Source: an uncultured Bacteroidales bacterium | GTDB taxonomy: Bacteria; Bacteroidota; Bacteroidia; Bacteroidales; Paludibacteraceae | Direction of reading: 5' to 3' | DNA: 59,638 bases | NCBI GenBank assembly: GCA_937911235.1 | Contig: CALDPN010000086.1 | Coordinates: 1-59,638, forward strand | Shown here: piece after piece, positions 1 to 59,638 of the stretch | Numbering within the stretch: position 1 is the first letter of the stretch | Layout of the letters: every line of letters starts with the position of its first letter | Made by a program: the position numbers and the translations under genes | Notes under the pieces: model-generated | What the model was told of the DNA's origin: nothing | What the model saw: the letters and a program-made list of their open reading frames with translations, nothing else | Databases searched by the model: none

Positions 1-116
1 TTCTCATACGCAAATATTTCTGCACTACTATATCCCATTTCAATGCGTAATTGCTTAATCTGCTTACCTATAGCGATTAATCTTTTATCTTCTATGTTAT
101 TTTCTTTTTGTTCCAT
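1..116 (-). CDS. XRE-family helix-turn-helix regulator, N-terminal part only (runs off window start)
   Basis: Reverse-strand ATG at 116..114, open to position 1: MEQKENNIEDKRLIAIGKQIKQLRIEMGYSSAEIFAYE. This is the IGxxIKxLRxxxGxS layout of HTH_3 regulators. Absent from the ORF track because it is truncated. Confidence 0.45.
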   Translation of the reverse strand, partial: MEQKENNIEDKRLIAIGKQIKQLRIEMGYSSAEIFAYE

Positions 117-241
117 AAGACAAAATTTATTATTCAAAAATACACTTTTGTAGGATATAATTAAACCTAAATAATTAAACATAAAATACGCACTATAACA
201 TAAAAAACATAATAAATGCAAATATTTTCAAAAATTATTAT

Positions 242-249
242 TATGTTTG
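242..249 (+). promoter_or_regulatory. Bacteroides-type -7 box (TATGTTTG) upstream of the secreted-protein operon
   Basis: Matches the TAnnTTTG consensus, 46 nt upstream of the ATG at 295 in an AT-rich leader. Confidence 0.3.
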
Positions 250-294
250 TGCTGTAAATTATAATAAGTGATAAAGTAATATAATAACGTTGCT

Positions 295-747
295 ATGAAA
301 AAGTTAGTTTTTTCTTTTGTTTTAATGATTTTTCTTGCAGGTAGTCTTTATTCGCAACAATTCTCTAATTATTTAGTATTAGATGCAGAAGTAGAATCTT
401 CTTCAGTAGTAAAGTTAAAGATTAAGACATTTTGTAGGAATAAGAAATATGTTGATGCTGAAGCTCAATGTGTTGCTATTAAAACTGTACTGTTTAATGG
501 AATTCCTAATACGCAGTATAAAAAGCCATTATTAGATGAAGGAGAATATACGAGTTATGATGAACATCCAGTTTATTTTGAAAATTTATTTACATATCGC
601 TTTTTTGATTTCATTCAAAGTTATAGGATGCTATCTAAATTCCGGAAGGCTAATGATAAATCTACAGTATATGAGGTGAAAGTTAAAATAATCCAATTAA
701 GAAAAGATTTAGAGAAAAATAATATAAGAAGAAATATAGGACTATGA
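295..747 (+). CDS. secreted hypothetical protein
   Basis: N-terminal signal peptide MKKLVFSFVLMIFLAGSLYSQQ. 4-nt ATGA overlap with the next ORF. No family recognised. Confidence 0.5.
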   Translation: MKKLVFSFVLMIFLAGSLYSQQFSNYLVLDAEVESSSVVKLKIKTFCRNKKYVDAEAQCVAIKTVLFNGIPNTQYKKPLLDEGEYTSYDEHPVYFENLFTYRFFDFIQSYRMLSKFRKANDKSTVYEVKVKIIQLRKDLEKNNIRRNIGL

Positions 748-1616
748 AGAAGTTTATACTTGTGTGTTTTATTGTATTAATATGTACTTGTACCTATTCA
801 CAAGTACAACCTAAAATTATGGTTATACCATATACATCAGAAGGTCAAGACATTAGAAATGTTTTGGAAAGGGATGAAACAAAAAGAATTATTCTTACAA
901 AAATAAAAGAAGCTTTTGATAATCGTGGTTTTAGTACTGTTGATTTTGTTGCTCGTTTAAAGTCAGCAGAGACGAGTAGCGTGATGATGATGGATAACCA
1001 AGATGATATAAAAGCTGAGATAATTAACATGTCTGGAGCTGACATATATGTGGAAGCTGAAATGATATGTTTACAGACTATTGTTTCAGGTCAAACTAAT
1101 CCAGAAACCAGAGTTAAGATTATATTAACAGCGTATGATGCTGCGACTGGTACTTCTCTATCGAATAAGATAGGTGAAAGTGGTACATTTTATACTAAGG
1201 ATGTTGCTAAACTGGCGATGAAAGCTATAGAGTCGTGTGCAAATAGTTTCTTAAGTGTAATGCAAAGTAAATTTTCTGATATAGTAGAGAACGGACGTTC
1301 TATTATACTTTATATTGGTTTTGATGAGTCTTCAACATTTACAATGGAAACTGAGGTTGGTTCAGACGGAATGTTATTGCAAGACGAAATAGAACTATGG
1401 GTGGAGAGTCATGCTTATAATGGATATTATCATATACTAGGTGCGACATCTCTAACGATGATATTTGATGAAATACGGATCCCATTATATGATGATGAGG
1501 GTAAAACTTATACATCGAGTAGATTTGGTTTAGAACTTTTAAAATTCTTTAGAAGTAATAAAATTAAAGTAACAAGGGATACTAAAGGTAATACATTATA
1601 TTTTACAATTAAATAA
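744..1616 (+). CDS. secreted hypothetical protein (possible LpoB/CsgG-like small alpha/beta module, unverified)
   Basis: Signal peptide MKKFILVCFIVLICTCTYSQ. PKIMVIPY...ADIYVEAE pattern. Translationally coupled to its neighbours. Confidence 0.5.
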   Translation: MKKFILVCFIVLICTCTYSQVQPKIMVIPYTSEGQDIRNVLERDETKRIILTKIKEAFDNRGFSTVDFVARLKSAETSSVMMMDNQDDIKAEIINMSGADIYVEAEMICLQTIVSGQTNPETRVKIILTAYDAATGTSLSNKIGESGTFYTKDVAKLAMKAIESCANSFLSVMQSKFSDIVENGRSIILYIGFDESSTFTMETEVGSDGMLLQDEIELWVESHAYNGYYHILGATSLTMIFDEIRIPLYDDEGKTYTSSRFGLELLKFFRSNKIKVTRDTKGNTLYFTIK

Positions 1617-1617
1617 G

Positions 1618-2685
1618 ATGAGAAATATTTTAGTTTTAATAAGTATATTTTGTACACTATCATTGGTTGCACAAACTGTACGTGATATAGGGAAGGTTAC
1701 TTTAGGTGTTAAAGTGGAGGAAAATTCAACAGCGGATACAAAATTAGTTTCAAATCAATTAAGAAGCAAATTACAACAACTGGCTACACAAGCTGGTTAT
1801 TCTTCTTATGGAAATAATCAGTTCTATATATCACCTACTATTATTGTAAATATAGTTGATATAGCAGAAGGTGGAATGAGAACAATTTACGTTGTACAAG
1901 GAGAACTAAACTTGTCAATTGTTGGTGGATTTGAGAATACGATATATTCTAGTATGTCATTTTCATTTAAAGGCTCAGGAATTTCACAGGAAAAAGCAAT
2001 TCTGAATGGTGTATTAAAAATAAATTATTCTAATGTAGAAGATATATTTAATGTAGCACGTCATAAAATTCTAAAGTTCTATGAAAATAAGCAGGATGTA
2101 ATATTTTCCCAAGCTGATTTTTATGTAAAGAATAAGGAGTTTGAGAAAGCAATAGCATGTTTAATGTTAATACCTGAAGAACTATCTGACTTATATAAAG
2201 TGTCATTAACAAAAGCTATAGAAGTATATGAGAAACGTGATATTGAATTAAAAAGGCAAGCTGAAGCTAAGCGTAGAGAAGATAATGAGGCGATATTAAG
2301 AAAAGCTCAAAGTTTTATTTCTATGAGTAAGCCAGAGGAGGCGTTAAGAGTATTATGGAGTTATAGAGGTTTAGATAAGTATCAAAATAATTTATGTGAC
2401 TCGTTAATATTAAAATCAGAGAGGATGATAGGTGAGGAAAAAGCACGTGAATTAGAAAGGGAAAAAATGGAGTATGAAGATAGGCGATTACGAGAGGATA
2501 GAGAATGGAGATTGTATGAGAAAACAGTTGAACATGAAATGGATATAGAATCACAAAATGTGCAGTTAAATTATGCTATTTTAGAATCAGAAACAAAACT
2601 TGAGCAACAAAGAGTAGAATCAATAAAAACAATAGCATGTGAAGCTCTAAAAAATAATCCGAATTTACTTAACAATTTAAAATAA
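1618..2685 (+). CDS. secreted hypothetical protein with charged coiled-coil C-terminal half
   Basis: Signal peptide MRNILVLISIFCTLSLVAQ. The C-terminal ~150 aa is rich in E/R/K heptad-like sequence. Starts 1 nt after the previous stop. Confidence 0.5.
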   Translation: MRNILVLISIFCTLSLVAQTVRDIGKVTLGVKVEENSTADTKLVSNQLRSKLQQLATQAGYSSYGNNQFYISPTIIVNIVDIAEGGMRTIYVVQGELNLSIVGGFENTIYSSMSFSFKGSGISQEKAILNGVLKINYSNVEDIFNVARHKILKFYENKQDVIFSQADFYVKNKEFEKAIACLMLIPEELSDLYKVSLTKAIEVYEKRDIELKRQAEAKRREDNEAILRKAQSFISMSKPEEALRVLWSYRGLDKYQNNLCDSLILKSERMIGEEKARELEREKMEYEDRRLREDREWRLYEKTVEHEMDIESQNVQLNYAILESETKLEQQRVESIKTIACEALKNNPNLLNNLK

Positions 2686-2691
2686 TATATT

Positions 2692-4407
2692 ATGAAAAAG
2701 ATTTTAACTAGTTTATTAATGTACATCGTCTGTTGTAGTTTGCTTACAGCTCAAACAACAGATGAGAATGGTGCGAAAAACTATACTGCAAATGTAGCAG
2801 TATTTGTGAACGAAACTATGTATGAGATTGAAAATGGTAGCATACATAGGGCAGAAATAGAGGGAAGAGAACGTCTTAAAGATGCCCTAACATTGTATAT
2901 GTCTCAGTATTTTATGCAGAATGGTTTTCTTATAGTTAATTCTGATCCTGCTATAAACCAAAAAATTAATTCTATAGTCCAAGAAAATAAATTAGAAGAG
3001 TATATTGATGGTATGTCTATTCAAGCTAAGAATGTAGGAGCTCAATTCCTAGCTCTTTTAGATTATACATTATATATGGAGAAAAATACAGATATAACAG
3101 TAGATTTCGCATTTAGGTTTATTAATGTCTATACAGGAGTTTCTACACATAGACACGTAACGCGCACTGATGTATGTTATACTGCAAATGATGTTAATAA
3201 ATTATCAGTTGATGCATTTAAAGAGTTTACAATCGAATTTGACGATTTCTTTAAACATCAATTTATACCTTCTTTCGTGGTATCAGAAGTAAATGGAAAG
3301 AAGACAAAATTATTTGCTACACGTGCGATGCAATTGACAAATGATAATGTTGATTACTATAAATGGTACAATGAGGTACATAAATTTAATGGTAAGGAAA
3401 TAAAATTCTGTTGTTTAGACTACCTTACTACATCGTCAACTCCTTTAAGTAAAGCAAAAGTTGATATGAATACACAGGCTATAATGCTTAATACAAAGAA
3501 GGCGATTTCAGAAAATCCTCAATCATTAACAGCTACTGCTGGTGTTAAATGGTTTATAGTTGGAGAATCGCATTCTCCTGTGATTTATACTTATTTGGAA
3601 TTACCTTATACCGAAAATAGCAAAGAAGCTTTTGCAAGAAAGATGGTAAATAATGCAGTTTTTCAGGCAATATCTACTCATCCAAACCAAAATTTGATAG
3701 CCGAAAGTGAGATGAATCCAGAAATAAAAGCTGAGAGGGAAAGACAAAAATCAGAAGATTTTATGAATACAGAAAATAATAATTATCAGAATCTGATTGA
3801 TAAGTTGGGCTCAGGTGCAATGGGGGCACAATATTTGATTTCTATAGAAGACTTTAAATTAGATTCAAATGATATTAAGAAGGTGTCTTTTACACTTAAA
3901 TGTTATGGAACAGAAGAAAATATATTACATAAGGCACATAATGTGTCGTGTCATTTATCTAATATTAATGAAGTAATGGATTACTATATAAATCAGTATC
4001 TATTAACATTAGTAAGTGTTTCATCTTTTGATAATAAGTCTATATCTCTAGTGACAACAATGTGGTTGAAGGCAAATGTCGGTGACATTTTTGTGTTGAA
4101 TGGGATAATGGAAATTACTGACCCATTAACAGGTAAAACAGTTTATAAAAGGACTCCAATCGCTGAATATAAATATATAGAATGGAAAGGTCAGAAACAT
4201 GTCCTTGAGTTAAAGGCTGTGTTGAATAAAGAAATGTATAAGAATATGGCAGAATTGTGCGAGAGAGAAAGAAATGGTAAAGGCAATTTTACTTTGTCAA
4301 AACATGTAAATAAACCAGATAAAATGGATAGAGACAATTCTATATTTGCTAAAAAAGAAAAGGCAAATAATGTTTTAGATGCATTTAGTGGAGGTTTTGG
4401 CTTCTAG
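2692..4407 (+). CDS. secreted hypothetical protein (571 aa)
   Basis: Signal peptide MKKILTSLLMYIVCCSLLTAQ. Last gene of a tightly packed four-gene unit, followed by a strong hairpin. Confidence 0.5.
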   Translation: MKKILTSLLMYIVCCSLLTAQTTDENGAKNYTANVAVFVNETMYEIENGSIHRAEIEGRERLKDALTLYMSQYFMQNGFLIVNSDPAINQKINSIVQENKLEEYIDGMSIQAKNVGAQFLALLDYTLYMEKNTDITVDFAFRFINVYTGVSTHRHVTRTDVCYTANDVNKLSVDAFKEFTIEFDDFFKHQFIPSFVVSEVNGKKTKLFATRAMQLTNDNVDYYKWYNEVHKFNGKEIKFCCLDYLTTSSTPLSKAKVDMNTQAIMLNTKKAISENPQSLTATAGVKWFIVGESHSPVIYTYLELPYTENSKEAFARKMVNNAVFQAISTHPNQNLIAESEMNPEIKAERERQKSEDFMNTENNNYQNLIDKLGSGAMGAQYLISIEDFKLDSNDIKKVSFTLKCYGTEENILHKAHNVSCHLSNINEVMDYYINQYLLTLVSVSSFDNKSISLVTTMWLKANVGDIFVLNGIMEITDPLTGKTVYKRTPIAEYKYIEWKGQKHVLELKAVLNKEMYKNMAELCERERNGKGNFTLSKHVNKPDKMDRDNSIFAKKEKANNVLDAFSGGFGF

Positions 4408-4433
4408 GTTTGATCTATCTTTATTTAAGAATG

Positions 4434-4496
4434 TACTCTGAATCCTGCGGAATGTAGCAAAAATTTACACATTCCGCAGAGTTCAGAGTATTTTTC
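4434..4496 (+). terminator. rho-independent terminator after the four-gene operon
   Basis: TACTCTGAATCCTGCGGAATGT (4434-4455) pairs with ACATTCCGCAGAGTTCAGAGTA (4469-4490) at 20/22 bp with a 13-nt loop, followed by TTTTTC. Confidence 0.6.
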
Positions 4497-4513
4497 ATGA
4501 ACTATTAAAATAA

Positions 4514-4666
4514 AAGTTCCGGAAGTTTACAGAGGATATTAGTGGCTACTACCTAACAATAGATAACGAGAAATATCTTATCTGCGACCCTACATACATT
4601 GGTGCTCCAATTGGCGATTGTATGCCAGACTTCCAAAATGTATCAGCAGAAATCATCAAGATTTAA
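4514..4666 (+). pseudogene. possible C-terminal gene remnant (about 50 codons, no start codon)
   Basis: Open frame KFRKFTEDISGYYLTIDNEKYLICDPTYIGAPIGDCMPDFQNVSAEIIKI-stop, bounded upstream by an in-frame TAA at 4511 with no ATG. It has protein-like composition and lies in otherwise unassigned DNA. Confidence 0.2.
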
Positions 4667-4670
4667 CAAT

Positions 4671-6119
4671 TTAGCTTAAGCCAAACAAGTCATCCATTGT
4701 GATTTCTTTTTGAACTAGTCCACTATATTTACCATATTTGATACCATATGTGCTAATTATGGTTAGGTGTATGGCTTGTTTTGCAGAGAGTGTATCTTTG
4801 AGAGTTTCAATGCGATGTCTAAGTTTTGAGTCTTCTTCTTTGTCAATATTGTAGATGTCGCTTGCAAATTTCATTTCACAAAGATTTACAATATTATCTT
4901 TTCTAATAATTAGAAGGTCTATTTGTGCTCCTTCTCGGTTGTCATTGCCTTTTATGCTCCAAGCTGATATAGAGCAGTTGAGACCTTTTATTCCAAGAGC
5001 ATTTTTGATGTTATCAATATGTTGCCAACAAACTTCTTCGAATGCAATACCTCTCCAATACTTTAAAATGTCTGAAGTAATATTTTCAGTCATATAGTTT
5101 GTTTTGTTACTGTTTGCTTCTACATGCTTAAGCCAAAACAAACAGAAGTTGTCGATAAGTTTATATTTTACTACCTTTCCGTGCTCATTGTATGGAGTGT
5201 ATTTTTGTATGAAATCGCTTTCTATAAGTGATGTTAATGTATTTGTAAGTCCTCCTCCAAAAGGAATTCCAGTTTCTGCTGAGATTTCTTCTCTAGTGTA
5301 ACCTATATGTTTTGTAGAAAGTAGTTTGATTATTTTTTTGCAATCTTCTGGATTGCTGAATATTGCTTTAAATAGTCTATTGTATTCGTCTTTAAGTCGA
5401 GGATTCCTTCCAAAAAGTATTTCATCAATATTTGCAGATAGGCTAAAACCCTTTTTGAAATATCTTAGATAATATGGAATTCCCCCAAATACCATATATG
5501 CTTGAATAATGTCGTAGCGTGACATTATAATATTTTCGTGTTCAAAATATTCTTCACATTCTTTTAAAGTAAAAGGTGATAATTTAATCTCGTCTGTAAG
5601 TCTGCCATATAGTCCACCTTTATTACGAGATAAGTTTCCTAATATCCATGAAGTCGCACTTCCGCATACAATAAGCATAATATTATCCCTGCCGCTACAC
5701 CAACCATTCCAAAAACTTTCAAATGCAGGTAAAAATCCAGAGCGTGGGGTATCCATCCAAGGAAGTTCATCTAAAAAGATTACTTGTTTAGAGCCATCGT
5801 CAAATCTTATCAGTAGTTGTTTTAGTTGAAAAAAAGCTTCCATCCAAGTTTTGGGTTTGTCGTAGCCTTCTAAACCATGACTCAAAAGTGTATAGTAGAA
5901 ACTTTCTAATTGTGTTCTCATAAGATTCTTCTCACTTTCTTGATCTACAGGTGAAACTCCTGTGTGTTGAAAGGTGAAACGATTCTTAAAAACCTGATTG
6001 ATTAGAAAGGTTTTTCCAACGCGTCTTCTGCCATATACTGCAACAAATTCTGAACGGTCACTGTGATAGAGTTTTTCTAGCTCTTCTATCTCTTTTTTTC
6101 TGCCTATTATTACACTCAT
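4671..6119 (-). CDS. AAA+ ATPase of the archaeal-ATPase/DUF234 type
   Basis: Walker A VYGRRRVGKT and Walker B VIFLDELPWM. Size (~480 aa) and the C-terminal region are typical of ATPase+DUF234 proteins. Confidence 0.75.
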   Translation of the reverse strand: MSVIIGRKKEIEELEKLYHSDRSEFVAVYGRRRVGKTFLINQVFKNRFTFQHTGVSPVDQESEKNLMRTQLESFYYTLLSHGLEGYDKPKTWMEAFFQLKQLLIRFDDGSKQVIFLDELPWMDTPRSGFLPAFESFWNGWCSGRDNIMLIVCGSATSWILGNLSRNKGGLYGRLTDEIKLSPFTLKECEEYFEHENIIMSRYDIIQAYMVFGGIPYYLRYFKKGFSLSANIDEILFGRNPRLKDEYNRLFKAIFSNPEDCKKIIKLLSTKHIGYTREEISAETGIPFGGGLTNTLTSLIESDFIQKYTPYNEHGKVVKYKLIDNFCLFWLKHVEANSNKTNYMTENITSDILKYWRGIAFEEVCWQHIDNIKNALGIKGLNCSISAWSIKGNDNREGAQIDLLIIRKDNIVNLCEMKFASDIYNIDKEEDSKLRHRIETLKDTLSAKQAIHLTIISTYGIKYGKYSGLVQKEITMDDLFGLS

Positions 6120-6138
6120 AATGTATTGGATTTTGTTG

Positions 6139-6146
6139 CAAATATA
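6139..6146 (-). promoter_or_regulatory. -7 box (TATATTTG on minus strand) for the ATPase gene
   Basis: Plus-strand CAAATATA lies 20 nt upstream of the minus-strand ATG at 6119. Confidence 0.3.
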
Positions 6147-6236
6147 TAAATAATTTTTCTATTTGGCAAAATATATACCTATTTATTCTGCCAAATAGAG
6201 TGTAAAATGGTTGTATGTGGCAAGATAAGCCCTTGT

Positions 6237-6932
6237 TTATTCTGCCATCATATCCATACTGAATACTTGGTCTACGCCTTCGGCTGCTTGTTTTTCTTCG
6301 GTTGCTTTGCTTTCTTCTTGCTCTCCTGTTTGGAATGCTTGATATGCTTCTTCCACTTCTTTTTCTTTGTCTTCTTTTAGCTTTTTAACGGTGCCCATGT
6401 GCCAATCATAGATTTCTTGTAGTTTGTCTTTGGCAAGTTGCATGTTTTCTTCTGAGGCACCATTCATTTTTAATGCCACTTTACTACTACCATAAGAGAA
6501 AATAGCTTCAAGTTTTGTGTTGGTAATGTCGAATTGAGCCTTAATATATTCCATACACACATCGTGACGCTCTTTGTTCATTTTGGGCATGGTGTAATAT
6601 ATTACTATTTCATCTTCGCCAGTTATTTCATTTTTCTCTGTTTTTTCTTCTATTTCAAATTCTGGGTGTTCTAGTTTAATTGCTTTTGTGATAGGAAGGA
6701 CATATTCTTTGTCTTTAGCAGTAATGGCAAATTGTTTGTCATTTGGAATTGCCACAGATGCCACTTCTTCTAGGTTTAGTTCTTTACCTTCTATTTTAAT
6801 GGTGGCAGAAAGGAGTGCCATTGGATCTGCGGTGATACATAAATTTGACAAATGAAAATAAAACAGCATAGCGTGGCCGTTCATTTTTTGTTTGGTTTCG
6901 TCAAATAGTTCGTTAATAGTTTTGTTATTCAT
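6237..6932 (-). CDS. hypothetical protein with ribosome-recycling-factor-like layout and acidic tail
   Basis: By-eye alignment to Frr/RRF. [52 protein letters not shown] matches [69 protein letters not shown] matches LPPLTEERRKDLTKIVR. Lies 15 nt downstream of the DUF4280 gene on the same strand. Confidence 0.4.
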   Translation of the reverse strand: [231 protein letters not shown]

Positions 6933-6947
6933 AACTTGATGTTTTAA

Positions 6948-7337
6948 TTATTTACCTGTTGTGTTTGCTACGTGCCCCGGATTTGTAATTGAGATATTAC
7001 CACCGTAGGCACACATTGTTTTACAATTGTCGAGTAGTGCTGGCATGTTTGATACCAATTCTTTGCCTCCGGGAGCCCATGGAGACACAATCACTGGGAT
7101 GCAAGGCATAGGTGTTAACACTCCCATCGCTGCAGATGTGGCAGATGCTACCGTAGGATTTGCCATAGATTGGCACATGCCAAATGGCATTATGTTCATC
7201 ATTGGTGCAAAGTCCATTATATTAGCCTTGGGTTTGTTTTGAATCATTGGTCTCAATGGCACGGTAACCATAAGTGTGGATGGTGCCATTCCGAAACTGC
7301 ATTTTAGCATTGCTCCCATGCATACATACTTAGCCAT
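6948..7337 (-). CDS. DUF4280 family PAAR-like protein
   Basis: Hallmarks GAMLKCSFGMAPSTLMV, FGMCQS, PCIPV..SPW, ALLDNCKTMCAYGGNISITNPGH. Size 129 aa. Confidence 0.8.
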   Translation of the reverse strand: MAKYVCMGAMLKCSFGMAPSTLMVTVPLRPMIQNKPKANIMDFAPMMNIMPFGMCQSMANPTVASATSAAMGVLTPMPCIPVIVSPWAPGGKELVSNMPALLDNCKTMCAYGGNISITNPGHVANTTGK

Positions 7338-7375
7338 AACCTTAATTATTAAATACTTGTGATTAATACTGTGAG

Positions 7376-7383
7376 CAAAGGTA
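7376..7383 (-). promoter_or_regulatory. candidate -7 box (TACCTTTG on minus strand) for the PAAR-like operon
   Basis: Plus-strand CAAAGGTA lies about 40 nt upstream of the minus-strand ATG at 7337. Confidence 0.25.
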
Positions 7384-7618
7384 TTTAAAAATCAATGTCG
7401 CTATTTTTTTATTGCGTTTAATTAATTAAATTTTAATCTCTTTAGACTTGAAACGTTTGCAAATTAAAAAATTAACTATTTCTTACATAAAAGCCTGGTT
7501 TTAAGGACTTTTGTTTAACAATTTTAATCTTACACTTCTAAAACAATGCTCAAAAATAAAAATATGTTAGATATGTTAAACATTACTCTTAAAAGGATTT
7601 CTCAGTGTAAGTTTTACA

Positions 7619-7626
7619 TACATTTG
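7619..7626 (+). promoter_or_regulatory. candidate -7 box (TACATTTG) for the E1/baseplate operon
   Basis: TAnnTTTG match at the end of a 293-nt AT-rich divergent intergenic region. If used, the real E1 start is more likely the ATG at 7649 than the GTG at 7631. Confidence 0.3.
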
Positions 7627-7630
7627 CCAC

Positions 7631-8851
7631 GTGCTAAAAACAAATGGCATGGTAAAAAGATATGAAATAGAAACGGTAACGTTACAAGAGTGGGGAACCG
7701 ATATTTACCCTAAACTTTCTTGGTTTAAACAAAGCAAGGTTGCTTCTGCTCATGTTATGGTTGTGGGTTGTGGTGCACTAGGCAACGAGGTAATAAAAAA
7801 CTTGGCGCTTTTTGGTGTGGGCAATATTGTTTTGGTAGACTTCGATGAAGTTGAATACTCAAATCTTACTCGTTCTATTCTTTTTTGTAGTGATGATGCA
7901 AAAATGCATCGTTACAAGGTGGAAGCTGCTGCGGAGAGTGTAAAAAGAATCAATCCTAATATTAATGTGACCACGATAGTGGGCGATATAAGTAATAGTG
8001 TAGGACTAGGACTTATTCGTAAAATGAATGTGATAGTGGGCTGTCTAGATAATAGATGGGCTCGTTATACACTAAATCGCTTGTGTATGCGTGCAGGAGC
8101 TCCTTGGGTAGATGGAGGAATTAACGCTCTTGAGGGAGTGGCAAAGGTGTTTATCCCTGGCAAAAATTGTTATGCTTGCACACTTGAGCCTTCTGCTCTT
8201 GCAGAATTGAAGCGCAGTACTTCTTGCGCTGTGGCAATTAAAAGAAATCAAGAAAGTGGCAGAGTGCCTACTACTCCAGTGGTGGCATCTATTATAGGTG
8301 CAGTTCAGGCACAAGAGGCTATGAAACTGATTCATAAAGAAGAACTCCAAGGTGGAGAACTTACATCGCTTTGTGGCAAAATGTTTTGCTACGATGGAGC
8401 TTCTATGACAGTGAGGTTGGTCTCTCACGAGGCTTGGGACGAAGATTGTCCAGTTCACGAACATTGGTCTCCTGTGATAGAATCTCCTCTTACCAATCTT
8501 AATACAGTAGAAGAAGTTTTAGCATATATAAAAGATAAATTTTCAACAGACTCTGCCGAAATAGTTTTAAGAAATCAGGCATTTGTGGATTTTATTGAAG
8601 ATAGAATTACTGGTGAAAAATACAATATAATGCTACCGGAGGCTGAGGTGTCTAGTTTTATAGAAAATGATGAGGTGCTGCGCATCAAACCAATGGGGCA
8701 GTTCTATCAACATACCATACGTGGTATCAATGAAGATTTTAAATACAAAAACCTAACACTAAAACAACTTGGCATTCCAGAGCAAGATGTGTTACACGTT
8801 AGGGATGAGAGAGAATTTTACGTTGAGTTAGGGTCAACTCCTAACTTCTAA
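7631..8851 (+). CDS. ThiF/MoeB/E1-like adenylating enzyme (ubiquitin-activating-like)
   Basis: Rossmann motif VMVVGCGALGNEVIKNLALFGVGNIVLVDFDEVEYSNLTRSILF (GxGxxG...D.D.V..SNL.R). CYAC Zn-type motif followed by STSCAVA. About 130 aa of extra C-terminal domain. Start may be the ATG at 7649. Confidence 0.85.
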   Translation: MLKTNGMVKRYEIETVTLQEWGTDIYPKLSWFKQSKVASAHVMVVGCGALGNEVIKNLALFGVGNIVLVDFDEVEYSNLTRSILFCSDDAKMHRYKVEAAAESVKRINPNINVTTIVGDISNSVGLGLIRKMNVIVGCLDNRWARYTLNRLCMRAGAPWVDGGINALEGVAKVFIPGKNCYACTLEPSALAELKRSTSCAVAIKRNQESGRVPTTPVVASIIGAVQAQEAMKLIHKEELQGGELTSLCGKMFCYDGASMTVRLVSHEAWDEDCPVHEHWSPVIESPLTNLNTVEEVLAYIKDKFSTDSAEIVLRNQAFVDFIEDRITGEKYNIMLPEAEVSSFIENDEVLRIKPMGQFYQHTIRGINEDFKYKNLTLKQLGIPEQDVLHVRDEREFYVELGSTPNF

Positions 8852-8883
8852 CTCCTAACTCCTAACTCCTAACTCCTAACTTT
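8836..8883 (+). repeat. tandem heptamer array (AACTCCT) about 6.9 units
   Basis: AACTCCT AACTTCT AACTCCT x4 AACTTT. The E1 stop codon TAA (8849-8851) lies inside the array, and the next ATG (8884) follows it directly. Confidence 0.9.
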
Positions 8884-9666
8884 ATGAAAAACACAAACAT
8901 ATCAGAATTGAGGGCAGAGGTGCTACTAAATCACTTATATCCAGAGCAAACAGATAACTGGATAGTAAGGGATAAGGGTACTTTTTATCGTAATTATAGT
9001 AGCGATATTTTGCAATTAGATGAAAAACTATCTCAAGTTTCTCTTTCACGTGATGGTTTGTTGCGTTTGCTTCCTCAGGGATTGATAAGTGCAGAAGATG
9101 ACCTTAGAGGCAAAGATTTTCCAACAAAATATGAGGAACTTACTCGTCGCAAAAACAACTTAGAAGAACTTTTTGTTCCATTCGATTCTTGGCGTTTTAG
9201 AGATGCAGTAAGAGATGAAGAGGATTTAGCAGACCTACTTGCAAATAAGCTAAATATCTTACTTAAAACATATTACGGAGTAGATATAGAGTCGGAGCAA
9301 AATCCAGATGTGAGAGAACTGATGAAAATGTTGCCTTTAGCAAGTAGTATTCGTGGCAATTATCACAAGATAGGTGATATACTAATGGTCATTTTAAAAC
9401 ATAGAGTTACTACTCACATTTCTTGCTACAATTGGAGCGACAAATTTATTGATACACAACCAATGGTAAGTTACAAGGTTTGGATTTCTAAACTTACAAA
9501 AGAAGAATATATCAGCCTTGAAAAAAATATAGAAGACTTGGTAAGTTTTATTGTTGAATGGTTTATCCCTTTTGATACACGTTGTGTAATAGAACTTAAA
9601 ACCGAAGAAAAAGCTTCGTTAAACCACACAATGCTTCTAAACTATAATACAAAGTTGAGTTTATAA
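8884..9666 (+). CDS. hypothetical protein; possible TssG-like baseplate component (weak)
   Basis: Sits in the operon between the E1 and TssK-like genes. Only faint resemblance (IRGNYHKIGDILMVILKHRV...W) to the central region of TssG. Confidence 0.3.
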   Translation: MKNTNISELRAEVLLNHLYPEQTDNWIVRDKGTFYRNYSSDILQLDEKLSQVSLSRDGLLRLLPQGLISAEDDLRGKDFPTKYEELTRRKNNLEELFVPFDSWRFRDAVRDEEDLADLLANKLNILLKTYYGVDIESEQNPDVRELMKMLPLASSIRGNYHKIGDILMVILKHRVTTHISCYNWSDKFIDTQPMVSYKVWISKLTKEEYISLEKNIEDLVSFIVEWFIPFDTRCVIELKTEEKASLNHTMLLNYNTKLSL

Positions 9667-9688
9667 ATTTTCTAAATACTTAAATAAG

Positions 9689-10831
9689 ATGAATGTAAAT
9701 GCAAAAATAGATTGGCATGCCGGAATGGAGCTTACTGCTCAAACATTTATCGAATTAGACAAATGCTTAGAAAGAAATAGGCAAATAACAAACACAGTAG
9801 CATGTGGAAATCATTTTGGAATCCTTCCTACTACTACATTTTCTTGCAAAGGTGTGTTTGTAAAAAAGACATTGGAGATAACTCCACTTTCATTTATGGC
9901 ACTTATGCCATCTGGTAACCTACTTCATGTAGATGAAAATGTGGTGGTTGATATTCCTATTTTGTATGGAAAGGAATATTATTTAGGTTGCAAGCAAGGT
10001 GATAAAACCCGTAGTTTCGACAAAGAACAAGTGCCTTTTGTATCTCCAGTGGCAGAATGTGGTATTTACACTTTCGAAGATTTGGCGTCTGCTCAGGTGT
10101 TCCCTTTAATGAAATTTAAAGTGAACGAGGGTGTTTTCTCTGTAGATAAAGATTATATACCTCCATTTTTAACCTTAGCTTTAGATACACGTTTTCAAGA
10201 CTATATAAACACTTTTGCTTCAAAAATTTCTGTTTTAGCAAAACATAAAAATCTAGAATCATCAGAGGCGAAACGTTGCTTTCTACGTTATGCAAATGTA
10301 CTTAAAAACTACAGCACTACACATAGAGTTCAACATTTTATAGAACTACTACAAGAAATAGCAGCTGCTGTAGAATTTTATATAGTTCAAGTATTTACAG
10401 AGCATGTAATTGAACAAAAGAGTTATTCTCCATACGATATAGTATCTTACCTAACATGGCTAGATGGATATTTACATGGTGCTGCCACAATTCTAGATGG
10501 AGTTGTGCTAGAAGACAAATCAATAGACTTCGATGCTCTAAAACTACAGGTTAAAGAAGAAATTTACGAAAAAGTTTATCCAGAACTTAAAGAGGCGTTG
10601 TACAATGAATTGCACGAAGAACTTAAGAAAGAAATTTGGGATGAGCTATATTCTTCACTTTCAGATTACATCAATGGTAATTTCAGAAAAGAAATCTTTG
10701 AATTGTTAGAAGGAAGGCTTTCAGAAGAACTATACGAAAAATTGTATAAGACCTTGTACGATGGATTATACAATGCTCTATACGTGCCTGCTCCGGTAGA
10801 GGAAGAAGAAGAGTTTTTACCTTTAATTTAA
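9689..10831 (+). CDS. TssK-like baseplate protein with atypical helical-repeat C-terminus
   Basis: N-terminus IDWHAGMELTAQTFIELD resembles the TssK signature W.EGM.L.PQHFQQ.D. The last ~100 aa are EL/LY-periodic repeats. Confidence 0.45.
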   Translation: MNVNAKIDWHAGMELTAQTFIELDKCLERNRQITNTVACGNHFGILPTTTFSCKGVFVKKTLEITPLSFMALMPSGNLLHVDENVVVDIPILYGKEYYLGCKQGDKTRSFDKEQVPFVSPVAECGIYTFEDLASAQVFPLMKFKVNEGVFSVDKDYIPPFLTLALDTRFQDYINTFASKISVLAKHKNLESSEAKRCFLRYANVLKNYSTTHRVQHFIELLQEIAAAVEFYIVQVFTEHVIEQKSYSPYDIVSYLTWLDGYLHGAATILDGVVLEDKSIDFDALKLQVKEEIYEKVYPELKEALYNELHEELKKEIWDELYSSLSDYINGNFRKEIFELLEGRLSEELYEKLYKTLYDGLYNALYVPAPVEEEEEFLPLI

Positions 10832-10836
10832 AGCTT

Positions 10837-11274
10837 ATGATTACTCGTATTCCACTACAAATAAACTCAGGTGTTTTAGCCACTTATACAGATGTAAAAG
10901 AATCTATTGATGCACATGTAGAGTTGCTACTCACCACACCAGTAGGTAGTTGTGTCTCTGATCCAAACTTTGGTTTTATCTTAAATAATCTACGTTTCGA
11001 GATATTTAACGAAAACGAAGGTGTGGTGTTGAATGCAGACGAAGACCCTTCTGAACTATACGAGAAAAAGGTGTCTGGTTCTTCTAGAAATGTAAACACT
11101 TTTGCTATAGAACTTAAACAACTCATTGAACATTACGAACCAAGACTAGAAGATGTGCTTGTTACAATGTCATATGTGAGAGAGCATCGCAAAATTTACA
11201 TAACTATTAAAGGTGTTATCATAGAAACACAAACAAATTATCAGTATCAAACTTCTATTAGAATTTGGCAATAG
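10837..11274 (+). CDS. GPW/gp25-family baseplate wedge protein (TssE-like)
   Basis: SIDAHVELLLTTPVGSCVSDPNFGF matches the gp25 core I...L.T..G.R...P.FG. Size 145 aa. Confidence 0.7.
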   Translation: MITRIPLQINSGVLATYTDVKESIDAHVELLLTTPVGSCVSDPNFGFILNNLRFEIFNENEGVVLNADEDPSELYEKKVSGSSRNVNTFAIELKQLIEHYEPRLEDVLVTMSYVREHRKIYITIKGVIIETQTNYQYQTSIRIWQ

Positions 11275-11277
11275 ATT

Positions 11278-12972
11278 ATGAGAAAAAAAATATTTGCTAC
11301 AGGAGAGATGGCTAAAGAGCTTCAAAAAGAAGCTATGGCTATTTGGCGTATGGGAAGTAATGAAGAGAACTTTGAGGGGATGGAAAATGACCCAGTGGTC
11401 TCATTACTTATGACAGCCTTGGCGTATCAAGAATATACAGCTGATAATGAACTTTCTCGACTAAAAAATGAGGTACTAGAAGACTTCTCTCGTATGCTTA
11501 TCCCATACGAATTATGTCATGCGAAACCTGCAAGTGTGTTGGTGCGAACAAACACAGAAGAGCAAGTAAATAAGGTGTCGCTTCATTCTGGAATGTCATT
11601 TACGCTTAGTGAAAATAAATTCAATTTTATGCCACTTCTAGATACCACAGTTTACAATGCAAAACTAGACTCAGTGGTGCGACTAGATGCTCGTAGATGG
11701 AAGGTGAGCATAAACTTCAAAGAAGAAATTTCTTCTCTAGAGGGTTTCTCATTCCTTGTTGATAATCACAACTTCAAAGACCTAAACATTAGCCTCGGAG
11801 GTAAACGTATTTCTCTTATAAAACCTTGGCACTATGCAAATTTGCCACTTTCTAAGTGTTTCTCTATAGATTCAATGCTATACAATGAAACCTTGGCATT
11901 TGACGCTAGCACCACATGGTTCGATTTATTTGCTCAGCAAAACAAACGCATGTTTGTGGTAGAAAAATATGCAACAGACGATATTTTTACTTGCCCTGTA
12001 GACAAGATAGATTTAGTTTTTGAATTTGTGGGAATAACAGATGATTTTGTCTTTGATAAATCTCAACTAATCATAAACACAGTTCTACTTGTAAATACAA
12101 GTTTAAAAAATGCTACACTGTCTGTAAACAATCCTATTGTGCGTATTGCCGACGAAGAAGGAAATGCCTCAGAAAAACTTTTGCATTTAATGCGTCCTTC
12201 TTCTGAACAAATGTATAAAAACATTTCTTTCACTCTTCGTCGTTCTGCAATAGAGCGTTTCAATGTGGATAGTTTATTAAGACTTCTACACTGCCTAATA
12301 GACAAATATTCTACAGACTACTACGCATTTATGCAGATAGACAGACTAAAAAATGGTTTAGAAGTAAATCGTTTATATCAATGGCTTGTAAATCTAGCAA
12401 AATACCTAGAAGATTCACCAATGTCTGTGTCTTCTGGTGTGTATTTGTTACTTAAAAAAGGCAAAGATAGTTTGCTTGAAGACGAAAGTCTCACACTACA
12501 ATACCTTATCACTCAAGGTGCTATGATAAACCCATATTTAAGTACACGTGCGCAGTTCAATGTGCCAGTAGGCATCTCAATGCAAAAAACTAGCGTGGTG
12601 GCAGAGCCTGTTTTAGGCTTGGATGAAGTAGTTGGAGTGGATGTTCAAAACTCAATGTCTAGATATTATATGGTCACAAACAACAGACTTGTTACACCTG
12701 CCGATATCAAGATTTTCTGTTACAACGAGCTCCTAAGAAGATACAATATAGATTCTAGTATTATTCGCAATATAGTGGTGACAAATGCAATTCATTCAGA
12801 AAGAGGTCATTGTGGTTTTGAAACCAAAGTAGAGATACTTATTATAGATGATGTATTTGTCAAACGTAGTTTGGCAGGAAAAATAAACGAAGTAGAACTT
12901 ATTCTACAAAAAATGATAGAGGTTCGTAGTTCTTTCGCCTATCCAGTTCAAGTGAATATTCGTATTGTTTAA
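11278..12972 (+). CDS. TssF-like baseplate protein
   Basis: NDPVVSLLMTALAYQEYTADNELSRLKNEVLEDFSRMLIPYELCHAKPASVLV parallels the TssF N-terminal block DP.VERLLEGFAFL.AR....LDD.FP.....LL..L.P..L.P.PS. Size 564 aa. Sits immediately after the gp25-like gene, as in tssE-tssF. Confidence 0.55.
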   Translation: MRKKIFATGEMAKELQKEAMAIWRMGSNEENFEGMENDPVVSLLMTALAYQEYTADNELSRLKNEVLEDFSRMLIPYELCHAKPASVLVRTNTEEQVNKVSLHSGMSFTLSENKFNFMPLLDTTVYNAKLDSVVRLDARRWKVSINFKEEISSLEGFSFLVDNHNFKDLNISLGGKRISLIKPWHYANLPLSKCFSIDSMLYNETLAFDASTTWFDLFAQQNKRMFVVEKYATDDIFTCPVDKIDLVFEFVGITDDFVFDKSQLIINTVLLVNTSLKNATLSVNNPIVRIADEEGNASEKLLHLMRPSSEQMYKNISFTLRRSAIERFNVDSLLRLLHCLIDKYSTDYYAFMQIDRLKNGLEVNRLYQWLVNLAKYLEDSPMSVSSGVYLLLKKGKDSLLEDESLTLQYLITQGAMINPYLSTRAQFNVPVGISMQKTSVVAEPVLGLDEVVGVDVQNSMSRYYMVTNNRLVTPADIKIFCYNELLRRYNIDSSIIRNIVVTNAIHSERGHCGFETKVEILIIDDVFVKRSLAGKINEVELILQKMIEVRSSFAYPVQVNIRIV

Positions 12973-12988
12973 TAAAAAAAATAAGATT

Positions 12989-13306
12989 ATGGAAGAATTT
13001 TTCTTAAACATAGTTTATAAAAACAAGAAGGTACGCTTTCGCATTATAAATCCAGAAGCACCTCTTAGTACGTTAATGAGCAACCTACGCCATGCCATAG
13101 GTAAAGATGGAAGACTTATTTTCGATTTCCCATCTGTAGATAATACAGGTGCTCCACTAGATTATTTCTTTGGAAAAGAAGACGCTGAGATAAATGAAAT
13201 TAGAGTTTTACGTCCAAGAGTAGGTAAAGTGGATCAAACTTTAGCCGACTATAGCATCAAAAATGGCGATACAGTATATTTAATTCCAGACCCATTCCCA
13301 GGATAG
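12989..13306 (+). CDS. small ubiquitin-like (beta-grasp) protein candidate ending in Gly-stop
   Basis: About 105 aa from the ATG at 12989 (the track start at 12965 is TTG). Alternating beta-like segments KVRFRII...LADYSIKNGDTVYLIPDPFPG, with the C-terminal residue Gly directly before TAG. The stop is 2 nt before the E2 start. Confidence 0.5.
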   Translation: MEEFFLNIVYKNKKVRFRIINPEAPLSTLMSNLRHAIGKDGRLIFDFPSVDNTGAPLDYFFGKEDAEINEIRVLRPRVGKVDQTLADYSIKNGDTVYLIPDPFPG

Positions 13307-13308
13307 TT

Positions 13309-13869
13309 ATGAAAGAGTTAACTGGACGAAATAGACGATTGCAACACGAATGGAAAACCTTAGAAAAAAGGCTAGCCTCAAGGTCTGATATAGACTTTTC
13401 CATTTCAAAACTAAATGCACAAGGTATGCCAATAGGCTATGAAGTAACATATCATGTGAAGTCTATTTGTGGAGTTACAAACATAGAAAACTTAGACAAG
13501 CCAGGCATTGATAATGAACCAATATTTGCAGAAGAATTTAAAATGCAAATAGAAATACCAGAAGATTATCCTTGTATAGATGCAATGCCAGAGTTTTGCT
13601 TCAAAACAAAAGATTCAGAGGGCAATTCAATACCTCACCCTTGGCACCCAAATATTAGATATTTTGGAGAAATGGCAGGTAGAGTTTGTTTAAATGCACC
13701 AGATAGTTATATGGATTTGGTATGGTATGTAGAGCGAGTGGCTCTATATCTAAGATACGAACTATATCATGCCAAACAAGAGCCTCCTTATCCAGAAGAT
13801 ATTACTGTGGCACGTTGGGTACTTCGCCAGGGAGAACCAATGAGGTGGATATTTTTTAATCAAAAATAA
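13309..13869 (+). CDS. UBC-fold ubiquitin-conjugating (E2)-like protein
   Basis: EDYPCIDAMPEFCFKT...HPWHPNI (HPN at 13645-13653)...GRVCLNAP (Cys127 at 13687-13689). This reproduces the E2 pattern YP..PP...F...i.HPNi...G.iCLdil. Confidence 0.7.
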   Translation: MKELTGRNRRLQHEWKTLEKRLASRSDIDFSISKLNAQGMPIGYEVTYHVKSICGVTNIENLDKPGIDNEPIFAEEFKMQIEIPEDYPCIDAMPEFCFKTKDSEGNSIPHPWHPNIRYFGEMAGRVCLNAPDSYMDLVWYVERVALYLRYELYHAKQEPPYPEDITVARWVLRQGEPMRWIFFNQK

Positions 13870-13876
13870 TAAAGTG

Positions 13877-15055
13877 ATGAATAAAGCTGTTTGTAAATTA
13901 GTTTGTTCTTTGGTTGTTTTAACAACTGCATTTATGGCATCATGTGCTAGTAAAAAGGCCATTGAAATGCCTATAAAACCATACCAAGTAATAACAGTAT
14001 CAGAAGAAACTCCTTATACAGAAACAATTTCTACCAAAGAAGGGGCTAAAGATATGGATATGCTCCTTAAAATAGAGTATAGCGAGAACGATAATACATT
14101 AAATGTAAGTATTACTTCACAACATCATTTATTTGGTTTTAAAAACAATTCACTTTATAAAAATGTAATCAGAAACAAGAAAATTTCTCTAGTACGACTT
14201 CCATATAAAGTGGTATCAGAACCAGATATGACTTATAGATTGTCTAAAAATATCCGTAATAATATTTCTGGTTGTAACGATAAACATACATTTAAAGCCT
14301 GGATTTCTACTACAGGGTTGCATTCACAAATGTCAGACTATGAAATGGTTACAGAAATTCTAACCCAAAAGTTTGACATTGTAGGCGATACCACTATTAC
14401 AGTTACTTTAGGCGATATTATGATGATGGAGCGTTCGGTATCTAAGAAAAATCGTTACGACCTTACTTTCTATACCAACCTAAACAAATCATATGTGGTA
14501 AATATCAAGCGCAATCCGTGTTTAGGTAAGGAAGCAGAACTAGATTCTACCCAAACTTTGTTGGATGAAATTAAAGAAAACTATACATCACTAGCAAGTA
14601 AATACCCAAATGTTGAGAATCTTACACAAGAAACTCTTTTAGCTTTAGAAGAGGTGAGGGTGAAATTTGAAACTAAATACGAAAAGAAAGAAACTACAAA
14701 TGAATGCCCAGCCATAGCATCTATGCTAGAAAACTATAATACATACGTGGATTCTATAGCAAAACTAGCAGACGTGAAAGCTGAATTTGCTCATAAAAGA
14801 CCAAGACTTTCAATGCCGGCAGACCAACTATTAGCAGTGGCTCGTATGGTAGATACCAATGTGGCTTCATGGCTAGTGTCAAATGACGTGGTAGAAAAAG
14901 CCGATTTAGTTAAGCGAAACAGACACCTTATTGATGATATAAACAAGAAAATATCTAATAAAATGAGAATGGATACAGAGCAAACCAAAGCTTACGCTGT
15001 ATTCAAAAAAGCAGAAAGATACTTCAACGAAACTTGTCAAAACAAAAAGAAATGA
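13877..15055 (+). CDS. lipoprotein, unknown function
   Basis: Signal peptide with lipobox LTTAFMASC. ATG at 13877 (the track start at 13874 is GTG). 4-nt overlap with the next gene. Confidence 0.55.
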   Translation: MNKAVCKLVCSLVVLTTAFMASCASKKAIEMPIKPYQVITVSEETPYTETISTKEGAKDMDMLLKIEYSENDNTLNVSITSQHHLFGFKNNSLYKNVIRNKKISLVRLPYKVVSEPDMTYRLSKNIRNNISGCNDKHTFKAWISTTGLHSQMSDYEMVTEILTQKFDIVGDTTITVTLGDIMMMERSVSKKNRYDLTFYTNLNKSYVVNIKRNPCLGKEAELDSTQTLLDEIKENYTSLASKYPNVENLTQETLLALEEVRVKFETKYEKKETTNECPAIASMLENYNTYVDSIAKLADVKAEFAHKRPRLSMPADQLLAVARMVDTNVASWLVSNDVVEKADLVKRNRHLIDDINKKISNKMRMDTEQTKAYAVFKKAERYFNETCQNKKK

Positions 15056-15873
15056 GAAAGTTTTTTGTCTTAATATTATGCTTTGTTTGCTTTACGGCTA
15101 CTTGGGCGCAAGATACTCCTGCAGAAGCAAAAGTGGACCCATTTGCAGCACTAGAGGTGAGAGGTAGATTGTCTCTTTTTATAGAAGAAATAGAAACATT
15201 ACTTGCCAATGTGTCTTCTGCAAAACAAAAGCAACTTAAAAAAGCAGAAAAGTCGCTTAAAGCAGTAGAAAAGAAGTGGACTTTGTATAGCACTGCTCAT
15301 GGAGATGTTATTGCTTCAGAAGAAAGCCTAATGGAAGTAGTTGTGGCATACGAAGAGCGCAAACAATTATTGGCAGACTCTATAGCATCACAACTTCACA
15401 AACTCGACTCTTACGATAAGTTTGAGAGTGCAGAAGTTTTTATAGAATCTCAAATAGAACCTTATAACGAACTATATAACCAAGCAGTAGAATACTCTAT
15501 GCTAAAACAAACTGCATCACTACTAGAAAAACTTAAAACCAAAGAAGGACTTACTTTTAGTGATATTACAGCTCGTTACGAGGACTCTAAAACTATATCA
15601 GAAGAATATCCAGCCCTTAAAAAGAGAATGGAAGAATTAGAAGAGGAGTATATAGAAATTAAAGGACTTTCAGAAAAAATACAGGCTGCAGAATATAAAC
15701 CATTTCTAACTAGGATAAAAGATTACCTATATAGTTTTGCTGCAGTGGCAATGCTACTTATGTTTGCCAATATGGTACAAGCAAAAATACAAGCATCCCA
15801 ACAAATGCGTAAGAGCGCCAAAGAGTATCAAGAATTATTAAAGAAAAACGAAGAAGAAATACCTTCCATTTAA
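15052..15873 (+). CDS. exported coiled-coil protein with C-terminal membrane anchor
   Basis: ATGA overlap start gives MRKFFVLILCFVCFTATWAQ as signal peptide. Long helical E/K-rich body. Hydrophobic segment YLYSFAAVAMLLMFANMVQA near the C-terminus. Confidence 0.5.
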   Translation: MRKFFVLILCFVCFTATWAQDTPAEAKVDPFAALEVRGRLSLFIEEIETLLANVSSAKQKQLKKAEKSLKAVEKKWTLYSTAHGDVIASEESLMEVVVAYEERKQLLADSIASQLHKLDSYDKFESAEVFIESQIEPYNELYNQAVEYSMLKQTASLLEKLKTKEGLTFSDITARYEDSKTISEEYPALKKRMEELEEEYIEIKGLSEKIQAAEYKPFLTRIKDYLYSFAAVAMLLMFANMVQAKIQASQQMRKSAKEYQELLKKNEEEIPSI

Positions 15874-15880
15874 ATATATA

Positions 15881-18256
15881 ATGGCTATGAAAACTTGTAA
15901 ATTTTTATGTTTAGCATTTTTAATGCTAATAGCAGTAGGTTGTTCAGAAGGTAAATTAGATAACACTACCAGTGAAACTGAAAATCTTGAAATTTCTGAT
16001 ATTCAATTCGATGAGAATTATAAGGATTTCTCAATAGGGGTGCATTTCAAAGATGCCTTTATGCCAAAGAAAAGACTTCACATTGGCAAGATAAAACTAA
16101 ATGTTACAGAATATGATTCTGATATGAATAAGATTACAGAATCTGCTCAGCCAATTTTCAGAGGTGCTAAAAACCTTCATTCAGAAAAGATAAAAGATTT
16201 AGGCATCAAAGGTCTAGTGCTAGTGGACTTGTCTTTAGACGAATTGCAAATAGAAAAAGAGAAAGGGGCAGTAGAAAGTTTGAGAGAGTTTGTTTTTGAA
16301 AACCAACTATATGTAGCCTTTATGCAAGATGGCAAGGTGAGCCCAACTTATCCTGCTACAGATTATGTTCTAGACAATTACTTTATTCCAAATCAAGCTC
16401 CTAAAAAATTGTTTGGTAGTATAGTTGCTAAGATGGATGAGATGAAAAGTGAAGATTCTGAATTTTTCTCACAAACAGCAACAGAAAATAAAGTACTTAT
16501 TGTGTTTTCCGACGGACATATCTACAATGGTGATAAACCTATAGATCCTAAACACTTTGAGTATCAAGAAATATTACTAAACCAAACAAAGCAAGACGAT
16601 AAACTACAATTTTGTTATGTAAACTTCAACGAAGAAAAAGACGATGAGTTTGCAGTGGAGAATGATGTAGAAAACATATTCACATACATTTGCAAAGGCT
16701 TGGGTGGAGCGTATATTCCAGACGTGGATATGAAACAAATAGCTACAGAGGTAATGCGTGGTAGAGATAGTGAAAAAGTGGATTTTAGACTAAAACTTAC
16801 AAATCCAGATCATAAAATTTACCGTGGCGACGAAAGAATACTTAAGGTTAATTGTATGTATGATGGAGAACTACTTTTCACAGGTTCTAAATCATATTCT
16901 TTAGGTAGTGTGTATAAACCTGTTATAGTCAATGGTTCTGGTTTATATAGCGTATTAATACAAGCCGCAGTATTTACATTAATATTAGTATTATCCATCT
17001 ACGTGGTATTTCAACTAATAGAACCTTATGTGAAATATCGTATCTTCAAGTATAAATACGTAACCAAATATACAGGGCCAAATATGAGTTGGAGAGGCAT
17101 CCAAGTGCCAGATTCATGCTACTATTGTAAAACACCATTCGAGATAGGCGACGAGATAGTAGTGAAATGTGAGCACGTTATGGATATGTCTTGTTGGAAA
17201 GAAAATTTATACAGATGCCCTGAATATGGCAGAAGATGCAATTTAGGAAAGCACTATTACAACGACAAAAACATTTTCGATAAGAAAAATGCACCTTATT
17301 ATATGAAGTGGCTTTTAGCTGGTACATTGGCAGGGTTCGTAGCATGGTTCTTCTTTATATTAGGCACCTTCCACTCAGATCTGTCATTTATAAATGGAAT
17401 ATATGATAAGGTTTCACAATTTGACCCTTTAAGAGATATGGTGTTTGGTTTACACAATAATGTAACATCAGGCATGTTTGCTGCACCATACTTTGGTTTC
17501 TTTATGTGTTTCTGTTTAACCCTTGCCTTAAGTTTACTTTCTAGTCATGGTAAATGGTTGTACAAACGCACAGTTGTGGTACTTATAAAATCTTTAGTCG
17601 CAGGTATATGTGGTTATCTTACATATCTATTAGTAGTGTTGGCACTAATCGCATTCAAGCTAAAAGGTTATTATTATATGATAGACTGGATACCATGGGC
17701 ATTAAATGGTTATATAGTGGCATATGCAGTAGCATTTAAAACAGATATTAAACTGAAAAAAGCATTAATGGGTGCAACTATTTCTATGGGATTCTCAATA
17801 GCCTCAATGTATCTTTGGAATTATTCAACACATTCACACATAGATACTAGAGATTTATTATTGGTAAGTTGTTTAATATATGGCATCGGCTTAGCAGCCA
17901 GTCTTGCTATAAATTTTCCACAATCTGAACGCTATTTTATAAAGGTGGAAGGACCAATTAAAACTATGGAGTTGGCACTTTATAAGTGGATGAACGCACA
18001 AGTTATAAACCGCTGCGTTACCATAGGTAAGTCTGTGGATTGTAATCTGCAAATGTCTTGGGATATAAATAGTGCCATTGCCCCAAAACAAGCAGAACTA
18101 AAAATGATAGGAGGTAATATCTATCTTATTCCACTTGAAAACGGCGTCACTTTCAAAGGTAAACCAGCTATCATAGACAAACGCATTCACCTATATCACG
18201 GCGACAAGTTTGTGATAGGACAAACTAAGTTCACATATGTAGAACACGATGTGTAA
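15881..18256 (+). CDS. multidomain membrane protein: lipoprotein signal, vWA-like domain, TM, RING-like Zn finger, polytopic TM block, FHA-like C-terminus
   Basis: Lipobox LIAVGC. vWA-like strands GLVLVDLSLD and VLIVFSDG. C413-x2-C-x13-C-x-H-x5-C-x7-C-x6-C453 (17117-17239). About six further hydrophobic helices. C-terminal TIGKSVDCNLQM...AELKMIGGNIYLIPLENGVTFKGKP...LYHGDKFVIGQTKFTY has the FHA topology pattern with divergent pThr-binding residues. Confidence 0.6.
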   Translation: MAMKTCKFLCLAFLMLIAVGCSEGKLDNTTSETENLEISDIQFDENYKDFSIGVHFKDAFMPKKRLHIGKIKLNVTEYDSDMNKITESAQPIFRGAKNLHSEKIKDLGIKGLVLVDLSLDELQIEKEKGAVESLREFVFENQLYVAFMQDGKVSPTYPATDYVLDNYFIPNQAPKKLFGSIVAKMDEMKSEDSEFFSQTATENKVLIVFSDGHIYNGDKPIDPKHFEYQEILLNQTKQDDKLQFCYVNFNEEKDDEFAVENDVENIFTYICKGLGGAYIPDVDMKQIATEVMRGRDSEKVDFRLKLTNPDHKIYRGDERILKVNCMYDGELLFTGSKSYSLGSVYKPVIVNGSGLYSVLIQAAVFTLILVLSIYVVFQLIEPYVKYRIFKYKYVTKYTGPNMSWRGIQVPDSCYYCKTPFEIGDEIVVKCEHVMDMSCWKENLYRCPEYGRRCNLGKHYYNDKNIFDKKNAPYYMKWLLAGTLAGFVAWFFFILGTFHSDLSFINGIYDKVSQFDPLRDMVFGLHNNVTSGMFAAPYFGFFMCFCLTLALSLLSSHGKWLYKRTVVVLIKSLVAGICGYLTYLLVVLALIAFKLKGYYYMIDWIPWALNGYIVAYAVAFKTDIKLKKALMGATISMGFSIASMYLWNYSTHSHIDTRDLLLVSCLIYGIGLAASLAINFPQSERYFIKVEGPIKTMELALYKWMNAQVINRCVTIGKSVDCNLQMSWDINSAIAPKQAELKMIGGNIYLIPLENGVTFKGKPAIIDKRIHLYHGDKFVIGQTKFTYVEHDV

Positions 18257-18259
18257 TTT

Positions 18260-19045
18260 TTACTCACTCCACTTTACACCTTCCCATATCTCGTACGACT
18301 TGAGTGCTTGGTTTACGAACATTGGCCAACCGTTTTGGATGCGTGCCCCGCATGTTTCGGCTTGACGCAAATATAAGGTTTCAATCGGATTATAGATAAG
18401 GTCATAAACAACGTGGTCTCTTGTGATGCAGTGATATGGAATATTAGGGCATTCCTTCACATTTGGGAAAGTACCCACAGGCGATGTGTTTATAAGCACT
18501 GTGTGCGCTTTGATTATCTCGTCTGTTAGTTCGCCGTATGTAAGACCATTTTCTACATTGTTTCTAGACACAAACTTATATGAAATACCAAGTAAGTCTA
18601 GTGAATATGCAATAGCTTTACTTGCTCCACCAGTGCCTAGGATAAGAGCTTGTTTGTGACTATCGTTGATAAGTGGTTTAAAAGACTCTGTAAAACCATA
18701 CCAATCGGTGTTGTAACCTTTTAGGTATTTGCTGCCGTCTTCACGAGTTTCTACTTTCACTACATTCACTGCGCCCATTGCGCTAGCGTGCTCGTCTAGT
18801 TCGTCAAGATAAGGAATAACAGCTTGTTTGTAGGGAATTGTTACATTTAGCCCTACAAGCATAGGATGCTCCTTAATAATATTAGGGAACTCCTCTATAC
18901 TGCTTATCTCAAACTTTAAATACTCAGAAGGAATTCCTTTCTGGGCAAATCTCTCGTTAAAAAACGTAGGTGAAAGAGAATGGCACAGAGGATTTCCAAT
19001 GATGCCGTACTCTTTTGTAATATGTTTATTTGTTTTTCTTAGCAT
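18260..19045 (-). CDS. aroE: shikimate dehydrogenase
   Basis: YGIIGNPLCHSLSP, NVTIPYK, LGTGGASKA motifs. Confidence 0.85.
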   Translation of the reverse strand: MLRKTNKHITKEYGIIGNPLCHSLSPTFFNERFAQKGIPSEYLKFEISSIEEFPNIIKEHPMLVGLNVTIPYKQAVIPYLDELDEHASAMGAVNVVKVETREDGSKYLKGYNTDWYGFTESFKPLINDSHKQALILGTGGASKAIAYSLDLLGISYKFVSRNNVENGLTYGELTDEIIKAHTVLINTSPVGTFPNVKECPNIPYHCITRDHVVYDLIYNPIETLYLRQAETCGARIQNGWPMFVNQALKSYEIWEGVKWSE

Positions 19046-19748
19046 AGTGTTTGATGATAAAGTAAATAACTAAAATGGCAAAAAGAGCCATAATCACCAC
19101 AGAAAGTTCGTGGCTATATGCTTCAATTAGGTCTTGTTGACCTTGTGCAATGTAACCCAGTAATGCAAGAACGCAGTTCCAAGCGCCAGCACCTAGAGCG
19201 GTAAACAAGCAGAATGAAAATAAATTCATTTTAGCAAGACCAGCAGGGATAGAAATAAGTTGTCTTACCGCTGGTATAAGTCTGCCAATTAGGGTAGAGA
19301 TTTTGCCGTGTTTCACAAAATAGTCTTCTGCCACTTGTATCTTCTCTTTGCTTAGAAGGCAAAGGTGTCCTATCTTGCTATCGGCAAATTTATACATAAT
19401 AGGTCTGCCAAGCCAAAGGGCTAAAAAGTAATTGATTAATGCTCCAATAAGTGCGCCTAATGTACCAGAAATAACTACTAAATAGATATTTAAACTGCTT
19501 CCTTCTTTGCTTGCAATATATGCAGCAGGAGGAATTACAATTTCAGAAGGGAAGGGAATGAAAGAACTTTCCACAGCCATAAGAGCAGTAATGGTATAGT
19601 AGTTCATGTTTTCTTCATACCAATTTTCTACTACTTGAATTATGCTTGGGTTTTCTACTTTTTCAACTTTTTCTACTTTTGCACTGTCTTGGCTAAATGC
19701 ACATGTTGCAAATAGCATAGCAGCAATTAAACTAATTACTTTTTGCAT
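19026..19748 (-). CDS. DedA/SNARE-associated family membrane protein
   Basis: VESSFIPFPSEIVIPPAAY and GRLIPAVRQLISIPAG motifs. Multiple TM segments. Confidence 0.8.
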   Translation of the reverse strand: MQKVISLIAAMLFATCAFSQDSAKVEKVEKVENPSIIQVVENWYEENMNYYTITALMAVESSFIPFPSEIVIPPAAYIASKEGSSLNIYLVVISGTLGALIGALINYFLALWLGRPIMYKFADSKIGHLCLLSKEKIQVAEDYFVKHGKISTLIGRLIPAVRQLISIPAGLAKMNLFSFCLFTALGAGAWNCVLALLGYIAQGQQDLIEAYSHELSVVIMALFAILVIYFIIKHYAKKNK

Positions 19749-21135
19749 TATTAAGTGTATTATAAAATTCTTGTTTCGCTAGTTCGTCTGGTTCTTTGTC
19801 AAATGCTTTTTGTGCAGCATCAAAATCGCCCAATACGGTGTAACAACGTGAGATAAAGATGTTTACATGGTGCATATCAGGACAATCCTTTTCCACCTCA
19901 AGAGCAATTTTTAGTGCTTTATTAGGGTTGTTTGCATTCAAATAATATTGAGCCACTATCATGTGAATGTTAGGGTCTTTTGAGTCTCTTAATAGTTCTC
20001 TGTTAAGTTTGTCGGCTTGAGCACGTAGGCCTTTGTCTTCGCCTAAAATCTTAGCTACAAAAGACTTATAGAAATGATTCTCAGGGTCTAACTCCCACGA
20101 TTTCACAGCTGCTCTATATCCTTTTTCTGCTTGGTCGTCTAAAATGTAAGCCACTGCTAGTGAATGATATATCTCAGCTCTGTCTGGGAATTCTACTAGC
20201 ACAGTCTTAAATAAATTAATAGCCTTTTTAGGCTTGTTCATAAGCAGATAGCATTCTGCCTTTATGATTAATACCTCATAATCATTTGGGTCTAGCTTCT
20301 CTGCGTCGTCTAGATATTTAATAGCTTTATTAAGGTTGCCTTTCACCTTATATACTCTAGCTAGATTTTTAAGGCACGCAAGATTTGTGTCGTCTATGGC
20401 AAAAGCTATATCAAAAGCTTTAATGGCTTCGTCGAAGTCGTTGCTTCTAGCCATAAGATTACCAAAGTTTATCCAAGTGATATTGTCGTATGGGTCTTCG
20501 TCTAAGTGCTCTTGAAGAAGTTTAATGCCTTTTTCAACTTCACCCATCGATTCATAACAAAGTGCGATATTGTTTATAGCTGCTACCCTGTGTATAGAAT
20601 CGTTTAATATTTTTTTTAAGCATTTAATAGCAAATGAATGGTCTCCTGCTGTCATAGCAATAAGAGAAACATCATTATAAAGGTCTGCTTCCCTTATGTC
20701 TGTGGTGGCTAAGATATGGTCTATAGTAGGATATACCTTGTCGTAATCGCCCACTCTGAGTGCACACTCAATAATAAGTTTCATAAGATATTCTCTAAGA
20801 GAATCTATCTTGTCGTCGCTTCTTTCTTCGTCGCCATCTTCGATATCTTCCTCTTCCTTCTCTTCTTTATATTCTTCAGGTTGCTCTATATTATATCCTT
20901 CAGCGTCATCTTCTGGTAGTTCGTTGTACCATTCATCTAGCCCGTCGTCTATAAAATTATTGCTTATGCCCATATCGATAAGTGATATGGTATATTCTGC
21001 CACATCAATTATCTCATGGTATTTTCCAAGGCCATAAAGAATATCAGTTAGGTCCAATAATTCCTTCGTACTGAAATTATTGATGCCATCATCTAAATAT
21101 CTTTGATAAATATCTTGTTGATTAAAATTACTCAT
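19732..21135 (-). CDS. tetratricopeptide-repeat protein
   Basis: Repeated 34-aa A/Y/L-patterned units (e.g. AIKAFDIAFAIDDTN, AIKYLDDAEKLDPND). Start more likely at MSNFNQQ (21135) than at the track ATG 21162. Confidence 0.7.
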   Translation of the reverse strand: MSNFNQQDIYQRYLDDGINNFSTKELLDLTDILYGLGKYHEIIDVAEYTISLIDMGISNNFIDDGLDEWYNELPEDDAEGYNIEQPEEYKEEKEEEDIEDGDEERSDDKIDSLREYLMKLIIECALRVGDYDKVYPTIDHILATTDIREADLYNDVSLIAMTAGDHSFAIKCLKKILNDSIHRVAAINNIALCYESMGEVEKGIKLLQEHLDEDPYDNITWINFGNLMARSNDFDEAIKAFDIAFAIDDTNLACLKNLARVYKVKGNLNKAIKYLDDAEKLDPNDYEVLIIKAECYLLMNKPKKAINLFKTVLVEFPDRAEIYHSLAVAYILDDQAEKGYRAAVKSWELDPENHFYKSFVAKILGEDKGLRAQADKLNRELLRDSKDPNIHMIVAQYYLNANNPNKALKIALEVEKDCPDMHHVNIFISRCYTVLGDFDAAQKAFDKEPDELAKQEFYNTLNNAKSN

Positions 21136-22228
21136 TTTTTTTCTCCTCCTTTTGCGTTGCACCTATCTTTAATACATAATACTCATAATAAGAAACTATG
21201 AGTGTAGTAATAGGTAGTGCAATAATCATGCCTAAAATTCCAAACATCGCCCCCCAAATAGAAAGTGACAACAAAATAACAGCAGGATTTAGTCCTGTGG
21301 CATCGCCCATTATCTTAGGAACTAAAACTGCATCAACAATTACCTGTATAATACCAAATGCTAATACAATGTATAACACATAAAGTCCAAAACTATCACC
21401 ATATTGAGCCGATTGCACAAGTGCCACGAATAGTGCAGGGATTATGCCCAATGTGTGCATATATGGTATCATGTGTAGCACGGCAATAAGCAGACCAAGA
21501 CCAATTGACATTCCAAGCCCCATTATACTAAATGCAATAGCAAATAAAGTACCCACGATAATAGAAATTAGTGCTTGTTTTCTAAAGTAAGTATTCATAT
21601 AAGTTCCCATATCATGAATCAACTTAATAGAAAACTCTCTGTATTGTGCTGGTACATATTTGTTCCATTTGTCAGACAAATTATCAAAGTCTTTCATAAT
21701 AAAGAAAAGATAAAGTGTAAACAAAAATATAACTACTGCACCTGCCACGTACTTAAGCGAAGCAGAAACCACCTCGAAAGCCTGTGGAACTAAGTCGTTT
21801 ATAAATTCATCATATGTAAATTCTTTCAGCCATTGCTCAAAATTGAGTGAAGCAAGGAAAGTTTCTAAATGTGGTTTAATAAAACCAGGATATTGAGATG
21901 CGTTTTTATTCGAAACAAACTGCTGAGCAAGAAACTGTAAATCCGACAATTCTTTGCTCAAACTATTCAAAATAAAATAGAAAAAAGCCCCAATAAGTCC
22001 TATAAGTAGGATTAAAACTATTATTACACTAGCAGTTCTATTTTTAATTTTCAGTTTGTTTTGAAAAAAGTTTACAAACGGATTTAGCATATAAGCCACA
22101 AACCAAGCGGCCACAAATGGTAACAAAACGTCGCCTAGCATATATACAGCGTATATAAGTAGCGCAAATATGCTTAATCTAATAATTAATCTAACAGTAG
22201 AATCTAGTGTAAATGGTTTTTCAAACAT
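21128..22228 (-). CDS. AI-2E family transporter (PerM/UPF0118)
   Basis: About 8 TM segments. LPFVAAWFVAYMLNP and PKIMGDATGLNP motifs. Confidence 0.8.
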   Translation of the reverse strand: MFEKPFTLDSTVRLIIRLSIFALLIYAVYMLGDVLLPFVAAWFVAYMLNPFVNFFQNKLKIKNRTASVIIVLILLIGLIGAFFYFILNSLSKELSDLQFLAQQFVSNKNASQYPGFIKPHLETFLASLNFEQWLKEFTYDEFINDLVPQAFEVVSASLKYVAGAVVIFLFTLYLFFIMKDFDNLSDKWNKYVPAQYREFSIKLIHDMGTYMNTYFRKQALISIIVGTLFAIAFSIMGLGMSIGLGLLIAVLHMIPYMHTLGIIPALFVALVQSAQYGDSFGLYVLYIVLAFGIIQVIVDAVLVPKIMGDATGLNPAVILLSLSIWGAMFGILGMIIALPITTLIVSYYEYYVLKIGATQKEEKKNE

Positions 22229-22251
22229 TTGCTACATAAATTTAAAATGTT

Positions 22252-22267
22252 TACATTTGCAAATGTA
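22252..22267. promoter_or_regulatory. palindromic double -7 box TACATTTGCAAATGTA serving two divergent genes
   Basis: Perfect 16-nt palindrome that reads TAnnTTTG on both strands. It lies between the minus-strand start at 22228 and the plus-strand start at 22296. Confidence 0.35.
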
Positions 22268-22295
22268 ATTAATAAACATAGTTTATACAATTTTT

Positions 22296-22907
22296 ATGGA
22301 TAAAAATTCGTTAATATTAGAGATAAAAAACGATTTAAATTCAATTAAAAAACAAGTAGAAGTTACTCTTGCAAAGCTTGCAGTTCTAGAATCAATGATA
22401 GAACTCGATAAGAAGTTAGGGGTTTCGGTCGCTGAGCCTGTCGAAGAGTTAGGAGTTAGGAGTGAGGAGTTAGGAGTTAAAGAACCTAAACAAGAGAGTA
22501 GGGACAATGCGTGCATTGTCCGAGATGCTGAAGAGGTCGCTGAACCTGTGAAGCAACCAGAACCTGTTGTCGAAGCGCCCGTTGAAGAGTTAGGAGTTGA
22601 AGAACCTGCGCCCGTTGCAGTGCCAATAGAAGAGAGTAGGGACAATGCGTGCATTGTCCGTGAGTCAGAACCGGAAGAAGCACTAGAACTTCGTAACCTA
22701 ATGTCAGTGATTGGCTTAAATGATAGATTCCGTTTCCGTCACGATTTGTTCTCAAATAGCGACGAACTTTTTAAAGAAACCATAGATATACTAAACAAAA
22801 TAGAAGATTTTGACAAAGCAGTAGATTATCTAGTGCAAAAGTTTGCTTGGGACGAAGAAGATGCTACTGTGGTGTATTTTTATGATATTATAAAACCAAA
22901 ATTCTAG
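22296..22907 (+). CDS. hypothetical protein whose central linker is encoded by dispersed repeat modules
   Basis: Helical N-terminus and a compact C-terminal domain (LNDRFRFRHDLFSNSDELF...). The middle ~85 aa is translated from heptamer and hairpin repeat modules (ESRDNACIVR occurs twice). Confidence 0.5.
   Translation: MDKNSLILEIKNDLNSIKKQVEVTLAKLAVLESMIELDKKLGVSVAEPVEELGVRSEELGVKEPKQESRDNACIVRDAEEVAEPVKQPEPVVEAPVEELGVEEPAPVAVPIEESRDNACIVRESEPEEALELRNLMSVIGLNDRFRFRHDLFSNSDELFKETIDILNKIEDFDKAVDYLVQKFAWDEEDATVVYFYDIIKPKF
22427..22662 (+). repeat. cluster of dispersed repeat modules inside a CDS
   Basis: GGTCGCTGAGCCTGTCGAAG (22427-22446). GAGTTAG-type heptamers x5 (22446-22480). A 31-nt exact direct repeat AAGAGAGTAGGGACAATGCGTGCATTGTCCG at 22492-22522 and 22630-22660. 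A second GCTGAACCTGTGAAG copy and a short heptamer run near 22586. Confidence 0.8.
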
Positions 22908-22911
22908 TATA

Positions 22912-23580
22912 ATGAAACTATATGTTGTTCCTACGCCAATAGGAAATTTGGAGGATATGACTTTTAGAGCCATTAAAGTTCTAAAAGAAGTGGATTTCAT
23001 ACTTGCAGAAGATACACGTACATCGTCGGTTTTATTAAAACATTTCGAGATAGACAACAAACTTTGGGCGCATCATAAATTCAATGAGCATCAGTCAGTT
23101 GCCTCAGTAATTGAGCATTTAAAGGCAGGACAAACAGGTGCGGTGATTTCTGATGCAGGCACTCCAGGACTTTCTGATCCAGGTTTCCTTGTGGCTAGAG
23201 AGTGCATAAAAAACGGAATAGAAGTAGAATGTTTGCCAGGAGCTACAGCTGCAATTCCAGCACTTGTAAACTCAGGTCTTCCAATGGATAGATTTTGTTT
23301 CGAAGGTTTTCTGCCACAAAAGAAAGGTAGAAACACCCGTCTTACATTGTTGCAAGAAGAAACTCGTACCATGATATTTTATGAGTCTCCATATCGTGTG
23401 CTAAAAACTTTGAAACAATTTGCAGAATTCTTTGGGGAAGATAGACTGGCGTCTGCCTCTCGCGAAATATCAAAGCTTCACAATCAAACAATTAACGGCA
23501 CTTTGGCAGAACTAATAGAGCATTTTACCAAAACAGAACCAAGGGGGGAGTTTGTGCTCGTAGTAGCAGGTAAAATGTAG
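22912..23580 (+). CDS. rsmI: 16S rRNA (cytidine1402-2'-O)-methyltransferase
   Basis: MKLYVVPTPIGNLEDMTFRAIKVLKEVDFILAEDTR and SDAGTPGLSDPG motifs. Confidence 0.9.
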   Translation: MKLYVVPTPIGNLEDMTFRAIKVLKEVDFILAEDTRTSSVLLKHFEIDNKLWAHHKFNEHQSVASVIEHLKAGQTGAVISDAGTPGLSDPGFLVARECIKNGIEVECLPGATAAIPALVNSGLPMDRFCFEGFLPQKKGRNTRLTLLQEETRTMIFYESPYRVLKTLKQFAEFFGEDRLASASREISKLHNQTINGTLAELIEHFTKTEPRGEFVLVVAGKM

Positions 23581-23626
23581 GGACAATGCTTCGACAGGCT
23601 CAGCAACCGTGCGTGCATTGTCCGTG
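23577..23626 (+). repeat. REP-like palindromic element
   Basis: GTAGGGACAATGC-TTCGACAGGCTCAGCAACCGTGC-GTGCATTGTCCGTG, with GGACAATGC/GCATTGTCC arms. Reverse-complement copy at 41461-41509. The rsmI stop TAG lies in its first bases. Confidence 0.8.
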
Positions 23627-23667
23627 ATAAAAGGAATAATCAATCAATAACATTAATATTTAACATT

Positions 23668-24516
23668 ATGAAAAAACTTACAATTTTATCAGTATTAGCA
23701 TTAGCTTTTGCTTTTACTTCTTGTGATTTTGAAACACAAGCATTTAAAGACATGCGTGCTCAGCGTGACTCTATTCAAGCACTTCAACAAACTCAATTAG
23801 ACGAGTTGCTAGGTTATATGGATATTGTTCAAGACGTAGACTCTAGCTTCGAGGCTATTCGTGAATCACAAAACATGCTTTCAATGGTATCATACGAAGA
23901 AGGTTCACAAGGTGTAAAACAAAGAGTACAAGAAAATATCTACATGATTAGCAATCTTTTAGCAGAAAATAACGCTAAAATTGCTGAACTAGAAGAAAAA
24001 TTCAACGAAAGCGATCTTAAAAACACAAAACTTCAAAAAACTATCAATCGTCTTAAAAAAGACCTAAAAGCTAAAAACGCAGAGATTACTAAACTATACA
24101 AAGATCTAGAAAGCAAAAACTTCAAAATTGATAGCTTATTAGTAGAAAATCAAATCGTTGGTCAACGTGCAGCAGAGCTTACAGCGCTATCAGAAGCACA
24201 ACTTGCTCAACTAAACGCACAAGATGTTGCTCTTCACACTGCATATTTCTTCATGGGTACCAGAAAAGAACTTAGAGCAAACGATATTAACGTAAAAGAC
24301 AAAGATTCAGGCTATCGTACTTCGTTATTTACTCCTATTGACGTACGTACATTCGATCGTTTAGCTACAGATTCTAAATCTGCAAAAATCTTAACCAAAC
24401 ACCCAGAAGGTTCATACGAACTAACTCGTGGCGAAGACAAAAAATACACTCTAGTAATCAAAAATCCAACTGATTTCTGGAATGCATCAAAATATCTTAT
24501 AATACAGGTTAAATAA
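23668..24516 (+). CDS. coiled-coil lipoprotein, unknown function
   Basis: Lipobox AFAFTSC. Long Q/L/K/E-rich helical region. Confidence 0.55.
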   Translation: MKKLTILSVLALAFAFTSCDFETQAFKDMRAQRDSIQALQQTQLDELLGYMDIVQDVDSSFEAIRESQNMLSMVSYEEGSQGVKQRVQENIYMISNLLAENNAKIAELEEKFNESDLKNTKLQKTINRLKKDLKAKNAEITKLYKDLESKNFKIDSLLVENQIVGQRAAELTALSEAQLAQLNAQDVALHTAYFFMGTRKELRANDINVKDKDSGYRTSLFTPIDVRTFDRLATDSKSAKILTKHPEGSYELTRGEDKKYTLVIKNPTDFWNASKYLIIQVK

Positions 24517-25218
24517 TTGTATAAAAACATTTTTATAGACTTAGATAATACGCTTTGGGACTTTCAGACAAATTCAAAGAACGTCCTGAGCGTATTATTT
24601 TTTAAGTATGGTTTAGATAAGTATTTTAAAGACTTTGACGAGTACTTTAAAATATACAGTGGGCATAATGACTACCTATGGGAGCAATATGCTCTAAACA
24701 AGATTAATAAAGACGAACTAAACAAAGAACGTTTTGCCTATCCATTGCGAGTAAAAAAAATAGATATGCCTGAGGTGGAAGAGGGTATGCAAAACAATTA
24801 TTTGCCCCTGCTTTCCGAGCAAACTGTTCTTATGCCAGGTTGCAAAGAAACCTTAGACTATTTAAAATCAAAAGGTTATAAGCTATATCTTGTGTCTAAT
24901 GGTTTTGTTGAAATTCAACACAAAAAACTCTCAGGAGCAGGACTTTACAAATACTTTGACAAACTATTTTTCTCAGAAGAGATTAAGGCGCACAAACCAA
25001 GTAGAGAGTTTTTCGATACTGCTATAAAATCTACAAACTCCAAGAAAAAAGAATCTATAGTAATAGGAGACAATTTCTTGGCAGATATTCAAGGAGCAAA
25101 AAATGCAGGTTTGCACCAAGTTTGGTTTTGTACTTCAGCAAGTCCAGATAAGTTGGCACTTCCATTTACTCCTACATATACTATAACTCAGCTAACAGAC
25201 CTAAAAGATATATTATGA
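24517..25218 (+). CDS. HAD-superfamily hydrolase (YjjG-like nucleotidase type)
   Basis: IFIDLDNTLWDF (DxD), LVSNG, IGDNFLADIQGAKNAG motifs. Confidence 0.8.
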   Translation: MYKNIFIDLDNTLWDFQTNSKNVLSVLFFKYGLDKYFKDFDEYFKIYSGHNDYLWEQYALNKINKDELNKERFAYPLRVKKIDMPEVEEGMQNNYLPLLSEQTVLMPGCKETLDYLKSKGYKLYLVSNGFVEIQHKKLSGAGLYKYFDKLFFSEEIKAHKPSREFFDTAIKSTNSKKKESIVIGDNFLADIQGAKNAGLHQVWFCTSASPDKLALPFTPTYTITQLTDLKDIL

Positions 25219-25976
25219 TAGATACTCATGCTCATATTTATGATTCAGCGTACTCTGCCGATTATCAGGAGATGGTAAATAGATGCAAAGAGGCTGGTGT
25301 GCAACATGTTATCCTACCAAATGTAGATAAAGAAACTTGGGCAGAAATAAAGGCCTTTCATAGTAAATATCCAGATTTTACATCGGTGATGTTGGGTATT
25401 CATCCCACAAGTATAGGCGAAGATTATCTGGCAATGTTAGATTTTTTTGATGCTGAGGTTCAGAAAAATGATTATATAGCCATTGGCGAAACTGGTTTAG
25501 ACCTTTATTGGGATAAAACCTATATAAAAGAACAAAAAATTTCATTCGAACATCATATAGATGTGGCAATATCTAAAGACTTGCCTATTTGCATACATTG
25601 TAGAGATTCCTATGCAGAAATAATTGATAGTTTGAAGAAGTTTAAAGGTAAATCTATTAGAGGTGTGGTGCATGCCTTTAGTTTATATCCAGAAAATGCT
25701 AAGCAATATCTTGAATATGGTGATTTTTACTTCGGATTGGGTGGAGTTATCACATATAAAAATGCAAAATTCCCAGAAAGATTGGGTGAAATTCCATTAG
25801 ATAGGATTTTACTTGAAACCGATTCGCCATATCTTACCCCTCAGCCTCATAGAGGAAAGAGAAATGAACCTACATATTTAGTTCATATAGCAGAAAAAAT
25901 AGCCCAAATTTATGGTGTTTCACCAGAGGAAATAAAGAATAAGACTACAGAAAATGCCCAAAGATTATTTTTTTAA
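25215..25976 (+). CDS. TatD-family metal-dependent hydrolase
   Basis: MIDTHAHI, GETGLDLYW, PICIHCRD, LLETDSPYL motifs. Confidence 0.9.
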   Translation: MIDTHAHIYDSAYSADYQEMVNRCKEAGVQHVILPNVDKETWAEIKAFHSKYPDFTSVMLGIHPTSIGEDYLAMLDFFDAEVQKNDYIAIGETGLDLYWDKTYIKEQKISFEHHIDVAISKDLPICIHCRDSYAEIIDSLKKFKGKSIRGVVHAFSLYPENAKQYLEYGDFYFGLGGVITYKNAKFPERLGEIPLDRILLETDSPYLTPQPHRGKRNEPTYLVHIAEKIAQIYGVSPEEIKNKTTENAQRLFF

Positions 25977-26137
25977 CACCTTTGAGCGAAGTTTTTTCTT
26001 AAAATCTTTGTGTTTTTCTCGTTCTTTTTGTAACTTGCACTCGTTTTAGGAGCAGTGCGTCAAATCTCGTGTTCTTAGCATAGAAAAGTATTCAATAATT
26101 TAATTAACTAATAATATTCATTAAAATTAAAAGTAAC

Positions 26138-26947
26138 ATGAAAAAATTAATCACAATGCTAGCTGTATTAGCTGGTTTAAGTATGTTTAGTGTTTATGCA
26201 CAAGAAGAAGCTGCTCCAGTAGCTGATTCAGTAGCAACAGAACAAGTAGAAGCTATCTCAGAAGAACCTGCAGTAGTTGAAGAAGAAGCTGCTCCAGCAG
26301 AAGAAGCTCAAGGCGGTATTCACCAAGCTCTAAAACAAAAATTCATCGAAGGTGGTGCTGGCTTCATGAGTACTTGTGCTCTTTGTCTTGTACTAGGTTT
26401 AGCAATCGCTATCGAACGTATCATCTACTTAGCAATGGCTAGCACTGATTCTAAAAAATTATTAGCTGCTGTAGAAAAAGCACTAGAAGAAGAAGGTGTT
26501 GAAGCTGCTAAAGAAATCTGCCGCAACTCTCGTGGTCCTGTTGCTTCTATCTTCTACCAAGGTCTAATGCGTATCGACGAAGGTATCGACGTAGCAGAAA
26601 AATCTATCATCGCTTACGGTGGTGTACAAGCTGGTATGTTAGAAAAGAACGTTAGCTGGATTGGTCTATTCATCGGTCTTGCTCCTATGTTAGGTTTCAT
26701 GGGTACTGTAATCGGTATGATCGAAGCGTTCGACCGTATCCAACAAGCAGGTGATATCTCAGCTACTATCGTTGCTGGTGGTATTAAAGTAGCTCTTATT
26801 ACTACTGTGTTTGGTCTTATCGTTGCTATCATCCTTCAAATTTTCTATAACTTCATTCTATCTCGTATCGAATCTAACGTTGCAGACATGGAAGATTCTT
26901 CTATCACTATGTTAGATATCTTAATGAAATACAATGTAAAAAAATAA
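26138..26947 (+). CDS. exbB: MotA/TolQ/ExbB proton-channel protein
   Basis: Signal/linker region followed by three TM segments. LGFMGTVIGMIEAF signature. Confidence 0.85.
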   Translation: MKKLITMLAVLAGLSMFSVYAQEEAAPVADSVATEQVEAISEEPAVVEEEAAPAEEAQGGIHQALKQKFIEGGAGFMSTCALCLVLGLAIAIERIIYLAMASTDSKKLLAAVEKALEEEGVEAAKEICRNSRGPVASIFYQGLMRIDEGIDVAEKSIIAYGGVQAGMLEKNVSWIGLFIGLAPMLGFMGTVIGMIEAFDRIQQAGDISATIVAGGIKVALITTVFGLIVAIILQIFYNFILSRIESNVADMEDSSITMLDILMKYNVKK

Positions 26948-26965
26948 TTTCTAGGAGATTTGATT

Positions 26966-27415
26966 ATGTTAAATAAATTATCATCAATAGTATTATATAT
27001 ACTTAGCGCAGCAACTGTTGTGGTAGGTTTATTATTCTACTTAGGTGGCGATGTCGATCCTAATGCAGAATATATTGAACCTGTTTACACAAACAGTTTG
27101 ATATTGCTTATGTATTCTTTTGTTGCTATTGCTGCTATTATTGTAGTGATAGGTCAAACATTTGAATTCGTAAGAAAAGCTATTGCAAATCCAAAACAAG
27201 CACTTAAATCTATTTTAGTGTTTACTTTATTAGCTATCCTTTTAATCGTTACATATTTTGTATCAGATGGCAAACAAGTAGAAGTATTAGGTGTAGAACC
27301 TATCTCAGAAGTTTGGGTTAGAATAGTTGATATGCAATTATATTCTACTTATGTACTAACTGCAATTGGTTTAGTACTAATGGCTGTAGGTGGTCTATTC
27401 AAAAAAATTAAATAA
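26966..27415 (+). CDS. small polytopic membrane protein of the exbB-exbD cluster
   Basis: Four hydrophobic helices. ATG at 26966 (the track start at 26960 is TTG). Confidence 0.55.
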   Translation: MLNKLSSIVLYILSAATVVVGLLFYLGGDVDPNAEYIEPVYTNSLILLMYSFVAIAAIIVVIGQTFEFVRKAIANPKQALKSILVFTLLAILLIVTYFVSDGKQVEVLGVEPISEVWVRIVDMQLYSTYVLTAIGLVLMAVGGLFKKIK

Positions 27416-27429
27416 GAAAGGGGAATATT

Positions 27430-28020
27430 ATGGCAAGAGCAAAAAAGAAAGTGCCTGAAGTGAACTCAAGTTCAACAGCCGATATCGCGTTTTTGCTTTT
27501 GGTATTCTTCCTATGTACCACCACTATGGCGGTAAATAAAGGTTTGGCACGTCGTCTTCCTCCTCCTGTTCCTGCAGAACAAAAAACAGAGGACTTGAAG
27601 GTAAAAGAACGTAACGTATTCGTAGTGCTACTTAACAGTAATGACCAATTACTAGTACAAGGCGAATATGCAGATGTGTCTGAACTTAAAGATAAAGCAA
27701 AGGAATTTATCAAAAACGAAAGTAACGCCGAAAATCTACCAGAAAAAGAAGTAATTGAAGTAGAATACTTCGGTAATGTAGCTGTAACTAAAAACCACGT
27801 AATCTCATTACAAAACGACCGCGGTACTTCATACGCTGCATATATCAATGTGCAAAATGAACTTGTGGCTGCTTACAATGAATTACGTAATGACATAGCT
27901 AAAGCTAAATTTGGACAACTATATGACGATCTAAATGAAGATCAACAAAAGGCAATCCAAAAGATTTATCCACAAAAAATATCTGAAGCAGAACCTAAAA
28001 ACTATGGAGGAAAAAAATAA
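27430..28020 (+). CDS. exbD: ExbD/TolR biopolymer transport protein
   Basis: N-terminal SSTADIAFLLLVFFL single TM followed by a periplasmic domain. Confidence 0.8.
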   Translation: MARAKKKVPEVNSSSTADIAFLLLVFFLCTTTMAVNKGLARRLPPPVPAEQKTEDLKVKERNVFVVLLNSNDQLLVQGEYADVSELKDKAKEFIKNESNAENLPEKEVIEVEYFGNVAVTKNHVISLQNDRGTSYAAYINVQNELVAAYNELRNDIAKAKFGQLYDDLNEDQQKAIQKIYPQKISEAEPKNYGGKK

Positions 28021-28496
28021 TGGGAAGATTTAGAGATAATTCATCTACTAAAGAGATACCAGCTATTAGTACAGCGTCACTACCTGATATCATCTTTATG
28101 CTATTATTCTTCTTTATGATTTCTACCTCTATGAAAGAAGTGGATTATAAAGTAGGTATCGCAATGCCAGAAGCAACTGAATTACAAAAACTAGAAAAGA
28201 AAACTCTAGTTCGTAATATCTACGTTGGTAAACCAGTAGCTAAATTTAGAGCTCAATATGGTACAGAGCCACGTATTCAGCTTGACGACGCATTTGCTGA
28301 TGTAAACCAAATTGAAAACTATGTGGTTTCTGAACGTTCTGCAATGCCAGAGCACGAACAAGATTTATTGACTGTATGCTTAAAAGTAGATAAAGATACA
28401 AAAATGGGTATCGTAACCGATATCAAACAAGCTTTACGTAGAGCATACGCATTAAAACTTAACTATGCTGCTATGGATAGAGCAAACGAGCAATAA
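28020..28496 (+). CDS. exbD: ExbD/TolR biopolymer transport protein (second copy)
   Basis: ISTASLPDIIFMLLFFFM TM motif. 1-nt overlap with the previous gene. Confidence 0.8.
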   Translation: MGRFRDNSSTKEIPAISTASLPDIIFMLLFFFMISTSMKEVDYKVGIAMPEATELQKLEKKTLVRNIYVGKPVAKFRAQYGTEPRIQLDDAFADVNQIENYVVSERSAMPEHEQDLLTVCLKVDKDTKMGIVTDIKQALRRAYALKLNYAAMDRANEQ

Positions 28497-28520
28497 TACA
28501 CATTATACTCAATATTTTAA

Positions 28521-28552
28521 TAGGGCGACTTCAAGGTTGCCCTATTGTTTTA
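28521..28552 (+). terminator. hairpin after the exbBD operon
   Basis: TAGGGCGAC..GTTGCCCTA (8/9 bp) followed by TTGTTTT. Confidence 0.4.
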
Positions 28553-28560
28553 TTAATTAT

Positions 28561-30216
28561 ATGAAGAAGATTTTTTTAGTTTTATTTGTATTTCTTAATA
28601 TTTGCGCCTACGCTCAGGTGCCAAATCATCTAATATCTCCTGTAGATATACCTGTTACCCTTAGTGCAAGTTTTGGTGAACTAAGACCAAATCACTTTCA
28701 CTCTGGTATAGATATAAAAACCGAGCAGCAGATAGGGCTTCCTATGTATAGCATAGATGATGGTTATGTTTGGCGTATATCTATCTCAAAAGGTGGTTAT
28801 GGAAATTGTCTATATTTAAAACATAAAGACGTGATTTCTGTATATGCTCACTTAGATAGATTTACTCCAGAAATAACAGAGTGGGTAAGAGATTATCAAT
28901 ACAAGAATAAAACTTTTGAAATCGACGCTTATCTTAAGCCAAATGAATTGCCAGTTAAACAAGGACAGCAAGTAGCTTGGGGTGGAAATTCTGGTTCTTC
29001 TGGTGGTCCTCACCTTCACTTTGAAATACGTGATACAACAGGAGTGTATGTTTACGATGCACAACCTTTGTATAACGTATATGACAATGTTTATCCTCGT
29101 TTCAAGAATATTGCTATAAACCCAGTATCTGGTTTAGGTTTGGTAGATGGCTCTGCCGCATTTAAAATGTATGGAGTAAAACGCGTAGGCACTGGCCAGT
29201 ACACGGCTCCTACCATTAAAGCATGGGGTAAGATAGGCATAGAGGTGAAAGCATTCGACTATATGACAGGTCAAAACAACTTCTATGGTGTTAAGTCGCT
29301 AAAACTACTAGTTGACGATAAACTTACCTTTAGTTATACCATTGATAAGTTTTCACTAGACGACTCTAGATATATAAACTCATTTATCAATTATGGTCAG
29401 TGGCAAAAAACTAGAGATACATTTATGAGATGTTATCTACTTCCAAATAACCCACTACCTTTTTATACCTCTTACAATAAAGGTTATTTGGATATAAATG
29501 AGGAAAAAGACTATAAAGTGCGCATTCTTATTGCAGACGTAGTAGGAAATACATCAGAACTAAATTTTGTAATTAAAGGTGTGCAAAAGGAAATTCCGTT
29601 GGTATTAAAAGATAGTGGCACATATCTAGATTATAGATTTACATCTATCGTGGAAGGTGAAGGCTACGGAATGGTTATTCCAAAAGGAAGCTTTTATGAT
29701 AATGTATATTTCGACCATAAAGTGAAATTTGATAGCGCATTAAATGCCAATGTATATCAAATGCATTACCTTACAGAACCTCTACAAAACTATGCAAGAT
29801 TATTTATAAAATTACCTAAAGATAGTGTGCCTGCAGATAAGCATTATGTGGCTCGCAAATCGAGAAAAGGTGATTGGAACTATGTAAATACTAAGTTGTA
29901 CAATGATAGTATCTTGCTTGCTAAAACAAATACTTTAGGCGATTTCACAGTAAAAGTAGATACTATTGCTCCAGAGATACGTCCACAGTCTCGCACATCA
30001 AATAGAATACTTTTAAAACTAGTTGACAAACAAAGTGGTGTGAAAAGATACGAGGGCTATATCAACGGAGAATGGGTGCTATTTGAAGAAGACTTCCACG
30101 GCAGAGTGTCTTATAAAGTAGATAAAAAGAGACTAAAAGCAAAACGCCCATATAACCTAGAGTTTCGTGTCTACGACAACTGCGGAAATATGAGCGAATA
30201 TAAATTGAAATGGTAA
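28561..30216 (+). CDS. M23-family metallopeptidase
   Basis: Start at MKKIFLVLFVFLNICAYAQ (signal peptide); the upstream track extension overlaps exbD. HFHSGIDI and GNSGSSGGPHLHFEIR motifs. Confidence 0.8.
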   Translation: MKKIFLVLFVFLNICAYAQVPNHLISPVDIPVTLSASFGELRPNHFHSGIDIKTEQQIGLPMYSIDDGYVWRISISKGGYGNCLYLKHKDVISVYAHLDRFTPEITEWVRDYQYKNKTFEIDAYLKPNELPVKQGQQVAWGGNSGSSGGPHLHFEIRDTTGVYVYDAQPLYNVYDNVYPRFKNIAINPVSGLGLVDGSAAFKMYGVKRVGTGQYTAPTIKAWGKIGIEVKAFDYMTGQNNFYGVKSLKLLVDDKLTFSYTIDKFSLDDSRYINSFINYGQWQKTRDTFMRCYLLPNNPLPFYTSYNKGYLDINEEKDYKVRILIADVVGNTSELNFVIKGVQKEIPLVLKDSGTYLDYRFTSIVEGEGYGMVIPKGSFYDNVYFDHKVKFDSALNANVYQMHYLTEPLQNYARLFIKLPKDSVPADKHYVARKSRKGDWNYVNTKLYNDSILLAKTNTLGDFTVKVDTIAPEIRPQSRTSNRILLKLVDKQSGVKRYEGYINGEWVLFEEDFHGRVSYKVDKKRLKAKRPYNLEFRVYDNCGNMSEYKLKW

Positions 30217-30561
30217 TTATAGCTTAACACAAACTTGTGTAACTTGCCCTCCTAGTGGAGGGTTAAGTTTGCAAAGTTTCACTTCTGCTTCTACAATTTG
30301 AGGATATTCTTTCAGAACTGTGGTTTTAATTCTTTGGGCCACGTGTTCTATTAAGTGAGATGGTTTTTCCATCTCTTTTTTTATTGTTTGATATACAGAA
30401 AGGTAGTTTACAGCTTTAGTAACGTCGTCTGTCTCGATAGCCTCTGTGGCATCGTATTTCAAACGCATTGACACTGTAAAGTATGTACCCACCTTTTGCT
30501 CCAGAGAGTAGCAGCCGTGGTGAGCATAAAATTGCATATCGTTTATTTCTATCTCTACCAT
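30217..30561 (-). CDS. folB: dihydroneopterin aldolase
   Basis: FYAHHGCYSLEQKVGTYF... with the typical 114-aa size. Confidence 0.85.
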   Translation of the reverse strand: MVEIEINDMQFYAHHGCYSLEQKVGTYFTVSMRLKYDATEAIETDDVTKAVNYLSVYQTIKKEMEKPSHLIEHVAQRIKTTVLKEYPQIVEAEVKLCKLNPPLGGQVTQVCVKL

Positions 30562-30562
30562 A

Positions 30563-31303
30563 TTAAATGTTTAAGCCACCACAGCAACTAATTACTTGAC
30601 CAGTTACGTAAGAAGCCATGTCTGAAGCCAAGAAAACTGCCACATTAGCCACGTCTTCTACTTTACCTTCTCTGCGTAGTGGAATATTAAGAATCAATTG
30701 TTTTTTAAGGTCTTCGTTTAGCACGCCTGTCATATCTGTAGCAATAAAGCCTGGTGCAATGGCATTTACTCTAACGCCTCTACTGCCAAGTTCTTTTGCA
30801 ACAGATTTGGTTAAACCAATCATACCTGCTTTAGAAGCTGCATAGTTTGCTTGTCCAGCATTGCCACTAATACCTACCACAGATGTCATATTAATAATGC
30901 TACCTGAGCGTTGTCTCATCATAATAGGTGTGATGGCGTGAACATAGTTGAATGCAGATTTTAGGTTGGTGTTGATTACTGCGTCCCATTGTTCTTCTGT
31001 CATACGCATTAAAAGACCATCTTTTGTAATACCTGCATTGTTTACTAAAATATCTATTCTGCCAAAGTCTTTCATCACTTCTGCAATTACTTCAGAAGCA
31101 GAAGTAAAGCATGCAGCATCAGCAGCGTATGCTTTTGCTGTGCCGCCCATTGCTGCAATCTCGTTTGCCAAAGACTCGCTGCGTTCGTCGTGTTTTCTCA
31201 CTGTGAATGCCACTGTGGCACCCTTTTTTGCATACTCTAAGGCAATACCTTTACCAATGCCTTGAGCAGCTCCAGTGATAAGTGCTATTTTTCCTTTTAA
31301 CAT
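30563..31303 (-). CDS. fabG: 3-oxoacyl-[ACP] reductase (SDR)
   Basis: LKGKIALITGAAQGIGKG, NNAGI, YAASKAG motifs. Start taken at Met8 of the track ORF. Confidence 0.85.
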   Translation of the reverse strand: MLKGKIALITGAAQGIGKGIALEYAKKGATVAFTVRKHDERSESLANEIAAMGGTAKAYAADAACFTSASEVIAEVMKDFGRIDILVNNAGITKDGLLMRMTEEQWDAVINTNLKSAFNYVHAITPIMMRQRSGSIINMTSVVGISGNAGQANYAASKAGMIGLTKSVAKELGSRGVRVNAIAPGFIATDMTGVLNEDLKKQLILNIPLRREGKVEDVANVAVFLASDMASYVTGQVISCCGGLNI

Positions 31304-31305
31304 AA

Positions 31306-32067
31306 TTAATCTGCGCTTTTCCAAAATGGGAAATTTTGTCTAAATTTCTCCATTGGTTGTTTATCAATTGTAAATGTTCTAATTTCTTCTTTGCCTTCTT
31401 CTGCTTTGTCAATTACTTTTCCTCTGTAATCGATGCAAACAGAACCACCAGAATAACTTAAATGATTGTTGTCTTTGCCCACTCTGTTGCATGCACACAC
31501 GTAAGATTGATTTTCTATGGCTCTTGCAAGCAGTAGGGTATCGAAAGCAAACTGTCTGTTTACTGGCCATTCAGCCACAAATATCATTAAGTCGTATTTT
31601 AGGTCTTTATTTCTAAGCCAAACAGGGAAGCGAAGGTCGAAGCAAATGGCAAGGTTTATATTCCAACCTTCATATTCAAAGATAAGAGGTTTGCGTCCAG
31701 AAGTGAAAATTCTTTCTTCTCCCCCTAAAAACAAATGCTTTTTGTCGTAAAATAGTTTGTTTCCGTTAGGGAATACTGCAAAACCTCTATTGAAATATTT
31801 ATCGCCGTCTTTGGCTATAAAGCTTCCTATAAAAAGAGAATTATATTCCTTAGCCCATTTGCTCACGGTTTGCATGGTAGTGCCGTCGTTTCCTTCAGCA
31901 AGGTCTGGAGCAGAAACGGTAAATGCAGTAGTAAACATTTCAGGAAGAACCACTATGTCGCTCTCTGGGAGGTTTTGTAGTAGTTCTTCTACGTGGTTTA
32001 GGTTGGCATTTATGTCTTCCCAAATCACATCCATTTGCACTAGGCTAATTCTTAATGTCTCTTTCAC
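31306..32067 (-). CDS. carbon-nitrogen hydrolase (nitrilase superfamily, YafV/omega-amidase-like)
   Basis: LRISLVQMDVIWED, LPEMF, AICFDLRFP (Cys nucleophile context). Confidence 0.8.
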   Translation of the reverse strand: MKETLRISLVQMDVIWEDINANLNHVEELLQNLPESDIVVLPEMFTTAFTVSAPDLAEGNDGTTMQTVSKWAKEYNSLFIGSFIAKDGDKYFNRGFAVFPNGNKLFYDKKHLFLGGEERIFTSGRKPLIFEYEGWNINLAICFDLRFPVWLRNKDLKYDLMIFVAEWPVNRQFAFDTLLLARAIENQSYVCACNRVGKDNNHLSYSGGSVCIDYRGKVIDKAEEGKEEIRTFTIDKQPMEKFRQNFPFWKSAD

Positions 32068-32618
32068 GCTAGGCCTAAATCGAAATATTCTGGTTTTTTG
32101 GCTGTGATGCCTAAATATCTTTCTTTAATATACTTAATATCAAGAGCTTCGTTGTCGGTAGGTTTGAAAAGGTCTAAAATTTTAGCCTTTTTCTCTTTAA
32201 AGTCTAAACCAACAATTAAAATAGGAATATCTGCTTTTTTTGCAATATGATAAAATCCCATTTTCCAATCTGGGTTTGCTTTGCGAGTACCTTCTGGGGT
32301 GATAGCAAGGTGCAGTTCTTTTGCTTTTTTAATTTGTTCGGCAAGTCTGTCTGTTAGTGATGTTTTTTTATCACGTGCCACACCAATTGCTCCATGAAGT
32401 TTAAGCCACCAACCCACTAGAATATTGTCCACCCATTCTTTTTTGATAAGAAAAGATGTTTTTTTCCCTAGTGAGCCGTATGCTATTTTACCTATAAGGA
32501 AGTCCCAGTTTGAAGTATGGGGTGCAACACAGATAACTAATTTTTTGTCCTTAGGAAGTGTTCCTTCTATTTCCCAAGACGAAAGCTTCATAAGGAGTTT
32601 ATAAATTCTCTGTTTCAT
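32064..32618 (-). CDS. PlsC-type acyltransferase
   Basis: HTSNWD (HxxxxD) and ITPEGTR motifs. Confidence 0.7.
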   Translation of the reverse strand: MKQRIYKLLMKLSSWEIEGTLPKDKKLVICVAPHTSNWDFLIGKIAYGSLGKKTSFLIKKEWVDNILVGWWLKLHGAIGVARDKKTSLTDRLAEQIKKAKELHLAITPEGTRKANPDWKMGFYHIAKKADIPILIVGLDFKEKKAKILDLFKPTDNEALDIKYIKERYLGITAKKPEYFDLGLA

Positions 32619-32620
32619 TA

Positions 32621-32902
32621 TTAAGCAAGTTCTTCAAGTTCTTTACTGATGGCCATAACGTCGTTTAGTAAGTCTTGACCTAGTTTTCTGTAATATGCTT
32701 TTACTAATTTTGGATTGTCTTTGCCATCTGGTTTGCCAGCGCGGGTGATAAAGTCATTACTACTTAAGAATATTTTATTGAATAAAACTTCTATTTTGTC
32801 GTGGTTTTCTGCTGCGCTCACACAAGAAAGTTTGAAACATTCTGTTAGAAGTTCTGCATACAAGTAATTAATGTCTTTTTTAAGTGCTTTTCTACTAGCC
32901 AT
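32621..32902 (-). CDS. small helical hypothetical protein
   Basis: Start taken at MASRKALKKD. No family recognised. Confidence 0.4.
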   Translation of the reverse strand: MASRKALKKDINYLYAELLTECFKLSCVSAAENHDKIEVLFNKIFLSSNDFITRAGKPDGKDNPKLVKAYYRKLGQDLLNDVMAISKELEELA

Positions 32903-33016
32903 AACTATAAAATTTAAAATTTGTACTACAAATATAATGTTTTTTTTACGTAAAAACGCAATCAAATTCTTATTTTTGTACAAAATAGTTTGTTCACTTT
33001 TTTAAGTGTAAAAATA

Positions 33017-34432
33017 ATGGTAAAAAATATATTCTACATATTCATATCTGCGCTTGTTTTGCTCACAGCGCTTGTTTCATGCGAAGCAGACAAAATAAGT
33101 ACAGATACTTCCTTGATGCTGAAATTTTCCTCAGATACAGTACGTTTCGATACTATATTTACCAACCAAGGCTCAGCAACATACAAACTAAAAGTGTATA
33201 ATCCTTCAAAAAATAGAGTCTTACTAGAAAGTATAACACTAAACGAGGCAGAAAACTATAAAATGAGTGTCTCTGGTATTTCTGCAGATGTAGTGAGCAA
33301 TACCTATCTAAATGCAGGGGATAGCTTGATGATTTTTATTCAAGTTTTCATCGATCCAAACAACGATAAAACTCCTTTTATAGTGCGTGATAGTATAGAT
33401 TTCTTCTTTAATAATCACACACAAGTACTTCAACTTGAGGCGTATGGCAGAAATGTTAAGCGCTTTAAGAATAAAACCATATATGCAGATACCACTATCA
33501 CAGCCTACATGCCAATTCTTATTTCAGACACCTTAAAAGTAGTAGAAGGCGCCACACTTACCTTAAAAGAAGGCACTAAACTCTATTGCCAAAAGGCATC
33601 TGTTATTTTGGTAGAAGGCACTTTAATATCAGAGGGTGATATTAATAATATGGTAGAAATACGTGGTGATAGAGACGACTTTATGAATACCGTTCCGCCA
33701 CTAAGTTACGACCAAGCATCTGGTCAGTGGGGAGGTATCAAAATTGCATCTTCAAGTTTTGGTAATACATTAGAATATACAGATGTGCGCAATGCCGATT
33801 TTGGTATAGTAATAGACTCTACTTCTACAGAAAATACCACCCTTACGGTGACGAGTTCTGTTATTAGAAATATGTTGTACAATGTTATTTGTGCCAATAA
33901 TGCCAAGGTAGAAATATATAACTCGCTGTTATACAACGCAGGAGAGAATATCTTACATTTAGAAGGCGGTGAATATAAAGTGATACATTGTACACTTACA
34001 AACAATTATTCATTCTCTTGGGGAGGTAGAACACAACCAATTTTATATTATTCAAATAAAAGAAATGCCTTAAAGGCACAAATGTACAACTCTATAGTTT
34101 ATGGTAATTATTCTTCAGAGATAGATTATAAATTAGACGAAGAAGGTTTGCCTGCTGAGTATGTATTTAAAAATTGTTTGGTAAAACAACACATGAAAAC
34201 AGTGGATACCAATATCTATGTGGACTGTATTATAAACTCTTCTCCTAAATTTGTTTATGAAGAAATAAAAGATGATACATATCGTGTTTATGATTATCAT
34301 CTAACATCTGCCTCACCTGCAATTGGCTATGCTTCGAGTGAGTATTCTTCTCTATTCCCAAAAGATTTAGAAGGAAATGAACGCTTGTTAGATGGTTCTT
34401 CAGATATAGGTTGCTACGAATATATTCAATAA
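33017..34432 (+). CDS. lipoprotein with probable parallel beta-helix repeats
   Basis: ATG at 33017. Lipobox LTALVSC. Repeated short V/I-x-N/S-x-L strands in the C-terminal half. Confidence 0.45.
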   Translation: MVKNIFYIFISALVLLTALVSCEADKISTDTSLMLKFSSDTVRFDTIFTNQGSATYKLKVYNPSKNRVLLESITLNEAENYKMSVSGISADVVSNTYLNAGDSLMIFIQVFIDPNNDKTPFIVRDSIDFFFNNHTQVLQLEAYGRNVKRFKNKTIYADTTITAYMPILISDTLKVVEGATLTLKEGTKLYCQKASVILVEGTLISEGDINNMVEIRGDRDDFMNTVPPLSYDQASGQWGGIKIASSSFGNTLEYTDVRNADFGIVIDSTSTENTTLTVTSSVIRNMLYNVICANNAKVEIYNSLLYNAGENILHLEGGEYKVIHCTLTNNYSFSWGGRTQPILYYSNKRNALKAQMYNSIVYGNYSSEIDYKLDEEGLPAEYVFKNCLVKQHMKTVDTNIYVDCIINSSPKFVYEEIKDDTYRVYDYHLTSASPAIGYASSEYSSLFPKDLEGNERLLDGSSDIGCYEYIQ

Positions 34433-34436
34433 AAAT

Positions 34437-35456
34437 ATGAGAAAACTAATTTTACTACCATTCTTAATCTTTTTGCTCTCCACTTTGCAAGCATATTCAC
34501 ATTATAAAGTAATGTTTTATAATGTGGAAAACTACTTTGATACAAAAGACAATCCAGAGACCAATGACGATGATTTTCTTCCCAGCGGTAAAAGGCATTG
34601 GACCAACAAAAAGAATGAAGAAAAACGAAATTCTATTGCAAAAGTAATCACTGCAGTAGGAGAGGGTACTCCTGTGGCTATAGTGGGTATGTGTGAGGTA
34701 GAAAACGATTATGTTCTTACTTCTTTGGTGAGATATTCACCGCTAAAAAACTATGGTTATAAGTTTATACACTACGACTCAGCCGACAAACGTGGCATAG
34801 ATACTGCACTATTGTATCATCCAGAACAGTTTAGCCCTTTATCTAGTAAACCTCTTAGAAAAGAATTCTCAGATGGCAAACTCACTCGCGATGTGCTCTA
34901 TGTAAGTGGAAAAACTTCTTTTGGAGATACTTTGCATGTGTTTGTATGTCACACACCTTCTCGTTTGGGAGGCAAAAACAAAACAGAACATTATAGAGTA
35001 GGAGTAATGTCTATGGTGAGAGAACACTGTGATAGCATTTTCTCTATAAATCCTAATGCAAAAATCATTATAATGGGAGATTTCAACGATACTCCTAAAG
35101 ATAAAAGTATATGTGAGACCCTTGGCGCAAAGCCTCTTTCTCAGCCATACGAAACCACATCTTTGTATAATATGTTTTATCAATTTGTAGACAACCCTTT
35201 TATTGGTACTCATAAATACCAATCTCAGTGGAGTGTGCTAGACCAAATAATCGTATCGGGAAGTTTCTTTACCTCTGGTCTTCTAAAACCAACTAGTGCT
35301 TATATTTTTCGAGCACCATTCCTTTTAGAAGAAGATAAAAGAAATATGAATGTGCGTCCGAAACGTACGTATAATGGTTTGAAGTATAACGGAGGATATT
35401 CAGACCACCTACCTATAATTATAGATTTTGTCGTGTATAAAAAAATATTCGAGTAG
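34437..35456 (+). CDS. endonuclease/exonuclease/phosphatase (EEP) family protein
   Basis: Signal peptide. YKVMFYNVENYFD, MGDFND, SDHLPI motifs. Confidence 0.8.
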   Translation: MRKLILLPFLIFLLSTLQAYSHYKVMFYNVENYFDTKDNPETNDDDFLPSGKRHWTNKKNEEKRNSIAKVITAVGEGTPVAIVGMCEVENDYVLTSLVRYSPLKNYGYKFIHYDSADKRGIDTALLYHPEQFSPLSSKPLRKEFSDGKLTRDVLYVSGKTSFGDTLHVFVCHTPSRLGGKNKTEHYRVGVMSMVREHCDSIFSINPNAKIIIMGDFNDTPKDKSICETLGAKPLSQPYETTSLYNMFYQFVDNPFIGTHKYQSQWSVLDQIIVSGSFFTSGLLKPTSAYIFRAPFLLEEDKRNMNVRPKRTYNGLKYNGGYSDHLPIIIDFVVYKKIFE

Positions 35457-35478
35457 AGCTCTTCACGGGATTTTATTT

Positions 35479-35541
35479 ATGATTAACTACAAAAGCTAAA
35501 CTCGCTGCGCTCAAACAACGCTTTTGTTTAACGTTAATCAT
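35479..35541 (+). terminator. long composite hairpin in intergenic DNA
   Basis: ATGATTAAC-T-ACAAAAGC (35479-35496) pairs with GCTTTTGT-TTAAC-GTTAATCAT (35520-35541), 17 bp in two segments. Followed by three ATCGCA-containing direct repeats. Confidence 0.35.
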
Positions 35542-35609
35542 CGCATAAAATCTATTTCCGCTCATCGCAATATCGCATTTTTAACGTATAAATATATAAC
35601 ATACACCTT

Positions 35610-36296
35610 ATGCTAGGAACAATTATAAATACAGGAGCGGTGATTTTAGGCGGAAGCCTAGGATTAATTGTAAAGAAAAACCTACCAGAAAGATACCAAG
35701 ACATATTCTTTCAGGGTATTGGTTTATTTACAATTGCCCTAGGTATAAAAATGTCTCTAGACATGAGCAATGCCATGTTTGTTATCCTAAGTTTAATAAT
35801 AGGAGGACTATTGGGCGAAGCACTAAAACTAGAAGAAAAAACCGAACACCTTTCTGAGAAAATTAAGAAAATCACAAAATCTAAAAACGACAGATTCACA
35901 GAAGGTCTTATCACAGCATTCCTACTTTTTTGTATGGGTTCAATGAGCATAATAGGTCCTATAGAAGAAGGACTTAAAGGCGGAATTTCCGATTTACTTA
36001 TCACAAAAAGTTTAATGGACGGATTTAGTGCCTTTATGCTTAGTAGCACATTAGGCTTGGGAGTAGTTTTATCGGCAATTCCACTACTAATTTACCAAGG
36101 CGGAATTACAATTTTTGCCGATTTCATCGGGAATTCTATAGAGGAAGATACCATTAAAAATCTCACTGCTGTAGGTGGTATTCTACTAATGGGTTTGGGT
36201 ATTAATATTCTAAACATTAAGCACTTGAGAATAATTAATCTTCTACCAGCCCTTATATTTATCTGCATTTTTATGTGTACTTTGCACATTATTTAG
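35610..36296 (+). CDS. DUF554-family membrane protein
   Basis: MLGTIINTGAVILGGSLGLIVKKNLPERYQD N-terminus and polytopic profile. Confidence 0.65.
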   Translation: MLGTIINTGAVILGGSLGLIVKKNLPERYQDIFFQGIGLFTIALGIKMSLDMSNAMFVILSLIIGGLLGEALKLEEKTEHLSEKIKKITKSKNDRFTEGLITAFLLFCMGSMSIIGPIEEGLKGGISDLLITKSLMDGFSAFMLSSTLGLGVVLSAIPLLIYQGGITIFADFIGNSIEEDTIKNLTAVGGILLMGLGINILNIKHLRIINLLPALIFICIFMCTLHII

Positions 36297-36322
36297 TATT
36301 TTTACGCAAATTTTCTAGAATT

Positions 36323-37117
36323 ATGAAAAATATAGCTATTATCGGAGCTGGAAATATGGGCGGAGCCATAGCCAGAGGACTTTCACAAAGCAGTTTAGCA
36401 GGAAAAATTTCTGTTAGTGATATCAACGAAGATGCATTGAGAAGTTTACAAAACTTCAACAACAGTATAGACGTTACCACAGACAACTGTGCCAATGTAA
36501 AAGATGCTGATATCGTGATACTTGCCGTTAAACCATGGCTAGTTTCTCAAATAATATCACAAGTAAAAGAAACACTTGATTATAAAAACCAAATTATAAT
36601 CTCGATAGCTGCTGGAGTTTCTATAGAAGACCTTCTAAATCTTCTAGACAAAAATGGAGAAAGACCAGTGATTTTCCGTATTATTCCAAACACTGCAATA
36701 GATGTGCTTCAAAGTGTTTCTACAATTGCATCTTGTGGCGCAACTAAAGAACAAGAAGCAGAAATTCTAGAAATTTTTGGAGAACTTGGCAAAGCATTCC
36801 TAGTGCCAGAAAGCCAATTAAATGCTATGATGTCTCTTTCTAGTTGCGGTATTGCATACGCATTTAGATACATTAGAGCTGCAGTAGAAGGTGGCGTTGA
36901 AATGGGAATTTATCCAAATGTTGCAAAAGAAGTAGTGCTTCAAACTCTTCGTGGTGCAGTAGATTTGTTGGAAACAAACGACTCTCACCCAGAGGTTGAA
37001 ATAGACAAAGTTACCACTCCTGGAGGCATTACTATCAAGGGCCTAAACGAGATGGAAGCAAATGGCTTTACAAATGCTGTTATCAAGGGTCTAAAAGCGA
37101 GCCTTATAAAAAGTTAG
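36323..37117 (+). CDS. proC: pyrroline-5-carboxylate reductase
   Basis: MKNIAIIGAGNMGGAI start. VTTPGGITIKG motif. The stop TAG lies inside a heptamer repeat. Confidence 0.85.
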   Translation: MKNIAIIGAGNMGGAIARGLSQSSLAGKISVSDINEDALRSLQNFNNSIDVTTDNCANVKDADIVILAVKPWLVSQIISQVKETLDYKNQIIISIAAGVSIEDLLNLLDKNGERPVIFRIIPNTAIDVLQSVSTIASCGATKEQEAEILEIFGELGKAFLVPESQLNAMMSLSSCGIAYAFRYIRAAVEGGVEMGIYPNVAKEVVLQTLRGAVDLLETNDSHPEVEIDKVTTPGGITIKGLNEMEANGFTNAVIKGLKASLIKS

Positions 37118-37144
37118 GAGTTAGGAGTTAGGATTTAGGAGTTA
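37112..37144 (+). repeat. heptamer array (TTAGGAG orientation), about 4.5 units
   Basis: AGTTAGGAGTTAGGAGTTAGGATTTAGGAGTTA is the reverse complement of the 8836 array unit and contains the proC stop codon. Confidence 0.85.
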
Positions 37145-37174
37145 AAAATATAACAAATCAAAATATTTAGAATT

Positions 37175-37714
37175 ATGATGAAAGAAATTGCAGAACGCCT
37201 ACGTGGTCTTCGTGATTCTATGGATTTGAGTACAGCAGAAATGGCTGTACAAACAGGTGTAGAAGAAGGAATTTACGAAACCTACGAAACTGGCGAGGTA
37301 GATATTCCTATGAACTATATCTGCCAAGTGGCTAAGAAATTTAATGTTGATACTGCAGTGCTTATTTCTGGCAACGAAACTCACGCAGAAAGTTATTTCG
37401 TTACTCGTAAGGGTTTAGGAATTACCGTAGAAAGAAGTAAAGCTTACAAATATAGAGACTTAGCTGGTGGCTTTAAAAATGCAAAAGCTACTCCATTCCT
37501 TGTAACAGTAGAGCCAAACGATGCTCCTATTCACTTAAACTCACACCCTGGTCAAGAGTTTAACCTACTAGAAAAGGGCACTCTTCTACTACAAATTGAT
37601 GGTAAAGATATCATCCTTGAAGAAGGCGACAGCATCTACTTCGATGCTACTAAACCTCACGGAATGAAAGCATTAAACAATGAGAAAGCACGCTTTTTAG
37701 CGATAATTTTATAA
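37175..37714 (+). CDS. XRE-HTH plus cupin-domain transcriptional regulator
   Basis: IAERLRGLRDSMDLSTAEMA HTH region. C-terminal cupin GDSIYFDATKPHG. Confidence 0.8.
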   Translation: MMKEIAERLRGLRDSMDLSTAEMAVQTGVEEGIYETYETGEVDIPMNYICQVAKKFNVDTAVLISGNETHAESYFVTRKGLGITVERSKAYKYRDLAGGFKNAKATPFLVTVEPNDAPIHLNSHPGQEFNLLEKGTLLLQIDGKDIILEEGDSIYFDATKPHGMKALNNEKARFLAIIL

Positions 37715-37726
37715 TTTAAAGGAACA

Positions 37727-39382
37727 ATGTTAGAACGTTTTGTAGAAAAGACCCAATTCACTTCGCAAGAAGATTTTGTAAACAATTTAAAAATAAAAGC
37801 ACCTGAAAATTTCAATTTCGGGTATGATGTTGTAGATGCGTGGGCTAAAGAAGAACCAAATAAACGTGCCATTTGTTGGACCAATGATAAAGGCGAGCAC
37901 ATCGACTTTAGTTATGCAGATTTAAAAGAAAAAACCGATAAAACCGCTGCTTATTTCCAATCTTTAGGTATTGGCAAAGGCGATATGGTAATGCTTATAT
38001 TAAAGCGTAGATACGAATTTTGGTATTCTATTATTGCGCTTCACAAACTTGGTGCCGTAGTTATTCCTGCTACTCACCTTCTTACAGAAAAAGACATTAT
38101 CTATCGTTGTGAAGCTGCTGATATTAAGGCAATTGTAGCAGTTGGCGAAACTGTAGTGCTAGACCACATCAAAAATGCTCTACCAAAATGTCCTTCTGTG
38201 AAAAGCGTTATTTCTGTTGGTCCAGAAGTGTATGAAGGTTTTGAAGACTTCACAAAAGGCATAGAAAACGCTGGAGAATTTGTTCGTCCAGCAAATGTGA
38301 ATACAAACAATGATATTTCTATCATTTACTTTACATCTGGTACATCTGGCAACCCAAAAATGGTGGCTCACGACTTCACATATCCACTAGGACACATTGT
38401 CACAGGTAGCTACTGGCACAACCTAACAGAAGAAAGTCTTCACTTAACAGTGGCAGATACTGGTTGGGGTAAAGCTGTATGGGGTAAACTTTATGGTCAA
38501 ATGATTGCAGGTGCATCAATTTTCGTTTACGACCACGAGAAATTCACTCCTGCCGACATGCTAAAAATGATTCAAGAGTACAAAATTACATCTTTCTGTG
38601 CTCCTCCAACCATTTTCCGCTTTATGATTCGTGAAGATTTAACCAAATACGACCTTTCTTCACTAAAATGGGCTACTATTGCAGGCGAGGCTCTTAACCC
38701 AAGCGTTTACCAAGAGTTCTACGAACTAACTGGCATTAAACTACGTGAAGGTTTCGGTCAAACAGAAACCACTTGTACCGTGCTTACTACCCCATGGATG
38801 GAACCAAAACCAGGTTCTATGGGTAAACCAAACCCTGCTTACAACGTAGATATTGTAATGGGCGACGGACGTAGTGCAGAAGTGGGTGAACAAGGTGAAA
38901 TTATCATCCGTATAGACGAAAACAACAAACCAAACGGCTTATTCTTAGGATATTACAGAGACGAAGCTCGTACAAAAGAAGCTTATCACGATGGCATTTA
39001 CCACACTGGTGACGTGGCTTGGAAAGACGAAGATGGTTATTTCTGGTTCGTTGGTAGAAACGACGATGTTATCAAATCTTCTGGCTACCGCATTGGACCT
39101 TTCGAGGTAGAAAGTGCACTTATGTCGCACGATGCAGTAGTGGAATGTGCTATCACTGCCGTGCCAGACCCAATTCGTGGTCAGGTGGTGAAAGCTACTA
39201 TTGTGCTAGCAGCAGACTACAAAGACAAAGCAGGCGAAGCGCTTATTAAAGAACTTCAAGACTACGTAAAACGTGTAACTGCTCCATATAAATACCCACG
39301 TATCATAGAGTTTGTAAACGAACTTCCAAAAACTATTAGTGGTAAAATTCGTCGTGTAGAAATTAGAGAAAAAGATAAATAA
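37727..39382 (+). CDS. AMP-dependent acyl-CoA synthetase/ligase
   Basis: IYFTSGTSGNPKMV, GYRIGPFEVE, SGKIRR motifs. Confidence 0.85.
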   Translation: MLERFVEKTQFTSQEDFVNNLKIKAPENFNFGYDVVDAWAKEEPNKRAICWTNDKGEHIDFSYADLKEKTDKTAAYFQSLGIGKGDMVMLILKRRYEFWYSIIALHKLGAVVIPATHLLTEKDIIYRCEAADIKAIVAVGETVVLDHIKNALPKCPSVKSVISVGPEVYEGFEDFTKGIENAGEFVRPANVNTNNDISIIYFTSGTSGNPKMVAHDFTYPLGHIVTGSYWHNLTEESLHLTVADTGWGKAVWGKLYGQMIAGASIFVYDHEKFTPADMLKMIQEYKITSFCAPPTIFRFMIREDLTKYDLSSLKWATIAGEALNPSVYQEFYELTGIKLREGFGQTETTCTVLTTPWMEPKPGSMGKPNPAYNVDIVMGDGRSAEVGEQGEIIIRIDENNKPNGLFLGYYRDEARTKEAYHDGIYHTGDVAWKDEDGYFWFVGRNDDVIKSSGYRIGPFEVESALMSHDAVVECAITAVPDPIRGQVVKATIVLAADYKDKAGEALIKELQDYVKRVTAPYKYPRIIEFVNELPKTISGKIRRVEIREKDK

Positions 39383-39384
39383 TT

Positions 39385-40338
39385 ATGAGAACATATCAAA
39401 GAGCCGCAGATCTAGGTGACATCCAAAAGGCAGTTAAAGAAGCATTAGAAGTAAAAGCAAATCCATATAAATGGGATACCATGGGTAAAAACAAAACCCT
39501 ACTTATGGTATTTTTCAACTCTAGTCTTCGTACTCGTTTAAGTACACAAAAAGCAGGTATGAATCTAGGCATGAACACCATTGTGCTAGACGTAAACGCC
39601 GGCGCATGGAAACTAGAAACCGAAAGAGGTGTAATTATGGATGGCGACAAACCAGAACACCTACTAGAAGCAATCCCAGTAATGGGTAGCTACTGCGACA
39701 TTATCGGCGTGCGTTCTTTTGCCCGTTTTGAAAACAAACAATTTGATTATGAGGAAGTTATCCTTAACCAATTCATAAAATACTCTGGCAAACCAGTATT
39801 TAGTATGGAATCTGCCACATGCCACCCATTACAAGCATTTGCAGACCTTATCACCATAGAAGAATACAAAGAACAAGAACGTCCAAAAGTGGTGTTAACA
39901 TGGGCTCCTCACCCAAGAGCACTGCCTCAAGCTGTGCCAAACTCATTTGCAGACTTTATGAATGCTGCCGATGTAGATTTTGTTATCACACATCCAAAAG
40001 GTTACGAACTTGCTCCTGAGTTTGTGGGCAACGCAAGAGTGGAATACGACCAAAGAAAAGCATTTGAAGGTGCAAACTTCATCTACGCTAAAAACTGGTC
40101 TGCCTACAACGATCCAAACTACGGTAAGATTCTTTGTCAAGACCGTGATTGGACTGTTGACACAGAAAAAATGAGTCTTACAGACAACGCATTCTTTATG
40201 CACTGCCTACCTGTGCGTAGAAACATGATTGTGACAGACGACGTTATAGAAAGCCCACGTTCAATAGTTATTCCTGAGGCTGCAAACCGTGTGGTTTCTG
40301 CTCAGACAGTAATTAAAAGAATGTTAGAAAGTTTATAA
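39385..40338 (+). CDS. argF: N-acetyl/N-succinyl-ornithine carbamoyltransferase
   Basis: FFNSSLRTRLS (variant of STRTR), HPLQAFADL, HCLPVRRN. Confidence 0.75.
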   Translation: MRTYQRAADLGDIQKAVKEALEVKANPYKWDTMGKNKTLLMVFFNSSLRTRLSTQKAGMNLGMNTIVLDVNAGAWKLETERGVIMDGDKPEHLLEAIPVMGSYCDIIGVRSFARFENKQFDYEEVILNQFIKYSGKPVFSMESATCHPLQAFADLITIEEYKEQERPKVVLTWAPHPRALPQAVPNSFADFMNAADVDFVITHPKGYELAPEFVGNARVEYDQRKAFEGANFIYAKNWSAYNDPNYGKILCQDRDWTVDTEKMSLTDNAFFMHCLPVRRNMIVTDDVIESPRSIVIPEAANRVVSAQTVIKRMLESL

Positions 40339-40364
40339 TTTTACCGATAAAACCGATAAAAAAC

Positions 40365-41441
40365 ATGTATCGCTTCAAACGCATAGTAGTAAAGATAGGT
40401 AGTAATGTTCTTACCCAAGCAGACGGAACATTAGACCTTAATAGAATAGAAGCAATTGTTACAGACATTGCCCAAATGCATAAAGCTGGAATAGAAATTA
40501 TTTTGGTTTCTTCAGGCGCTGTGGCATCTGGCAGAAGCGAGCTTAAAGTGGATAAGAAACTAGATTCTGTCTCATCTCGTCAGCTTTTCTCTGCTGTAGG
40601 TCAAGCAAAACTTATCAACCACTACTACGACCTATTCCAAAAACATGGTCTTCATTGCGGTCAAGTGCTTACTACAAAAGAGAGTTTCGGCACCAGACGT
40701 CATTATCTTACACAAAAAGACTGCATAAGTGTGATGCTAGAAAATGGGGTTATTCCTATTGTGAACGAAAACGACACCATTTCTGTAACAGAACTTATGT
40801 TTACAGACAACGACGAGCTTTCTGGACTTCTTGCCACTATGATGCGCGCAGAAGCACTTATTATATTAAGTAATATCGACGGCATTTACAATGGCAATCC
40901 TTCAGACCCTGCATCTGAGGTTATCAGAGAAATCACTCCAGAAGGAAACTTTACCAAATACATTCAAACTGGTAAATCTTCTTTTGGCAGAGGCGGTATG
41001 CTAACCAAGTATAATATTGCTCGCAAAGTGGCTGGTGAAGGTATCTATGTGATTATTGCCAACGGCAAAAGAGACGGCATTCTTCCTCACTTGATAGAAA
41101 AAGACTGCACTATTCCTCATACCACATTTATGGCAAACCAAAAGAAAGCCTCTGGCGTGAAGAAATGGATTGCTCATAGCGAAAGCTTCGCAAAAGGATA
41201 TGTAGTGCTAAACGAAGGTGCTGCAGAAGCCCTAGCAAGCAAAGCAAGTTCCGTGCTTTTAGTAGGCATTACAGAAGTGGGCGGCGAGTTTGCAAAAGGC
41301 GACATAGTAAAAATCCTAAACCAAGAAAAAGAAGAACTTGGCGTAGGTATTGCTCAATACGATAGCGCAAAAACACGCGAATTCATCGGCAAAAAAGGCC
41401 AACGCGCCTTCATCCACTACGATTATTTATACTTAGATTAA
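40365..41441 (+). CDS. proB: glutamate 5-kinase with PUA domain
   Basis: RIVVKIGSNVLT, IILVSSGAVASG, NENDT motifs. Confidence 0.9.
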   Translation: MYRFKRIVVKIGSNVLTQADGTLDLNRIEAIVTDIAQMHKAGIEIILVSSGAVASGRSELKVDKKLDSVSSRQLFSAVGQAKLINHYYDLFQKHGLHCGQVLTTKESFGTRRHYLTQKDCISVMLENGVIPIVNENDTISVTELMFTDNDELSGLLATMMRAEALIILSNIDGIYNGNPSDPASEVIREITPEGNFTKYIQTGKSSFGRGGMLTKYNIARKVAGEGIYVIIANGKRDGILPHLIEKDCTIPHTTFMANQKKASGVKKWIAHSESFAKGYVVLNEGAAEALASKASSVLLVGITEVGGEFAKGDIVKILNQEKEELGVGIAQYDSAKTREFIGKKGQRAFIHYDYLYLD

Positions 41442-41460
41442 ACAGAACTCGGTTAATAAG

Positions 41461-41509
41461 ACGGACAATGCACGCACGGTTGCTGAGCCTGTCGAAGCAT
41501 TGTCCCTAC
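41461..41509 (-). repeat. REP-like palindromic element (inverted copy of 23577-23626)
   Basis: ACGGACAATGCACGCACGGTTGCTGAGCCTGTCGAAGCATTGTCCCTAC is the reverse complement of the rsmI-downstream element. Confidence 0.8.
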
Positions 41510-41529
41510 AGATAGCCTTATAAAAAACT

Positions 41530-41561
41530 AATGGCGACCCTTTTCTTAAAGAGTCGCCATT
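41530..41561. terminator. bidirectional terminator hairpin between convergent genes
   Basis: AATGGCGAC-14 nt-GTCGCCATT with A/T runs on both sides. Confidence 0.6.
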
Positions 41562-41583
41562 AATTTTTATAGTTGGTTACAGA

Positions 41584-42216
41584 TTATTCTTCGATTGCTT
41601 GTGGTTGTGCTTTGATGTCTTCGTATAAAGCAATTCTTGCAGCTTCGTGGTATGGAACCACCCAAAGAATAGCGATACCTAGAGTAACGATACATAGAAG
41701 ATACCAGCCAATGAAACTTAGGTCTAAAAGGAATAATTTCATTTTATAACCGTTTGTTAGTTTCATACTTTCATTGATGCATTCTTCAGCTGTTAGTTCT
41801 TCGTTGTCCATGCTAATGTATGGAGCAAAGCAGTATGAATATGCTTTAATGATACCAGGAATCAATAGTAAAAGACTCCATAGAAAAACGTAGATTGACA
41901 TTAAGCCAATTACTTTAATAGATTTTAAATAGTCTGCTTTAAATTTATCTACAAGGCTAGATGAAATTTCAATTTTTCCACCACGCACAAAGCCCAATAT
42001 TTCTTTTGCAAAAAGATATGAAAGTGGAATACCAACAAATATTTCTGCTAATAGATTTGCAAAAGAAGCTAATTCTTCACTAGCGATAACAAAGCCAAGC
42101 GCTGTAGAAATCACTGTGTTAATTAACATAATGATTAATAACAACAATACGGCGCCTCTCCAGTCGGCTTTAAGCATATTGAAGGCAGCATTTCTGTACT
42201 CAAAATTTTGTTTCAT
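41584..42216 (-). CDS. DUF975-like polytopic membrane protein
   Basis: N-terminus FEYRNAAFNMLKADWRGAVLL and a 5-6 TM profile. Confidence 0.5.
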   Translation of the reverse strand: MKQNFEYRNAAFNMLKADWRGAVLLLLIIMLINTVISTALGFVIASEELASFANLLAEIFVGIPLSYLFAKEILGFVRGGKIEISSSLVDKFKADYLKSIKVIGLMSIYVFLWSLLLLIPGIIKAYSYCFAPYISMDNEELTAEECINESMKLTNGYKMKLFLLDLSFIGWYLLCIVTLGIAILWVVPYHEAARIALYEDIKAQPQAIEE

Positions 42217-42245
42217 AATTTAGGTTTATTAAAGTTTTTCGCGTG

Positions 42246-42273
42246 CAAAGGTAGAAAAAAATCACTATATTTG
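42246..42273. promoter_or_regulatory. back-to-back -7 boxes for divergent genes
   Basis: CAAAGGTA (minus-strand TACCTTTG, 42246-42253) and TATATTTG (42266-42273), upstream of the starts at 42216(-) and 42316(+). Confidence 0.35.
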
Positions 42274-42315
42274 CATAATACATAAAATTAATAACAAGAA
42301 AACACTATAAAAAAG

Positions 42316-43560
42316 ATGAATAATTGGAAAGAAAACGCTCTTTTAGCATCTAGAAAACTAAATCTAGTTTCAACAGAAGAGATAAACAAAGTATTACTTG
42401 CTTTAGCCGACAAGGCAGAAGAAAAATGTGACGAACTACTAGTGGAAAACCAAAAAGACTTAGCGTCTATGGATAAGTCAAACCCACTTTACGACCGTCT
42501 TCTTCTTACAAAGGGGCGTATTTTTGATATCGCTTCAGACATAAGAAAAGTATCTTCACTACCTTCTCCTGTGGGTAGAGTGCTTGAAAGCAGAGAACTA
42601 CCAAACGGCCTAAAACTTACCAAAAAAGCAGTACCATTTGGTGTAATTGGTATTATTTATGAGGCTCGTCCAAACGTTAGTTTCGACGTGTTCTCTCTTT
42701 GTTTTAAAACAGCCAATGTGTGCGTGCTAAAAGGTGGTACAGATGCTTATAACTCAAACTTTGCTATTGTAAACCTTATTAAAGAAGTGCTTCGCGAGCA
42801 CAATTTAGATGAAAATATGGTTCACCTACTTCCTGCAGGACGCGAAGCTACAGGCGAGCTTCTTAGTGCAGTGGGTTATATAGACCTTATCATTCCTCGT
42901 GGTAGTGCAGGTCTTATTAAATATGTGCGAGAAAACTCACAAGTGCCTGTAATTGAAACTGGTGCAGGTGTGGTTCACTGCTATTTCGATAAAGACGGCG
43001 ACCTAGAAAAAGGAAAAGCAATTATAGAAAATGCGAAAACTCGTCGCGTGAGCGTTTGTAATGCACTAGACTGCCTTGTTATTCACAAAGATAGACTAGG
43101 CGATCTTGCAGCAATTTGTTCTGGTCTTATCAAAGAAAAAAATGTGGTTATCGAAGCAGACGAATCTGCATATAATGCTCTTAATGGAAACTACCCAGCA
43201 GAACTTCTTACCACTGTAAACGAAGAAAGTTTTGGTAAAGAGTTTATGTCTCACAGAATGAGTATTAAAACTGCTGATAGTTTAAAAGACGCTATCGACC
43301 ACATTAGCACATATAGTTCTAAACACAGCGAAAGCATTGTTACAGAAAACGAAGAATCTGCAGCAGCATTCCTTAAAGAAGTGGATGCTTCTTGTGTATA
43401 TCACAATGCTCCAACAAGCTTCACAGACGGTGGACAATTTGGTATGGGTGCAGAAATAGGTATTAGTACACAAAAACTTCACGCTCGTGGACCTATGGCT
43501 CTACCAGAACTTTGTACATATAAATGGTTAATCGTTGGCAATGGCCAAACTCGTTCATAA
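42316..43560 (+). CDS. proA: glutamate-5-semialdehyde dehydrogenase
   Basis: [23 protein letters not shown] motifs. Confidence 0.9.
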
Positions 43561-43578
43561 CACCCTAATTAGAATTTA

Positions 43579-45753
43579 ATGAAAGAACTACTATTCGACA
43601 TTTTCAACCTGCCACTAGAAGACCCTGTTCTTATTTTCTCAGTGGTGCTAGGTATTATATTGTTTGCTCCTATTATATTTGATAAAATTAGAATTCCACA
43701 TATCGTGGGTATGATTTTAGCTGGTATGATTTTAGGGCCCAATGGTATCAACTTATTAAGTCACGATAGTAGTTTTGAGTTGTTTGGAAACGTAGGAATC
43801 CTTTATATCATGTTTGTGGCAGGCATAGACATGGATATGAACGACTTTAAGCAAAACAAAAATAAAAGTATTGTCTTTGGTATTTTTACTTTTATAATAC
43901 CAATGCTACTTGGTTCTGTAACAGGTTATTACTTAATTAAAGAAATTATCCTTACAGCATCTGGTAGCGCAGAGGGCATTATATGGAACTGTGGAGACCC
44001 TTCAAACAATATCACACTTATAAAACATTGTGGGCTATCTGCAGTGGTGCTTGCCAGTATGTATGCTTCAAATACACTTATTGCATATCCTATTATTACT
44101 CGCTTTGGTATCTCTAAACAAAGGTCTGTAAATATCACAGTAGGTGGCACCATGATTACCACTATACTTTCACTTTTAGTGTTGGCTGTGATATTAGAGG
44201 TGGTACGCCAAGGTTCTATAGACTATATGTTTTGGATAAAACTTACCGTGGGGTTAAGCATATACTCTGTAATTTTATTTGTTCTTTATCCTATTGTAGG
44301 CAGATGGTTTTTCAAAAGATTTAATGACAATATAGTTCAGTATATCTTCGTGCTTGCTATGGTGTTCCTATCTTCCTTCTTGGCAAAACTGGCAGGGGTG
44401 GAATACATTATTGGTGCGTTTATAGCAGGTGTTACTTTAAATAGACTTGTGCCACGTCGTTCTCCACTTATGAACAGGATTGACTTTGTGGGTAACGCTA
44501 TTTTTATTCCATTCTTCCTTATTAGTGTGGGTATGATAGTAAACTTTAAGGTAATATTTGATGGTTATCTTACTATCGTTACTGCTATCATAATGTGCAT
44601 AGTGGCAACTCTTTCTAAATACCTAGCAGCAAAACTTACCCAAAAGGTATACAAAATGGAACCAGAAGAAGGTTCTATGATATTTGGATTAAGTAATGCC
44701 CAAGCTGCTGCTACACTTGCTGCCGTAACCATTGCATATAATCTAGTAATAGGTACTGCTGCAGATGGTTCTGAAATAAGACTACTATCAGAAGAGATTC
44801 TAAATGGTACTATCGTGATGATTTTAGTTACCTGTACCATAAGTTCTATTTTTACTGAAAAGTCTGCCAGAAAACTTGCATTAAAAACCGATTTAGAAAC
44901 CTCTGAAAACCACTATAACCCAGAAAATCGTATTCTTATACCAGTGGCAAACCCAGAGACTCTAGATAGCCTTATGGAGCTTGCTCTGCTTATTAAGGAA
45001 AAGAAAGATAAACAACCAGTTTATGCTCTAAAAGTAATAGACGATTTCCAAAATGCAGATAAAATATCTCAAGGTAAAAAACTTCTAGACCGTGCTGCAA
45101 ATATAGGAGCAGGAGCAGATATTAAGGTAAAACGCATTTCTCGCTACGACCTTAACATTTCTAGTGGTATTTGCAACGTAGTGAAAGAGAAGAATATTTC
45201 AGACGTAGTCTTAGGCTTACACAACAAAAGCACTGCATCCGACTCTTTCTTTGGAAATATGACAGACTCAATTTTAGGAGGTGTAAACCGAATGATTTAT
45301 ATCTACAAGTCTGTGCAACCAATGTCAACTATTAAAAGAGTTGTGGTTGCCACTCCTCCAAAATGTGAATTTGAATCTGGTTTCAACAAATGGTGCAATC
45401 GTGTATTCACCCTAACATCTCAAACTGGCGGTGAATTAGTGTTCTATTGCACTAAAGAAACAAAAGAAGCCATTATGGAGGTGGCAAAAGAAAGTAAAAC
45501 TAGCGTAAATATTAATTATTTCTTATTGGCAGATTGGGAAGACTTCTTAATACTAACCAGAGAGGTGAAATTTAACGATTTATTATTAGTAGTTACAGCG
45601 AGAAAACAAAGTATCTCATACACCCCAGAGTTAGAAAAACTTCCAAAACAACTAGGAAATTATTTCGCAGACAATAGCTTCATAGTTCTGTACCCAGAAC
45701 AGTTCAAAGAAGGGGAGTTTGACCGAAATATCTCCGAACGTAAGTTTATATAA
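43579..45753 (+). CDS. cation:proton antiporter (CPA family) with C-terminal USP-like region
   Basis: IPHIVGMILAGMILGP start of a Na+/H+ exchanger domain. About 12 TM segments plus ~300 aa of soluble tail. Confidence 0.8.
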   Translation: MKELLFDIFNLPLEDPVLIFSVVLGIILFAPIIFDKIRIPHIVGMILAGMILGPNGINLLSHDSSFELFGNVGILYIMFVAGIDMDMNDFKQNKNKSIVFGIFTFIIPMLLGSVTGYYLIKEIILTASGSAEGIIWNCGDPSNNITLIKHCGLSAVVLASMYASNTLIAYPIITRFGISKQRSVNITVGGTMITTILSLLVLAVILEVVRQGSIDYMFWIKLTVGLSIYSVILFVLYPIVGRWFFKRFNDNIVQYIFVLAMVFLSSFLAKLAGVEYIIGAFIAGVTLNRLVPRRSPLMNRIDFVGNAIFIPFFLISVGMIVNFKVIFDGYLTIVTAIIMCIVATLSKYLAAKLTQKVYKMEPEEGSMIFGLSNAQAAATLAAVTIAYNLVIGTAADGSEIRLLSEEILNGTIVMILVTCTISSIFTEKSARKLALKTDLETSENHYNPENRILIPVANPETLDSLMELALLIKEKKDKQPVYALKVIDDFQNADKISQGKKLLDRAANIGAGADIKVKRISRYDLNISSGICNVVKEKNISDVVLGLHNKSTASDSFFGNMTDSILGGVNRMIYIYKSVQPMSTIKRVVVATPPKCEFESGFNKWCNRVFTLTSQTGGELVFYCTKETKEAIMEVAKESKTSVNINYFLLADWEDFLILTREVKFNDLLLVVTARKQSISYTPELEKLPKQLGNYFADNSFIVLYPEQFKEGEFDRNISERKFI

Positions 45754-45758
45754 AAACC

Positions 45759-45790
45759 AATGGCGACTCTTTTAAAAAAGGGTCGCCATT
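45759..45790. terminator. bidirectional terminator hairpin, same family as 41530
   Basis: AATGGCGAC-14 nt-GTCGCCATT between convergent genes. Nearly the reverse complement of the 41530 hairpin. Confidence 0.6.
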
Positions 45791-45795
45791 TGTGT

Positions 45796-46410
45796 TTAAA
45801 ATAAACTTATCTCTGTGGGGTTTGGGTTGTATTCCTTTACTCCTTTGAAGGTGAGGCGGTGATATGGGGTGATGCCGTGTTTGGCTATGGCATCGCGATG
45901 CTTAGCAGTTGGGTATCCCTTGTTTTCTAGCCAGTCGTATGCAGGATACTCCTCGGCAATTTTATTCATATAGTCGTCACGATATGTTTTTGCCAAAATA
46001 GATGCAGCCGCAATAGACATCATTTTAGCGTCGCCTTTCACTACAGTGGTAAATGGAATAAGCAGTTTGCTCTTAAATCTGTTGCCATCTATAAGCAAAT
46101 GTTCTGGTTTCACGTTTAGTGCCTCAATGGCTCTTGTCATAGCCAGAAAAGAAGCATTCAATATGTTAATTCTATCGATTTCATCGGGAAAAACTATACC
46201 TACAGCATATGCAATAGCCTTCTCCTCTATTATAGGTCTTAACTCATAACGTTGCTTTTCTGTAAGTTGTTTTGAGTCGTTGAGAAGTTCGTTTTCAAAG
46301 TCTTCTGGAAGTATTACAGCAGCAGCAAAGACAGGTCCTGCAAGACAGCCTCTGCCTGCCTCGTCCACTCCACATTCCACTCGCCCTTTTTCTAAATATG
46401 GTAATAGCAT
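45796..46410 (-). CDS. rnhB: ribonuclease HII
   Basis: [26 protein letters not shown] motifs. Confidence 0.9.
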
Positions 46411-47048
46411 TATTGTTTAGCTAGAAGTGGTCTTTTGTTACTTACGTTGCAACCAATAAAGTTGCCAACTATGGTAGAAAGCCAAATGCAAAAGATTTGA
46501 CCTGCATTTTCTAGTAGCAATTCGGTGCTACCCATAGCATAATAATAAATATCTGCTATACTGTGGGCAAATCCACAAACAATGAATAATGGCACACCAA
46601 ATACAAGAGGAAGGTATCTTTCACCATTAAATTTTGAGTGATATACAGCTTCTGTCATTATGAAACCACATAAAATAGCTAGAAGACAGTTTTTGAAAAG
46701 TCCGTTTGTAAGTCGGGTATTTATAATGCCATCTGCGACCTCGGTTAGTGAAGGCGCCACATATCTCATTATAAGACCAAATAACACACAACCTACAAGA
46801 TTTCCTATAATAGAAATAGGAATCATTTGCCAAGTATCTTTGGTCACAAATCCTGCTGTGCCGGTATATAGCACGTGTTTGTTGTGCACCACCACAATAA
46901 GACCAAATGAGAAGAGAACTGCACCGATAAAGCCGCCAATTTCTGGAAATGCTGCACAGCTTTTTAGATAGGCTGTTCCACCAAAAGAAATACAAGCACC
47001 AGCAAAAATGGCATGTTTAAAATTGAAAAGAAAGTCTTTAAGTGTCAT
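46410..47048 (-). CDS. formate/nitrite-transporter-like membrane protein (short form)
   Basis: Six TM segments. [11 protein letters not shown] resembles the FNT fEHsiANm motif. Confidence 0.45.
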
Positions 47049-47049
47049 A

Positions 47050-48003
47050 TTATTTAAGGTTGTAAATGTAATTACTTAGTACTTTGCCCACCGCATTTAG
47101 CACGGTTTTATCGATATTTTCTAGGTTGTCGTTCACTGTGTGCCATGTAACTGGAAAACCTTCGTCTTTTGTGTAATCGATAATATCTATACATGGAATG
47201 CCAGATAGCATATTCACATAATAGTGATCGTCTATTAGACTACCACCCAAATCATTTGAAAACAAACTTGCATAACCCATGTCTGCTGCGATTTTCCACA
47301 CTCCGTTTACCACATCACTTGCAAAATGCATAGACACTACGTCTTTGTCGAATCTTGCACCTGCACCACCTACCATATCTAAAAGTATACCAAAACGTGC
47401 TCTATAGTTTGGAGTGTGAGGGTTGCGTGCCCAATATTGCGAACCAAGGCAATAGCTATGCTCCACGCTTGAGTTGCCATAGTCTTCTGAGTCGAAAAGT
47501 ACTATATCCACTGCCACATTTGGTTTTGAAACCGCAAAGCAACGAGCTAGTTCCATAAGCACAGCTACTCCAGAAGCTCCGTCGTTTGCTCCAAGCACTG
47601 GTGTTTTATGATTTTCTGCATTTGGGTCTTCGTCACACACAGGGCGACTATCCCAGTGAGCACAAAGCATAATTCTATTTTTAGACGCTGGATTGAAAGA
47701 AGCAATTATGTTTCTCGACTCTAGTTTTGTGCCATCAAAAGCAGTAAGATTCACATCTTGAGTAATCACCGTGTCGGCAAAACACTCAAGTGTAGAAACC
47801 AAATATTTTGCACATTCTTTGTGTGCTTTAGTATTTGGCACGCGAGGACCAAAAGCTACTTGATTTGCCAAATAGCTATAACAACTATCTGCATTAAATT
47901 CCACCTTTAAAGGAGCAGAAACTGATGCTGTAGTATTCTCGTTTGCCTTTTGGGCACAAGAAGTAAAAAGTATAAGCGATATTAAAAGAATTATTTTTTC
48001 CAT
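47050..48003 (-). CDS. M28-family peptidase / glutaminyl-cyclase-like protein
   Basis: Lipoprotein-type signal (LFTSC). FGPRVPNT, LCAHWDSRP, DGASGVAVLMELAR, FDSEDYG motifs. Confidence 0.75.
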   Translation of the reverse strand: MEKIILLISLILFTSCAQKANENTTASVSAPLKVEFNADSCYSYLANQVAFGPRVPNTKAHKECAKYLVSTLECFADTVITQDVNLTAFDGTKLESRNIIASFNPASKNRIMLCAHWDSRPVCDEDPNAENHKTPVLGANDGASGVAVLMELARCFAVSKPNVAVDIVLFDSEDYGNSSVEHSYCLGSQYWARNPHTPNYRARFGILLDMVGGAGARFDKDVVSMHFASDVVNGVWKIAADMGYASLFSNDLGGSLIDDHYYVNMLSGIPCIDIIDYTKDEGFPVTWHTVNDNLENIDKTVLNAVGKVLSNYIYNLK

Positions 48004-49034
48004 CCCATTGGTATTAATGATAGTAAAGCTGTAAGTATCACATACAAAGGATAATATAATGACACTACTGGTGAATATGCTAAAACAGAGCTCTTTTTAA
48101 ATTTAATTGCCACAGGTAGCAAGATAAACATATCAATAATGTATTTTGCAAGCACCCAAAGTAGCAAAATAGGTTTGTAAAAAGACATTATATAAATGCC
48201 CACCATTAGGCATTGCATTGTGAAAACTAACACTCCTGCCCTTATTATAGAATAGTCTGTATAGTGCGGAGCTTTAGATGTCCAACGAGCTCTTTGGCGG
48301 AAAAAATCTATTATATTTTTGCTACCATCAATGGTGACTACTGCATCTAACGAATTGCAAAAATGCACGGTTCCACCGAGTTTTTTGGTACTTTCTAGCA
48401 AAAACATATCATCGCCAGATGGCACATCTAAAAGCACATCACATTTACCATACCACTCTTTCGAAAATGCTAGTGAACAAGCATTGCACATAAGTGGATT
48501 TTTGTTGCCTGCACTGCCCGCAGTAATACCCATTATGCTCAAGTATTCCATACTTTGATATGGGTATTTTCTACTCATTTTCACAGGACCTATCACAAGG
48601 TTTGCTGCAGAGTTTTTGTACGATGCCACCATCTTTTCTATCCATTTCTTTGGATATGAAACATCGGCATCGGCAGTGAGTATAATATTGGTTTTAGCCT
48701 CAGAAATGGCTTGTTTTATAGCCCTCTTTTTCCCTTCTCCAGTGGCATGTATCAACCTCAGCCTACCTAAAGAAAATAACTTTGACAATCGTATAAAACT
48801 AGCGGTTTCATCGGAAGAATTATCATCTACAATAATAAATTCCACCTCTCTATAAGTTTGCAGACTAAGAGACTCTAAGCAGTTTTTTATGGTTTTAGCT
48901 TCATTCTTAACTGCCATTACCACAGTTACCTTTTCATCATAAGACTCCAGAGGTTTTTCCTTCGGCAAACGAAAAAAACCTATAGTGATATAGATAATGA
49001 AAATAAAGTAGAGAGTAAATACAACAGTTATCAT
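47991..49034 (-). CDS. family 2 glycosyltransferase (membrane-associated)
   Basis: VTVVMAVKNE, EFIIVDDNSSDET, ADADV motifs and C-terminal TM helices. Confidence 0.8.
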   Translation of the reverse strand: MITVVFTLYFIFIIYITIGFFRLPKEKPLESYDEKVTVVMAVKNEAKTIKNCLESLSLQTYREVEFIIVDDNSSDETASFIRLSKLFSLGRLRLIHATGEGKKRAIKQAISEAKTNIILTADADVSYPKKWIEKMVASYKNSAANLVIGPVKMSRKYPYQSMEYLSIMGITAGSAGNKNPLMCNACSLAFSKEWYGKCDVLLDVPSGDDMFLLESTKKLGGTVHFCNSLDAVVTIDGSKNIIDFFRQRARWTSKAPHYTDYSIIRAGVLVFTMQCLMVGIYIMSFYKPILLLWVLAKYIIDMFILLPVAIKFKKSSVLAYSPVVSLYYPLYVILTALLSLIPMGWKK

Positions 49035-49706
49035 ACAGATAGTGAGAAACCGCTAACAGAGCTAATTAGTGCCACTAAAGCTATCACAAAAATTAAACAA
49101 CCAGTAGCCTTATTTAGAATCCAAAGTCCTCTAATATTGAATCTTTTTCTAAAGATACTGGCAAGCAATGTTAATAAGAACCACCATAAACCTGCTCCTA
49201 CAAACACAGAAATAATGCCAATTGCAATTTCTAAAAAGTGAGATTCAGAAGTTACGAAGTTATATTGAGCAAACAGACCAATGTAAAGGAAAATCATAAG
49301 CGGATTGCTCAGAGTAAGTGAAAACGAAGTAATATAATCAACCCAGTAAGAAGACTTTTCGCCTTTGCTTTTTTCAATGTTTTTAGCAGGGTTTTGGAAG
49401 AAAATATAGATACCAAAAACAAGAGAGTTTGATCCTGGCTCAGGATAAACCAAATATCATCATAATAGCACTACCCGCTATTTGAATGATAAGTTTATTT
49501 TCTTCGATAAAAGATAACACCACAGAAAGACCCACAATAGCAAGCAAGGCATAGAACGTGTCGGAAGACGCCGCTCCAAGGCCAGAAAAGAACCCATGAA
49601 GTCTACCTTTTTGCAGAGTTCTTTGAATAATTAGTATTGCAATAGGACCTACAGGAATAGAAGTACAAAGCCCTATAGTAATCCCCTCTATTATGGTACT
49701 AAACAT
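49031..49706 (-). pseudogene. LysE/RhtB-family exporter interrupted by a 37-nt insertion (frameshift)
   Basis: Track ORFs 49440-49706 (N-terminal part, VGPIAILIIQRTL) and 49031-49453 (C-terminal part, LTLSNPLMIFLYIGLFAQ) are two halves of one gene in different frames. Removing 37 nt restores ...SAIMMIFG-IYIFFQNPAKN... Confidence 0.7.
49412..49454 (+). other. 37-nt insertion flanked by 6-bp direct repeat ACCAAA, containing the 16S 5'-end / 27F primer sequence
   Basis: ACCAAA(49412-17) AACAAGAGAGTTTGATCCTGGCTCAGGATAA ACCAAA(49449-54). AGAGTTTGATCCTGGCTCAG at 49424-49443 is an exact 20/20 match to primer 27F (M=C). Confidence 0.8.
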
Positions 49707-49778
49707 AATGCAAATATCTAAATTTTTTTCGTCTTTTTGCTATAAAATCTAGATTTTCTTTTATTTTTGTAGAAAATT

Positions 49779-50546
49779 ATGAGCCAAAACAAAAAAATAT
49801 ATTTTATTTCCGACGTGCACCTTGGAGCAAGGGCATTTGACGACGATAGAGAAAGAGAGAAAAAACTAGTTCGTTTTCTTTCTTCTATTGAAAATGACGC
49901 CAAAGCCATCTACTTTTTGGGTGATATTTTCGACTTTTGGTACGAATATAAAAACATCATCCCAAAGGGTTTTACTCGCCTATTTGGAAAGTTGGCAGAG
50001 CTTGCCGATGCTGGTGTGGAAATGCACTATTTTATAGGTAATCACGACATCTGGACAGGAGATTATTTTGAGAAAGAGTTTGGCATGATAATGCACTACG
50101 ATGCAGAGGAAATGCAGATAAATGGTAAAACTTTTTATCTTGCGCATGGACACAGAACAGGCTACAGACCGCTTGCCGTGAAGATTATGCACTTTTTCTT
50201 CCATTCAAAATGGGTAAGACGCATATACAACCTTATCCACCCTTCTATAAACTACTACTTTGGATTAAAATGGTCTGCTCACAACAGAACATACAAACAC
50301 AAACAAGAAGACGCTAAGTATTTAGGCGAGAAAAACGAAACTCTTGTATGTTTTGCAAAAGAGTATCTTAAAACAAAACAAGTAGACTTCTTTATCTTTG
50401 GCCACAGACACGTGGTACTAGATTTGATGCTCACCAAAACCTCTCGCGTAGTTTACCTAGGCGACTGGGTTACCAACTTCACCTACGGGGTGCTCGATGG
50501 CACCGCATTTTCACTTGAGATTTACGAGGAGAGTGAAAATTTATAA
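49779..50546 (+). CDS. lpxH: UDP-2,3-diacylglucosamine diphosphatase
   Basis: IYFISDVHLG, LGDIFDFW, GNHD, GHRH metallophosphoesterase motifs in LpxH order. Confidence 0.85.
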   Translation: MSQNKKIYFISDVHLGARAFDDDREREKKLVRFLSSIENDAKAIYFLGDIFDFWYEYKNIIPKGFTRLFGKLAELADAGVEMHYFIGNHDIWTGDYFEKEFGMIMHYDAEEMQINGKTFYLAHGHRTGYRPLAVKIMHFFFHSKWVRRIYNLIHPSINYYFGLKWSAHNRTYKHKQEDAKYLGEKNETLVCFAKEYLKTKQVDFFIFGHRHVVLDLMLTKTSRVVYLGDWVTNFTYGVLDGTAFSLEIYEESENL

Positions 50547-50629
50547 AATTCCTTAAAAAACCTCACAACAAGCAATAATTTGCCTGTTATAACGTTTGTA
50601 GGTTAAAGACAAACTAAAAAATCAAAATC

Positions 50630-52456
50630 ATGAAAAAACTTTTATTTACTATCGGCACTTTGTGTGCGGTATTGATTTCTTCTTGTACAAATCAAGGTAA
50701 ATACACTTACCAAATTCCAGAATCTTTAATCATTGATGCCGATACAGCAACAATTATCCCCGATTATCAAAAGAAAATTGGCGACACCAAAGTTGTTTGT
50801 TATATTGTAGATACTTGTAGTAGGAATTATAAATACCCTGCACAAATAACAATGAGAGAGGTGGGTAATCCTATACTAACAGATAATGACATTCTTGCTA
50901 TTCAACTTGCTAAAATAGAAAATGACTCATTCTCCTTTTCATTCCCAGAGATGGTTGGAACAGGAAATATTAGTTGTGCTTTTGCAATAACAGATAGTAC
51001 TGCTTGTTATATTGACGCTTATATTGAGCCTGGCAAAACAAACAATATCTGGATTGATATAACAAAACCACAAGGACAATATGGAGATCTTTACGCTGTT
51101 TATTCTGACAATGCTTACAATGCAATTAATAATGCAATAAACAAACCTATACCTTATATCAGAGATTGGCGTGGTATTCCAGAAAATAAGTATATAGATT
51201 TAAATAAAAAAGAATTTATAGAAATGGTTATGCATCAGCATGACTCAATAATTGAATGTATTAATAAAGATTCTATAGCAAGTACGATTCGTTTTTACAA
51301 TGTTGAATATGCAAAATACGAAACATATAGAGTAATAGAACAATATAATCACTTAAAAGAGAAACTAAGCAAAAGAGAGATTGCTAAACATGAGTATATA
51401 TCATCGGAAGAATTGCAAAAAGTATTTAATGAATTAAATTTTCTTCCAAAATCATTATTTTATCCATATTGTAATGAATTCATAAATGAGACATCTATAG
51501 ACTTAAAAGATTATCCTGCAGATGTATATTCAATGTCTCAGCTTGCTCGACTTTGTGATAAATTTGATGAAAATCTTTGGAAAGACGCGCCAGAAGATGC
51601 TGCCGATTTTATTGGCGATGAATTCTATATTGCAGCCTATAAACATTATCGCACTCAATGTATAGAAGCTCACAAAAGAGCAGAAGGCGTATTGGCAGAA
51701 GACACACCTAATGTTGCTGACGCCAAGTTATTTTCTTCTATGATGCAAAAATACAAAGGCAGACCTACTATTGTTTACTTTTGGAGTGCACTAGATTCTT
51801 ACTCTTTATATGATTTGAGAAGAAATAAAGATAATCAATCGGCTGATACCACATACGTTTATATCGCAAACAGTTGGTCTTCTAAATCAGACTGGAATAA
51901 AACAATTAATCACATTAAGGGGAACCATTATTTTATTTCTAATGAATCTTTCAATTATATACTAAAGCAATATGGAAACAAACATGGACTTATTCCATTT
52001 AAATTGTATGTAGATGAGAATAGTAAGACTTATTCTTATCAAGATAGAACTCCGCTAGATCCAGAAGCTAAAGAAAATAAGCGTCCTGTTTACATAGAAG
52101 AAGCACCAAATGTACCAAATGATAGCTTAGTTTCTGCTATTGTAGAAAAACACAAAGGAAAACCTACAATTATAGATTTCTGGGGAGTATATTGCATACA
52201 TTGTATGAAAGAGATTAGCATAAAAGAAAAAACAAAAACCGATGATGTAAACTATATTTATATCACATGTACGGCAGATTCCCCACAAGATAAATGGGAG
52301 GAAACAATTAAAGACATAAGCGGATATCATTATTATATATCTACCGATGCTTTCTATTCAATACTAGAAAGTTATCAGACACGTTCCATTCCATTTAAAC
52401 TATACTACTCCGCAGACGGAAAATTAGAAAATACTGTTGTAGGAGCAGAGTATTAA
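50630..52456 (+). CDS. lipoprotein with two thioredoxin-like modules (first degenerate, second CxxC)
   Basis: Lipobox LISSC. KGRPTIVYFWSALDSYS (no CxxC) and KGKPTIIDFWGVYCIHC. Confidence 0.55.
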   Translation: MKKLLFTIGTLCAVLISSCTNQGKYTYQIPESLIIDADTATIIPDYQKKIGDTKVVCYIVDTCSRNYKYPAQITMREVGNPILTDNDILAIQLAKIENDSFSFSFPEMVGTGNISCAFAITDSTACYIDAYIEPGKTNNIWIDITKPQGQYGDLYAVYSDNAYNAINNAINKPIPYIRDWRGIPENKYIDLNKKEFIEMVMHQHDSIIECINKDSIASTIRFYNVEYAKYETYRVIEQYNHLKEKLSKREIAKHEYISSEELQKVFNELNFLPKSLFYPYCNEFINETSIDLKDYPADVYSMSQLARLCDKFDENLWKDAPEDAADFIGDEFYIAAYKHYRTQCIEAHKRAEGVLAEDTPNVADAKLFSSMMQKYKGRPTIVYFWSALDSYSLYDLRRNKDNQSADTTYVYIANSWSSKSDWNKTINHIKGNHYFISNESFNYILKQYGNKHGLIPFKLYVDENSKTYSYQDRTPLDPEAKENKRPVYIEEAPNVPNDSLVSAIVEKHKGKPTIIDFWGVYCIHCMKEISIKEKTKTDDVNYIYITCTADSPQDKWEETIKDISGYHYYISTDAFYSILESYQTRSIPFKLYYSADGKLENTVVGAEY

Positions 52457-52535
52457 GATATAACAGAACTCGCTTACATCCCACTAGAACTGTAGGCGAG
52501 TCATTGTTTATGTATATATGTGCAAAATTAATTTA

Positions 52536-53810
52536 ATGAAAAAACAACTAAATCGTAGTCTATTATTGGTTTTATTATGTGTGTTGGCAACAAATTTTTC
52601 GTTTGCTAATAATGTATTAATAAAGATAGAAGACCCAGAAGGTTTTTTTAAGCATATTACTTTACAAAGAACATATTTGGGAGGTATTTTTGATATTCCT
52701 GTTAATCAAACAGAATCATTAATACTTGCTCGAGGAACAGAAATTCAGCTACAGGTAGATAGTTTCTTTGTAGGATTTCTTATGAATCAGAATAAATATT
52801 GGATTAATCAACCTATTTTTATCACGGCAGGAGATACAATTACTTTTACTCCACATCAATTAAAAATTGATGGAGAGATTTTCTACAAATTAGTTGCATC
52901 TGGTACAAACAAAGACAATTATAACTTTCTAGCAGATTCACAAAATAATTATGGTGAACACTACCAAAGAAAAAGAGACGAAAAATTAGCCTTATTAGAG
53001 GAAAGAAAAAATAGTTTGTCTGTTCCTTTTTATAAATATGCTTTAGCAGAAATACATAACGAATATGCTTGGCAGATATATAGAAATAACCTTGATAATG
53101 ATGCTAACATAATAATAAATTCATTATCACCATATTGTTACATAGCTAGTTGGGAGAAATTCTGCTATTCTTTTCATGAAAAAGAAAGAGGTACATATGA
53201 CGCTTTAAACTACCTAACAAAAAACTATTTTGGCAGACCTCTTGAATATCTTATTACAAATTATATCGGTTGGTGTGTTAAAAATAACATTCAAATGACT
53301 CCTTGGATGAGGTCTGTTACAGAGAAATATGTGCATGATGATTATTACTTGTCGTGTATAAATTTCTTTGAAAAAATCACACAAATAAGCAATAAAATCT
53401 TGCCAGATAGCGTTCTTAATGAAACATATCTAATAGAGTATAAGACTAATAAAAAGATAACATTAAAAGACTTCTTTGCTAAGCAGACAAATGAATTGCA
53501 TTATATAGATTTTTGGGCGAGCTGGTGTACTGGATGCCGATGGGTAATTCGTGAGGCAAAAGAGGGAAAAGAGGTTCTAAAAAACGAACAGAAACAGTTA
53601 GTCTATTTCTCAATAGATGCAGATGAGCAAAGGTGGAGAAAAGCCGTTGCCGAGGATAAAATAGAGAACTATCCTAATTATTTAATAGTAAATGGGAGTA
53701 AATCGCCTTTATGTAAATACATTTATTTAGGTCCTATTCCACACTATATATTGGTGAATAAAGAAGGTAAGTTAATCAAACCCCAAGCAACTCGATTAGA
53801 AGAATTATGA
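52536..53810 (+). CDS. TlpA-like thiol:disulfide oxidoreductase-domain protein
   Basis: Signal peptide MKKQLNRSLLLVLLCVLATNFSFA. C-terminal HYIDFWASWCTGC thioredoxin motif. Confidence 0.6.
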   Translation: MKKQLNRSLLLVLLCVLATNFSFANNVLIKIEDPEGFFKHITLQRTYLGGIFDIPVNQTESLILARGTEIQLQVDSFFVGFLMNQNKYWINQPIFITAGDTITFTPHQLKIDGEIFYKLVASGTNKDNYNFLADSQNNYGEHYQRKRDEKLALLEERKNSLSVPFYKYALAEIHNEYAWQIYRNNLDNDANIIINSLSPYCYIASWEKFCYSFHEKERGTYDALNYLTKNYFGRPLEYLITNYIGWCVKNNIQMTPWMRSVTEKYVHDDYYLSCINFFEKITQISNKILPDSVLNETYLIEYKTNKKITLKDFFAKQTNELHYIDFWASWCTGCRWVIREAKEGKEVLKNEQKQLVYFSIDADEQRWRKAVAEDKIENYPNYLIVNGSKSPLCKYIYLGPIPHYILVNKEGKLIKPQATRLEEL

Positions 53811-53863
53811 TTAAAGTAATAACTATGAAAAAACTTTTATTAGTTATCGGAGCTTTATGTTGT

Positions 53864-54433
53864 TTATATTACCAATACCCTTTGCATTGGGATGTCGTGG
53901 GGTTCGGTGGGGATGTCGAGGTAGAATTGTTCGCGGAAGCAAACGCCTACGGTGAAGAGGTTGCTGTATTTTGAAAGGAATTTATCGTAGTAGCCTTTGC
54001 CTCTGCCTAGGCGGTAACCATTTGGTGAGAAAGCAACGCCAGGAACGAGAATGAAATCTATTGAGTTAGGAGTTAGGACGTGTTGATGACCGTTAGGGAA
54101 TAGTGAGGAGTTAGGAGTTAGGAGTGAGGGTTCTTTGATCCCATATCTACCAATTTGGTACTCGCCATTGAATTCACACGCTGTCATGTCATCGCCGTTG
54201 ATTACTGGAAGATAGACCTTTTTGCCCATGGCAAAACATTTGTCGATAAGCGAAAAAGTATCGATTTCATCGGGAAGATTTGCAAATAACATCACGCTTT
54301 TTGCATCTAAAAATTCGGGCATAGAAAAAAGATTATTATGCAGAATCTCCTCTCTTTTTCGCCTTTCATTAGCAGAAATAGCAGAAACTCTTACCTTAAT
54401 AATCTTTCTAAGTGCTTTCTTTTTTTCTAGCAT
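53864..54433 (-). CDS. 5-formyltetrahydrofolate cyclo-ligase carrying in-frame heptamer-repeat sequence
   Basis: DFILVPGVAFSPNGYRLGRGKGYYDKFL core motif. The loop LLTPNSSLFPNGHQHVLTPNS is encoded by CTCCTAA-type repeats. Confidence 0.8.
   Translation of the reverse strand: MLEKKKALRKIIKVRVSAISANERRKREEILHNNLFSMPEFLDAKSVMLFANLPDEIDTFSLIDKCFAMGKKVYLPVINGDDMTACEFNGEYQIGRYGIKEPSLLTPNSSLFPNGHQHVLTPNSIDFILVPGVAFSPNGYRLGRGKGYYDKFLSKYSNLFTVGVCFREQFYLDIPTEPHDIPMQRVLVI
54063..54130 (+). repeat. two heptamer-repeat blocks inside the cyclo-ligase CDS
   Basis: GAGTTAGGAGTTAGGAC (54063-54079) and GTGAGGAGTTAGGAGTTAGGAGTGAGGG (54103-54130). Confidence 0.85.
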
Positions 54434-54843
54434 ATTTTTATAAGTCTTGTACCATCTTCCACCTCAGAGATTTCCACTCTTAAGGTTTCTTCTGGCAAGA
54501 TTTCTTCTACCTTTTCTGGCCATTCCATAAAGCAGAAGCAACCACTTTCCATATAGTTGTCGAAGCCAATACCAAAGGCTTCTTCAAGCGATTTAATTCT
54601 ATAAAAGTCGAAGTGGAACACACTCTCACCTTCTCTATCTGTATATTCGTTTACAATGGCAAATGTAGGGCTGTTTACCACATCTTCCACTCCAAGTTCT
54701 TCGCAAAGAGCCTTCACAAAAGTGGTTTTGCCCGCGCCCATGTGACCATAAAAAGCTATCAACTTGTTGTCTCCTATTTCAGCAAGGAAGGTGCGAGCCA
54801 CCTCTTTTATATCATCTAAACTATTTAATTTTATCTCCTTCAT
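54427..54843 (-). CDS. tsaE: tRNA t6A37 biosynthesis ATPase TsaE
   Basis: FYGHMGAGKTTFVKAL P-loop, SPTFAIVNEY, HFDFYR motifs. Confidence 0.85.
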   Translation of the reverse strand: MKEIKLNSLDDIKEVARTFLAEIGDNKLIAFYGHMGAGKTTFVKALCEELGVEDVVNSPTFAIVNEYTDREGESVFHFDFYRIKSLEEAFGIGFDNYMESGCFCFMEWPEKVEEILPEETLRVEISEVEDGTRLIKIC

Positions 54844-54854
54844 TAAAAAACAAT

Positions 54855-57443
54855 TTAAAACAAACTTATTTGTCCTTCTTCATCTGTCTTAATGCCATCT
54901 TCTGCTTCCACTTCCTCTGGCACTTCTTCTACCACCTCCTCTATCTTGCGTAAAGGTTCTAGTTCTACCACCTCAGCCACCTTAAATGTGGTAATTCTCT
55001 TACCTTTTGCTTTGTAGCCCTTCACAGCAATAAAGCTTTCTGCATCTATACGTGGGAATTCCTTGTCGGCATCTGCACCAGTAAGTTTTGCCTCAACGTA
55101 TGGATAAACAGTATCTGTAAGCAGATAAAGCACAGATTTAGGGTTTTCACCTAAATATGATAGTGGTTTAGATGTAGATTCAAAACAGAAACGCTTCAAG
55201 TATGCGTTCTTTTGGTCGGCATCATAAAGAGCCGCTGTCCACACCTTGCCTTCGTCAAATTTCTCTATCTTGAAGATATTGTCTGGGTAGTGATTGCCCG
55301 AGTCGAAGTTGGTGGTGTACCATGTACCGTTATTTAATACTACAAGGATTTCGTCGTCGCTATTAAATTCGCCAAGAAGTTCTCCTCTGCCATCGTAATT
55401 TAGGCGCATAACATCGTGGTCAAACCACACTTTTCTGCCACCAAGAGTAGAAACACCTTTGTGCTTGCAAGTGATTTTTTGAATATCGTTTTTAGTAAGG
55501 ATATTACCACGAGAAGAACGACCTTTAATGTCAATTTCAGAGAAATCTTTTTCCATTACCAAAATCTTCACTCTTGGACGTGGACGCAAGTTTATCTTTA
55601 TCACCTCAGCCTCGCCGTTAGGGTTTGCAGAGAAGTATAGCACTTTTGTACCCGCTGTGCCCATGGTTAGGTCGTATTCTTTGTCGCGCACAAGACCCGT
55701 AACAGAGAAACGTTTAATATAATTTATGCCATCTTTACCATCGCGATAAACCATATTATACACAGTGCGTTTATCATTTTTCTTAAACACACTCACGTGG
55801 ATAATATTTTTACCCACATAAACCTTTTCTGCCACTTTCACCACCTTGAATGTACCATTTTTGTAGAAAATAATGATATCATCAATGTCGGAACAGTTAC
55901 ATACATACTCATCTTTCTTAAGCGCAGTACCTATGAAGCCTTCTTCTTTGTTGATATAAAGTTTTTCGGTAGCTTCCACCACTTTCACAGCGTCGATGGT
56001 ATCGAATAGTCTAAGTTCTGTTTTACGTGGATATGCAGCACCATATTTCTCAATGAGGTGTTTGTACCAGTTAATAGTGAAATCGGTGATATGCTCAATA
56101 TTGTATTTTAACTCTTTTAGTTTTGCGTTTAGCGAAGCGATATTTTCTTCCGCCTTTTTAACAGAGAATTTCAAGATACGAGCCATCTTTATTTCCATTA
56201 GTTTCAAGATATCTTCTCTCTCTACAGGGCGAATAAATTTAGGCTTAAATGGTTCTAGGCATTTATCGATGAAATCGACCGCTTCGTCCATTGAAGCAGA
56301 CTCTTCAAAACCTTTTTCCTTGTAAATTCTTTCTTCAATGAAGATTCTCTCTAGCGATAGGTAGAAAATGCTTTCTTGCACCTCCGCCTTTTGAATAAGA
56401 AGTTCTTCTTTAAGAATGCGCAGGGTGTTGTCGGTAGAGAATTTTAGTACGTCAGACACGCCTAGGAAATTAGGTTTGTCGTCGTAAATTACACAACAGT
56501 TTGGCGCAATGCTCACCTCGCAAGAAGTAAACGCATATAGAGCATCAATAGTTTTATCTGACGAACGACCAGGTGCTAGGTGAACTAAAATTTCTACTTC
56601 CTTAGCAGTGTTGTCGTCTATCTTTTTAATTTGGATTTTACCTTTTTCGTTGGCTTTTAGGATGGAATCGATAAGTTTGTCGGTGGTTACACCGTATGGA
56701 ATTTCGCTAATGCAAAGAGTTTTGTTGTCTATTTTTGTAATCTTTGCACGCACCTTCACTCTACCACCAGAAGAACCATCTTTATATCTGCTCACATCCA
56801 TATAACCACCTGTTTGGAAGTCTGGGTATAGAGTAAATTCCTCGCCTTTTAGATATGAAATTGCAGCCTCTGCCACTTCGTTGAAGTTGTGTGGCAAAAT
56901 TTTTGTTTGAAGACCCACGGCAATACCTTCCACACCCTGAATAAGAAGAAGTGGGAATTTTACAGGAAATACCACAGGTTCGTTGTTTCTACCGTCGTAA
57001 GATTTTTTCCATTCAGTTACTTTTGGGCTATAAAGCACCTCTAGAGCAAATGGACTCAAACGAGCCTCGATATAACGTGGAGCCGCTGCACTGTCGCCAG
57101 TTAAAACGTTACCCCAGTTACCTTGAGTATCAATTAAATAATTCTTTTGACCAAGTTGAACCAAAGCGTTGCCAATAGAGCTGTCGCCGTGAGGGTGAAA
57201 CTGCATTGTATGGCCCACAATATTAGCCACTTTATTGTAACGTCCGTCTTCCATTCTCTTCATAGAATGAAGGATACGACGTTGCACAGGCTTAAGACCG
57301 TCGTAGATATGAGGCACCGCTCTATCAAGTATTACATACGAAGCATAATCCAAGAACCAGTTTTGGTACATGCCCGTCAACATCTTCTTATTTGACAACC
57401 CAGAAGGCATGCTTTCTTCTAACTCTTCGTCTTTTTCTATCAT
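54855..57443 (-). CDS. parC: DNA topoisomerase IV subunit A (GyrA/ParC family)
   Basis: RAVPHIYDGLKPVQRRILHSM, AAPRYIEARL (catalytic Tyr context). The 862-aa length fits Bacteroidota ParC. Confidence 0.8.
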   Translation of the reverse strand: MIEKDEELEESMPSGLSNKKMLTGMYQNWFLDYASYVILDRAVPHIYDGLKPVQRRILHSMKRMEDGRYNKVANIVGHTMQFHPHGDSSIGNALVQLGQKNYLIDTQGNWGNVLTGDSAAAPRYIEARLSPFALEVLYSPKVTEWKKSYDGRNNEPVVFPVKFPLLLIQGVEGIAVGLQTKILPHNFNEVAEAAISYLKGEEFTLYPDFQTGGYMDVSRYKDGSSGGRVKVRAKITKIDNKTLCISEIPYGVTTDKLIDSILKANEKGKIQIKKIDDNTAKEVEILVHLAPGRSSDKTIDALYAFTSCEVSIAPNCCVIYDDKPNFLGVSDVLKFSTDNTLRILKEELLIQKAEVQESIFYLSLERIFIEERIYKEKGFEESASMDEAVDFIDKCLEPFKPKFIRPVEREDILKLMEIKMARILKFSVKKAEENIASLNAKLKELKYNIEHITDFTINWYKHLIEKYGAAYPRKTELRLFDTIDAVKVVEATEKLYINKEEGFIGTALKKDEYVCNCSDIDDIIIFYKNGTFKVVKVAEKVYVGKNIIHVSVFKKNDKRTVYNMVYRDGKDGINYIKRFSVTGLVRDKEYDLTMGTAGTKVLYFSANPNGEAEVIKINLRPRPRVKILVMEKDFSEIDIKGRSSRGNILTKNDIQKITCKHKGVSTLGGRKVWFDHDVMRLNYDGRGELLGEFNSDDEILVVLNNGTWYTTNFDSGNHYPDNIFKIEKFDEGKVWTAALYDADQKNAYLKRFCFESTSKPLSYLGENPKSVLYLLTDTVYPYVEAKLTGADADKEFPRIDAESFIAVKGYKAKGKRITTFKVAEVVELEPLRKIEEVVEEVPEEVEAEDGIKTDEEGQISLF

Positions 57444-57513
57444 AATATGGTGATTTTTAGGTAGTATTTTAAAGTTTCGGTGTAAAATTACAAAAAATCA
57501 CGAAAAAAACACC

Positions 57514-57521
57514 TATATTTG
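57514..57521 (+). promoter_or_regulatory. -7 box TATATTTG upstream of glyQS
   Basis: TAnnTTTG match 29 nt upstream of the ATG at 57550. Confidence 0.35.
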
Positions 57522-57549
57522 CAGTTCATTTTTAACTAAATTTTCAGAT

Positions 57550-58986
57550 ATGGCTTCACAAGAAGATGTTTTTAAAAAATTAGTAGCACACTGTAAAGAA
57601 TATGGCTTCGTTTTTCCATCAAGTGAAATCTATGATGGCGTGGGCGCAGTGTACGATTATGGTCAAAATGGTGTTGAACTAAAAAACAATATAAAGAAAT
57701 ACTGGTGGGACAGTATGGTGCTTCTTCACGAGAACATCGTGGGTATCGACGCTGCCATCTTTATGCACCCTACCACATGGAAGGCTTCTGGCCACGTTGA
57801 CGCATTCAACGACCCATTGATTGACAACCGCGACAGTAAAAAACGTTATCGTGCAGACGTTCTTATCGAAGAACAACTAGCAAAATATGACGAAAAAATA
57901 GAAAAAGAATGCGAAAAAGCGGCTAAACGTTTTGGCGAAACATTCGACAAAGAAATGTTTATCCAAACTAACGGTCGTGTTGGGGAATATGTACAAAAAC
58001 GTACAGAACTTCACACACGTTTCGCTCAAGCTCTAAACGACAACAACCTAGACGAACTAAAACAAATCATTCTTGATTATGAAATAGTTTGTCCTATTAG
58101 TGGTACTAAAAACTGGACAGACGTGCGCCAATTTAACCTAATGTTCTCTACAGAGATGGGTTCTACATCAGAAGGTGCAATGAAAATCTATCTTCGTCCA
58201 GAAACTGCACAAGGTATTTTCGTAAACTACCTAAACGTACAAAAAACAGGTCGTATGAAAATTCCTTTCGGTATTGCTCAAATTGGTAAAGCATTCCGTA
58301 ACGAAATCGTGGCTCGCCAATTCATCTTCCGTATGCGTGAGTTTGAACAAATGGAAATGCAATTCTTTGTACGTCCGGGAGAAGAAATCAAATGGTTTGA
58401 ATATTGGAAAGAAACACGTATGAAATGGCATCTTGCATTGGGCATACCAAGTGAAAAATATCGTTATCACGATCACGAAAAACTTGCTCACTATGCAAAT
58501 GCTGCAACCGATATTGAATTTGAATTTCCATTTGGATTCAAAGAATTAGAGGGTATTCATTCAAGAACGGACTTTGACTTAAAGCGTCATCAAGAATTTT
58601 CGGGCAAAAAACTTCAATACTTTGACTCCGAACTTGGCGAAAGTTACGTTCCTTACGTTATAGAAACATCTATCGGATTGGATAGAACGTTTCTTGCCGT
58701 TTTCTCTCACGCTTACAAAGAAGAAAAGCTTGAAGGTAAGGCAGCAACTTGCACAGTAGCAGGTCTTACTGAGGGTAAGAAGTGTACTGTATGTGGCACT
58801 ACAACCGTAGAGCAGACAGAGGTTGAAGCACTTGGCCATAAGTGGCTTGATGCAACTACCGAGGCTCCCGAGACCGAAGCTCCCGCAAAGAGCGGCTGTG
58901 GTTCCGTAGTTGGCTTTGGTGCAGTTGCAATCGTAGCAGTAGCTGCAGTTGCAGGCATGGTTTCTTTCAAGAAGAAGGAAGACTAA
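57550..58986 (+). pseudogene. glyQS: glycine--tRNA ligase, native for about 396 codons then fused to unrelated Cys-rich/TM-anchor tail
   Basis: N-terminus VFKKLVAHCKEYGFVFPSSEIYDG and class II motifs run through ...GLDRTFLAVFSHAYKEEKLEG. After about 58738 the sequence becomes ATCTVAGLTEGKKCTVCGTTTVEQTEVEALGHKW...GFGAVAIVAVAAVAGMVSFKKKED, and the anticodon-binding domain is absent. Confidence 0.7.
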
Positions 58987-59058
58987 TCTGAGAAAATCAG
59001 TACATTGAAAATCTGCCCTGTATCTTTTTGATGCAGGGCGCTAATTTTAGGTGATGAT

Positions 59059-59638
59059 ATGAATAAAAATTTAAAAGTCATTTCAGGTGTGCTTTCTGTT
59101 ATATTAAGTATTACGCTTGTTTTTACATCTGTTATATCAATTCTTTTAAGTACAGCAAGAGAATATTTCGTTTCAAGTAAGTTCCAGACACAGATTGATA
59201 ATACCGATTTAGCTTCGCTTACATTTATTCATAATGGTAACAAAATTACGCTTGAAGATTATGTAAAAGAATATGTGAACACAAACATTGACAATATCAT
59301 TATTGATAAAGGCGGACAATATTATTCTGACCTCTGGTTTCCGTTTGCAGACGCTTTGACAGACTTTACTGTTGATAAGGTGTTTTCCTCTCATTACGTA
59401 AATAAGCTTGTTAAAGACGAAGTAAAGGGCATTTTTGACTATTTTCTTTATAGCAGTGTTACTGAGGCAAAACAGCGAATTAAGGATGGTATAGCTCTTG
59501 ATGAAAATCCACAGTTAAATCCCGAGAATACTTCGAATTATGAAGAGAAAATAAGTGCACAGGTAAAACTTGCCGTGCTTAAATTCATTGAAGAAGAAAC
59601 GGGAACAAGTTGTGATAAAATAATCGTATTGTTTGCGG
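59059..59638 (+). CDS. N-terminally membrane-anchored hypothetical protein, partial (runs off window end)
   Basis: ATG at 59059, open for 193 codons to the window end: MNKNLKVISGVLSVILSITLVFTSVISILLS... Absent from the ORF track because it has no stop. Confidence 0.5.
   Translation, partial: MNKNLKVISGVLSVILSITLVFTSVISILLSTAREYFVSSKFQTQIDNTDLASLTFIHNGNKITLEDYVKEYVNTNIDNIIIDKGGQYYSDLWFPFADALTDFTVDKVFSSHYVNKLVKDEVKGIFDYFLYSSVTEAKQRIKDGIALDENPQLNPENTSNYEEKISAQVKLAVLKFIEEETGTSCDKIIVLFA

Follow-up and report, generated by a model that had tools for sequence, protein, structure and literature searches.

Many gut and rumen Bacteroidales carry a T6SS locus in which genes for a ubiquitin-like (Ubl) cascade are interleaved with those of the injection machine. 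The stretch of DNA analysed here (the window, 59,638 nt) holds the baseplate and membrane-anchor half of such a locus, the completeness of which is seen in related loci. On balance, the genes probably represent a distinct T6SS lineage whose interleaved E1/Ubl/E2/RING cascade would act on a T6SS component, and the best reading of the sequences is that Ubl conjugation may serve as a post-translational switch of the machine. A T6SS with its own ubiquitin-like cascade was met in none of the papers that could be searched, in line with the novelty that the first-pass annotation had claimed for such a cascade in an injection-baseplate module; the likeliest overlap, Burroughs, Iyer and Aravind 2011, lies outside that search.

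Organisation and distribution of the locus

Ten packed genes run on the same strand from 7631 to 18256, and a DUF4280 and RRF-like pair diverges from them (Table 1). All twelve open reading frames of the first-pass annotation were found in place and on the same strands, and the gaps between the ten genes (32, 22, 5, 3, 16, 2, 7, -4 and 7 nt) were reproduced with starts at ATG 12989 for Ubl, 13877 for the lipoprotein and ATG 15052 for the coiled-coil protein.

Table 1. Features of the locus (positions in the window)
Feature	Position	Strand	Evidence
RRF-domain paralogue, 231 aa, acidic C-terminus	6237..6932	-	Pfam RRF 6.5e-14, above cut-off
DUF4280 protein, 129 aa	6948..7337	-	Pfam DUF4280 2.1e-33
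AT-rich divergent intergenic region, 293 nt	7338..7630	.	Sequence read
E1-like Ubl-activating enzyme, ThiF/MoeB/Uba adenylation domain	7631..8851	+	Pfam ThiF 1.4e-53
p260, 260-aa conserved cytoplasmic protein	8884..9666	+	In 76/80 loci
TssK-like protein, 380 aa, N-terminal shoulder domain	9689..10831	+	NCBIfam TIGR03353 1.3e-9, residues 5-260, below cut-off
TssE/gp25-like baseplate wedge protein, 145 aa	10837..11274	+	Pfam GPW_gp25 4e-13
p564, 564-aa conserved cytoplasmic protein	11278..12972	+	In 79/80 loci
Putative Ubl, 105 aa	12989..13306	+	C-terminal DPFPG-stop, free Gly
Predicted UBC-fold E2, 186 aa, HPN (113-115) and catalytic Cys127	13309..13869	+	Pfam UQ_con 8.7e-5, below cut-off
Lipoprotein, about 392 aa, lipobox FMASC; start 13877	13874..15055	+	Signal and lipobox read from sequence
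Coiled-coil protein: signal peptide, periplasmic coiled coil, C-terminal TM helix, short basic tail	15052..15873	+	Sequence read
791-aa RING protein, predicted inner-membrane lipoprotein	15881..18256	+	AF2 pLDDT 86.8, pTM 0.77

When the window proteins were searched by tblastn against 80 related Bacteroidales loci from at least five families, the ten-gene order was identical in every one of the loci uncut by a contig end, an arrangement far beyond chance; the observation of the first-pass annotation is confirmed. The E2 is encoded in at least 166 species genomes. Besides p260 and p564 (Table 1), the 80 loci contain Ubl (80), E2 (80), the lipoprotein (79), TssE (78), TssK (77), the coiled-coil protein (75), the RING protein (75) and E1 (74), as well as DUF4280 (66) and RRF-like (57) genes.

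In order, the full related loci comprise ClpV, which is always the first gene, TssB, TssC (PF17541, about 1e-100), Hcp, VgrG, a 600-aa unknown (F13), DUF4280, (a PEGA protein), RRF-like, E1, p260, TssK, TssE, p564, Ubl, E2, the lipoprotein, the coiled-coil protein and the vWA/RING/FHA membrane protein. No conserved genes were found in these loci outside the block from ClpV to the RING protein, and the block itself contains no conserved deubiquitinase (JAB or other), kinase or phosphatase. Of the conserved genes tested, none was recognisable as TssJLM or TssN-R, and TssN/O/P/Q/R gave no Pfam match at E <= 1. The first-pass framing, a Ub cascade built into a baseplate module, needs amending: the genes do not stand alone but form the right half of a complete T6SS locus, which also encodes ClpV, the sheath, the tube and the spike. 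Sheath, tube and spike genes are not visible in the 59,638-nt window because unrelated genes have been inserted on the left. Moreover, the Ub genes are interleaved with the T6SS core and not appended to it, E1 preceding p260 and the Ubl-E2 pair lying between p564 and the membrane proteins; this placement speaks for a function within the injection machine.

The RRF-like gene, which adjoins DUF4280 or E1 in full loci, is a conserved accessory gene of the T6SS locus. The DUF4280 protein is 55-100% identical across 66 loci, is mostly encoded just after VgrG and F13, and is a candidate PAAR-like spike-tip. Both Pfam matches uphold the earlier view of a DUF4280 and RRF-like pair leaving a 293-nt AT-rich spacer. 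This spacer probably holds both divergent promoters: a Bacteroidetes-type TAnnTTTG precedes each divergent gene (7619-7626 on the plus strand, 7376-7383 on the minus strand) and is consistent with that, although such sites are weak promoter evidence because the window as a whole shows no enrichment of TAnnTTTG (101 occurrences, 86 expected). The next genes, immediately from 18260, encode shikimate dehydrogenase, a VTT-domain protein and a TPR protein. Since only the closest relatives share this synteny (6/80 loci), the right edge of the block lies at 18256/18260, where it had first been placed.

The E1, E2 and Ubl proteins

Sequence comparison supports the predicted E1 identity well, the family profile matching UBA7, UBA6, UBA1, SAE2 and MoeB at 1e-33 to 1e-27. 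GCGALGNE, DFD, NCYAC, Cys199 and DCPxH are among its invariant elements; the protein has a C-terminal extension of ~125 aa and its true start is likely ATG 7649. The E2 is likewise well supported as a predicted UBC fold: its AF2 model (pLDDT 78.7) retrieved E2 enzymes as all of the top 50 Foldseek matches (E 1e-5, prob 1.00), its profile found UBE2K first in the PDB (0.018), and H113, P114, N115 and C127 are invariant. The first-pass E1 and UBC-type E2 assignments are thus borne out.

Ubl is the most conserved protein of the locus (69-95% identical over 80 loci). The predicted ending in Gly-stop proved invariant, DPFPG-stop being unchanged in 20/20 sequences with a mean column identity of 84%, whereas the beta-grasp fold itself is suggested by sub-threshold matches: among 20 members scanned with Pfam, Rad60-SLD was matched by 19, ubiquitin by 17 and YukD by 11, all below threshold. 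Additionally, hhalign aligned the C-terminal strand with human ubiquitin at E 6e-4.

The RING protein and other membrane proteins

The 791-aa protein is modelled with a periplasmic beta-sandwich and vWA-like region, TM1, a cytoplasmic RING-H2, six TM helices and a cytoplasmic FHA-like domain. With helices taken from the AF2 model, the RING-H2 lies between TM1 and TM2 on the same membrane side as the C-terminal FHA. This agrees with the vWA/TM/RING/polytopic/FHA layout read earlier, to which the lipoprotein character is now added. The RING-H2, FHA and vWA identities are well supported in the model and profiles. The Foldseek matches comprise FHA domains (E 1e-4; TM-score on target up to 0.79), those of T3SS YscD and PscD among them, and vWA domains (7e-3), while the RING profile matched the RING-H2 E3 ligases RNF24 (3.8e-4), ZNRF1, RNF126 and synoviolin. 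All 34 of 34 RING segments matched Pfam Prok-RING_1 and zf-RING_2, the former below its cut-off; bacterial members of Prok-RING_1 are described in Pfam as having TM helices. C413, C416, C430, H432, C438, W439 and C446 are invariant, and the fifth zinc ligand of the window RING is Asp, not His. At E <= 1e-3, 342 cluster representatives match. The protein is a candidate E3 ligase and membrane hub.

The FHA-like domain carries GKS and APxQA in place of the canonical Arg, Ser and His for phosphothreonine binding, and looks like a docking domain. For this reason, the earlier proposal that Ubl conjugation replaces Thr phosphorylation is weakened. Furthermore, the lipoprotein (22-83% identical across 79/80 loci; no family match in Pfam or NCBIfam) and the coiled-coil protein, whose gene is joined to the RING-protein gene as a fusion in some genomes, are candidate components of a membrane complex.

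Baseplate-type proteins

The baseplate assignments of the first-pass annotation fared unevenly. Those of TssK and TssE stand, albeit as putative identities based on sub-threshold matches: TssE-like reached 2.3e-10 with NCBIfam TssE, below cut-off, and 2.7e-7 with a PHROG baseplate wedge subunit, and the C-terminus of TssK-like is a Glu/Tyr-rich helical repeat (Pfam T6SS_VasE 0.096). For TssF and TssG, sequence support is weak. No HMM match was found in 26 p564 family members, and no PDB sequence match. Compared with eight annotated TssF by hhalign, p564 gave E 0.006 with 438 columns colinear from a shared N-terminal DP motif, and a TssF HMM ranked the p564 family first and second of 1337 ORFs and in 13 of the top 25; p564 may thus be a TssF. 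Similarly, p260, without sequence match in Pfam, NCBIfam or PDB, is tentatively taken as TssG by position, size and elimination. Its hhalign comparison with real TssG was not significant (E 0.094), and a TssG HMM placed its family first among 1337 ORFs, with only 7.4 bits.

Proposed mechanism and alternative explanations

Most likely, a component of the T6SS would receive Ubl at the inner membrane, and this ligation would control docking, assembly or recycling. Ubl would bear a free C-terminal Gly from synthesis, making processing unneeded. It would be adenylated by the ThiF-type E1, probably form a thioester on the invariant Cys199, and be handed on to Cys127 of E2. The cytoplasmic RING-H2 of the polytopic lipoprotein would then bring E2~Ubl to the inner membrane and, where membrane and baseplate meet, join Ubl to a lysine on some part of the T6SS. 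The acceptor could be the RING protein itself, or else a baseplate subunit (TssK or another) that the adjacent FHA-like domain holds, and the modification may control baseplate docking, sheath assembly, firing or re-use. The sequences show the gene content, the conserved order, the topology and the E1, E2, RING, FHA and vWA identities; conjugation as such, its target and its effect are inferred. The weak TssF and TssG matches, the sub-threshold Ubl matches, the Asp in the window RING and the absence of sheath, tube and spike genes from the window weigh against this reading. T6SSiii offers a precedent: its polytopic TssN includes a ubiquitin-like (beta-grasp) domain on the cytoplasmic side, for which docking of the baseplate via TssK has been proposed, and TssR bears a vWA domain (PMC10781749).

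Rather than acting as an on-switch, Ubl might tag baseplate or membrane complexes that have fired, contracted or been misassembled, or else the sheath, for extraction by the AAA+ unfoldase ClpV of the locus, by analogy with ubiquitin and Cdc48/p97. The constant presence of ClpV at the head of full loci fits such tagging, a one-way tag suits a deubiquitinase-free locus, and the RING is on the membrane complex, where spent baseplates stay. However, a ubiquitin-binding domain is neither known nor found in the ClpV here, and ClpV recognises the contracted sheath directly in the T6SSs studied; tagging for recycling is regarded as unlikely. Also doubtful is a role in cargo handling, with Ubl joined to effectors, Hcp, VgrG or F13 for spike or tube loading, or itself delivered into target cells, as we know of no T6SS that loads cargo covalently. 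Its extreme conservation is akin to that of a universal handle, F13 and DUF4280 sit between VgrG and the Ub genes, and a secreted ubiquitin homologue of Bacteroides fragilis is a toxin, as cited in PMC10942478. Yet E1, E2 and RING are cytoplasmic or at the inner membrane and interleaved with baseplate genes, not placed in the variable cargo region, and the effector genes differ between loci whereas the Ub genes are constant.

Bil-like anti-phage defence, also raised in the first-pass annotation, would have baseplate-like proteins sense phage tail intermediates and steer Ubl conjugation onto them. The genes are part of a complete firing apparatus (ClpV, sheath, tube, spike and PAAR-like tip), and the locus has no JAB or other deubiquitinase. 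PADLOC matched a generic E1 adenylation domain only, with nothing for E2, Ubl or RING. It did report a candidate defence gene, PDC-S27, beside the window locus, which could speak for defence, but this is a sporadic insertion missing from most loci, and such a function seems very improbable. Equally little credence is given to a cascade without conjugation, in which Ubl would be a sulfur carrier or a non-covalent structural subunit, as in YukD or the TssN beta-grasp, and E1, E2 and RING would be degenerate or perform other chemistry. YukD, a type VII secretion Ubl that to our knowledge is not known to be conjugated, was weakly matched by 11/20 Ubl sequences. Against this, the catalytic hallmarks are invariant across more than 20 divergent genomes, as would not be expected of relics: in E1 the motifs for nucleotide and zinc as well as Cys199, in E2 HPN and Cys127, in RING the ligands and the E2-contacting Trp, and in Ubl the terminal Gly.

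Comparison with known systems

Known from Bacteroidota (Russell et al. 2014; GA1-3 of Coyne et al. 2016), T6SSiii has a TssNQOPR membrane complex (PMC10781749) and shares its host order with the present lineage. The sheath, tube and ClpV of the present lineage resemble those of T6SSiii: both have the Bacteroidetes-type sheath TssC (PF17541) and tube TssD/Hcp (PF17642), ClpV, VgrG, a DUF4280/PAAR-like tip and relatives of TssE and TssK. Their membrane proteins, too, are made of similar parts, namely a lipoprotein with vWA, helical proteins that extend through the periplasm, a beta-sandwich protein and a polytopic one whose hub domain is cytoplasmic. In contrast, no TssN-R or TssJLM membrane complex was recognised in the present lineage, its baseplate proteins have diverged below curated HMM thresholds, and it has in addition E1, a free Ubl, E2, RING on the polytopic protein, an FHA-like domain, the RRF paralogue and the PEGA protein. 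The predicted beta-grasp is here a separate, potentially conjugated protein, whereas in T6SSiii it is a fixed TssN domain.

Like the present locus with its putative Ubl, the defence systems BilABCD, Bub (6E/DUF6527) and CBASS Cap2/Cap3 encode a ThiF-type E1 and an E2 together with a beta-grasp Ubl that ends in Gly. Unlike them, the present locus has a candidate RING E3, no JAB or other peptidase, a Ubl needing no processing and an E2 near canonical UBC enzymes (HPN motif), and its genes lie within a secretion-system locus. The missing deubiquitinase is unusual for a reversible switch and counts against the main reading.

Burroughs, Iyer and Aravind reportedly predicted prokaryotic E1-E2-Ubl-RING(-JAB) operons in 2011, in a paper whose abstract is said to mention, for E2, an oxyanion-hole motif and, for E1, a ubiquitin-fold domain at the C-terminus. 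The E1/E2/RING/Ubl system of Caldiarchaeum has been reconstituted (PMC5654768). The full prokaryotic E1/E2/RING E3/Ubl set is common to these operons and the present locus, where the RING matches Prok-RING_1 below its cut-off; the differences here are the absence of Rpn11/JAB, the placement of RING within a 791-aa vWA/7-TM/FHA lipoprotein and the embedding in a T6SS.

With the threonine-phosphorylation control of T6SSi by PpkA/PppA/Fha-TagH, the locus shares the association of an FHA fold with a T6SS and, as an idea, post-translational control of assembly. No kinase or phosphatase was, however, found in the locus, and its FHA domain, which forms part of a membrane protein, is without the phosphothreonine-binding Arg/Ser/His. 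Among the Foldseek matches of this domain are T3SS YscD and PscD, whose FHA-like docking domains it resembles.

Gene organization and distribution of the locus

The locus joins two fields, with a complete set of genes for an E1, an E2, a RING protein and a candidate ubiquitin-like modifier (Ubl) hard-wired in a contractile secretion machine. All twelve genes of the first-pass annotation are reproduced in the ORF list, ten of them being plus-strand ORFs at 7631-18256. Its intergenic gaps of 32, 22, 5, 3, 16, 2, 7, -4 and 7 nt are recovered with internal ATG starts for the Ubl (12989), the lipoprotein (13877) and the coiled-coil protein (15052). In the sequence, genes for a DUF4280 and an RRF-domain protein are located on the minus strand beyond a 293-nt AT-rich spacer, and the 3' side of the operon is occupied by housekeeping genes for shikimate dehydrogenase, a VTT-domain protein and a TPR protein. 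The 260-aa and 564-aa proteins (p260 and p564), the lipoprotein and the coiled-coil protein have no match in Pfam, NCBIfam or PHROGs. The RRF fold is not known to have a role in secretion systems. A Bacteroidetes -7 promoter motif occurs where it would be expected, yet it is of little weight as it shows no enrichment across the window.

Features of the window and of related loci, with positions and domain evidence
Feature	Location	Strand	Evidence or remark
Four-gene block	window 295-4407	+	150-aa lipoprotein-like protein, DUF6175 protein (2.7e-74), 355-aa and 571-aa proteins
STAND/ATPase_2 protein, 482 aa	window 4671-6119	-	PADLOC candidate defence family PDC-S27, E 3.6e-191
RRF-like protein	window 6237-6932	-	RRF 6.5e-14, above Pfam cut-off
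DUF4280 protein		-	DUF4280 2e-33 (Pfam)
E1		+	ThiF 1.4e-53 (Pfam)
TssK candidate		+	TIGR03353 1.3e-9, below NCBIfam cut-off
TssK-like C-terminal part	residues ~290-365; window ~10560-10790	+	Glu/Tyr-rich repeats
TssE candidate		+	GPW_gp25 4e-13, above Pfam cut-off; TssE TIGR03357 2.3e-10, below NCBIfam cut-off
Ubl candidate		+	Rad60-SLD 0.002 (window protein)
E2		+	UQ_con 8.7e-5, below Pfam cut-off
RING protein		+	zf-RING_2 0.019 (window protein)
RING protein, lipoprotein signal	Cys21		invariant
RING protein, periplasmic beta-sandwich and vWA-like domain	after signal
RING protein, long TM helix	residues 355-393
RING protein, compact cytoplasmic domain	residues 394-470		pLDDT 93-96
RING protein, putative fifth zinc ligand	residue 435; window 17183-17185
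RING protein, six TM helices	residues 475-676
RING protein, C-terminal beta-sandwich	residues 685-791
F13 copies	L081:8232-9995; L095:11160-12971; L010:1118-2923		always between VgrG and DUF4280
BNR/sialidase and lectin protein, 897 aa	L084:11126-13819

Homologues of the E2 form more than 510 clusters at 90% identity in Bacteroidales metagenome-assembled genomes, and a scan of one genome per species places the E2 in at least 166 species. The carriers, among them Prevotella, Alistipes, Bacteroides and Parabacteroides, are Bacteroidales of the gut and rumen; as several are cultured strains, ubiquitin-type control of the T6SS is directly testable. Synteny was compared in the 80 best loci among E2-bearing genomes, derived from Candidatus Enterocola / Paludibacteraceae, Bacteroidaceae, Prevotella / Xylanibacter, Alistipes / Rikenellaceae, Parabacteroides, Mediterranea and Millionella; one Candidatus Enterocola / Paludibacteraceae locus (L010) is 98% identical and probably stems from the genus of the window. 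The proposed co-occurrence of ubiquitin-type and baseplate-type genes holds throughout, with the ten genes in one order in every one of the 80 loci that has no contig-end break. Accessory genes are less regular, namely DUF4280 (66/80), RRF-like (57/80) and a PEGA-domain protein (60/80) that is missing from the window's clade. Gene content varies among loci 5' of ClpV and 3' of the RING protein, which marks the borders of the locus and agrees with the right edge that had been set at the operon end. The Bacteroidales-type locus also appears, with 56-59% E2 identity, in bins labelled Sphaerochaetaceae, Subdoligranulum, Oscillospiraceae and Firmicutes (L049, L053, L071, L075), which are probably mis-binned contigs and not evidence for the system outside Bacteroidota.

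T6SS core genes of the complete locus

The full locus was built by clustering the flanking ORFs of related loci and then extending outward. Its first half reads ClpV, a TssB-sized gene, TssC, two to three Hcp/TssD genes, a 155-aa Hcp-like protein, VgrG, F13 (a protein of about 600 aa) and DUF4280; the second half continues with PEGA, RRF-like, E1, p260, TssK, TssE, p564, Ubl, E2, lipoprotein, coiled-coil protein and RING protein. Thus, the combination of a baseplate module with a ubiquitin-type cascade described in the first-pass annotation is present, but in relatives it forms part of a complete T6SS locus and does not stand alone. The Bacteroidetes-type families of both TssC and TssD are found in the relatives' loci. 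TssC matches PF17541 at 5e-100 and 2e-100 in L029 and L142 and has precomputed matches in L081, L084 and L093, and Hcp/TssD matches PF17642 at 2e-28. VgrG (1000-1450 aa) carries Phage_base_V, Phage_GPD and DUF2345 matches, and ClpV, the first gene of the locus, is a protein of 740-840 aa with Clp_N, AAA, AAA_2 and ClpB_D2-small domains. The 154-aa gene directly before TssC is assigned as TssB from its position only. At the tip, the PAAR-like gene noticed earlier is borne out by the DUF4280 match in the window.

The window itself contains no ClpV, TssB or TssC, and Hcp and VgrG are seen only in related and same-species contigs. In three contigs whose DUF4280 protein is identical to that of the window (L095-L097), Hcp, Hcp, the 155-aa protein, VgrG, VgrG and F13 are located directly past the RRF-like gene. 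In L098 and L099, which have the identical DUF4280 protein as well, a 482-aa STAND ATPase is inserted at this place, in L099 together with further variable genes. The left part of the window matches F13-adjacent DNA of relatives in only two short non-coding stretches (1-238 and 4436-4521). The tail genes of the window's genome are therefore not visible here, since the STAND gene and an unrelated block are present, with only short matches beside F13. In two metagenome contigs (L128, L132), the series ClpV, TssB, TssC, (Hcp), DUF4280 and PEGA is followed by unrelated genes in place of E1 onwards. This arrangement indicates that the locus can be split, and the locus of the window's genome may be split likewise.

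Candidate baseplate and membrane-complex genes

The earlier TssE and TssK identifications are acceptable on their profile matches. The C-terminal part of the TssK-like protein consists of Glu/Tyr-rich helical repeats of E-L-Y type, which occupy the place of the head domain in canonical TssK. For TssF and TssG, annotated genes from eight plasmids served as reference. The p564 family aligns with TssF at an hhalign E-value of 0.006, colinear across 438 columns, and p260 aligns with TssG at 0.094. Among the 1337 ORFs of the 80 loci, p564 takes ranks 1 and 2 and 13 of the 25 top matches of the TssF HMM, and p260 takes rank 1, at only 7.4 bits, and 10 of the 25 top matches of the TssG HMM. If every ORF were equally likely to come first, the joint chance of both top ranks would be about 0.003, a rough figure as family members are not independent. 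The p564 and p260 profiles have no match among PDB sequences, and NCBIfam finds no TssF among 26 p564 members. No other conserved cytoplasmic protein of the locus lacks an assignment, and both agree with TssF and TssG in size and position. Taken together, p564 is probably TssF and p260 probably TssG.

The membrane-complex proteins TssJ, TssL and TssM have no Pfam or NCBIfam match in the operon proteins of the window and are absent from the precomputed Pfam lists of called genes in full loci. Pfam includes models for TssN and TssO; neither the three membrane proteins of the window nor the PEGA protein have a Pfam match to TssN, TssO, TssP, TssQ or TssR at E <= 1. None of TssJ, TssL, TssM or TssN-R turns up in the remaining conserved genes of the locus with scan results or precomputed Pfam domains. 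A vWA domain is shared with TssR of the T6SSiii membrane complex. Conserved genes without sequence match to the TssJLM or TssN-R families suggest a T6SS lineage, which bears on surveys of gut interbacterial antagonism as well as on the pre-eukaryotic rise of ubiquitin-type signalling and RING ligases.

Ubiquitin-type proteins

The E1, Ubl and E2 genes are interleaved with the T6SS genes and look catalytically intact. The E1 proposed earlier has an adenylation domain and a conserved candidate catalytic Cys, and its family profile retrieves UBA7, UBA6, UBA1, SAE2 and MoeB at 1e-33 to 1e-27, a range that extends to 1e-25 with ThiF. Invariant residues comprise GCGALGNE, DFD, NCYAC, Cys199 (16 residues past the first CxxC) and DCPxH, followed by a conserved C-terminal extension of about 125 aa. 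The E2 was expected to be UBC-like with an HPN...C signature; its AF2 model (pLDDT 78.7) adopts a UBC fold, its 50 best matches in the PDB comprise UBC enzymes only (E from 1e-5), and the motif HPWHPNIR...AGRVC(127)LN, with HPN and Cys127, is invariant.

The candidate Ubl is a protein of 105 aa that ends in DPFPG-stop in 20/20 sequences. Its recurrent Pfam matches are to ubiquitin-like families only, all of them sub-threshold (Rad60-SLD in 19/20, ubiquitin in 17/20 and YukD in 11/20). Alignment with ubiquitin by hhalign gives an E-value of 6e-4 over 19 columns only, pairing the last strand with TLSDYNIQKESTLHLV of ubiquitin. Conservation in the locus clearly peaks in the Ubl, which has 69-95% identity versus 22-60% for its neighbours and a mean column identity of 84%. 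Among the conserved genes of the locus with scan results or precomputed Pfam domains, none encodes a deubiquitinase or peptidase, JAB or other.

RING membrane protein

The last operon gene encodes a polytopic membrane lipoprotein, modelled by AF2 with pLDDT 86.8 and pTM 0.77. Its predicted cytoplasmic segment contains the conserved cross-brace pattern C-x2-C-x13-C-x-H-x2-H-x2-C-W-x6-C-x6-C, and this RING-H2 ligand pattern, together with profile matches, supports the RING-like domain suggested by the first reading. The segment profile retrieves RNF24, ZNRF1, RNF126, synoviolin, RLIM and AMFR at 4e-4 to 0.08, with RING-H2 ligase matches at 4e-4 to 3e-3, and 34/34 segments match Pfam Prok-RING_1 and zf-RING_2. 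The predicted fifth zinc ligand is Asp in the window and L002 and His in more than 90% of homologues. The RING is placed on the cytoplasmic face, adjoining an FHA-like docking domain. An FHA fold, likewise anticipated, is recognized by Foldseek (E 1e-4, TM-score on target 0.63-0.79), with matches including the cytoplasmic domains of T3SS YscD and PscD; precomputed PF00498 matches are weak. By positions mapped by eye, the phosphothreonine-binding Gly-Arg, Ser-x-x-His and Asn-Gly are replaced by GKS, APxQA and a non-conserved Asn. The vWA-like domain also stands, with Foldseek vWA matches at 7e-3. The RING membrane protein is longer in some genomes, at about 1070-1100 aa (L030, 1089; L037, 1066; also P0258 and P0284). 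L030 and L037 lack a separate coiled-coil gene, and the two proteins appear fused there, which supports their physical interaction.

Proposed mechanism and alternative explanations

The Ubl would be activated and then passed to the E2, and the membrane RING would ligate it to a T6SS component; such modification may control docking of the baseplate, assembly, firing or recycling. For T6SSiii, a fixed ubiquitin-like domain in the polytopic TssN has been proposed to dock the baseplate via TssK; the vWA lipoprotein of that system is TssR, and its periplasmic TssO/Q are elongated and helical (PMC10781749). This precedent makes the mechanism attractive. The building blocks are comparable here, but the putative beta-grasp is a free, candidate conjugatable protein instead of a fixed TssN domain. 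It is conceivable, if rather unlikely, that the locus represents a T6SS of a fifth kind, one that cannot assemble without ubiquitin-like conjugation and in which a RING E3 of the membrane complex covalently adds the beta-grasp module at the membrane/baseplate interface. EccD/YukD of T7SS has a fixed ubiquitin-like domain in cis. If the proposal is true, the conjugated module would take over, in trans and when required, the task that the TssN or EccD/YukD domain performs in cis. The RING protein would then be the first RING E3 of bacteria whose cellular substrate is defined, and the locus the first secretion system under the control of ubiquitin-type modification.

Several other roles of the Ubl can be weighed against baseplate control. 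It could serve recycling as a tag for ClpV, which is ranked lower because ClpV binds the contracted sheath directly in the systems studied. Cargo loading, or delivery of the Ubl itself, is also ranked lower, as the ubiquitin-type genes stand with the baseplate genes and not with the variable cargo region. A Bil-like defence function, one of the two hypotheses of the first-pass annotation, is disfavoured: PADLOC detects only the generic E1 adenylation domain, by Cap2 models, with no match for E2, Ubl or RING, and the loci hold a complete T6SS with the full firing apparatus. A non-conjugating Ubl is disfavoured by the invariant catalytic residues, and a sulfur-carrier Ubl is rejected on the invariance of the E2, the RING and their catalytic residues.

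Comparison with known systems

Bacterial ubiquitin-like conjugation has so far been linked to anti-phage defence, as in Bil, CBASS and probably Bub, whereas T6SS control has been attributed to phosphorylation and transcription. The rarer operons that include RING E3s have, to our knowledge, no assigned function. The operons predicted by Burroughs et al. in 2011 are E1-E2-RING operons, and that work reportedly may deal with similar TM-RING proteins from bacteria or with Ubls of the YukD type. Partial precomputed Pfam lists for the RING protein contain weak FHA matches only, without Prok-RING_1, so the family may be absent from the 2011 set. The closest systems are T6SSiii, Bil, Bub and CBASS, the E1-E2-RING operons and T6SSi Fha/PpkA phosphorylation, none of which combines a T6SS with a ubiquitin-type cascade. 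Bil, Bub and CBASS-Cap2 are recognized by defence models, come with a partner peptidase and form operons that stand alone, features that the window locus does not share. An E1-E2-RING system has been reconstituted from Caldiarchaeum (PMC5654768). Surveys of Bacteroidales T6SS list GA1-3 only, plus an unclassified Prevotella stercorea locus. Within the full-text literature searched, to which Burroughs et al. 2011 and 2012 do not belong, no paper links a T6SS with E1, E2 or Ubl, and a 2026 review of T6SS accessory factors makes no mention of ubiquitin.

Inserted and accessory genes

The minus-strand STAND gene next to the RRF-like gene resembles a mobile insertion of one gene within the T6SS locus. 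Its DNA is 98.8-99.4% identical in L098 and L099, which have an ATPase_2 gene of the same size at the same spot; a protein copy in L004 is 99% identical, whereas L095-L097 and L010 do not have the gene. The four-gene block is not beside T6SS genes in any related locus, and together with the short F13-adjacent matches this suggests an insertion or a variable cargo region. Its 571-aa protein is ruled out as a diverged F13, as the two have no similarity. F13 appears beta-helix-like by eye, with a coiled-coil segment and no Pfam family, and may act as an extension of the spike, as an adaptor or as a conserved effector. Additionally, one metagenome contig (L084) encodes a protein with BNR/sialidase and ricin-type lectin domains between DUF4280 and E1.

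Follow-up and report, generated by a model that had tools for sequence, protein, structure and literature searches.

A 231-aa protein encoded in the 59,638-nt stretch of DNA analyzed here (hereafter, the window) is a genuine yet highly diverged copy of ribosome recycling factor (RRF) that resides in a type VI secretion system (T6SS) locus and, across related genomes, accompanies one for one an uncharacterized ~600-aa protein, u602, encoded after VgrG. We name the RRF-family protein RRFL, and we tentatively propose that it serves the VgrG-u602 spike as an assembly chaperone or adaptor specific to its module. Searches of the literature for ribosome recycling factor in connection with DUF4280 or T6SS found no paper describing RRFL. 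It appears to be the first case of an RRF fold moved from translation to a contractile injection system, a translation-factor fold reused by a secretion machine. The features of the window on which the analysis centers are as follows.

4671-6119, minus strand: STAND/AAA ATPase, PADLOC candidate defence family PDC-S27 (635.8 bits)
6158-6199, minus strand: 16-bp hairpin ~40 nt past the RRFL stop, with an A/U-rich stretch after it; candidate terminator
6237-6932, minus strand: RRFL ORF, 231 aa, RRF family, diverged paralogue of ribosome recycling factor, with a three-helix bundle into which a beta/alpha/beta domain is inserted, an extended third helix, and an acidic tail that closes with the short hydrophobic motif FSMDMM
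6948-7337, minus strand: DUF4280 / PAAR-like spike-tip ORF, 129 aa, rich in Met (16 residues), four Cys invariant
7376-7383, minus strand: Bacteroidetes-type -7 box TACCTTTG (TAnnTTTG), 39 nt before the DUF4280 ATG; candidate promoter
7631-18256, plus strand: divergent T6SS operon, E1(ThiF)-u260-TssK-TssE-TssF-Ubl-E2-u393-u279-791 aa, assigned with Pfam and NCBIfam

Profile, sequence, and structure comparisons all placed RRFL in the RRF family. The Pfam RRF model (PF01765) matched at 52.5 bits (cut-off 29.7), aligning RRFL residues 35-193 with model positions 13-163 (of 164), and the Pfam scan returned nothing else, the adaptor families DUF4123, DUF1795, and DUF2169 included. A phmmer search of the PDB recovered RRFs only, with both the bundle and the inserted domain aligned (1ge9, E = 1.5e-5). 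Foldseek searches with an AF2 model of RRFL (pLDDT 90.4, pTM 0.80) gave RRFs for 26 of the 26 top PDB matches, the best being E. coli RRF (1ise; E = 2.8e-12, TM 0.86, rmsd 2.5 Å). These are the profile and structure checks that a first-pass annotation of this DNA had called for, and they bear out its description of an RRF fold comprising bundle and inserted domain; the Glu-rich tail that it noted is likewise present, with Asp or Glu at 15 of the last 46 residues. The family also has an invariant motif of its own, the HPEF loop (H89-P90-E91-F92), a conserved C-terminal peptide, and three lysines (K16, K83, and K189) that are invariant or nearly so. A chance ORF is ruled out by the 110 clusters of the family at 50-99% identity and ~345 clusters at 50% identity. 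A phage origin found no support, as BFVD gave no significant match, and a known defence effector was rejected because the sole PADLOC match (20.8 bits over 58 E/K-rich residues) was judged to be noise.

RRFL is also not the housekeeping factor, as had been anticipated from its divergence and context. The check for a canonical gene elsewhere in the genome located frr 3' of pyrH on another contig (C47), where it scores 211.9 bits on the Pfam RRF model, and RRFL falls far below the cut-off of the frr equivalog TIGR00496 (23.2 bits vs 149.1). RRFL is a second RRF-family copy in this genome, located in a T6SS locus outside the pyrH-frr neighborhood. The RRFL family is a clade apart from canonical RRFs: its profile search gathered 345 clusters at 50% identity and did not reach canonical RRFs, a broader profile scored RRFL proteins at 195-285 bits vs 58-63 bits for canonical frr, and in the tree the two groups are separated by a 100/100 split and ~3.3 substitutions per site.

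Like Frr, RRFL has a two-domain, L-shaped fold, close to that of 1ise; it scores above the Pfam gathering threshold and keeps the hinge proline (P116), the EER-type arginine (R122), and the K-E-x-E with which helix 3 ends. Unlike Frr, it lacks the YYG motif and six arginines (R28, R31, R110, R129, R132, and R133 in E. coli-type RRF numbering, replaced here by L, T, H, E, F, and S, respectively), its third helix and tail are ~40 residues longer, and it carries the HPEF loop. Among 129 representatives of the RRFL family, the R28 position is Leu in 96, the R31 position is Lys in 109 (Thr in this RRFL), and the R129 position is Glu or Asp in 102, while R110 is represented by R/Y/H, R132 by K/Y/F, and R133 by A/V/T. 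Nearly all members have five of the six rRNA-contacting arginines replaced, the sixth is usually Lys, and R109 alone among the basic residues is kept (127/129). With the helix-3 rRNA-binding arginines replaced, a single Arg left in this RRFL, and a net charge of -17 to -18 (-18 for RRFL against -4 to 0 for canonical RRFs), the sequence makes canonical ribosome binding unlikely, and the same features weigh against the earlier suggestion that the protein might be ribosome-directed. Public pipelines label RRFL proteins "ribosome recycling factor", a misannotation that makes genomes seem to have a duplicate frr although one of the two genes is part of a secretion system. The family also constitutes a natural experiment that separates structural RRF residues (the hinge proline and R109) from functional ones (R129, R132, and R133).

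The 129-aa ORF preceding RRFL carries the complete DUF4280 Cys/Gly signature recognized in the first-pass annotation. It matched Pfam PF14107 along almost the entire model (positions 1-108 of 109; 115.6 bits, cut-off 26.3) and NCBIfam IglG (PAAR-like; NF041248) at 49.8 bits; Cys13, Cys55, Cys79, and Cys109, with the accompanying Gly/Pro pattern, are invariant in its relatives. The protein is 61-100% identical across 80 loci, other phyla included, and VgrG is found in the same module as the DUF4280 gene in related loci. The two genes lie as originally described, in one reading frame and separated by a TAA stop and a 15-nt spacer. No TAnnTTTG box is present on the minus strand between 6146 and 7376, and hence none between DUF4280 and RRFL; the box at 7376-7383 is itself weak promoter evidence because the window shows no enrichment of the motif (101 found vs 86 ± 9 expected). 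The hairpin beyond RRFL (dG -23.4 kcal/mol, z -4.2; a fold this stable arose in 0 of 200 shuffles) is a candidate terminator that would divide RRFL from the STAND gene, and this layout suggests that DUF4280 and RRFL are co-transcribed as a putative two-gene unit. The STAND ATPase gene has been inserted between RRFL and VgrG-u602 and does not belong to the spike module: it is absent from most related loci, and its product is 99% identical in two loci (L009 and L010) in which RRFL is only ~81% identical.

Comparisons among loci pointed to u602, and not to the DUF4280 protein as first supposed, as the constant neighbor of RRFL. In an RRFL-anchored survey, u602 was directly upstream of RRFL in 19/19 loci, in three of which (main loci) a DUF4280 and/or PEGA-domain gene intervened, and VgrG was upstream of u602 wherever the examined DNA reached that far. 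DUF4280 occurred within the VgrG-u602-RRFL run in only ~3 of the 19, most of which were orphan VgrG-u602-RRFL islands without it. Gene dosage followed the same pattern: RRFL and u602 were found in the same 13 of 201 Prevotella-like genomes in matching copy numbers (6:6, 3:3, 2:2, etc.), with up to 6 modules per genome, whereas DUF4280 stayed at 1-2 copies in the carriers. None of the 187 genomes of the sampled genus that lack u602 had RRFL, and RRFL by itself turned up neither in the 201 genomes nor in 400 taken evenly from across the order; one u602 gene (G578) had no RRFL after it. A general partnership with DUF4280 is ruled out by the lack of RRFL in DUF4280 loci outside Bacteroidales (L086-L097), and further by the orphan modules, which hold RRFL without DUF4280. 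The options initially listed for RRFL, namely cargo, adaptor, or immunity protein, therefore still stand, but they attach to the VgrG-u602 module and not to the PAAR-like tip.

Modules within one genome share only 28-44% identity in RRFL, 37-62% in u602, and 26-37% in VgrG; these paralogous modules diverged long ago, and every one retains an RRFL of its own. The genes that follow orphan modules are housekeeping or regulatory, indicating that the module ends at RRFL. VgrG-u602-RRFL represents a new conserved three-gene T6SS spike module, multiplied up to six times per genome. The u602 protein aligns end to end in all loci, and combines a long helical hairpin with lengthy, extended Gly-rich segments, with a coiled coil at 177-293 and invariant residues that are mostly Gly. 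Sequence and profile searches of Pfam, NCBIfam, and the PDB, as well as Foldseek, gave nothing significant for u602, and no enzyme family or fold was found. The Foldseek matches to trimeric beta-helix spikes were weak, local, and non-significant (best E 0.07), and hhalign of u602 against VgrG aligned only a 22-residue beta-helix-like segment (1.6% probability). We infer that u602 is probably a trimeric fibre or a beta-helical extension of the spike. No u602-RRFL fusion occurred among the best 120 of 1,492 u602 relatives (E <= 1e-5).

The locus genes confirmed the T6SS (PAAR) setting that the DUF4280 gene had originally suggested. TssB, TssC, Hcp (PF17642), ClpV, VgrG, TssE, TssF, and TssK were all seen in related loci, identifying T6SS subtype iii, and the block from E1 to the 791-aa protein adjoins RRFL there as it does here; in this genome TssK, TssE, and TssF are within the window, and TssC and u602 are on another contig (C49). 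Among 69 loci of this T6SS type found through DUF4280, 58 contained RRFL in the locus, and of the 11 remaining genomes, 10 of 10 checked carried it elsewhere, so that its presence in this T6SS type is effectively universal (68/69). RRFL adjoins DUF4280 in 39 of the 58. At a mean pairwise identity of 0.36, RRFL ranks with the fastest-evolving locus proteins, and its divergence tracks that of the core genes (rho 0.5-0.8), with no cassette-like swapping; mirror-tree correlations did not discriminate among partners, as every locus protein correlates with RRFL. The architecture resembles that of the Bacteroidales T6SSiii loci GA1-GA3, described as Hcp-VgrG(~600 aa)-TagA-TssB-TssC (Coyne et al. 2016, PMC4714493), in combining TssB/C, a Bacteroidetes-type Hcp (PF17642), ClpV, TssE/F/K, and VgrG in one gut-Bacteroidales locus. 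It differs in its VgrG of 1000-1490 aa and in having u602, RRFL, and the E1/Ubl/E2 set, and the terms RRF, ThiF, and ubiquitin are absent from that paper and its supplements (PMC4714493). The RRFL-bearing T6SS is a little-studied gut Bacteroidales architecture distinct from GA1-GA3.

In the reading that we tentatively favor, RRFL would be a cytoplasmic, non-ribosomal RRF descendant serving as a module-specific accessory of the spike in one Bacteroidales T6SS architecture. The spike module would have the gene order [minor Hcp-like]-VgrG-u602-RRFL, and a single shared, highly conserved DUF4280 protein would cap all spike variants; one PAAR-like tip serving all module copies would help to explain why DUF4280 is so extremely conserved. 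RRFL may bind its cognate u602, and perhaps the VgrG C-terminus as well, as a tail-fibre chaperone or T6SS adaptor binds its client, keeping u602 soluble and helping it to trimerize or to load onto VgrG before firing. Contact would probably be made through the conserved HPEF loop in domain II and through the hydrophobic-acidic tail at the C-terminus. Phage fibre genes are often followed by a dedicated assembly chaperone, as in T4 gp37/gp38, lambda stf/tfa, and Mu S/U, and T6SS vgrG genes by adaptors such as DUF4123, DUF1795, and DUF2169. Like the T6SS adaptors (DUF4123 Tap-1/TecT, DUF1795 Eag, and DUF2169) and the phage tail-fibre chaperones (T4 gp38/gp57A and lambda Tfa), RRFL is small, predicted to be cytoplasmic, and encoded immediately after its presumed client within a VgrG or fibre module; it occurs once per module and diverges with it. 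The likeness to both groups is one of role and gene position only, with no relation in sequence or fold, and the literature searched contained no report of an RRF fold in an adaptor or chaperone role. A further parallel is Francisella IglG/IglF, in which a DUF4280 tip protein of a non-canonical T6SS is likewise associated with a large uncharacterized partner protein. The match of the 129-aa protein to the IglG model covers IglG positions 57-170 only, however, and the protein lacks the IglF-binding N-terminal extension; neither RRFL nor u602 showed any relation to IglF, and RRFL comes after u602, not after DUF4280.

The main rival, a less probable interpretation, is that RRFL is the cognate immunity protein of a module toxin, either u602 or the variable C-terminal extension of VgrG, which it would neutralize in the cytoplasm of producer and sister cells; an acidic, tRNA-shaped RRFL could mimic the substrate or target of such a toxin. 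Because the orphan modules contain no other effector candidate, u602 and the VgrG extension are left as the possible toxins, and RRFL is the last gene of a self-contained island that holds no other immunity candidate either. One RRFL per module, with up to six diverged modules per genome, is reminiscent of an effector-immunity arsenal, and RRFL is small, cytoplasmic, very acidic (pI 4.8), and fast-evolving. The order of a putative client followed by a small acidic protein suits an effector-immunity pair as well as it suits a chaperone. However, no toxin family, domain, or fold was found in u602 or VgrG, and the end-to-end alignment of u602, with its mostly Gly invariant residues, is unlike that of polymorphic toxins. 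RRFL also follows the core-gene phylogeny. Orphan immunity genes are common in gut Bacteroidales, and no orphan RRFL without u602 was encountered in the genus- and order-level genome samples described above.

We consider it improbable that RRFL is delivered with the spike as cargo or as a structural rider, or, in the strong version of this idea, that it interferes with ribosome recycling in prey. The frequent adjacency of RRFL to the tip gene, its retention of the RRF shape, hinge residues (P116 and R122), and domain arrangement, and a conserved C-terminal peptide as a possible site of docking to the spike are all in keeping with delivery. The replacement of the rRNA-contacting arginines and the strongly negative charge argue against it, as do the lack of an immunity candidate adjoining RRFL, the conservation of RRFL as a core gene that is not strain-variable, and the existence of orphan modules without DUF4280.

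It is more improbable still that RRFL works with the E1/E2/Ubl/RING module of the locus, as a substrate, a regulator, or a bridge from the spike to the conjugation enzymes. All main loci with RRFL carry E1/Ubl/E2, RRFL is directly upstream of E1 in 17/46 loci, its stop overlapping the E1 start codon in ~12 (e.g., L017), and its conserved lysines would be compatible with such a link. However, orphan modules lie far from E1/E2/Ubl, RRFL copies follow u602 and not the single E1, and overlapping starts are common between consecutive genes in these long operons. We give equally little credence to a decoy, in which the module toxin (u602 or the VgrG extension) would hit prey ribosome recycling or tRNA-shaped substrates and RRFL, evolved from the toxin's target, would soak up the toxin in producer cells as an acidic RRF/tRNA mimic.

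Cultured carriers of RRFL include Mediterranea massiliensis, Caecibacteroides pullorum, Bacteroides mediterraneensis, Millionella massiliensis, Prevotella sp. ne3005, and Parabacteroides distasonis An897, and the role of RRFL is therefore open to direct testing.

Two adjacent genes encode a DUF4280/PAAR-like protein and a protein resembling ribosome recycling factor (RRF), hereafter RRFL. Both open reading frames were present where the first-pass annotation had placed them, in the same reading frame; a TAA stop followed by 15 nt of spacer lies between them.

6948–7337, reverse strand: DUF4280/PAAR-like protein, 129 aa
6237–6932, reverse strand: RRFL, 231 aa

The DUF4280 signature recognized by eye was confirmed by a full-length Pfam match (115.6 bits, model positions 1–108 of 109); four Cys are invariant among relatives, and the protein also matched NCBIfam IglG at 49.8 bits. 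The by-eye alignment of the 231-aa protein with RRF likewise proved correct. It matched Pfam RRF at 52.5 bits (gathering score 29.7) over model positions 13–163 of 164, and its sequence matches in the PDB were RRFs only, aligned across helical bundle and inserted domain alike. An AlphaFold2 model built with 50 relatives as input (pLDDT 90.4, pTM 0.80) was compared with the PDB using Foldseek, and the best 26 matches were all RRFs, led by E. coli RRF 1ise (E = 2.8 × 10−12, TM 0.86, rmsd 2.5 Å). As the annotation had also argued, this is not the housekeeping factor: it scored 23.2 bits against the frr equivalog model, below the cut-off of 149.1, and an ordinary frr (211.9 bits) lies immediately 3' of pyrH on another contig of the genome, C47.

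Searching 1.84 billion representatives with an RRFL profile recovered 345 clusters at 50% identity without reaching canonical RRFs, and under a broader profile RRFL genes scored 195–285 bits and canonical frr 58–63 bits, with nothing in between. In a tree, the two groups were split with support of 100/100 and lay ~3.3 substitutions per site apart, RRFL not being nested within Bacteroidales frr. Relatives at 50–99% identity came from gut Bacteroidales and carried the pipeline label ‘ribosome recycling factor’. We aligned 129 RRFL family representatives with seven canonical RRFs (E. coli-type numbering) and found that basic residues invariant in canonical RRFs are substituted: the R28 position is Leu in 96 of 129, R31 is Lys (Thr in the window’s protein), R110 is Arg, Tyr or His, R129 is Glu or Asp in 102 of 129, R132 is Lys, Tyr or Phe, and R133 is Ala, Val or Thr. 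The YYG motif is absent, and just three of the canonical features compared are retained, namely R109, the hinge Pro and K-E-x-E at the end of helix 3. The family is marked by an invariant hinge, C-x-x-A-x-P-x-x-L-L, and, in domain II, by an invariant H-P-E-F loop (P90 in 129/129); helix 3 is ~40 residues longer and ends in an acidic linker, then a brief hydrophobic stretch of the type FSMxM or SMKL and further acidic residues. The window’s RRFL has one arginine in 231 residues, versus 14 in the genome’s own frr, and a net charge of −18 (family median −17, pI 4.7; canonical RRFs −4 to 0). Because the basic residues are lost and the net charge is strongly negative, canonical ribosome binding by RRFL is unlikely.

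On long contigs of relatives, the RRFL gene sits within a type VI secretion (T6SS) locus with the order ClpV–TssB–TssC–Hcp (three copies)–(Hcp-like u143)–VgrG (1000–1490 aa)–u602–{DUF4280, RRFL}–E1 (ThiF)–u260–TssK–TssE–TssF–Ubl–E2–u393–u279–a ~790-aa protein, where u602 is a ~600-aa uncharacterised protein. The baseplate and ubiquitin-like operon of the window recurs in related loci, where genes for sheath, tube, spike and ClpV adjoin it. This architecture is distinct from the Bacteroidales types GA1–GA3, whose loci run Hcp–VgrG (~600 aa)–TagA–TssB–TssC, whereas the present loci combine the long VgrG with u602, RRFL and E1/Ubl/E2; the paper describing them and its supplements make no mention of RRF, ThiF or ubiquitin (Coyne et al. 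2016, PMC4714493).

The genome studied here carries the locus in two halves, TssC to u602 on contig C49, which ends inside u602, and the other half in the window; the split concerns C49 14170–25259 and window positions 1–7337. Where relatives have u602 and VgrG, the window has a STAND ATPase and four secreted-protein genes; these four signal-peptide genes at the window start, one of them DUF6175, do not occur between u602 and RRFL in relatives.

4671–6119, reverse strand: STAND/AAA ATPase, 482 aa, PADLOC candidate defence family PDC-S27 (635.8 bits)

The STAND gene has its own TAnnTTTG box (6139–6146) and is missing from most related loci. In loci L009 and L010 it is 99% identical, whereas the flanking T6SS genes, including RRFL, are only ~81% identical; it therefore has the look of a defence gene that was mobile recently and inserted itself in the spike region.

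A DUF4280 search of all species genomes gave 80 loci, 69 of the RRFL-associated T6SS type. RRFL lay within 58 of these 69 and elsewhere in the genome in all 10 searched of the other 11 (all except L085), usually reflecting contig breaks or a separately placed VgrG–u602–RRFL. Order and strand varied: either of DUF4280 and RRFL could come first, the two could lie on opposite strands or have a PEGA-domain gene in between, and VgrG could follow RRFL. No RRFL was found near DUF4280 genes of Firmicutes, Acidobacteriota or other phyla (64–68% identical), nor in any of 400 evenly sampled genomes of the order, within which the T6SS system is patchily distributed. Loci L086–L097 from Firmicutes, Acidobacteriota, Acidimicrobiales and a Thiodictyon MAG carry DUF4280 proteins 63–67% identical to the window’s, with no Bacteroidales T6SS genes nearby and a weak VgrG-like neighbour in four; this cross-phylum conservation is unusually high for a 129-aa protein. 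Many loci have a ~450-aa PEGA-domain protein between DUF4280 and RRFL or adjoining RRFL; it was looked for in the present genome and not found. Examples, strand not given, are:

L048, 5408–6781: PEGA-domain protein
L029, 11177–12535: PEGA-domain protein
L017, 8626–9981: PEGA-domain protein
L067, 10387–11739: PEGA-domain protein

To remove the bias of loci collected through DUF4280, the RRFL profile was run against 201 genomes from a Prevotella-like genus, which gave 23 RRFL genes in 13 genomes. u602 was directly upstream of RRFL in all 19 fetched loci (a DUF4280 and/or PEGA-domain gene intervening in three main loci), and VgrG preceded u602 wherever the DNA extended that far. Most of the 19 were orphan [Hcp-like]–VgrG–u602–RRFL islands, and DUF4280 shared the gene run in only ~3. 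Searching the same genomes with u602 returned the 13 RRFL genomes and one more (G578), the sole exception, where a REC-SpoIIE gene follows u602. RRFL and u602 copy numbers were equal in each genome (6:6, 3:3, 2:2 in three genomes, 1:1), and DUF4280 had 1–2 copies in genomes with 2–6 modules. DUF4280 is thus not the defining partner of RRFL; by synteny and copy number the constant one is u602 of the VgrG–u602 module. Paralogous modules within one genome share 28–44% (RRFL), 37–62% (u602) and 26–37% (VgrG) identity; they are anciently diverged, each having kept its own RRFL.

u602 had no match in Pfam, NCBIfam or PDB sequences except a coiled coil at 177–293. Its family comprises 1,492 clusters at 90% identity, and all source names shown among the 120 listed were ‘hypothetical protein’. 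In the T6SS type described here, u602 invariably comes after VgrG.

L018, 11140–12945, strand not given: u602 family member

An AlphaFold2 model (pLDDT 79.8) has two N-terminal helices, a long helical hairpin (186–302), long extended Gly-rich segments of high confidence with little secondary structure, and a disordered final ~80 residues. Foldseek gave no significant match; the recurrent local, non-significant ones were only to trimeric beta-helical assemblies (sarcoglycan tower, R2 pyocin spike, VgrG), and hhalign with VgrG aligned just one 22-mer of beta-helix-like character, with negligible probability. Most of the invariant residues of u602 are Gly. u602 is probably a trimeric fibre or spike extension. 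Orphan-module versions contain an internal duplication at roughly profile positions 341–426.

We tentatively propose that RRFL, of which there is one per module, is a cytoplasmic protein dedicated to the u602 and VgrG of its own module and would act on them as an assembly chaperone or adaptor. Phage tail-fibre chaperone genes come after their fibre genes and T6SS adaptor genes after vgrG; the likeness of RRFL to both lies in this position after a presumed client. All spike variants would share one DUF4280 tip, and this would account for the strong conservation of DUF4280. RRFL may be described as a putative T6SS spike-module accessory on an exapted translation-factor fold; full-text literature searches found no paper linking RRF with T6SS, PAAR or DUF4280.

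The main rival, which we consider less likely, is that RRFL is an immunity protein for a toxin carried by u602 or a VgrG extension. Gene order, module multiplicity and RRFL acidity fit it, as does fast evolution: with a mean pairwise identity across loci of 0.36, RRFL is among the fastest-evolving components (VgrG 0.29, u602 0.47, DUF4280 0.69, TssC 0.83). However, no toxin fold was found in u602 or VgrG, u602 is conserved along its whole length, RRFL divergence tracks that of core genes (rho 0.5–0.8), and no orphan RRFL copies occurred in the 201 genus and 400 order genomes. Delivery of RRFL as ribosome-directed cargo, raised in the first-pass annotation, is improbable given the lost arginines and the strongly negative charge of −18. 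More doubtful still is a link with E1/E2/Ubl: in ~12 loci the RRFL stop overlaps the start of E1, which suggests one, but the orphan modules weaken it.

Orphan modules are followed by housekeeping or regulatory genes (TerC, M20 peptidase, BipA, histidine kinase, STAS and SpoIIE). In ~4 of 20 loci, the gene directly after the module encodes a SpoIIE phosphatase of PP2C type that carries STAS or receiver domains; it could be a phospho-regulatory switch for the spike (strand not given):

L156, 8399–10722: PP2C-type SpoIIE phosphatase
L162, 5721–6569: PP2C-type SpoIIE phosphatase
L167, 1110–3440: PP2C-type SpoIIE phosphatase
L169, 2877–4049: PP2C-type SpoIIE phosphatase

Near-identical copies of the Bacteroidales T6SS locus in L054, L057, L060 and L061 (binned as Flexilinea, Akkermansia muciniphila, Lachnospiraceae and ‘bacterium’) suggest mis-binning or a mobile element common to human-gut samples. 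The variable RRFL–u602 region of L021 (11207–16162) encodes two FGE-sulfatase-domain proteins and a CsgG-like lipoprotein, and the equivalent region of L005 an 897-aa BNR/ricin-lectin protein; all of these may be strain-specific cargo.

Follow-up and report, generated by a model that had tools for sequence, protein, structure and literature searches.

Baseplate wedge genes joined to a ubiquitin-like conjugation set in Bacteroidales, probably one half of a distinct T6SS lineage

Can a type VI secretion system (T6SS) baseplate wedge stand alone, with no sheath, tube or ATPase gene beside it, or is it the remaining part of a larger machine? The question is raised by a 59.6-kb stretch of DNA (the window) from an uncultured Bacteroidales bacterium, for which a preliminary description had proposed that a wedge wired to an E1/E2 pair was either co-opted as a scaffold or sensor or supplements a T6SS encoded elsewhere.

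The four wedge ORFs named there lie on the forward strand in a tight array at 8884-12972, with intergenic gaps of 3–22 nt, and the profile searches that the description had called for agree with its reading of them. The TssE/gp25 ORF (10837..11274) matches PF04965 with 49.4 bits against a cut-off of 27.2, and TIGR03357 with an E-value of 2.3e-10. The TssK-like ORF (9689..10831) matches TIGR03353 under the curated cut-off (E 1.3e-9, residues 5-260 on profile positions 1-259), the best five PDB matches of its family profile are all TssK, and its Millionella orthologue is annotated as TssK in RefSeq. It has the N-terminal shoulder/neck, while the last ~120 aa are an acidic/aromatic helical repeat in place of the TssK head domain. 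The divergent TssF/gp6-like protein (11278..12972) itself has no family match in Pfam or curated family profile searches; PF05947 (TssF) is matched by 21 of the 69 members of its family, and the family aligns with a Pfam-positive TssF of a canonical T6SSiii locus with an hhalign probability of 99.6. Moreover, its AlphaFold2 model (pLDDT 88.2) finds the TssF chains 6n38_H/I as the best Foldseek matches (E 3.7e-15); gp6-like baseplate proteins of CIS, T4 and P1 come next. The 260-aa ORF (8884..9666), earlier held to be a possible TssG, has no direct Pfam or PDB sequence match, and its family aligns with the T6SSiii TssG of L038, a single comparison sequence, with a probability of 90 (hhalign, E 1.6e-6). 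A jackhmmer search from the same TssG retrieves the entire family, and in locus L032 the TssG-like ORF comes after TssF. The four ORFs thus encode a genuine T6SS baseplate wedge, TssG-TssK-TssE-TssF.

These genes belong to a conserved ten-gene block, E1-TssG-TssK-TssE-TssF-Ubl-E2-lipoprotein-coiled-coil protein-RING/FHA membrane protein, found in 32 Bacteroidales loci of five families (Ca. Enterocola/Paludibacteraceae, Bacteroidaceae, Parabacteroides, Alistipes, Millionella, Prevotella). The tie to an E1/E2 pair is much stronger than is visible from the window alone, the wedge genes being flanked by E1 and Ubl/E2 throughout the 32 related loci; no E1 is seen in the 19 kb of sequence at hand for L032. 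The E1-like protein (7631..8851, forward strand like the rest of the block) consists of a ThiF adenylation domain (PF00899, 182 bits) and a C-terminal region of ~130 aa, keeps a GxGxxG loop, C180-x2-C183, C199 and C273/H276, and has eukaryotic UBA7, UBA6 and SAE2, as well as MoeB, as its best PDB matches. The ubiquitin-like protein (Ubl, 105 aa, 12989..13306) likely starts at the ATG at 12989, not at the TTG at 12965, and its last residue is Gly; ...PDP[F/I]PG followed by a stop is found in 32/32 orthologues, whose mean column identity is 85%, and the Rad60-SLD and ubiquitin matches are weak. The E2-like protein (13309..13869) has an HPN motif (113-115) and Cys127 within HPWHPNIR..AGxVC, which is invariant among orthologues, and its best PDB matches are eukaryotic UBE2K and Ubc13. 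Pfam support lies under the curated cut-off for E2 (UQ_con, E 8.7e-5) and is very weak for RING and Ubl. With the Ubl terminal Gly, the E2 HPN...Cys, the E1 nucleotide loop and cysteines and the RING ligands all intact, the locus carries a complete eukaryote-like set of E1, E2, RING and Ubl that is apparently catalytic, judged from these motifs.

Three envelope proteins complete the block. The predicted lipoprotein (393 aa, 13874..15055), with an N-terminal hydrophobic segment and a lipobox-like ...ASC, is present in all related loci whose sequence extends that far and has no family match in Pfam or curated family profiles. The signal-peptide/coiled-coil protein with a C-terminal transmembrane helix (279 aa, 15034..15873, hydrophobic segments 7-25 and 232-250) is kept in 30 related loci, and its type-B counterparts share an ...IPSI C-terminus. 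The 791-aa polytopic protein (15881..18256), whose orthologue is called 'E3 ubiquitin protein ligase' in RefSeq, has in order a lipoprotein signal, a periplasmic domain, a transmembrane helix, a cytoplasmic RING-H2-like finger (C413...C453), about 4-5 transmembrane helices and a C-terminal FHA domain. Its zf-RING_2 matches are weak, and the conserved finger pattern is C-x2-C-x13-C-x-H-x2-(H/D)-x2-C-x7-C-x6-C. The periplasmic domain is a vWA domain in relatives; PF00092 (VWA) and FHA are recorded for the homologues in L037 and L001.

On the reverse strand upstream of E1 lie two further genes. The PAAR-like spike-tip protein that had been recognised as DUF4280 (6948..7337; PF14107, E 2.1e-33) has its gene in 28 related loci, directly after Hcp in L017 and L033. 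It resembles IglG of the Francisella T6SSii, also a DUF4280 protein (NF041248, E 3.4e-13), but reaches only 49.8 bits where the cut-off is 200, and lacks the N-terminal extension, the match covering profile positions 57-170. Beside it, a divergent RRF-like protein of 231 aa (6237..6932; PF01765, 52.5 bits, E 6.5e-14) has homologues adjoining DUF4280 in 24 related loci. The RRF-like gene shows a dN/dS of 0.08-0.12 and the block 0.03-0.19, both from comparing the window with L005 and L007, neither of which has an adjacent VgrG, so the block is under purifying selection.

As had been noted, TssB/C, Hcp, VgrG, ClpV and TssN/O are missing from the window: none of them was detected when the principal ORFs (the longest per locus, most of at least 100 aa) were searched with Pfam, nor did jackhmmer runs seeded with the cognate proteins of related loci find a tail gene in the 59.6 kb. 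The related loci present a different picture. Upstream of the block and on the same strand, L017 has ClpV-TssB-TssC-Hcp-Hcp-DUF4280-PEGA-E1, L032 has TssB-TssC and Hcp copies followed by TssK, and L019 has Hcp-VgrG-X589-DUF4280-RRFl-E1; TssB-TssC is thus shown by two related loci, with ClpV in one of them. Most of the remaining loci have VgrG and/or a conserved ~600-aa gene directly upstream, and 24 type-A loci have at least one of VgrG, X589/601, Hcp and TssB/C there; VgrG was not found within 10 kb of the block in L005, L007 and L014. In relatives the full locus reads ClpV-TssB-TssC-Hcp(n)-VgrG-X(~600 aa)-{PAAR-like DUF4280, RRF-like}-(OMP)-(PEGA protein), continuing as E1-TssG-TssK-TssE-TssF-Ubl-E2-lipoprotein-coiled-coil/TM protein-RING/FHA polytopic membrane protein. 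In the same-species relative L003 (dS about 0-0.1), VgrG-X601 abuts the RRF-like gene, where the window has unrelated DNA, and synteny between the two begins only at position 6249. The left flank of the window is an independent operon, which over 40 metagenome contigs carry by itself. In this strain an unrelated operon and a STAND ATPase, a defence candidate, have taken the place of the DNA to the left of the RRF-like gene; the genes for sheath, tube, spike and ClpV are therefore either elsewhere in the genome or lost.

Because the same block adjoins tail genes in orthologous loci, and VgrG in L003, a split T6SS is preferred: the window probably represents the right-hand half, with the baseplate, membrane and Ubl genes, of a distinct Bacteroidales T6SS lineage distantly related to T6SSiii. 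The alternative offered in the preliminary description, a wedge supplementing a T6SS encoded elsewhere, is thus the better reading, and the co-opted scaffold or sensor is not supported. The description had also envisaged an adjacent T6SS from which the wedge genes had merely split off, next to an unrelated Ub module. In relatives the T6SS is indeed adjacent, but the Ub module is integral to the block and interleaved with the wedge genes.

T6SSiii, the Bacteroidota subtype with the GA1-GA3 loci, comprises TssB/C/D/E/F/G/K, ClpV, VgrG and TssN/O/P/Q/R. The TssE, TssF, TssG and TssK of the window are closest to T6SSiii proteins, the ClpV, TssB, TssC, Hcp and VgrG of its relatives are detectably related to the T6SSiii counterparts, tssE-tssF adjacency is retained, and host phylum and gut habitat are the same. 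However, the TssC of L017 is only 37% identical to that of T6SSiii, while two T6SSiii TssC share 66%. No cluster protein is similar to TssN or TssO or matches TssN/O/R in Pfam, and three other envelope proteins are found, one with RING and FHA; furthermore, the TssK head domain is replaced, and E1, Ubl and E2 are interleaved with the wedge genes. The paper defining GA1-3 nowhere mentions ubiquitin or ThiF, and as of 2024 only GA1-3 were recognised (PMC10942478).

The unusual part of the locus is that the E1/E2/RING/Ubl set is built into a secretion-system locus. Docking or firing of the baseplate may, we infer, be under the control of Ubl conjugation at the membrane RING. E1 would adenylate Ubl at its terminal Gly and hand it to the E2 cysteine; since E2~Ubl would be recruited by the RING finger, which lies on the cytoplasmic side of the 791-aa protein, conjugation would take place at the inner membrane beside the docked baseplate. 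The most likely targets would be the RING protein itself or a subunit of the baseplate, with TssK foremost. The lipoprotein, the coiled-coil protein and the RING/FHA protein would form a membrane complex specific to this lineage, and conjugation could permit or stabilise the docking of the wedge on it. Such conjugation would be the covalent counterpart of the non-covalent contact in T6SSiii, where the cytoplasmic ubiquitin-like domain of TssN docks TssK (PMC10781749); no sequence similarity was found between Ubl and that domain, so the analogy is one of function only.

Other explanations have to be weighed against this controlled, split T6SS. A truly sheath-less wedge in the window genome, and perhaps in L005, L007 and L014, could form a membrane-docked platform or sensor with Ubl conjugation as its output. 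The tail genes are missing from the 59.6-kb window and from the 10 kb around the block in those three loci, the genes of these lineages are intact and under purifying selection, and more distant relatives pair the TssG-like/TssK/TssE/TssF module with E1 and a JAB protein (L035, L037) or the wedge module with Ser/Thr kinases (L039), with no sheath genes in the 12-21 kb at hand. We nevertheless regard this as unlikely, as the block is continuous with ClpV/TssBC/Hcp/VgrG in other carriers, including the same-species relative, it is hard to see what the retained PAAR-like tip would do in the absence of a VgrG/Hcp tube, and T6SS genes are so often split among loci that absence within 10-50 kb says little; even in the distant-type L034 a ClpV-like ATPase adjoins TssF. 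Within a T6SS, the cascade could instead act on cargo, as a tag for loading effectors or adaptors (candidates being the RRF-like protein and the ~600-aa protein encoded after VgrG) onto the PAAR-like/VgrG spike, or by secretion of Ubl or its conjugates. In most loci the PAAR-like, RRF-like and ~600-aa genes do separate VgrG from E1. Conservation of Ubl is far above that of the neighbouring proteins, which would suit a tag recognised by several partners, and Bacteroides is known to export a ubiquitin homologue as a toxin (PMC5705921). Against this, which makes it quite unlikely, the Ubl and E2 genes lie between the wedge and membrane-protein genes, away from the variable cargo region, and the RING is fixed in a membrane protein beside the presumed docking site.

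An anti-phage role of the Bil/Bub kind, in which phage tail parts would be detected by the baseplate homologues, or assemble with them, and then be Ubl-modified, draws on the antiviral nature of the bacterial E1/E2/Ubl operons of proven function, among which Bil modifies a phage tail protein (PMC10557695). The E1 adenylation domain is also common to CBASS Cap2 models, and the candidate defence gene PDC-S27 is next door in the window. Prokaryotic E1/E2/RING tri-ligase systems were reportedly predicted by Burroughs, Iyer and Aravind (2011). Such E1-E2-Ubl(-DUB) operons share with our locus the separate E1, E2 and Ubl genes, a Ubl ending in Gly, the E2 HPN...Cys, a RING-type finger and eukaryotic nearest solved relatives of E1 and E2. 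However, the block encodes no deubiquitinase (DUB), its RING lies within a polytopic membrane protein with FHA, its genes are embedded in a secretion-system locus, contiguous in relatives with ClpV, sheath, tube and spike genes, and PADLOC models match none of its proteins beyond the generic E1 domain. In addition, the locus includes envelope proteins and in Enterocola occupies a constant chromosomal position next to the gene for shikimate dehydrogenase, while PDC-S27 is missing from most related loci; we therefore consider this role very improbable. The literature searched, which did not cover the 2011 survey, contains no description of a Ubl cascade in such a T6SS locus.

Returning to the preferred split T6SS with Ubl-controlled docking or firing, the FHA domain could add a phospho-threonine input. 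Assembly of the P. aeruginosa H1-T6SS is controlled by threonine phosphorylation through PpkA/PppA/Fha1, and there too an FHA domain is encoded in the T6SS locus, placed to couple a post-translational signal to membrane assembly. In the window the FHA is fused to the membrane RING protein and the block has no kinase or phosphatase; the post-translational chemistry that it encodes is Ubl conjugation, while Ser/Thr kinases accompany the wedge module in the distant L039.

The genes for the baseplate wedge proteins belong to a block of ten ORFs on one strand (7631-18256), with intergenic gaps of -22 to +32 nt, which encode in order E1, a probable TssG, TssK, TssE, TssF, a predicted Ubl, E2, a lipoprotein, a coiled-coil/TM protein and a RING-like/FHA membrane protein; the span 8884-12972, to which the preliminary description was confined, takes in four of the ten. 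The block is preceded, in divergent orientation, by a DUF4280 PAAR-like gene (6948-7337, minus strand) and an RRF-like gene (6237-6932, minus strand), and both are also found near the block in related loci. The RRF-like protein, a divergent relative of the ribosome-recycling factor, is a constant partner of the DUF4280 PAAR-like gene in T6SS loci, with counterparts in 24 related loci, and is a candidate adaptor, effector or chaperone within the T6SS locus. That the gene is the housekeeping frr was rejected on account of its PF01765 score of only 52 bits, the length of its product (231 aa) and its co-travel with DUF4280.

No gene for TssB/C, Hcp, VgrG or ClpV was found in the 59.6-kb window, either by Pfam scan of the principal ORFs (the longest ORF at each locus, mostly of at least 100 aa) or by jackhmmer. 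The jackhmmer queries were TssB, TssC, Hcp, VgrG, ClpV, TssN, TssO and PAAR from loci of the canonical Bacteroidota subtype T6SSiii, together with the cognate VgrG, Hcp and a conserved protein of about 600 aa (X589/601), and their matches in the window were confined to the block itself. From 18.3 kb onward, the window carries housekeeping genes according to Pfam. The preliminary observation that tail genes are missing from the window is therefore confirmed in full. The further idea, that the wedge module stands alone, is not supported by its relatives. When one genome per species was scanned with an alignment of close homologues as seed, 32 related loci came to light in Candidatus Enterocola and other Paludibacteraceae (98% identity, hence the group of the window), Bacteroidaceae, Parabacteroides (including P. 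distasonis An863), Alistipes, Millionella massiliensis and many Prevotella (including ne3005). As far as the contigs reach, the order E1-TssG-TssK-TssE-TssF-Ubl-E2-lipoprotein-coiled-coil-RING/FHA is constant in them, with the exception of locus L032. In locus L017 the block is continuous with the tail genes, on one strand and without a gap, in the order ClpV-TssB-TssC-Hcp-Hcp-DUF4280-PEGA protein-E1-TssG-TssK-TssE-TssF-Ubl-E2, while L032 reads TssB-TssC-Hcp copies-TssK-TssE-TssF-TssG-Ubl-E2, and L019 reads Hcp-VgrG-X589-DUF4280-RRF-like-E1, where TssD, Phage_base_V and Phage_GPD were confirmed by Pfam. Besides these three, a long VgrG-like gene lies at the edge of the 10-kb flank in 14 other loci, and 24 of the loci with the same block as the window (type-A) have at least one T6SS-related gene upstream, such as VgrG or the gene for the ~600-aa protein. 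Since ClpV, TssBC, Hcp and VgrG lie upstream of the block in these relatives, the full locus is a T6SS. The protein of about 590-600 aa (L003, 3149-4954; L019, 3459-5228; and counterparts) always follows VgrG and has no Pfam match; it could be an additional structural or adaptor part of the system. As for L032, the Prevotellaceae locus with the order TssK-TssE-TssF-TssG (1640-15601), it holds four Hcp-like genes and the Ubl, E2 and RING genes, and no E1 gene was found across its 19-kb sequence.

How the window came to lack these neighbours can be seen at its left flank. Locus L003 is from the same species (dS of 0-0.1 across the block, 95% DNA identity), and there VgrG-X601 abuts the RRF-like gene; the alignment of the window with L003 begins at 6249 and runs rightwards only. 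Left of this point the window holds unrelated elements, and thus its left junction is a strain-level rearrangement. One of these elements is a STAND/AAA ATPase gene (4671-6119, minus strand; 482 aa) whose product matches the candidate anti-phage family PDC-S27 (636 bits, over almost its whole length); the gene is shared with locus L007, absent from the same-species L003, and situated between the block and an unrelated operon. That operon (295-4407, plus strand) has four genes for secreted proteins, o150-DUF6175-o355-o571, with signal peptides on products of 150 aa, the DUF6175 protein, 355 aa and 571 aa. It was considered as a bridge to the T6SS and rejected, for a metagenome scan with the DUF6175 protein showed an independent operon, whose four genes stay together in more than 40 gut metagenome contigs, far from any T6SS gene. 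Just past o571, between this operon and the STAND ATPase, is a terminator hairpin (4433-4491; perfect 22-bp stem and U-run; -32.6 kcal/mol, z -7.8). The same 60-bp element occurs at the equivalent boundary in loci L004 and L008, after the ~600-aa gene, and it therefore marks the rearrangement breakpoint. The tail genes of the window strain are either elsewhere in the genome or gone. In three Enterocola lineages without an adjacent VgrG the block is intact with dN/dS of 0.03-0.19, and such purifying selection argues for its continued function there.

The assignment of the 564-aa product of 11278-12972 to TssF, proposed in the preliminary description, is now firm. On its own the window protein has no match in Pfam or NCBIfam, and the profile of its family gave nothing significant against PDB sequences (TssF 6giy at E 2.2). 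Among 1.8 billion representatives, searched exhaustively, 213 relatives were found, and PF05947 is matched by 21 of the 69 full-length ones on their own. In hhalign the alignment of the family profile with P0266 runs over the full length (probability 99.6, E 6e-24), and P0266 is a Pfam-positive TssF in a canonical T6SSiii locus that also holds TssR, ClpV, TssC, Hcp, VgrG, TssE and PAAR. Moreover, an AlphaFold model built from a 69-sequence alignment of diverse representatives (pLDDT 88.2, pTM 0.82) has as its top Foldseek matches in PDB the two TssF chains of the TssK-TssF-TssG complex (6n38_H/I, E 3.7e-15, probability 1.0), followed by gp6-like wedge proteins from contractile systems of Streptomyces, Photorhabdus, Serratia and Algoriphagus and from the phages T4, P1 and phiKZ. 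An earlier AF2 model from 16 close homologues (pLDDT 44) was unusable and was discarded. From the PF05947 relatives, the hhalign result and the AlphaFold/Foldseek match, the protein is a divergent TssF. RefSeq labels its orthologues 'hypothetical' or, wrongly, 'rhodanese-like'; for example, WP_071133726.1 of Millionella massiliensis (L015, 10001-11695) is named 'rhodanese-like domain-containing protein', most likely a mis-annotation.

The other three wedge assignments are supported to different degrees. The TssE ORF (10837-11274) scores 49.4 bits against PF04965, above the cut-off of 27.2, which supports its identity as gp25/TssE; against TIGR03357 it has an E-value of 2.3e-10, with 40.2 bits under a cut-off of 53.2. 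The TssK-like protein (9689-10831; 380 aa) matches TIGR03353 with an E-value of 1.3e-9 (37.7 bits, below the 100-bit cut-off), its residues 5-260 being colinear with profile positions 1-259, and the five best matches of its family profile in PDB are all TssK, so that the identity holds for the N-terminal shoulder and neck. Past residue ~260 of 380 there is no alignment to the C-terminal head domain of TssK in the window protein, and the last ~120 residues are a helical repeat, acidic/aromatic in composition and of low conservation. The 260-aa ORF (8884-9666), previously proposed as TssG by its size, is matched by none of the Pfam or NCBIfam models; its family has 98 relatives, and no Pfam match to PF06996 (TssG) was found among 44 members. 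Its family profile found nothing among PDB sequences and had no similarity to the TssF-like family in hhalign. Against one T6SSiii TssG (L038, 11855-12775), which has a weak PF06996 match and lies in the expected place between TssF and TssN, the profile aligned over 174 colinear columns (hhalign probability 90, E 1.6e-6), and jackhmmer seeded with this L038 TssG recruited the whole family. In addition, its counterpart in L032 follows tssF, which is the canonical order. Judged from these three lines, the ORF is likely TssG.

The remaining genes of the block encode a ubiquitin-like set that appears catalytic from its conserved motifs. Ubl has 105 aa, with its start placed by family alignment at the ATG at 12989, and no other protein of the block is as well conserved (85% mean column identity). 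In all 32 orthologues its C-terminus reads PDP[F/I]PG, the final Gly being followed at once by the stop codon; a beta-grasp fold is suggested by weak matches to Rad60-SLD (E 0.002) and ubiquitin variants (E 0.004). E2 carries HPWHPNIR and a downstream Cys (H113-P114-N115 and C127), which do not vary among 12 diverse orthologues; in PDB it is matched best by the eukaryotic UBE2K and Ubc13, and it scores 22.6 bits against Pfam UQ_con, under the 27-bit cut-off. E1 scores 181.9 bits against PF00899 (ThiF), its best PDB matches are UBA7, UBA6, SAE2 and MoeB, and it conserves GxGxxG, C180-x2-C183, C199 and C273/H276, among them the candidate catalytic cysteines. The 791-aa membrane protein (15881-18256) has, from N- to C-terminus, a lipoprotein signal, a periplasmic domain (vWA by annotation in the homologue of locus L037), a TM helix, a RING-like finger, 4-5 further TM helices and an FHA domain. 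The finger, C413-x2-C-x13-C-x-H-x2-(H/D)-x2-C-x7-C-x6-C453, is conserved as a pattern, with a non-canonical spacing of the last pair, and matches Pfam zf-RING_2 only at E 0.019. At residue 435, the predicted fifth zinc ligand of the finger, all orthologues have His except the window protein and those of three close Enterocola/Paludibacteraceae relatives, which have Asp. In RefSeq, block orthologues are named 'E3 ubiquitin protein ligase', 'ubiquitin-conjugating enzyme family protein' and 'TssK'.

The T6SS in question is distant from T6SSiii: TssC of L017 has 37% identity with T6SSiii TssC, against 66% between two TssC of T6SSiii. None of the Pfam models for TssN, TssO and TssR is matched by any protein of the cluster (TssP and TssQ being covered by Pfam alone), and neither TssN nor TssO was found in any related locus by phmmer and jackhmmer. 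By hhalign, the three envelope-protein families match TssN and TssO with a probability of less than 1%, and Ubl has no similarity to either. T6SSiii has a TssN/O membrane anchor, whereas the lineage of the block has no detectable TssN/O and possesses a membrane RING-like protein. Three Bacteroidales T6SS architectures, GA1-3, are recognised in reviews and surveys up to 2024-2026 (PMC10942478), and the paper defining them mentions neither ubiquitin nor ThiF. According to PMC10557695, Burroughs, Iyer and Aravind had in 2011 predicted bacterial operons of E1, E2 and Ubl genes, in rare cases with a RING E3. We found no description of a T6SS with E1/E2/Ubl genes in the full-text literature searched; the E1/E2/RING genes may have been catalogued by Burroughs et al. 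in 2011 or in a 2012 companion. Each component class is therefore already known, and we rate as new the combination of a T6SS with an E1-E2-E3 cascade, together with the loss of TssN/O.

Gene content, gene order, conserved motifs and selection are established, and beyond these we infer the following mechanism. E1 would activate the terminal Gly of Ubl and pass Ubl to Cys127 of E2, and the RING, on a cytoplasmic loop of the polytopic membrane protein, would recruit E2~Ubl, so that conjugation would take place where baseplate and envelope meet. In T6SSiii, a cytoplasmic ubiquitin-like domain of TssN binds TssK in baseplate docking (PMC10781749). Set against this TssN-TssK docking, the lineage shows no TssN, a headless TssK, a free Ubl and a membrane E3, and therefore we prefer a reading in which Ubl is attached to TssK, to a different wedge subunit or to the membrane protein itself and so controls docking and firing; the Ubl mark might license or stabilise docking and hence firing, and the FHA domain may add a phospho-threonine input. 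The free Ubl and the ubiquitin-like domain of TssN have no sequence similarity.

Other roles can be imagined for the cascade. It could serve phage defence, as in the antiviral Bil/Bub Ubl systems, which have a dedicated DUB and match a defence model, whereas the block shows neither: no JAB or Otu peptidase/DUB was found in it by Pfam and NCBIfam (a JAB domain occurs only in distant type-B loci), and PADLOC made no defence-system assignment for the block and matched in it only the generic E1 domain. The wedge might alternatively be a truly sheath-less platform, as the window by itself would suggest, to which the unbroken run of sheath, tube and wedge genes in L017 is opposed. Ubl could also tag cargo, and this alternative to docking control is kept within our broader proposal. 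By that proposal, which we advance tentatively as possible, if somewhat short of probable, a lineage of gut and rumen Bacteroidales T6SS has replaced the TssN-based anchor by a membrane RING E3 with a dedicated eukaryote-like E1/E2/Ubl set, and covalent Ubl conjugation controls its assembly, docking, firing or cargo loading.

If true, a bacterial secretion machine would for the first time be known to have a ubiquitination cascade to itself, and bacterial E1/E2/RING systems would have a physiological task other than phage defence, which bears on the pre-eukaryotic rise of ubiquitin signalling. If the cascade acts on the machine, covalent Ubl tagging would be a new control of contractile injection systems beside phosphorylation and transcriptional controls, and the lineage would be a fourth T6SS architecture, so far overlooked, that is carried by abundant Bacteroidales of gut and rumen (Prevotella, Parabacteroides, Alistipes, Millionella and Enterocola). 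Surveys that rely on GA1-3 or TssN/O/P markers would fail to detect it or count it as an incomplete system. Three carriers, Parabacteroides distasonis An863, Millionella massiliensis and Prevotella sp. ne3005, are cultured isolates and not metagenome bins, so the question of a Ubl-dependent T6SS is directly testable.

More distant relatives of the block (type-B; L034, 53-11746; L035, 422-11797; L037, 2-11782), with a TssF-like protein of ~30% identity, have the order coiled-coil/TM protein, TM-JAB(MPN+) protein, vWA/FHA membrane protein, outer-membrane barrel and E1-TssG-like-TssK-TssE-TssF; no separate Ubl or E2 gene was detected in them, and in L034 a ClpV-like ATPase adjoins tssF. Together with locus L039, described below, they suggest that the link between this wedge lineage and enzymes of protein modification is of long standing and varies in form. 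The JAB/MPN+ motif of the type-B membrane protein reads HSHPGLG...S..D, and the JAB protein of L037 ends in RTRGGGL. A further locus, L039 (1253-14529), has no sheath or tube gene across its 16 kb, and in it TssG-like, TssK, TssE and TssF genes are followed by those for a glucosaminidase-LysM protein, two Ser/Thr protein kinases and a BACON/outer-membrane protein.

Follow-up and report, generated by a model that had tools for sequence, protein, structure and literature searches.

What is a gene pair for a ubiquitin-like protein (Ubl) and an E2-like enzyme doing directly behind a gene for a TssF-like baseplate protein? The pair occupies positions 12989-13869 of a 59.6-kb window, by which we mean the whole stretch of DNA that was analysed. 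[quoted passage not shown] We consider it likely that the two proteins are the modifier and the conjugating enzyme of a complete cascade that is built into a T6SS variant of Bacteroidales.

12989..13306, + strand: Ubl gene, 105 aa, predicted beta-grasp fold, product ending ...PDPFPG-stop
13309..13869, + strand: E2-like protein, 186 aa, predicted UBC fold; HPN at 13645-13653, Cys127 at 13687-13689

A ubiquitin-like protein with a free C-terminal glycine

We conclude that the small gene really does encode a ubiquitin-like protein with a ready-to-use terminal glycine. Read from the sequence, the open reading frame starts with ATG at 12989 and ends with GGA (Gly105, 13301-13303) directly before TAG (13304-13306), which confirms base for base the terminal glycine of the original prediction. 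The AlphaFold (AF2) model (pLDDT 88.7) has strands, a helix, and strands in beta-grasp order, and Foldseek matches it with probability 1.00 to ubiquitin variants, SUMO, and EccD Ubl domains; the fold is predicted as had been expected. The best PDB matches are ubiquitin and EccD/YukD-type Ubl domains, including EccD5, and the EccD Ubl domain 7b7j (E 6.6e-4) is among the closest. The Ubl family profile retrieves eukaryotic polyubiquitin via a "TLxDYNI...TLxLV" strand. Under curated Pfam thresholds, the protein scores below both the ubiquitin family (PF00240, 18.5 versus 23.8 bits) and Rad60-SLD (PF11976, 12.8 versus 25.4 bits).

The C terminus is the most telling part of this protein. In an hhalign alignment, Ubl residues 82 to 100 fall on ubiquitin residues 53 to 71, and both tails continue for five residues after this stretch, so that Gly105 takes the position of ubiquitin Gly76. 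A C-terminal glycine is present in all 120 protein clusters listed, with the ending PDPFPG in 117 of these, and Pro-Gly followed by a stop occurs in each of 80 species-level genome loci. The stop codon itself varies over the 80 loci (39 TAA, 28 TGA, and 13 TAG); as all three are in use, selection acts on the protein end. Homologues retain the glycine, distant ones included: these end in ..PIAG or ..PIPG, and some carry a short tail past the glycine, which indicates that the wider Ubl family does use processing. A single terminal glycine had been called unusual, but it is less so than claimed, as the endings of UFM1 (Val-Gly) and of processed ATG8 (Phe-Gly) show.

The Ubl gene is located in a secretion cluster, and two reports (PMC5705921, PMC11467351) describe a eukaryote-like ubiquitin that Bacteroides secretes as an antibacterial toxin. 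The protein could accordingly be viewed as a secreted ubiquitin-like toxin or T6SS cargo, like BfUbb of Bacteroides fragilis. We regard this as very unlikely. The translation has no signal peptide, identity to ubiquitin is 11-19% in structural alignments, and the Ubl is always paired with E1 and E2. Furthermore, no other gene of the cluster is as well conserved (mean identity 77%, versus 33-59% for the others), whereas effectors are typically variable.

An E2-like enzyme with an HPN motif and an invariant cysteine

Every coordinate given for the E2 signature in the original prediction matches the sequence. The protein has Y87-P88 followed by P94-x-F96-x-F98, then His113-Pro114-Asn115, and Cys127 (TGT) 12 residues past Asn115. 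The AF2 model (pLDDT 83.7) has the UBC fold that had been anticipated. UBE2G2, UBE2K, UBE2C, and Ubc9 lead the Foldseek results (E about 1e-5), the top matches are eukaryotic-type E2s only, and E2 chains in the PDB that match at E<=1e-3 number 23. Insertions keep the Foldseek TM-scores modest (about 0.5-0.65). HMMER aligns the protein to UBE2K with the HPN and the catalytic Cys in homologous positions, and hhalign places HPN on HPN and Cys127 on Cys85 of UbcH5B, with a 4-residue insertion between. HPWHPNIR and G-x-V-C127 do not vary among 53 E2 homologues, whose identity goes down to 55%. Cys127, whose conservation was at issue, is therefore both invariant and aligned with the catalytic Cys of UBE2K and UbcH5B. 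The match to Pfam UQ_con (E 8.7e-5, 22.6 bits) lies under the gathering score of 27, and a few E2 homologues carry a precomputed PF00179 match.

In the window, the E2 ATG at 13309 follows the Ubl stop after a 2-nt spacer ("tt"), as originally described, but this does not hold as a general feature. The distance from the Ubl stop to the most upstream in-frame E2 ATG is mostly -4 to +85 nt in other species. Because the spacing is not conserved, we reject translational coupling as a conserved property, and the term amounts here to mere adjacency. Even a distant lineage (L084) retains the order of Ubl and then E2.

An E1-like enzyme and a candidate E3 in the same cluster

Two further genes of the cluster encode proteins with the features of an activating enzyme and a ligase.

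7631..8851, + strand: E1-like adenylating enzyme, 406 aa, ThiF domain at residues 33-275
15881..18256, + strand: polytopic membrane RING-H2/FHA protein, 791 aa, candidate E3 (Pfam over orthologues, TM prediction)
17117-17239, + strand: RING-H2 of the candidate E3, residues 413-453, predicted cytoplasmic
about 17978-18253, + strand: FHA-like C-terminal domain of the candidate E3, after further TM segments

The E1-like protein matches Pfam ThiF at E 1.4e-53 and is syntenic in 74 of 80 loci, the other loci being cut by contig ends. C180xxC183 and C273xxH276 form a putative Zn site. Sixteen residues past C180xxC183, in the crossover region, is the invariant Cys199, by its position a candidate for the catalytic Cys. 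The nucleotide-binding and Cys residues are invariant among homologues. When the E1 was compared with the Ubl profile by hhalign, no UFD was recognised in its C-terminal region of ~130 aa.

A small beta-grasp protein with a terminal glycine is common to Ubl systems and sulfur carriers, and the E1 also matches the ThiF, MoeB, and SAMP-E1 models of NCBIfam. The small protein might on these grounds be a ThiS/MoaD-like carrier in the synthesis of a cofactor or thionucleoside, with a MoeB/ThiF-type enzyme forming its thiocarboxylate, but we find this extremely improbable. The NCBIfam ThiF and MoeB scores are 146 and 133 bits, against cut-offs of 275 and 266, and when the E1 profile is compared with the PDB, the canonical E1s UBA7 (6e-34), UBA6, UBA1, and SAE2 rank above MoeB and ThiF. 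The Ubl ends in Pro-Gly rather than Gly-Gly, its neighbours are Tss genes with no rhodanese, ThiG/H, or MoaE, and its gene is always accompanied by genes for a RING protein and for an E2 that has HPN and Cys.

The candidate E3 begins with a lipoprotein-type signal and a periplasmic N-domain, followed by TM1 at about residues 358 to 376. Scans of 33 orthologues matched zf-RING_2 in all 33, Prok-RING_1 (PF14446) in 31, and FHA in 18 (best 2.6e-8). The zf-RING_2 and Prok-RING_1 matches, with best E of 1e-4 to 5e-5, are all below the gathering scores. The RING-H2 pattern is C-x2-C-x13-C-x-H-x2-H-x2-C-x7-C-x6-C, in which the ligands C413, C416, C430, H432, C438, C446, and C453 are invariant; the eighth, H435, is conserved in orthologues and is Asp in the window protein. 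The candidate E3 profile aligns to RNF24 and RNF126, both RING-H2 proteins. No other structural gene of the cluster encodes a polytopic membrane protein. A SpoIIE-type sensor encoded downstream likewise has several predicted TM segments.

Could the Ubl instead act without covalent attachment, as an adaptor subunit in the manner of YukD/EsaB or of the EccD-like TssN domain, with the E1 and E2 serving another role or being vestigial? EccD Ubl domains are among its best structural matches, and in the canonical T6SSiii the ubiquitin-like domain of TssN docks the baseplate (PMC10781749). We nevertheless think this unlikely. The free terminal glycine is strictly invariant, on a tail of ubiquitin length; the HPN and Cys of the E2, the nucleotide-binding and Cys residues of the E1, and the RING ligands are invariant across 30-60% sequence divergence; and E1, E2, RING, and Ubl co-occur without exception across the 80 loci.

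The genes of the proposed cascade are part of a T6SS cluster

The position of the Ubl gene behind a TssF-like gene had been taken as an oddity. It is instead key to the interpretation, as the genes for Ubl, E2, E1, and RING protein are core genes of a T6SS cluster. The remaining genes of the unit, and a PAAR-like gene beside it, are as follows.

6948..7337, - strand: DUF4280 (PAAR-like spike tip), Pfam E 2.1e-33, divergent from the E1 gene
8884..9666, + strand: 260-aa soluble protein, no TM segment, adjoining the TssK-like gene
9689..10831, + strand: TssK-like baseplate protein, 380 aa, TIGR03353 E 1.3e-9, below cut-off
10837..11274, + strand: TssE/gp25-like baseplate wedge, 145 aa, GPW_gp25 4e-13, above gathering; NCBIfam TssE 2.3e-10
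11278..12972, + strand: divergent TssF-like baseplate protein, 564 aa
13877..15055, + strand: lipoprotein, about 392 aa, signal ...FMASC, one N-terminal hydrophobic segment
15052..15873, + strand: protein of about 273-279 aa, with a signal peptide and one C-terminal TM (TM prediction)

Across the 80 species loci, some of which have lost ends at contig edges, ten genes always follow one another in a fixed order: E1, the 260-aa protein, TssK-like, TssE/gp25, TssF-like, Ubl, E2, the lipoprotein, the 279-aa protein, and RING-H2/FHA. The unit is chromosomal and is found in Bacteroidales of the gut and rumen, in about 170 species. Several carriers have been cultured, among them Xylanibacter ruminicola D31d, Prevotella sp. 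ne3005, Mediterranea massiliensis, Bacteroides mediterraneensis, and Caecibacteroides pullorum. The TssK-like gene, whose product also has a weak Pfam T6SS_VasE match, is syntenic in 77 of 80 loci. That the gene directly upstream of the Ubl is TssF-like, as had been suggested, is borne out by its homologues: in per-member scans, 10 of 33 orthologues match Pfam T6SS_TssF (best E 2.1e-6), and the gene is syntenic in 79 of 80 loci. The 564-aa protein of the window itself matches no Pfam family, and a profile search of PDB sequences with it was also empty. The 260-aa protein, kept in 76 of 80 loci, has no match in Pfam, NCBIfam, or the PDB, including a profile search of PDB sequences; by its position, it may be the equivalent of TssG. 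The lipoprotein is conserved in 79 of 80 loci (identity 23-40%) and matches no known family, and the protein of about 273-279 aa is fused to the RING protein in a Prevotella locus (L030). Family searches with the membrane proteins of the cluster (Pfam, NCBIfam) gave no matches.

In Prevotella genomes and in 20-kb rumen metagenome loci, the unit comes directly after ClpV-TssB-TssC-Hcp-(VgrG), and the cluster around it is a complete T6SS, with ClpV, TssB, TssC, Hcp, VgrG, and a PAAR-like gene. A version of the Ubl with 46% identity likewise lies behind TssC, Hcp, and VgrG, and sheath, tube, and spike genes are also encoded together in loci L081-083. The T6SS genes of the window are those for TssE, the TssF-like, the TssK-like, and the PAAR-like proteins only. 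Because TssB, TssC, Hcp, VgrG, and ClpV are absent from the 59.6 kb, the link to the firing apparatus in this lineage rests on other genera. An 862-aa open reading frame at 54855-57443 was considered as ClpV and rejected, having no match to Prevotella ClpV at E 1e-3.

The resemblance of the baseplate proteins to phage tails raises the question of whether the locus serves antiphage defence. According to a preprint (bioRxiv 10.1101/2023.09.04.556158), Bil systems attach their Ubl to the phage central tail fibre. A Bil-like system here would tag phage tail or baseplate proteins, with the Tss-like proteins, which are homologous to those of phage tails, as sensors or decoys and with no secretion machine involved. 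A candidate defence gene, PDC-S27 (E 1e-191), even adjoins the cluster in the window. However, this gene is a lineage-specific insertion that is present in only 1 of the 80 comparison loci. PADLOC models do not match the Ubl, E2, or RING protein, and the E1 matches only a generic adenylation domain. The cluster is syntenic and chromosomal over about 170 species rather than patchily distributed, and it runs on without a break into the genes for sheath, tube, spike, PAAR, and ClpV that make up a full T6SS. Whereas Bil operons contain a DUB, scans with Pfam and NCBIfam found no JAB or other DUB family in any operon protein, which agrees with the absence of such a gene noted in the original prediction. 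We judge a Bil-like role to be quite improbable and favour a cascade that belongs to the secretion machine.

Comparison with known conjugation and secretion systems

The system resembles eukaryotic cascades in several respects: a beta-grasp Ubl with a free C-terminal glycine on a tail of ubiquitin length, an E2 with YP..P.F.F, HPN, and a catalytic Cys, an E1 that compares best with UBA7, UBA6, and UBA1, and a RING-H2 ligand pattern. It differs in that the Ubl ends in Pro-Gly rather than in the Gly-Gly of ubiquitin and does not have to be processed from a precursor. Between Asn and Cys, the E2 contains an insertion of 3-4 residues, plus other insertions, and the E1 is a short single chain of 406 aa. 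In the RING, the last Cys pair is spaced by x6 rather than x2, and the domain is housed in a polytopic membrane protein with FHA. There is no DUB, and the genes lie inside a T6SS cluster.

Burroughs, Iyer and Aravind (Mol Biosyst 2011) reportedly predicted prokaryotic systems with HPN-type E2s, transmembrane bacterial RINGs, and possibly conjugated YukD-like Ubls. That prediction of E1, E2, RING, and Ubl together fits the present system, and the sub-gathering matches of 31 of 33 RING orthologues to Prok-RING_1 are a point in common. In contrast to the predicted systems, the E2 and Ubl miss the Prok-E2_*, Prok_Ub, and YukD models, and there is no JAB peptidase.

Bil systems (type I/II) share with this cluster a separate E1, E2, and Ubl for (predicted) conjugation and a tie to phage-tail-like structures, but they have a JAB DUB and no RING, reside in defence islands, and act on the phage tail fibre. 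The present system, by comparison, lacks a DUB as well as a PADLOC match for its Ubl or E2, includes a membrane protein with RING and FHA, and lies in a T6SS context. The Bub (6E/DUF6527) and CBASS Cap2 systems likewise employ bacterial E1 and E2 relatives that act on a terminal glycine (PMC11601596). Bub differs in its E1 and E2 without catalytic Cys, its DUF6527 protein, and its peptidases (PMC11601596), and Cap2 of type II CBASS is an E1-E2 fusion that acts on the CD-NTase. Here, E1 and E2 are separate, with conserved Cys199 and Cys127, and neither DUF6527, a peptidase, nor the CD-NTase is encoded.

Among secretion machines, the YukD/EsaB and EccD proteins of type VII secretion are also small beta-grasp parts. 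To our knowledge, their Ubl domains act noncovalently, and no partnership with E1 or E2 has been reported; the present Ubl, in contrast, has an invariant glycine terminus and a full cascade. T6SSiii (GA1-GA3) shares ClpV, TssB, TssC, Hcp, VgrG, PAAR-like, TssE, TssF, and TssK with the relatives of this cluster. The beta-grasp tied to TssK is there the EccD-like domain of TssN (PMC10781749), whereas the present beta-grasp protein is free-standing and, as predicted, equipped for covalent attachment. T6SSiii also has a TssNQOPR membrane complex; the single polytopic membrane protein among the structural genes of this unit is the RING/FHA protein. Three architectures are recognised for the T6SS of gut Bacteroidales, none with E1, E2, or Ubl (PMC10942478, PMC4714493). 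The present cluster suggests that the diversity of Bacteroidales T6SS exceeds these three genetic architectures.

In the searchable literature, which does not extend to the 2011 prediction, we found no paper that joins E1, E2, or Ubl to T6SS, TssK/E/F, Bacteroidota, or YukD. Characterised bacterial Ubl conjugation (Cap2, Bil, and Bub) is antiphage defence, and none of these systems has a RING E3. The present system unites the four components of the eukaryotic scheme, namely Ubl, E1, HPN E2, and RING-H2 protein. It offers a tractable model of pre-eukaryotic E1-E2-RING cascades.

A proposed role in machine assembly

We propose the following series of steps. The Ubl would be produced with its reactive Gly105 already exposed. 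The E1 would adenylate Gly105 and probably accept the Ubl on Cys199 as a thioester, after which the Ubl would be handed to Cys127 of the E2, with the Asn of the HPN motif providing the oxyanion hole. The RING-H2/FHA protein, located in the inner membrane, would bring the E2~Ubl to the membrane, where the Ubl may be ligated to a lysine, either on a T6SS component or on the RING protein. Ligation would then control how the TssE/F/K baseplate docks or is assembled on the envelope complex, a step that the FHA domain may gate via phosphothreonine signalling. No deconjugating enzyme for the Ubl was found in the cluster, and thus reversibility has no candidate enzyme.

The cascade probably controls the assembly of the baseplate or the membrane complex. 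A T6SS with an integral cascade suggests a bacterial injection machine under the control of ubiquitin-like tagging and, with it, a new layer of posttranslational control over T6SS firing in abundant gut and rumen bacteria. A more specific scheme, which we put forward tentatively and think rather doubtful, is that the cluster represents a fourth Bacteroidales T6SS architecture in which Ubl conjugation is a structural and regulatory step of machine assembly. The free Ubl would be ligated by E1, E2, and RING/FHA onto a membrane protein or baseplate subunit, making or removing a docking site for TssK under phosphothreonine control. If this scheme is true, the cascade would be the first of the E1-E2-RING kind in bacteria to act on an endogenous target in the cell, and it would rank among the prokaryotic systems most closely analogous to eukaryotic ubiquitin conjugation.

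Genes on the E1 side of the unit

The DUF4280 gene lies beside the cluster in 66 of 80 loci and follows Hcp or VgrG in the Prevotella clusters. One further gene accompanies the unit.

6237..6932, - strand: 231-aa protein with an RRF-like domain (Pfam RRF 6.5e-14, 52.5 bits)

It is present in 57 of the 80 loci.

The ubiquitin-like protein and its E2

The ubiquitin-like protein (Ubl) and the E2 are enclosed by a co-directional block of genes at 7631-18256.

Genes of the block, in order
E1, ThiF domain (E 1.4e-53)
260-aa protein, no family
TssK-like protein, NCBIfam match of 1.3e-9, below cut-off
TssE/gp25, Pfam match of 4e-13
564-aa TssF-like protein, Pfam T6SS_TssF in orthologues
12989-13306, plus strand, Ubl, 105 aa
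13309-13869, plus strand, E2, 186 aa
Lipoprotein following the E2, conserved in the same gene order
279-aa protein, secreted and TM-anchored
791-aa membrane protein, candidate RING-H2/FHA E3

The original prediction described this pair accurately. The Ubl gene runs from an ATG at 12989 to CCA GGA TAG (GGA, 13301-13303; TAG, 13304-13306); a longer, TTG-initiated form is possible from 12965, overlapping the end of the preceding gene, and 12989 is the likely start because homologues are 105 aa long. The E2 begins at 13309, two bases (tt) after the Ubl stop, and its translation contains the predicted YP...P.F.F string (Y87-P88...P94-x-F96-x-F98), followed by HPN (His113-Pro114-Asn115, 13645-13653) and Cys127 (13687-13689).

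A large protein collection yielded 553 relatives of the Ubl and 510 of the E2 (E<=1e-3). All 120 Ubl homologues among the matches listed end in Gly (117 with PDPFPG), and the small ORF closes with Pro-Gly and an immediate stop in 80 of 80 species-representative genomes recovered with the E2 profile. As TAA, TGA, and TAG are all used after Pro-Gly, we infer selection on the protein terminus and not on the DNA. Distant full-length relatives end mostly in ..PIAG, ..PIPG, or ..VIAG, a minority having short extensions (GAR, GANLM, and GYTTVSRNC) or being tandem di-Ubls; these ends mark the Gly as a conserved functional end and suggest that processing is sometimes needed in the wider family. One set of distant relatives (P0303, P0276, P0286, and P0329) includes a fusion of an E2-like domain (HPQ...C) with three or more Ubl repeats, as well as tandem di-Ubls with a C-terminal extension beyond ..PIAG, which implies that some branches need processing.

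AlphaFold2 models the 105-aa protein with confidence (pLDDT 88.7, 46-sequence alignment) as a beta-grasp fold, with two strands, a helix, and more strands. Its Foldseek neighbors are ubiquitin variants, SUMO, FERM F1 lobes, and EccD/YukD-type Ubl domains of type VII secretion, and its matches among viral structures are giant-virus ubiquitins. Among 1.8 billion representative proteins, the family profile picked out about 40 more family clusters and matched eukaryotic polyubiquitins more weakly, through a common strand, TL(A/S)DYNI..(d/s)TL.LV. In hhalign, Ubl residues 82-100 align with ubiquitin residues 53-71; five residues remain in each (DPFPG versus RLRGG), which places Gly105 in register with Gly76. 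The Ubl thus has a free, invariant terminal Gly in the ubiquitin register. The original prediction had called a single terminal Gly unusual, which overstated the oddity.

The 186-aa protein is predicted to adopt the UBC fold (pLDDT 83.7), and every one of the best 23 PDB matches of the model (E<=1e-3) is an E2 of eukaryotic type; among them are UBE2G2, UBE2K, UBE2C, Cdc34, Ubc9, UbcH5, and Ubc13. Alignment of the family profile with UBE2K (HMMER) or UbcH5B (hhalign) matches the HPN motifs and pairs Cys127 with the catalytic Cys, with an insertion of 3 to 4 residues between the two motifs relative to these proteins. Across 53 homologues with identities as low as 55%, HPWHPNIR and G-x-V-C do not vary. 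The original prediction was open to refutation on the folds, on the conservation of Cys127, and on the Gly end of homologues; all three were examined, and none spoke against it. Its observation is confirmed and its interpretation supported, except for translational coupling and the single-Gly oddity.

E1 and a candidate RING E3

The E1 profile scores canonical eukaryotic E1s (UBA7, 6e-34; UBA6, UBA1, SAE2, and UBA3) above MoeB, ThiF, and MccB. The protein is of the adenylating type. Its C180xxC183...C273xxH276 set is invariant, as is Cys199, which lies 16 residues past CxxC at what we take from established E1 architecture to be the position of the crossover-loop cysteine of ThiF and E1s. A ThiS/MoaD-type sulfur carrier is contradicted by the subthreshold ThiF/MoeB scores, by the Pro-Gly end, and by the gene context.

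The fourth component is the 791-aa membrane protein, whose orthologues match zf-RING_2 (33/33), Prok-RING_1 (31/33), and FHA (18/33; best, 2.6e-8). Its conserved ligands, C413-x2-C416-x13-C430-x-H432-x2-H435-x2-C438-x7-C446-x6-C453, form a RING-H2 pattern that aligns with RNF24 and RNF126. The fifth Zn ligand is His435 in at least 90% of orthologues; the window protein has Asp at this residue (17183-17185). Hydropathy predicts that a lipoprotein-type signal is followed by an N-domain of about 340 aa in the periplasm, a single TM segment, a RING on the cytoplasmic side, at least four more TM segments, and an FHA-like C terminus. This is the only polytopic membrane protein among the structural genes of the cluster. 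It belongs weakly to Prok-RING_1 (Pfam), a family reportedly defined from a 2011 comparative-genomics paper by Burroughs, Iyer, and Aravind, the abstract of which is said to cover HPN-type E2s, an E1 UFD, RING proteins of prokaryotes, and YukD-like Ubls that may be conjugated. Part of the present system may therefore already have been predicted computationally.

As originally noted, none of the cluster's genes matched a JAB or other DUB family, which fits a modifier made in mature form and offers no account of reversibility. If the Ubl were a purely noncovalent structural part, as in YukD or TssN, neither its invariant Gly terminus nor the invariance of the catalytic residues in E1, E2, and RING would be accounted for.

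Integration into type VI secretion clusters

The larger finding, beyond the Ubl/E2 pair, is integration with a type VI secretion system (T6SS). The gene preceding the Ubl was correctly described as TssF-like (Pfam T6SS_TssF in 10 of 33 orthologues of the 564-aa protein), and all ten genes of the unit keep the same order and orientation in 80 of 80 genome loci, with gaps only at contig ends. The Ubl, E1, E2, and RING genes are obligatory companions of baseplate genes in T6SS clusters. Nine Prevotella-type genome loci have TssC and Hcp genes immediately upstream of the unit; in one of these (L030), the order is TssC, Hcp, Hcp, DUF4280, PEGA, E1, 260-aa protein, TssK, TssE, TssF, Ubl, E2, lipoprotein, and a fused 279-aa/RING/FHA protein. 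Behind the RING/FHA gene, at 15075-18221, L030 encodes a sensor of the Cache-SpoIIE(PP2C)-HATPase_c_2 type, STAS, and an AraC regulator, with Hcp and VgrG after them.

A metagenome scan centered on the L030 TssC recovered 80 rumen loci, and every locus long enough reads TssC-Hcp-(VgrG-595aa)-DUF4280-PEGA-(RRF-like)-E1-...-Ubl-E2. One locus with upstream genes scanned (L090) has a ClpV-type AAA+ protein and a TssB-sized small ORF upstream of TssC, adjoining housekeeping genes. A divergent unit (Ubl 46%, E2 51%, E1 47%, and RING protein 30% identical) stands behind a row of TssC, two Hcp, VgrG, and DUF4280-effector genes, and a still more distant contig has a Ubl ending in EVIAG followed by an HPN/Cys E2. 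TssB, TssC, Hcp, VgrG, and ClpV were not found in the 59.6 kb of the window; the tail genes of Enterocola must be elsewhere in the genome or missing.

Proposed mechanism and comparison with known systems

We consider it likely that these genes encode a working conjugation cascade and that it is linked to the T6SS. Gly105 would be adenylated by E1 and form an E1 thioester, and the Ubl would then be handed on to Cys127 of E2. E2~Ubl may be activated by the RING domain at the cytoplasmic face of the inner membrane, for ligation to a lysine of a T6SS component or of the RING protein itself.

In canonical T6SSiii, the membrane protein TssN, encoded between tssK and tssG, has an EccD-like ubiquitin-fold domain on which the baseplate docks via TssK (PMC10781749). 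No separate polytopic TssN-like gene was found in the cluster, and this, together with the likeness of the Ubl to EccD-type domains, suggests an attractive model in which covalently attached Ubl would supply or regulate the docking site. The FHA domain could couple this step to phosphothreonine signaling, and the SpoIIE/STAS partner-switching module might be the source of the phospho-signal in Prevotella. We regard this specific docking or assembly-licensing model as rather unlikely.

Judged from sequences and models, the system appears to share the working scheme of the eukaryotic E1-E2-RING cascade, and it is nearer to the eukaryotic components than to the characterized bacterial systems Cap2, Bil, and Bub (PMC11601596, PMC11601603). 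Surveys of gut Bacteroidales T6SSs describe architectures GA1 to GA3 only (PMC10942478, PMC4714493), and no paper connecting an E1/E2/Ubl system to a T6SS was found in the searchable literature. The present system is probably a ubiquitin-like conjugation cascade of bacteria that uses a RING E3 and is built into a secretion machine.

Conservation, distribution, and gene neighborhood

Of the species genomes scanned, 174 encode a relative. The carriers belong to the Bacteroidales (Candidatus Enterocola, Paludibacteraceae, Prevotella/Xylanibacter, Bacteroides, Mediterranea, Caecibacteroides, Alistipes, Millionella, Parabacteroides, and Rikenellaceae). Proteins of the window are 98% identical to those of an Enterocola MAG (L010). 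Four loci labeled Sphaerochaetaceae, Subdoligranulum, Oscillospiraceae, and Firmicutes CAG:103 (L049, L053, L071, and L075) carry the Bacteroidales cluster with the same synteny and are probably misbinned MAG contigs rather than evidence of horizontal transfer.

Among loci with an E2 less than 70% identical, mean identity is 77% for the Ubl, 59% for E2, 53% for E1, 52% for TssE, 46% for TssK, 43% for the TssF-like protein, and 33 to 37% for the three envelope proteins. The Ubl gene is conserved far better than any other in the cluster, as would be expected of a hub protein that has to fit E1, E2, E3, and targets. This conservation and the lack of a signal peptide contradict a BfUbb-like secreted toxin.

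Genes flanking the block in the window
295-4407, plus strand, run of four genes
4671-6119, minus strand, PDC-S27, 482-aa ATPase
6237-6932, minus strand, RRF-domain protein, 231 aa, upstream of E1 in 57/80 loci
6948-7337, minus strand, DUF4280 (PAAR-like) protein, upstream of E1 in 66/80 loci

A secreted 457-aa PEGA-domain protein (L011, a related locus, 2245-3618; 60/80 loci) and a repeat-rich 595-aa protein just downstream of VgrG (L011, 39-1826; 50/80 loci) are absent from the 59.6-kb window, which suggests that the Enterocola version is reduced or split.

An anti-phage role like that of Bil, whose Ubl tags the phage tail fiber, is conceivable. Against it stand a full T6SS context, a chromosomal synteny that is stable, the lack of a DUB in the cluster, and the absence of PADLOC matches to the Ubl, E2, or RING protein. 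The neighboring PDC-S27 gene, a near end-to-end match to a PADLOC candidate defense family (E 1e-191), resembles a lineage-specific insertion: L004 is the only one of the 80 related loci to have it (99% identical).

The ribosome-recycling-factor (RRF) domain match of the 231-aa protein is genuine (52.5 bits), a puzzling companion for a secretion cluster. The four-gene run encodes signal-peptide/lipoprotein-type proteins, including a DUF6175 member (E 2.7e-74), and is not kept beside the cluster in other genera.
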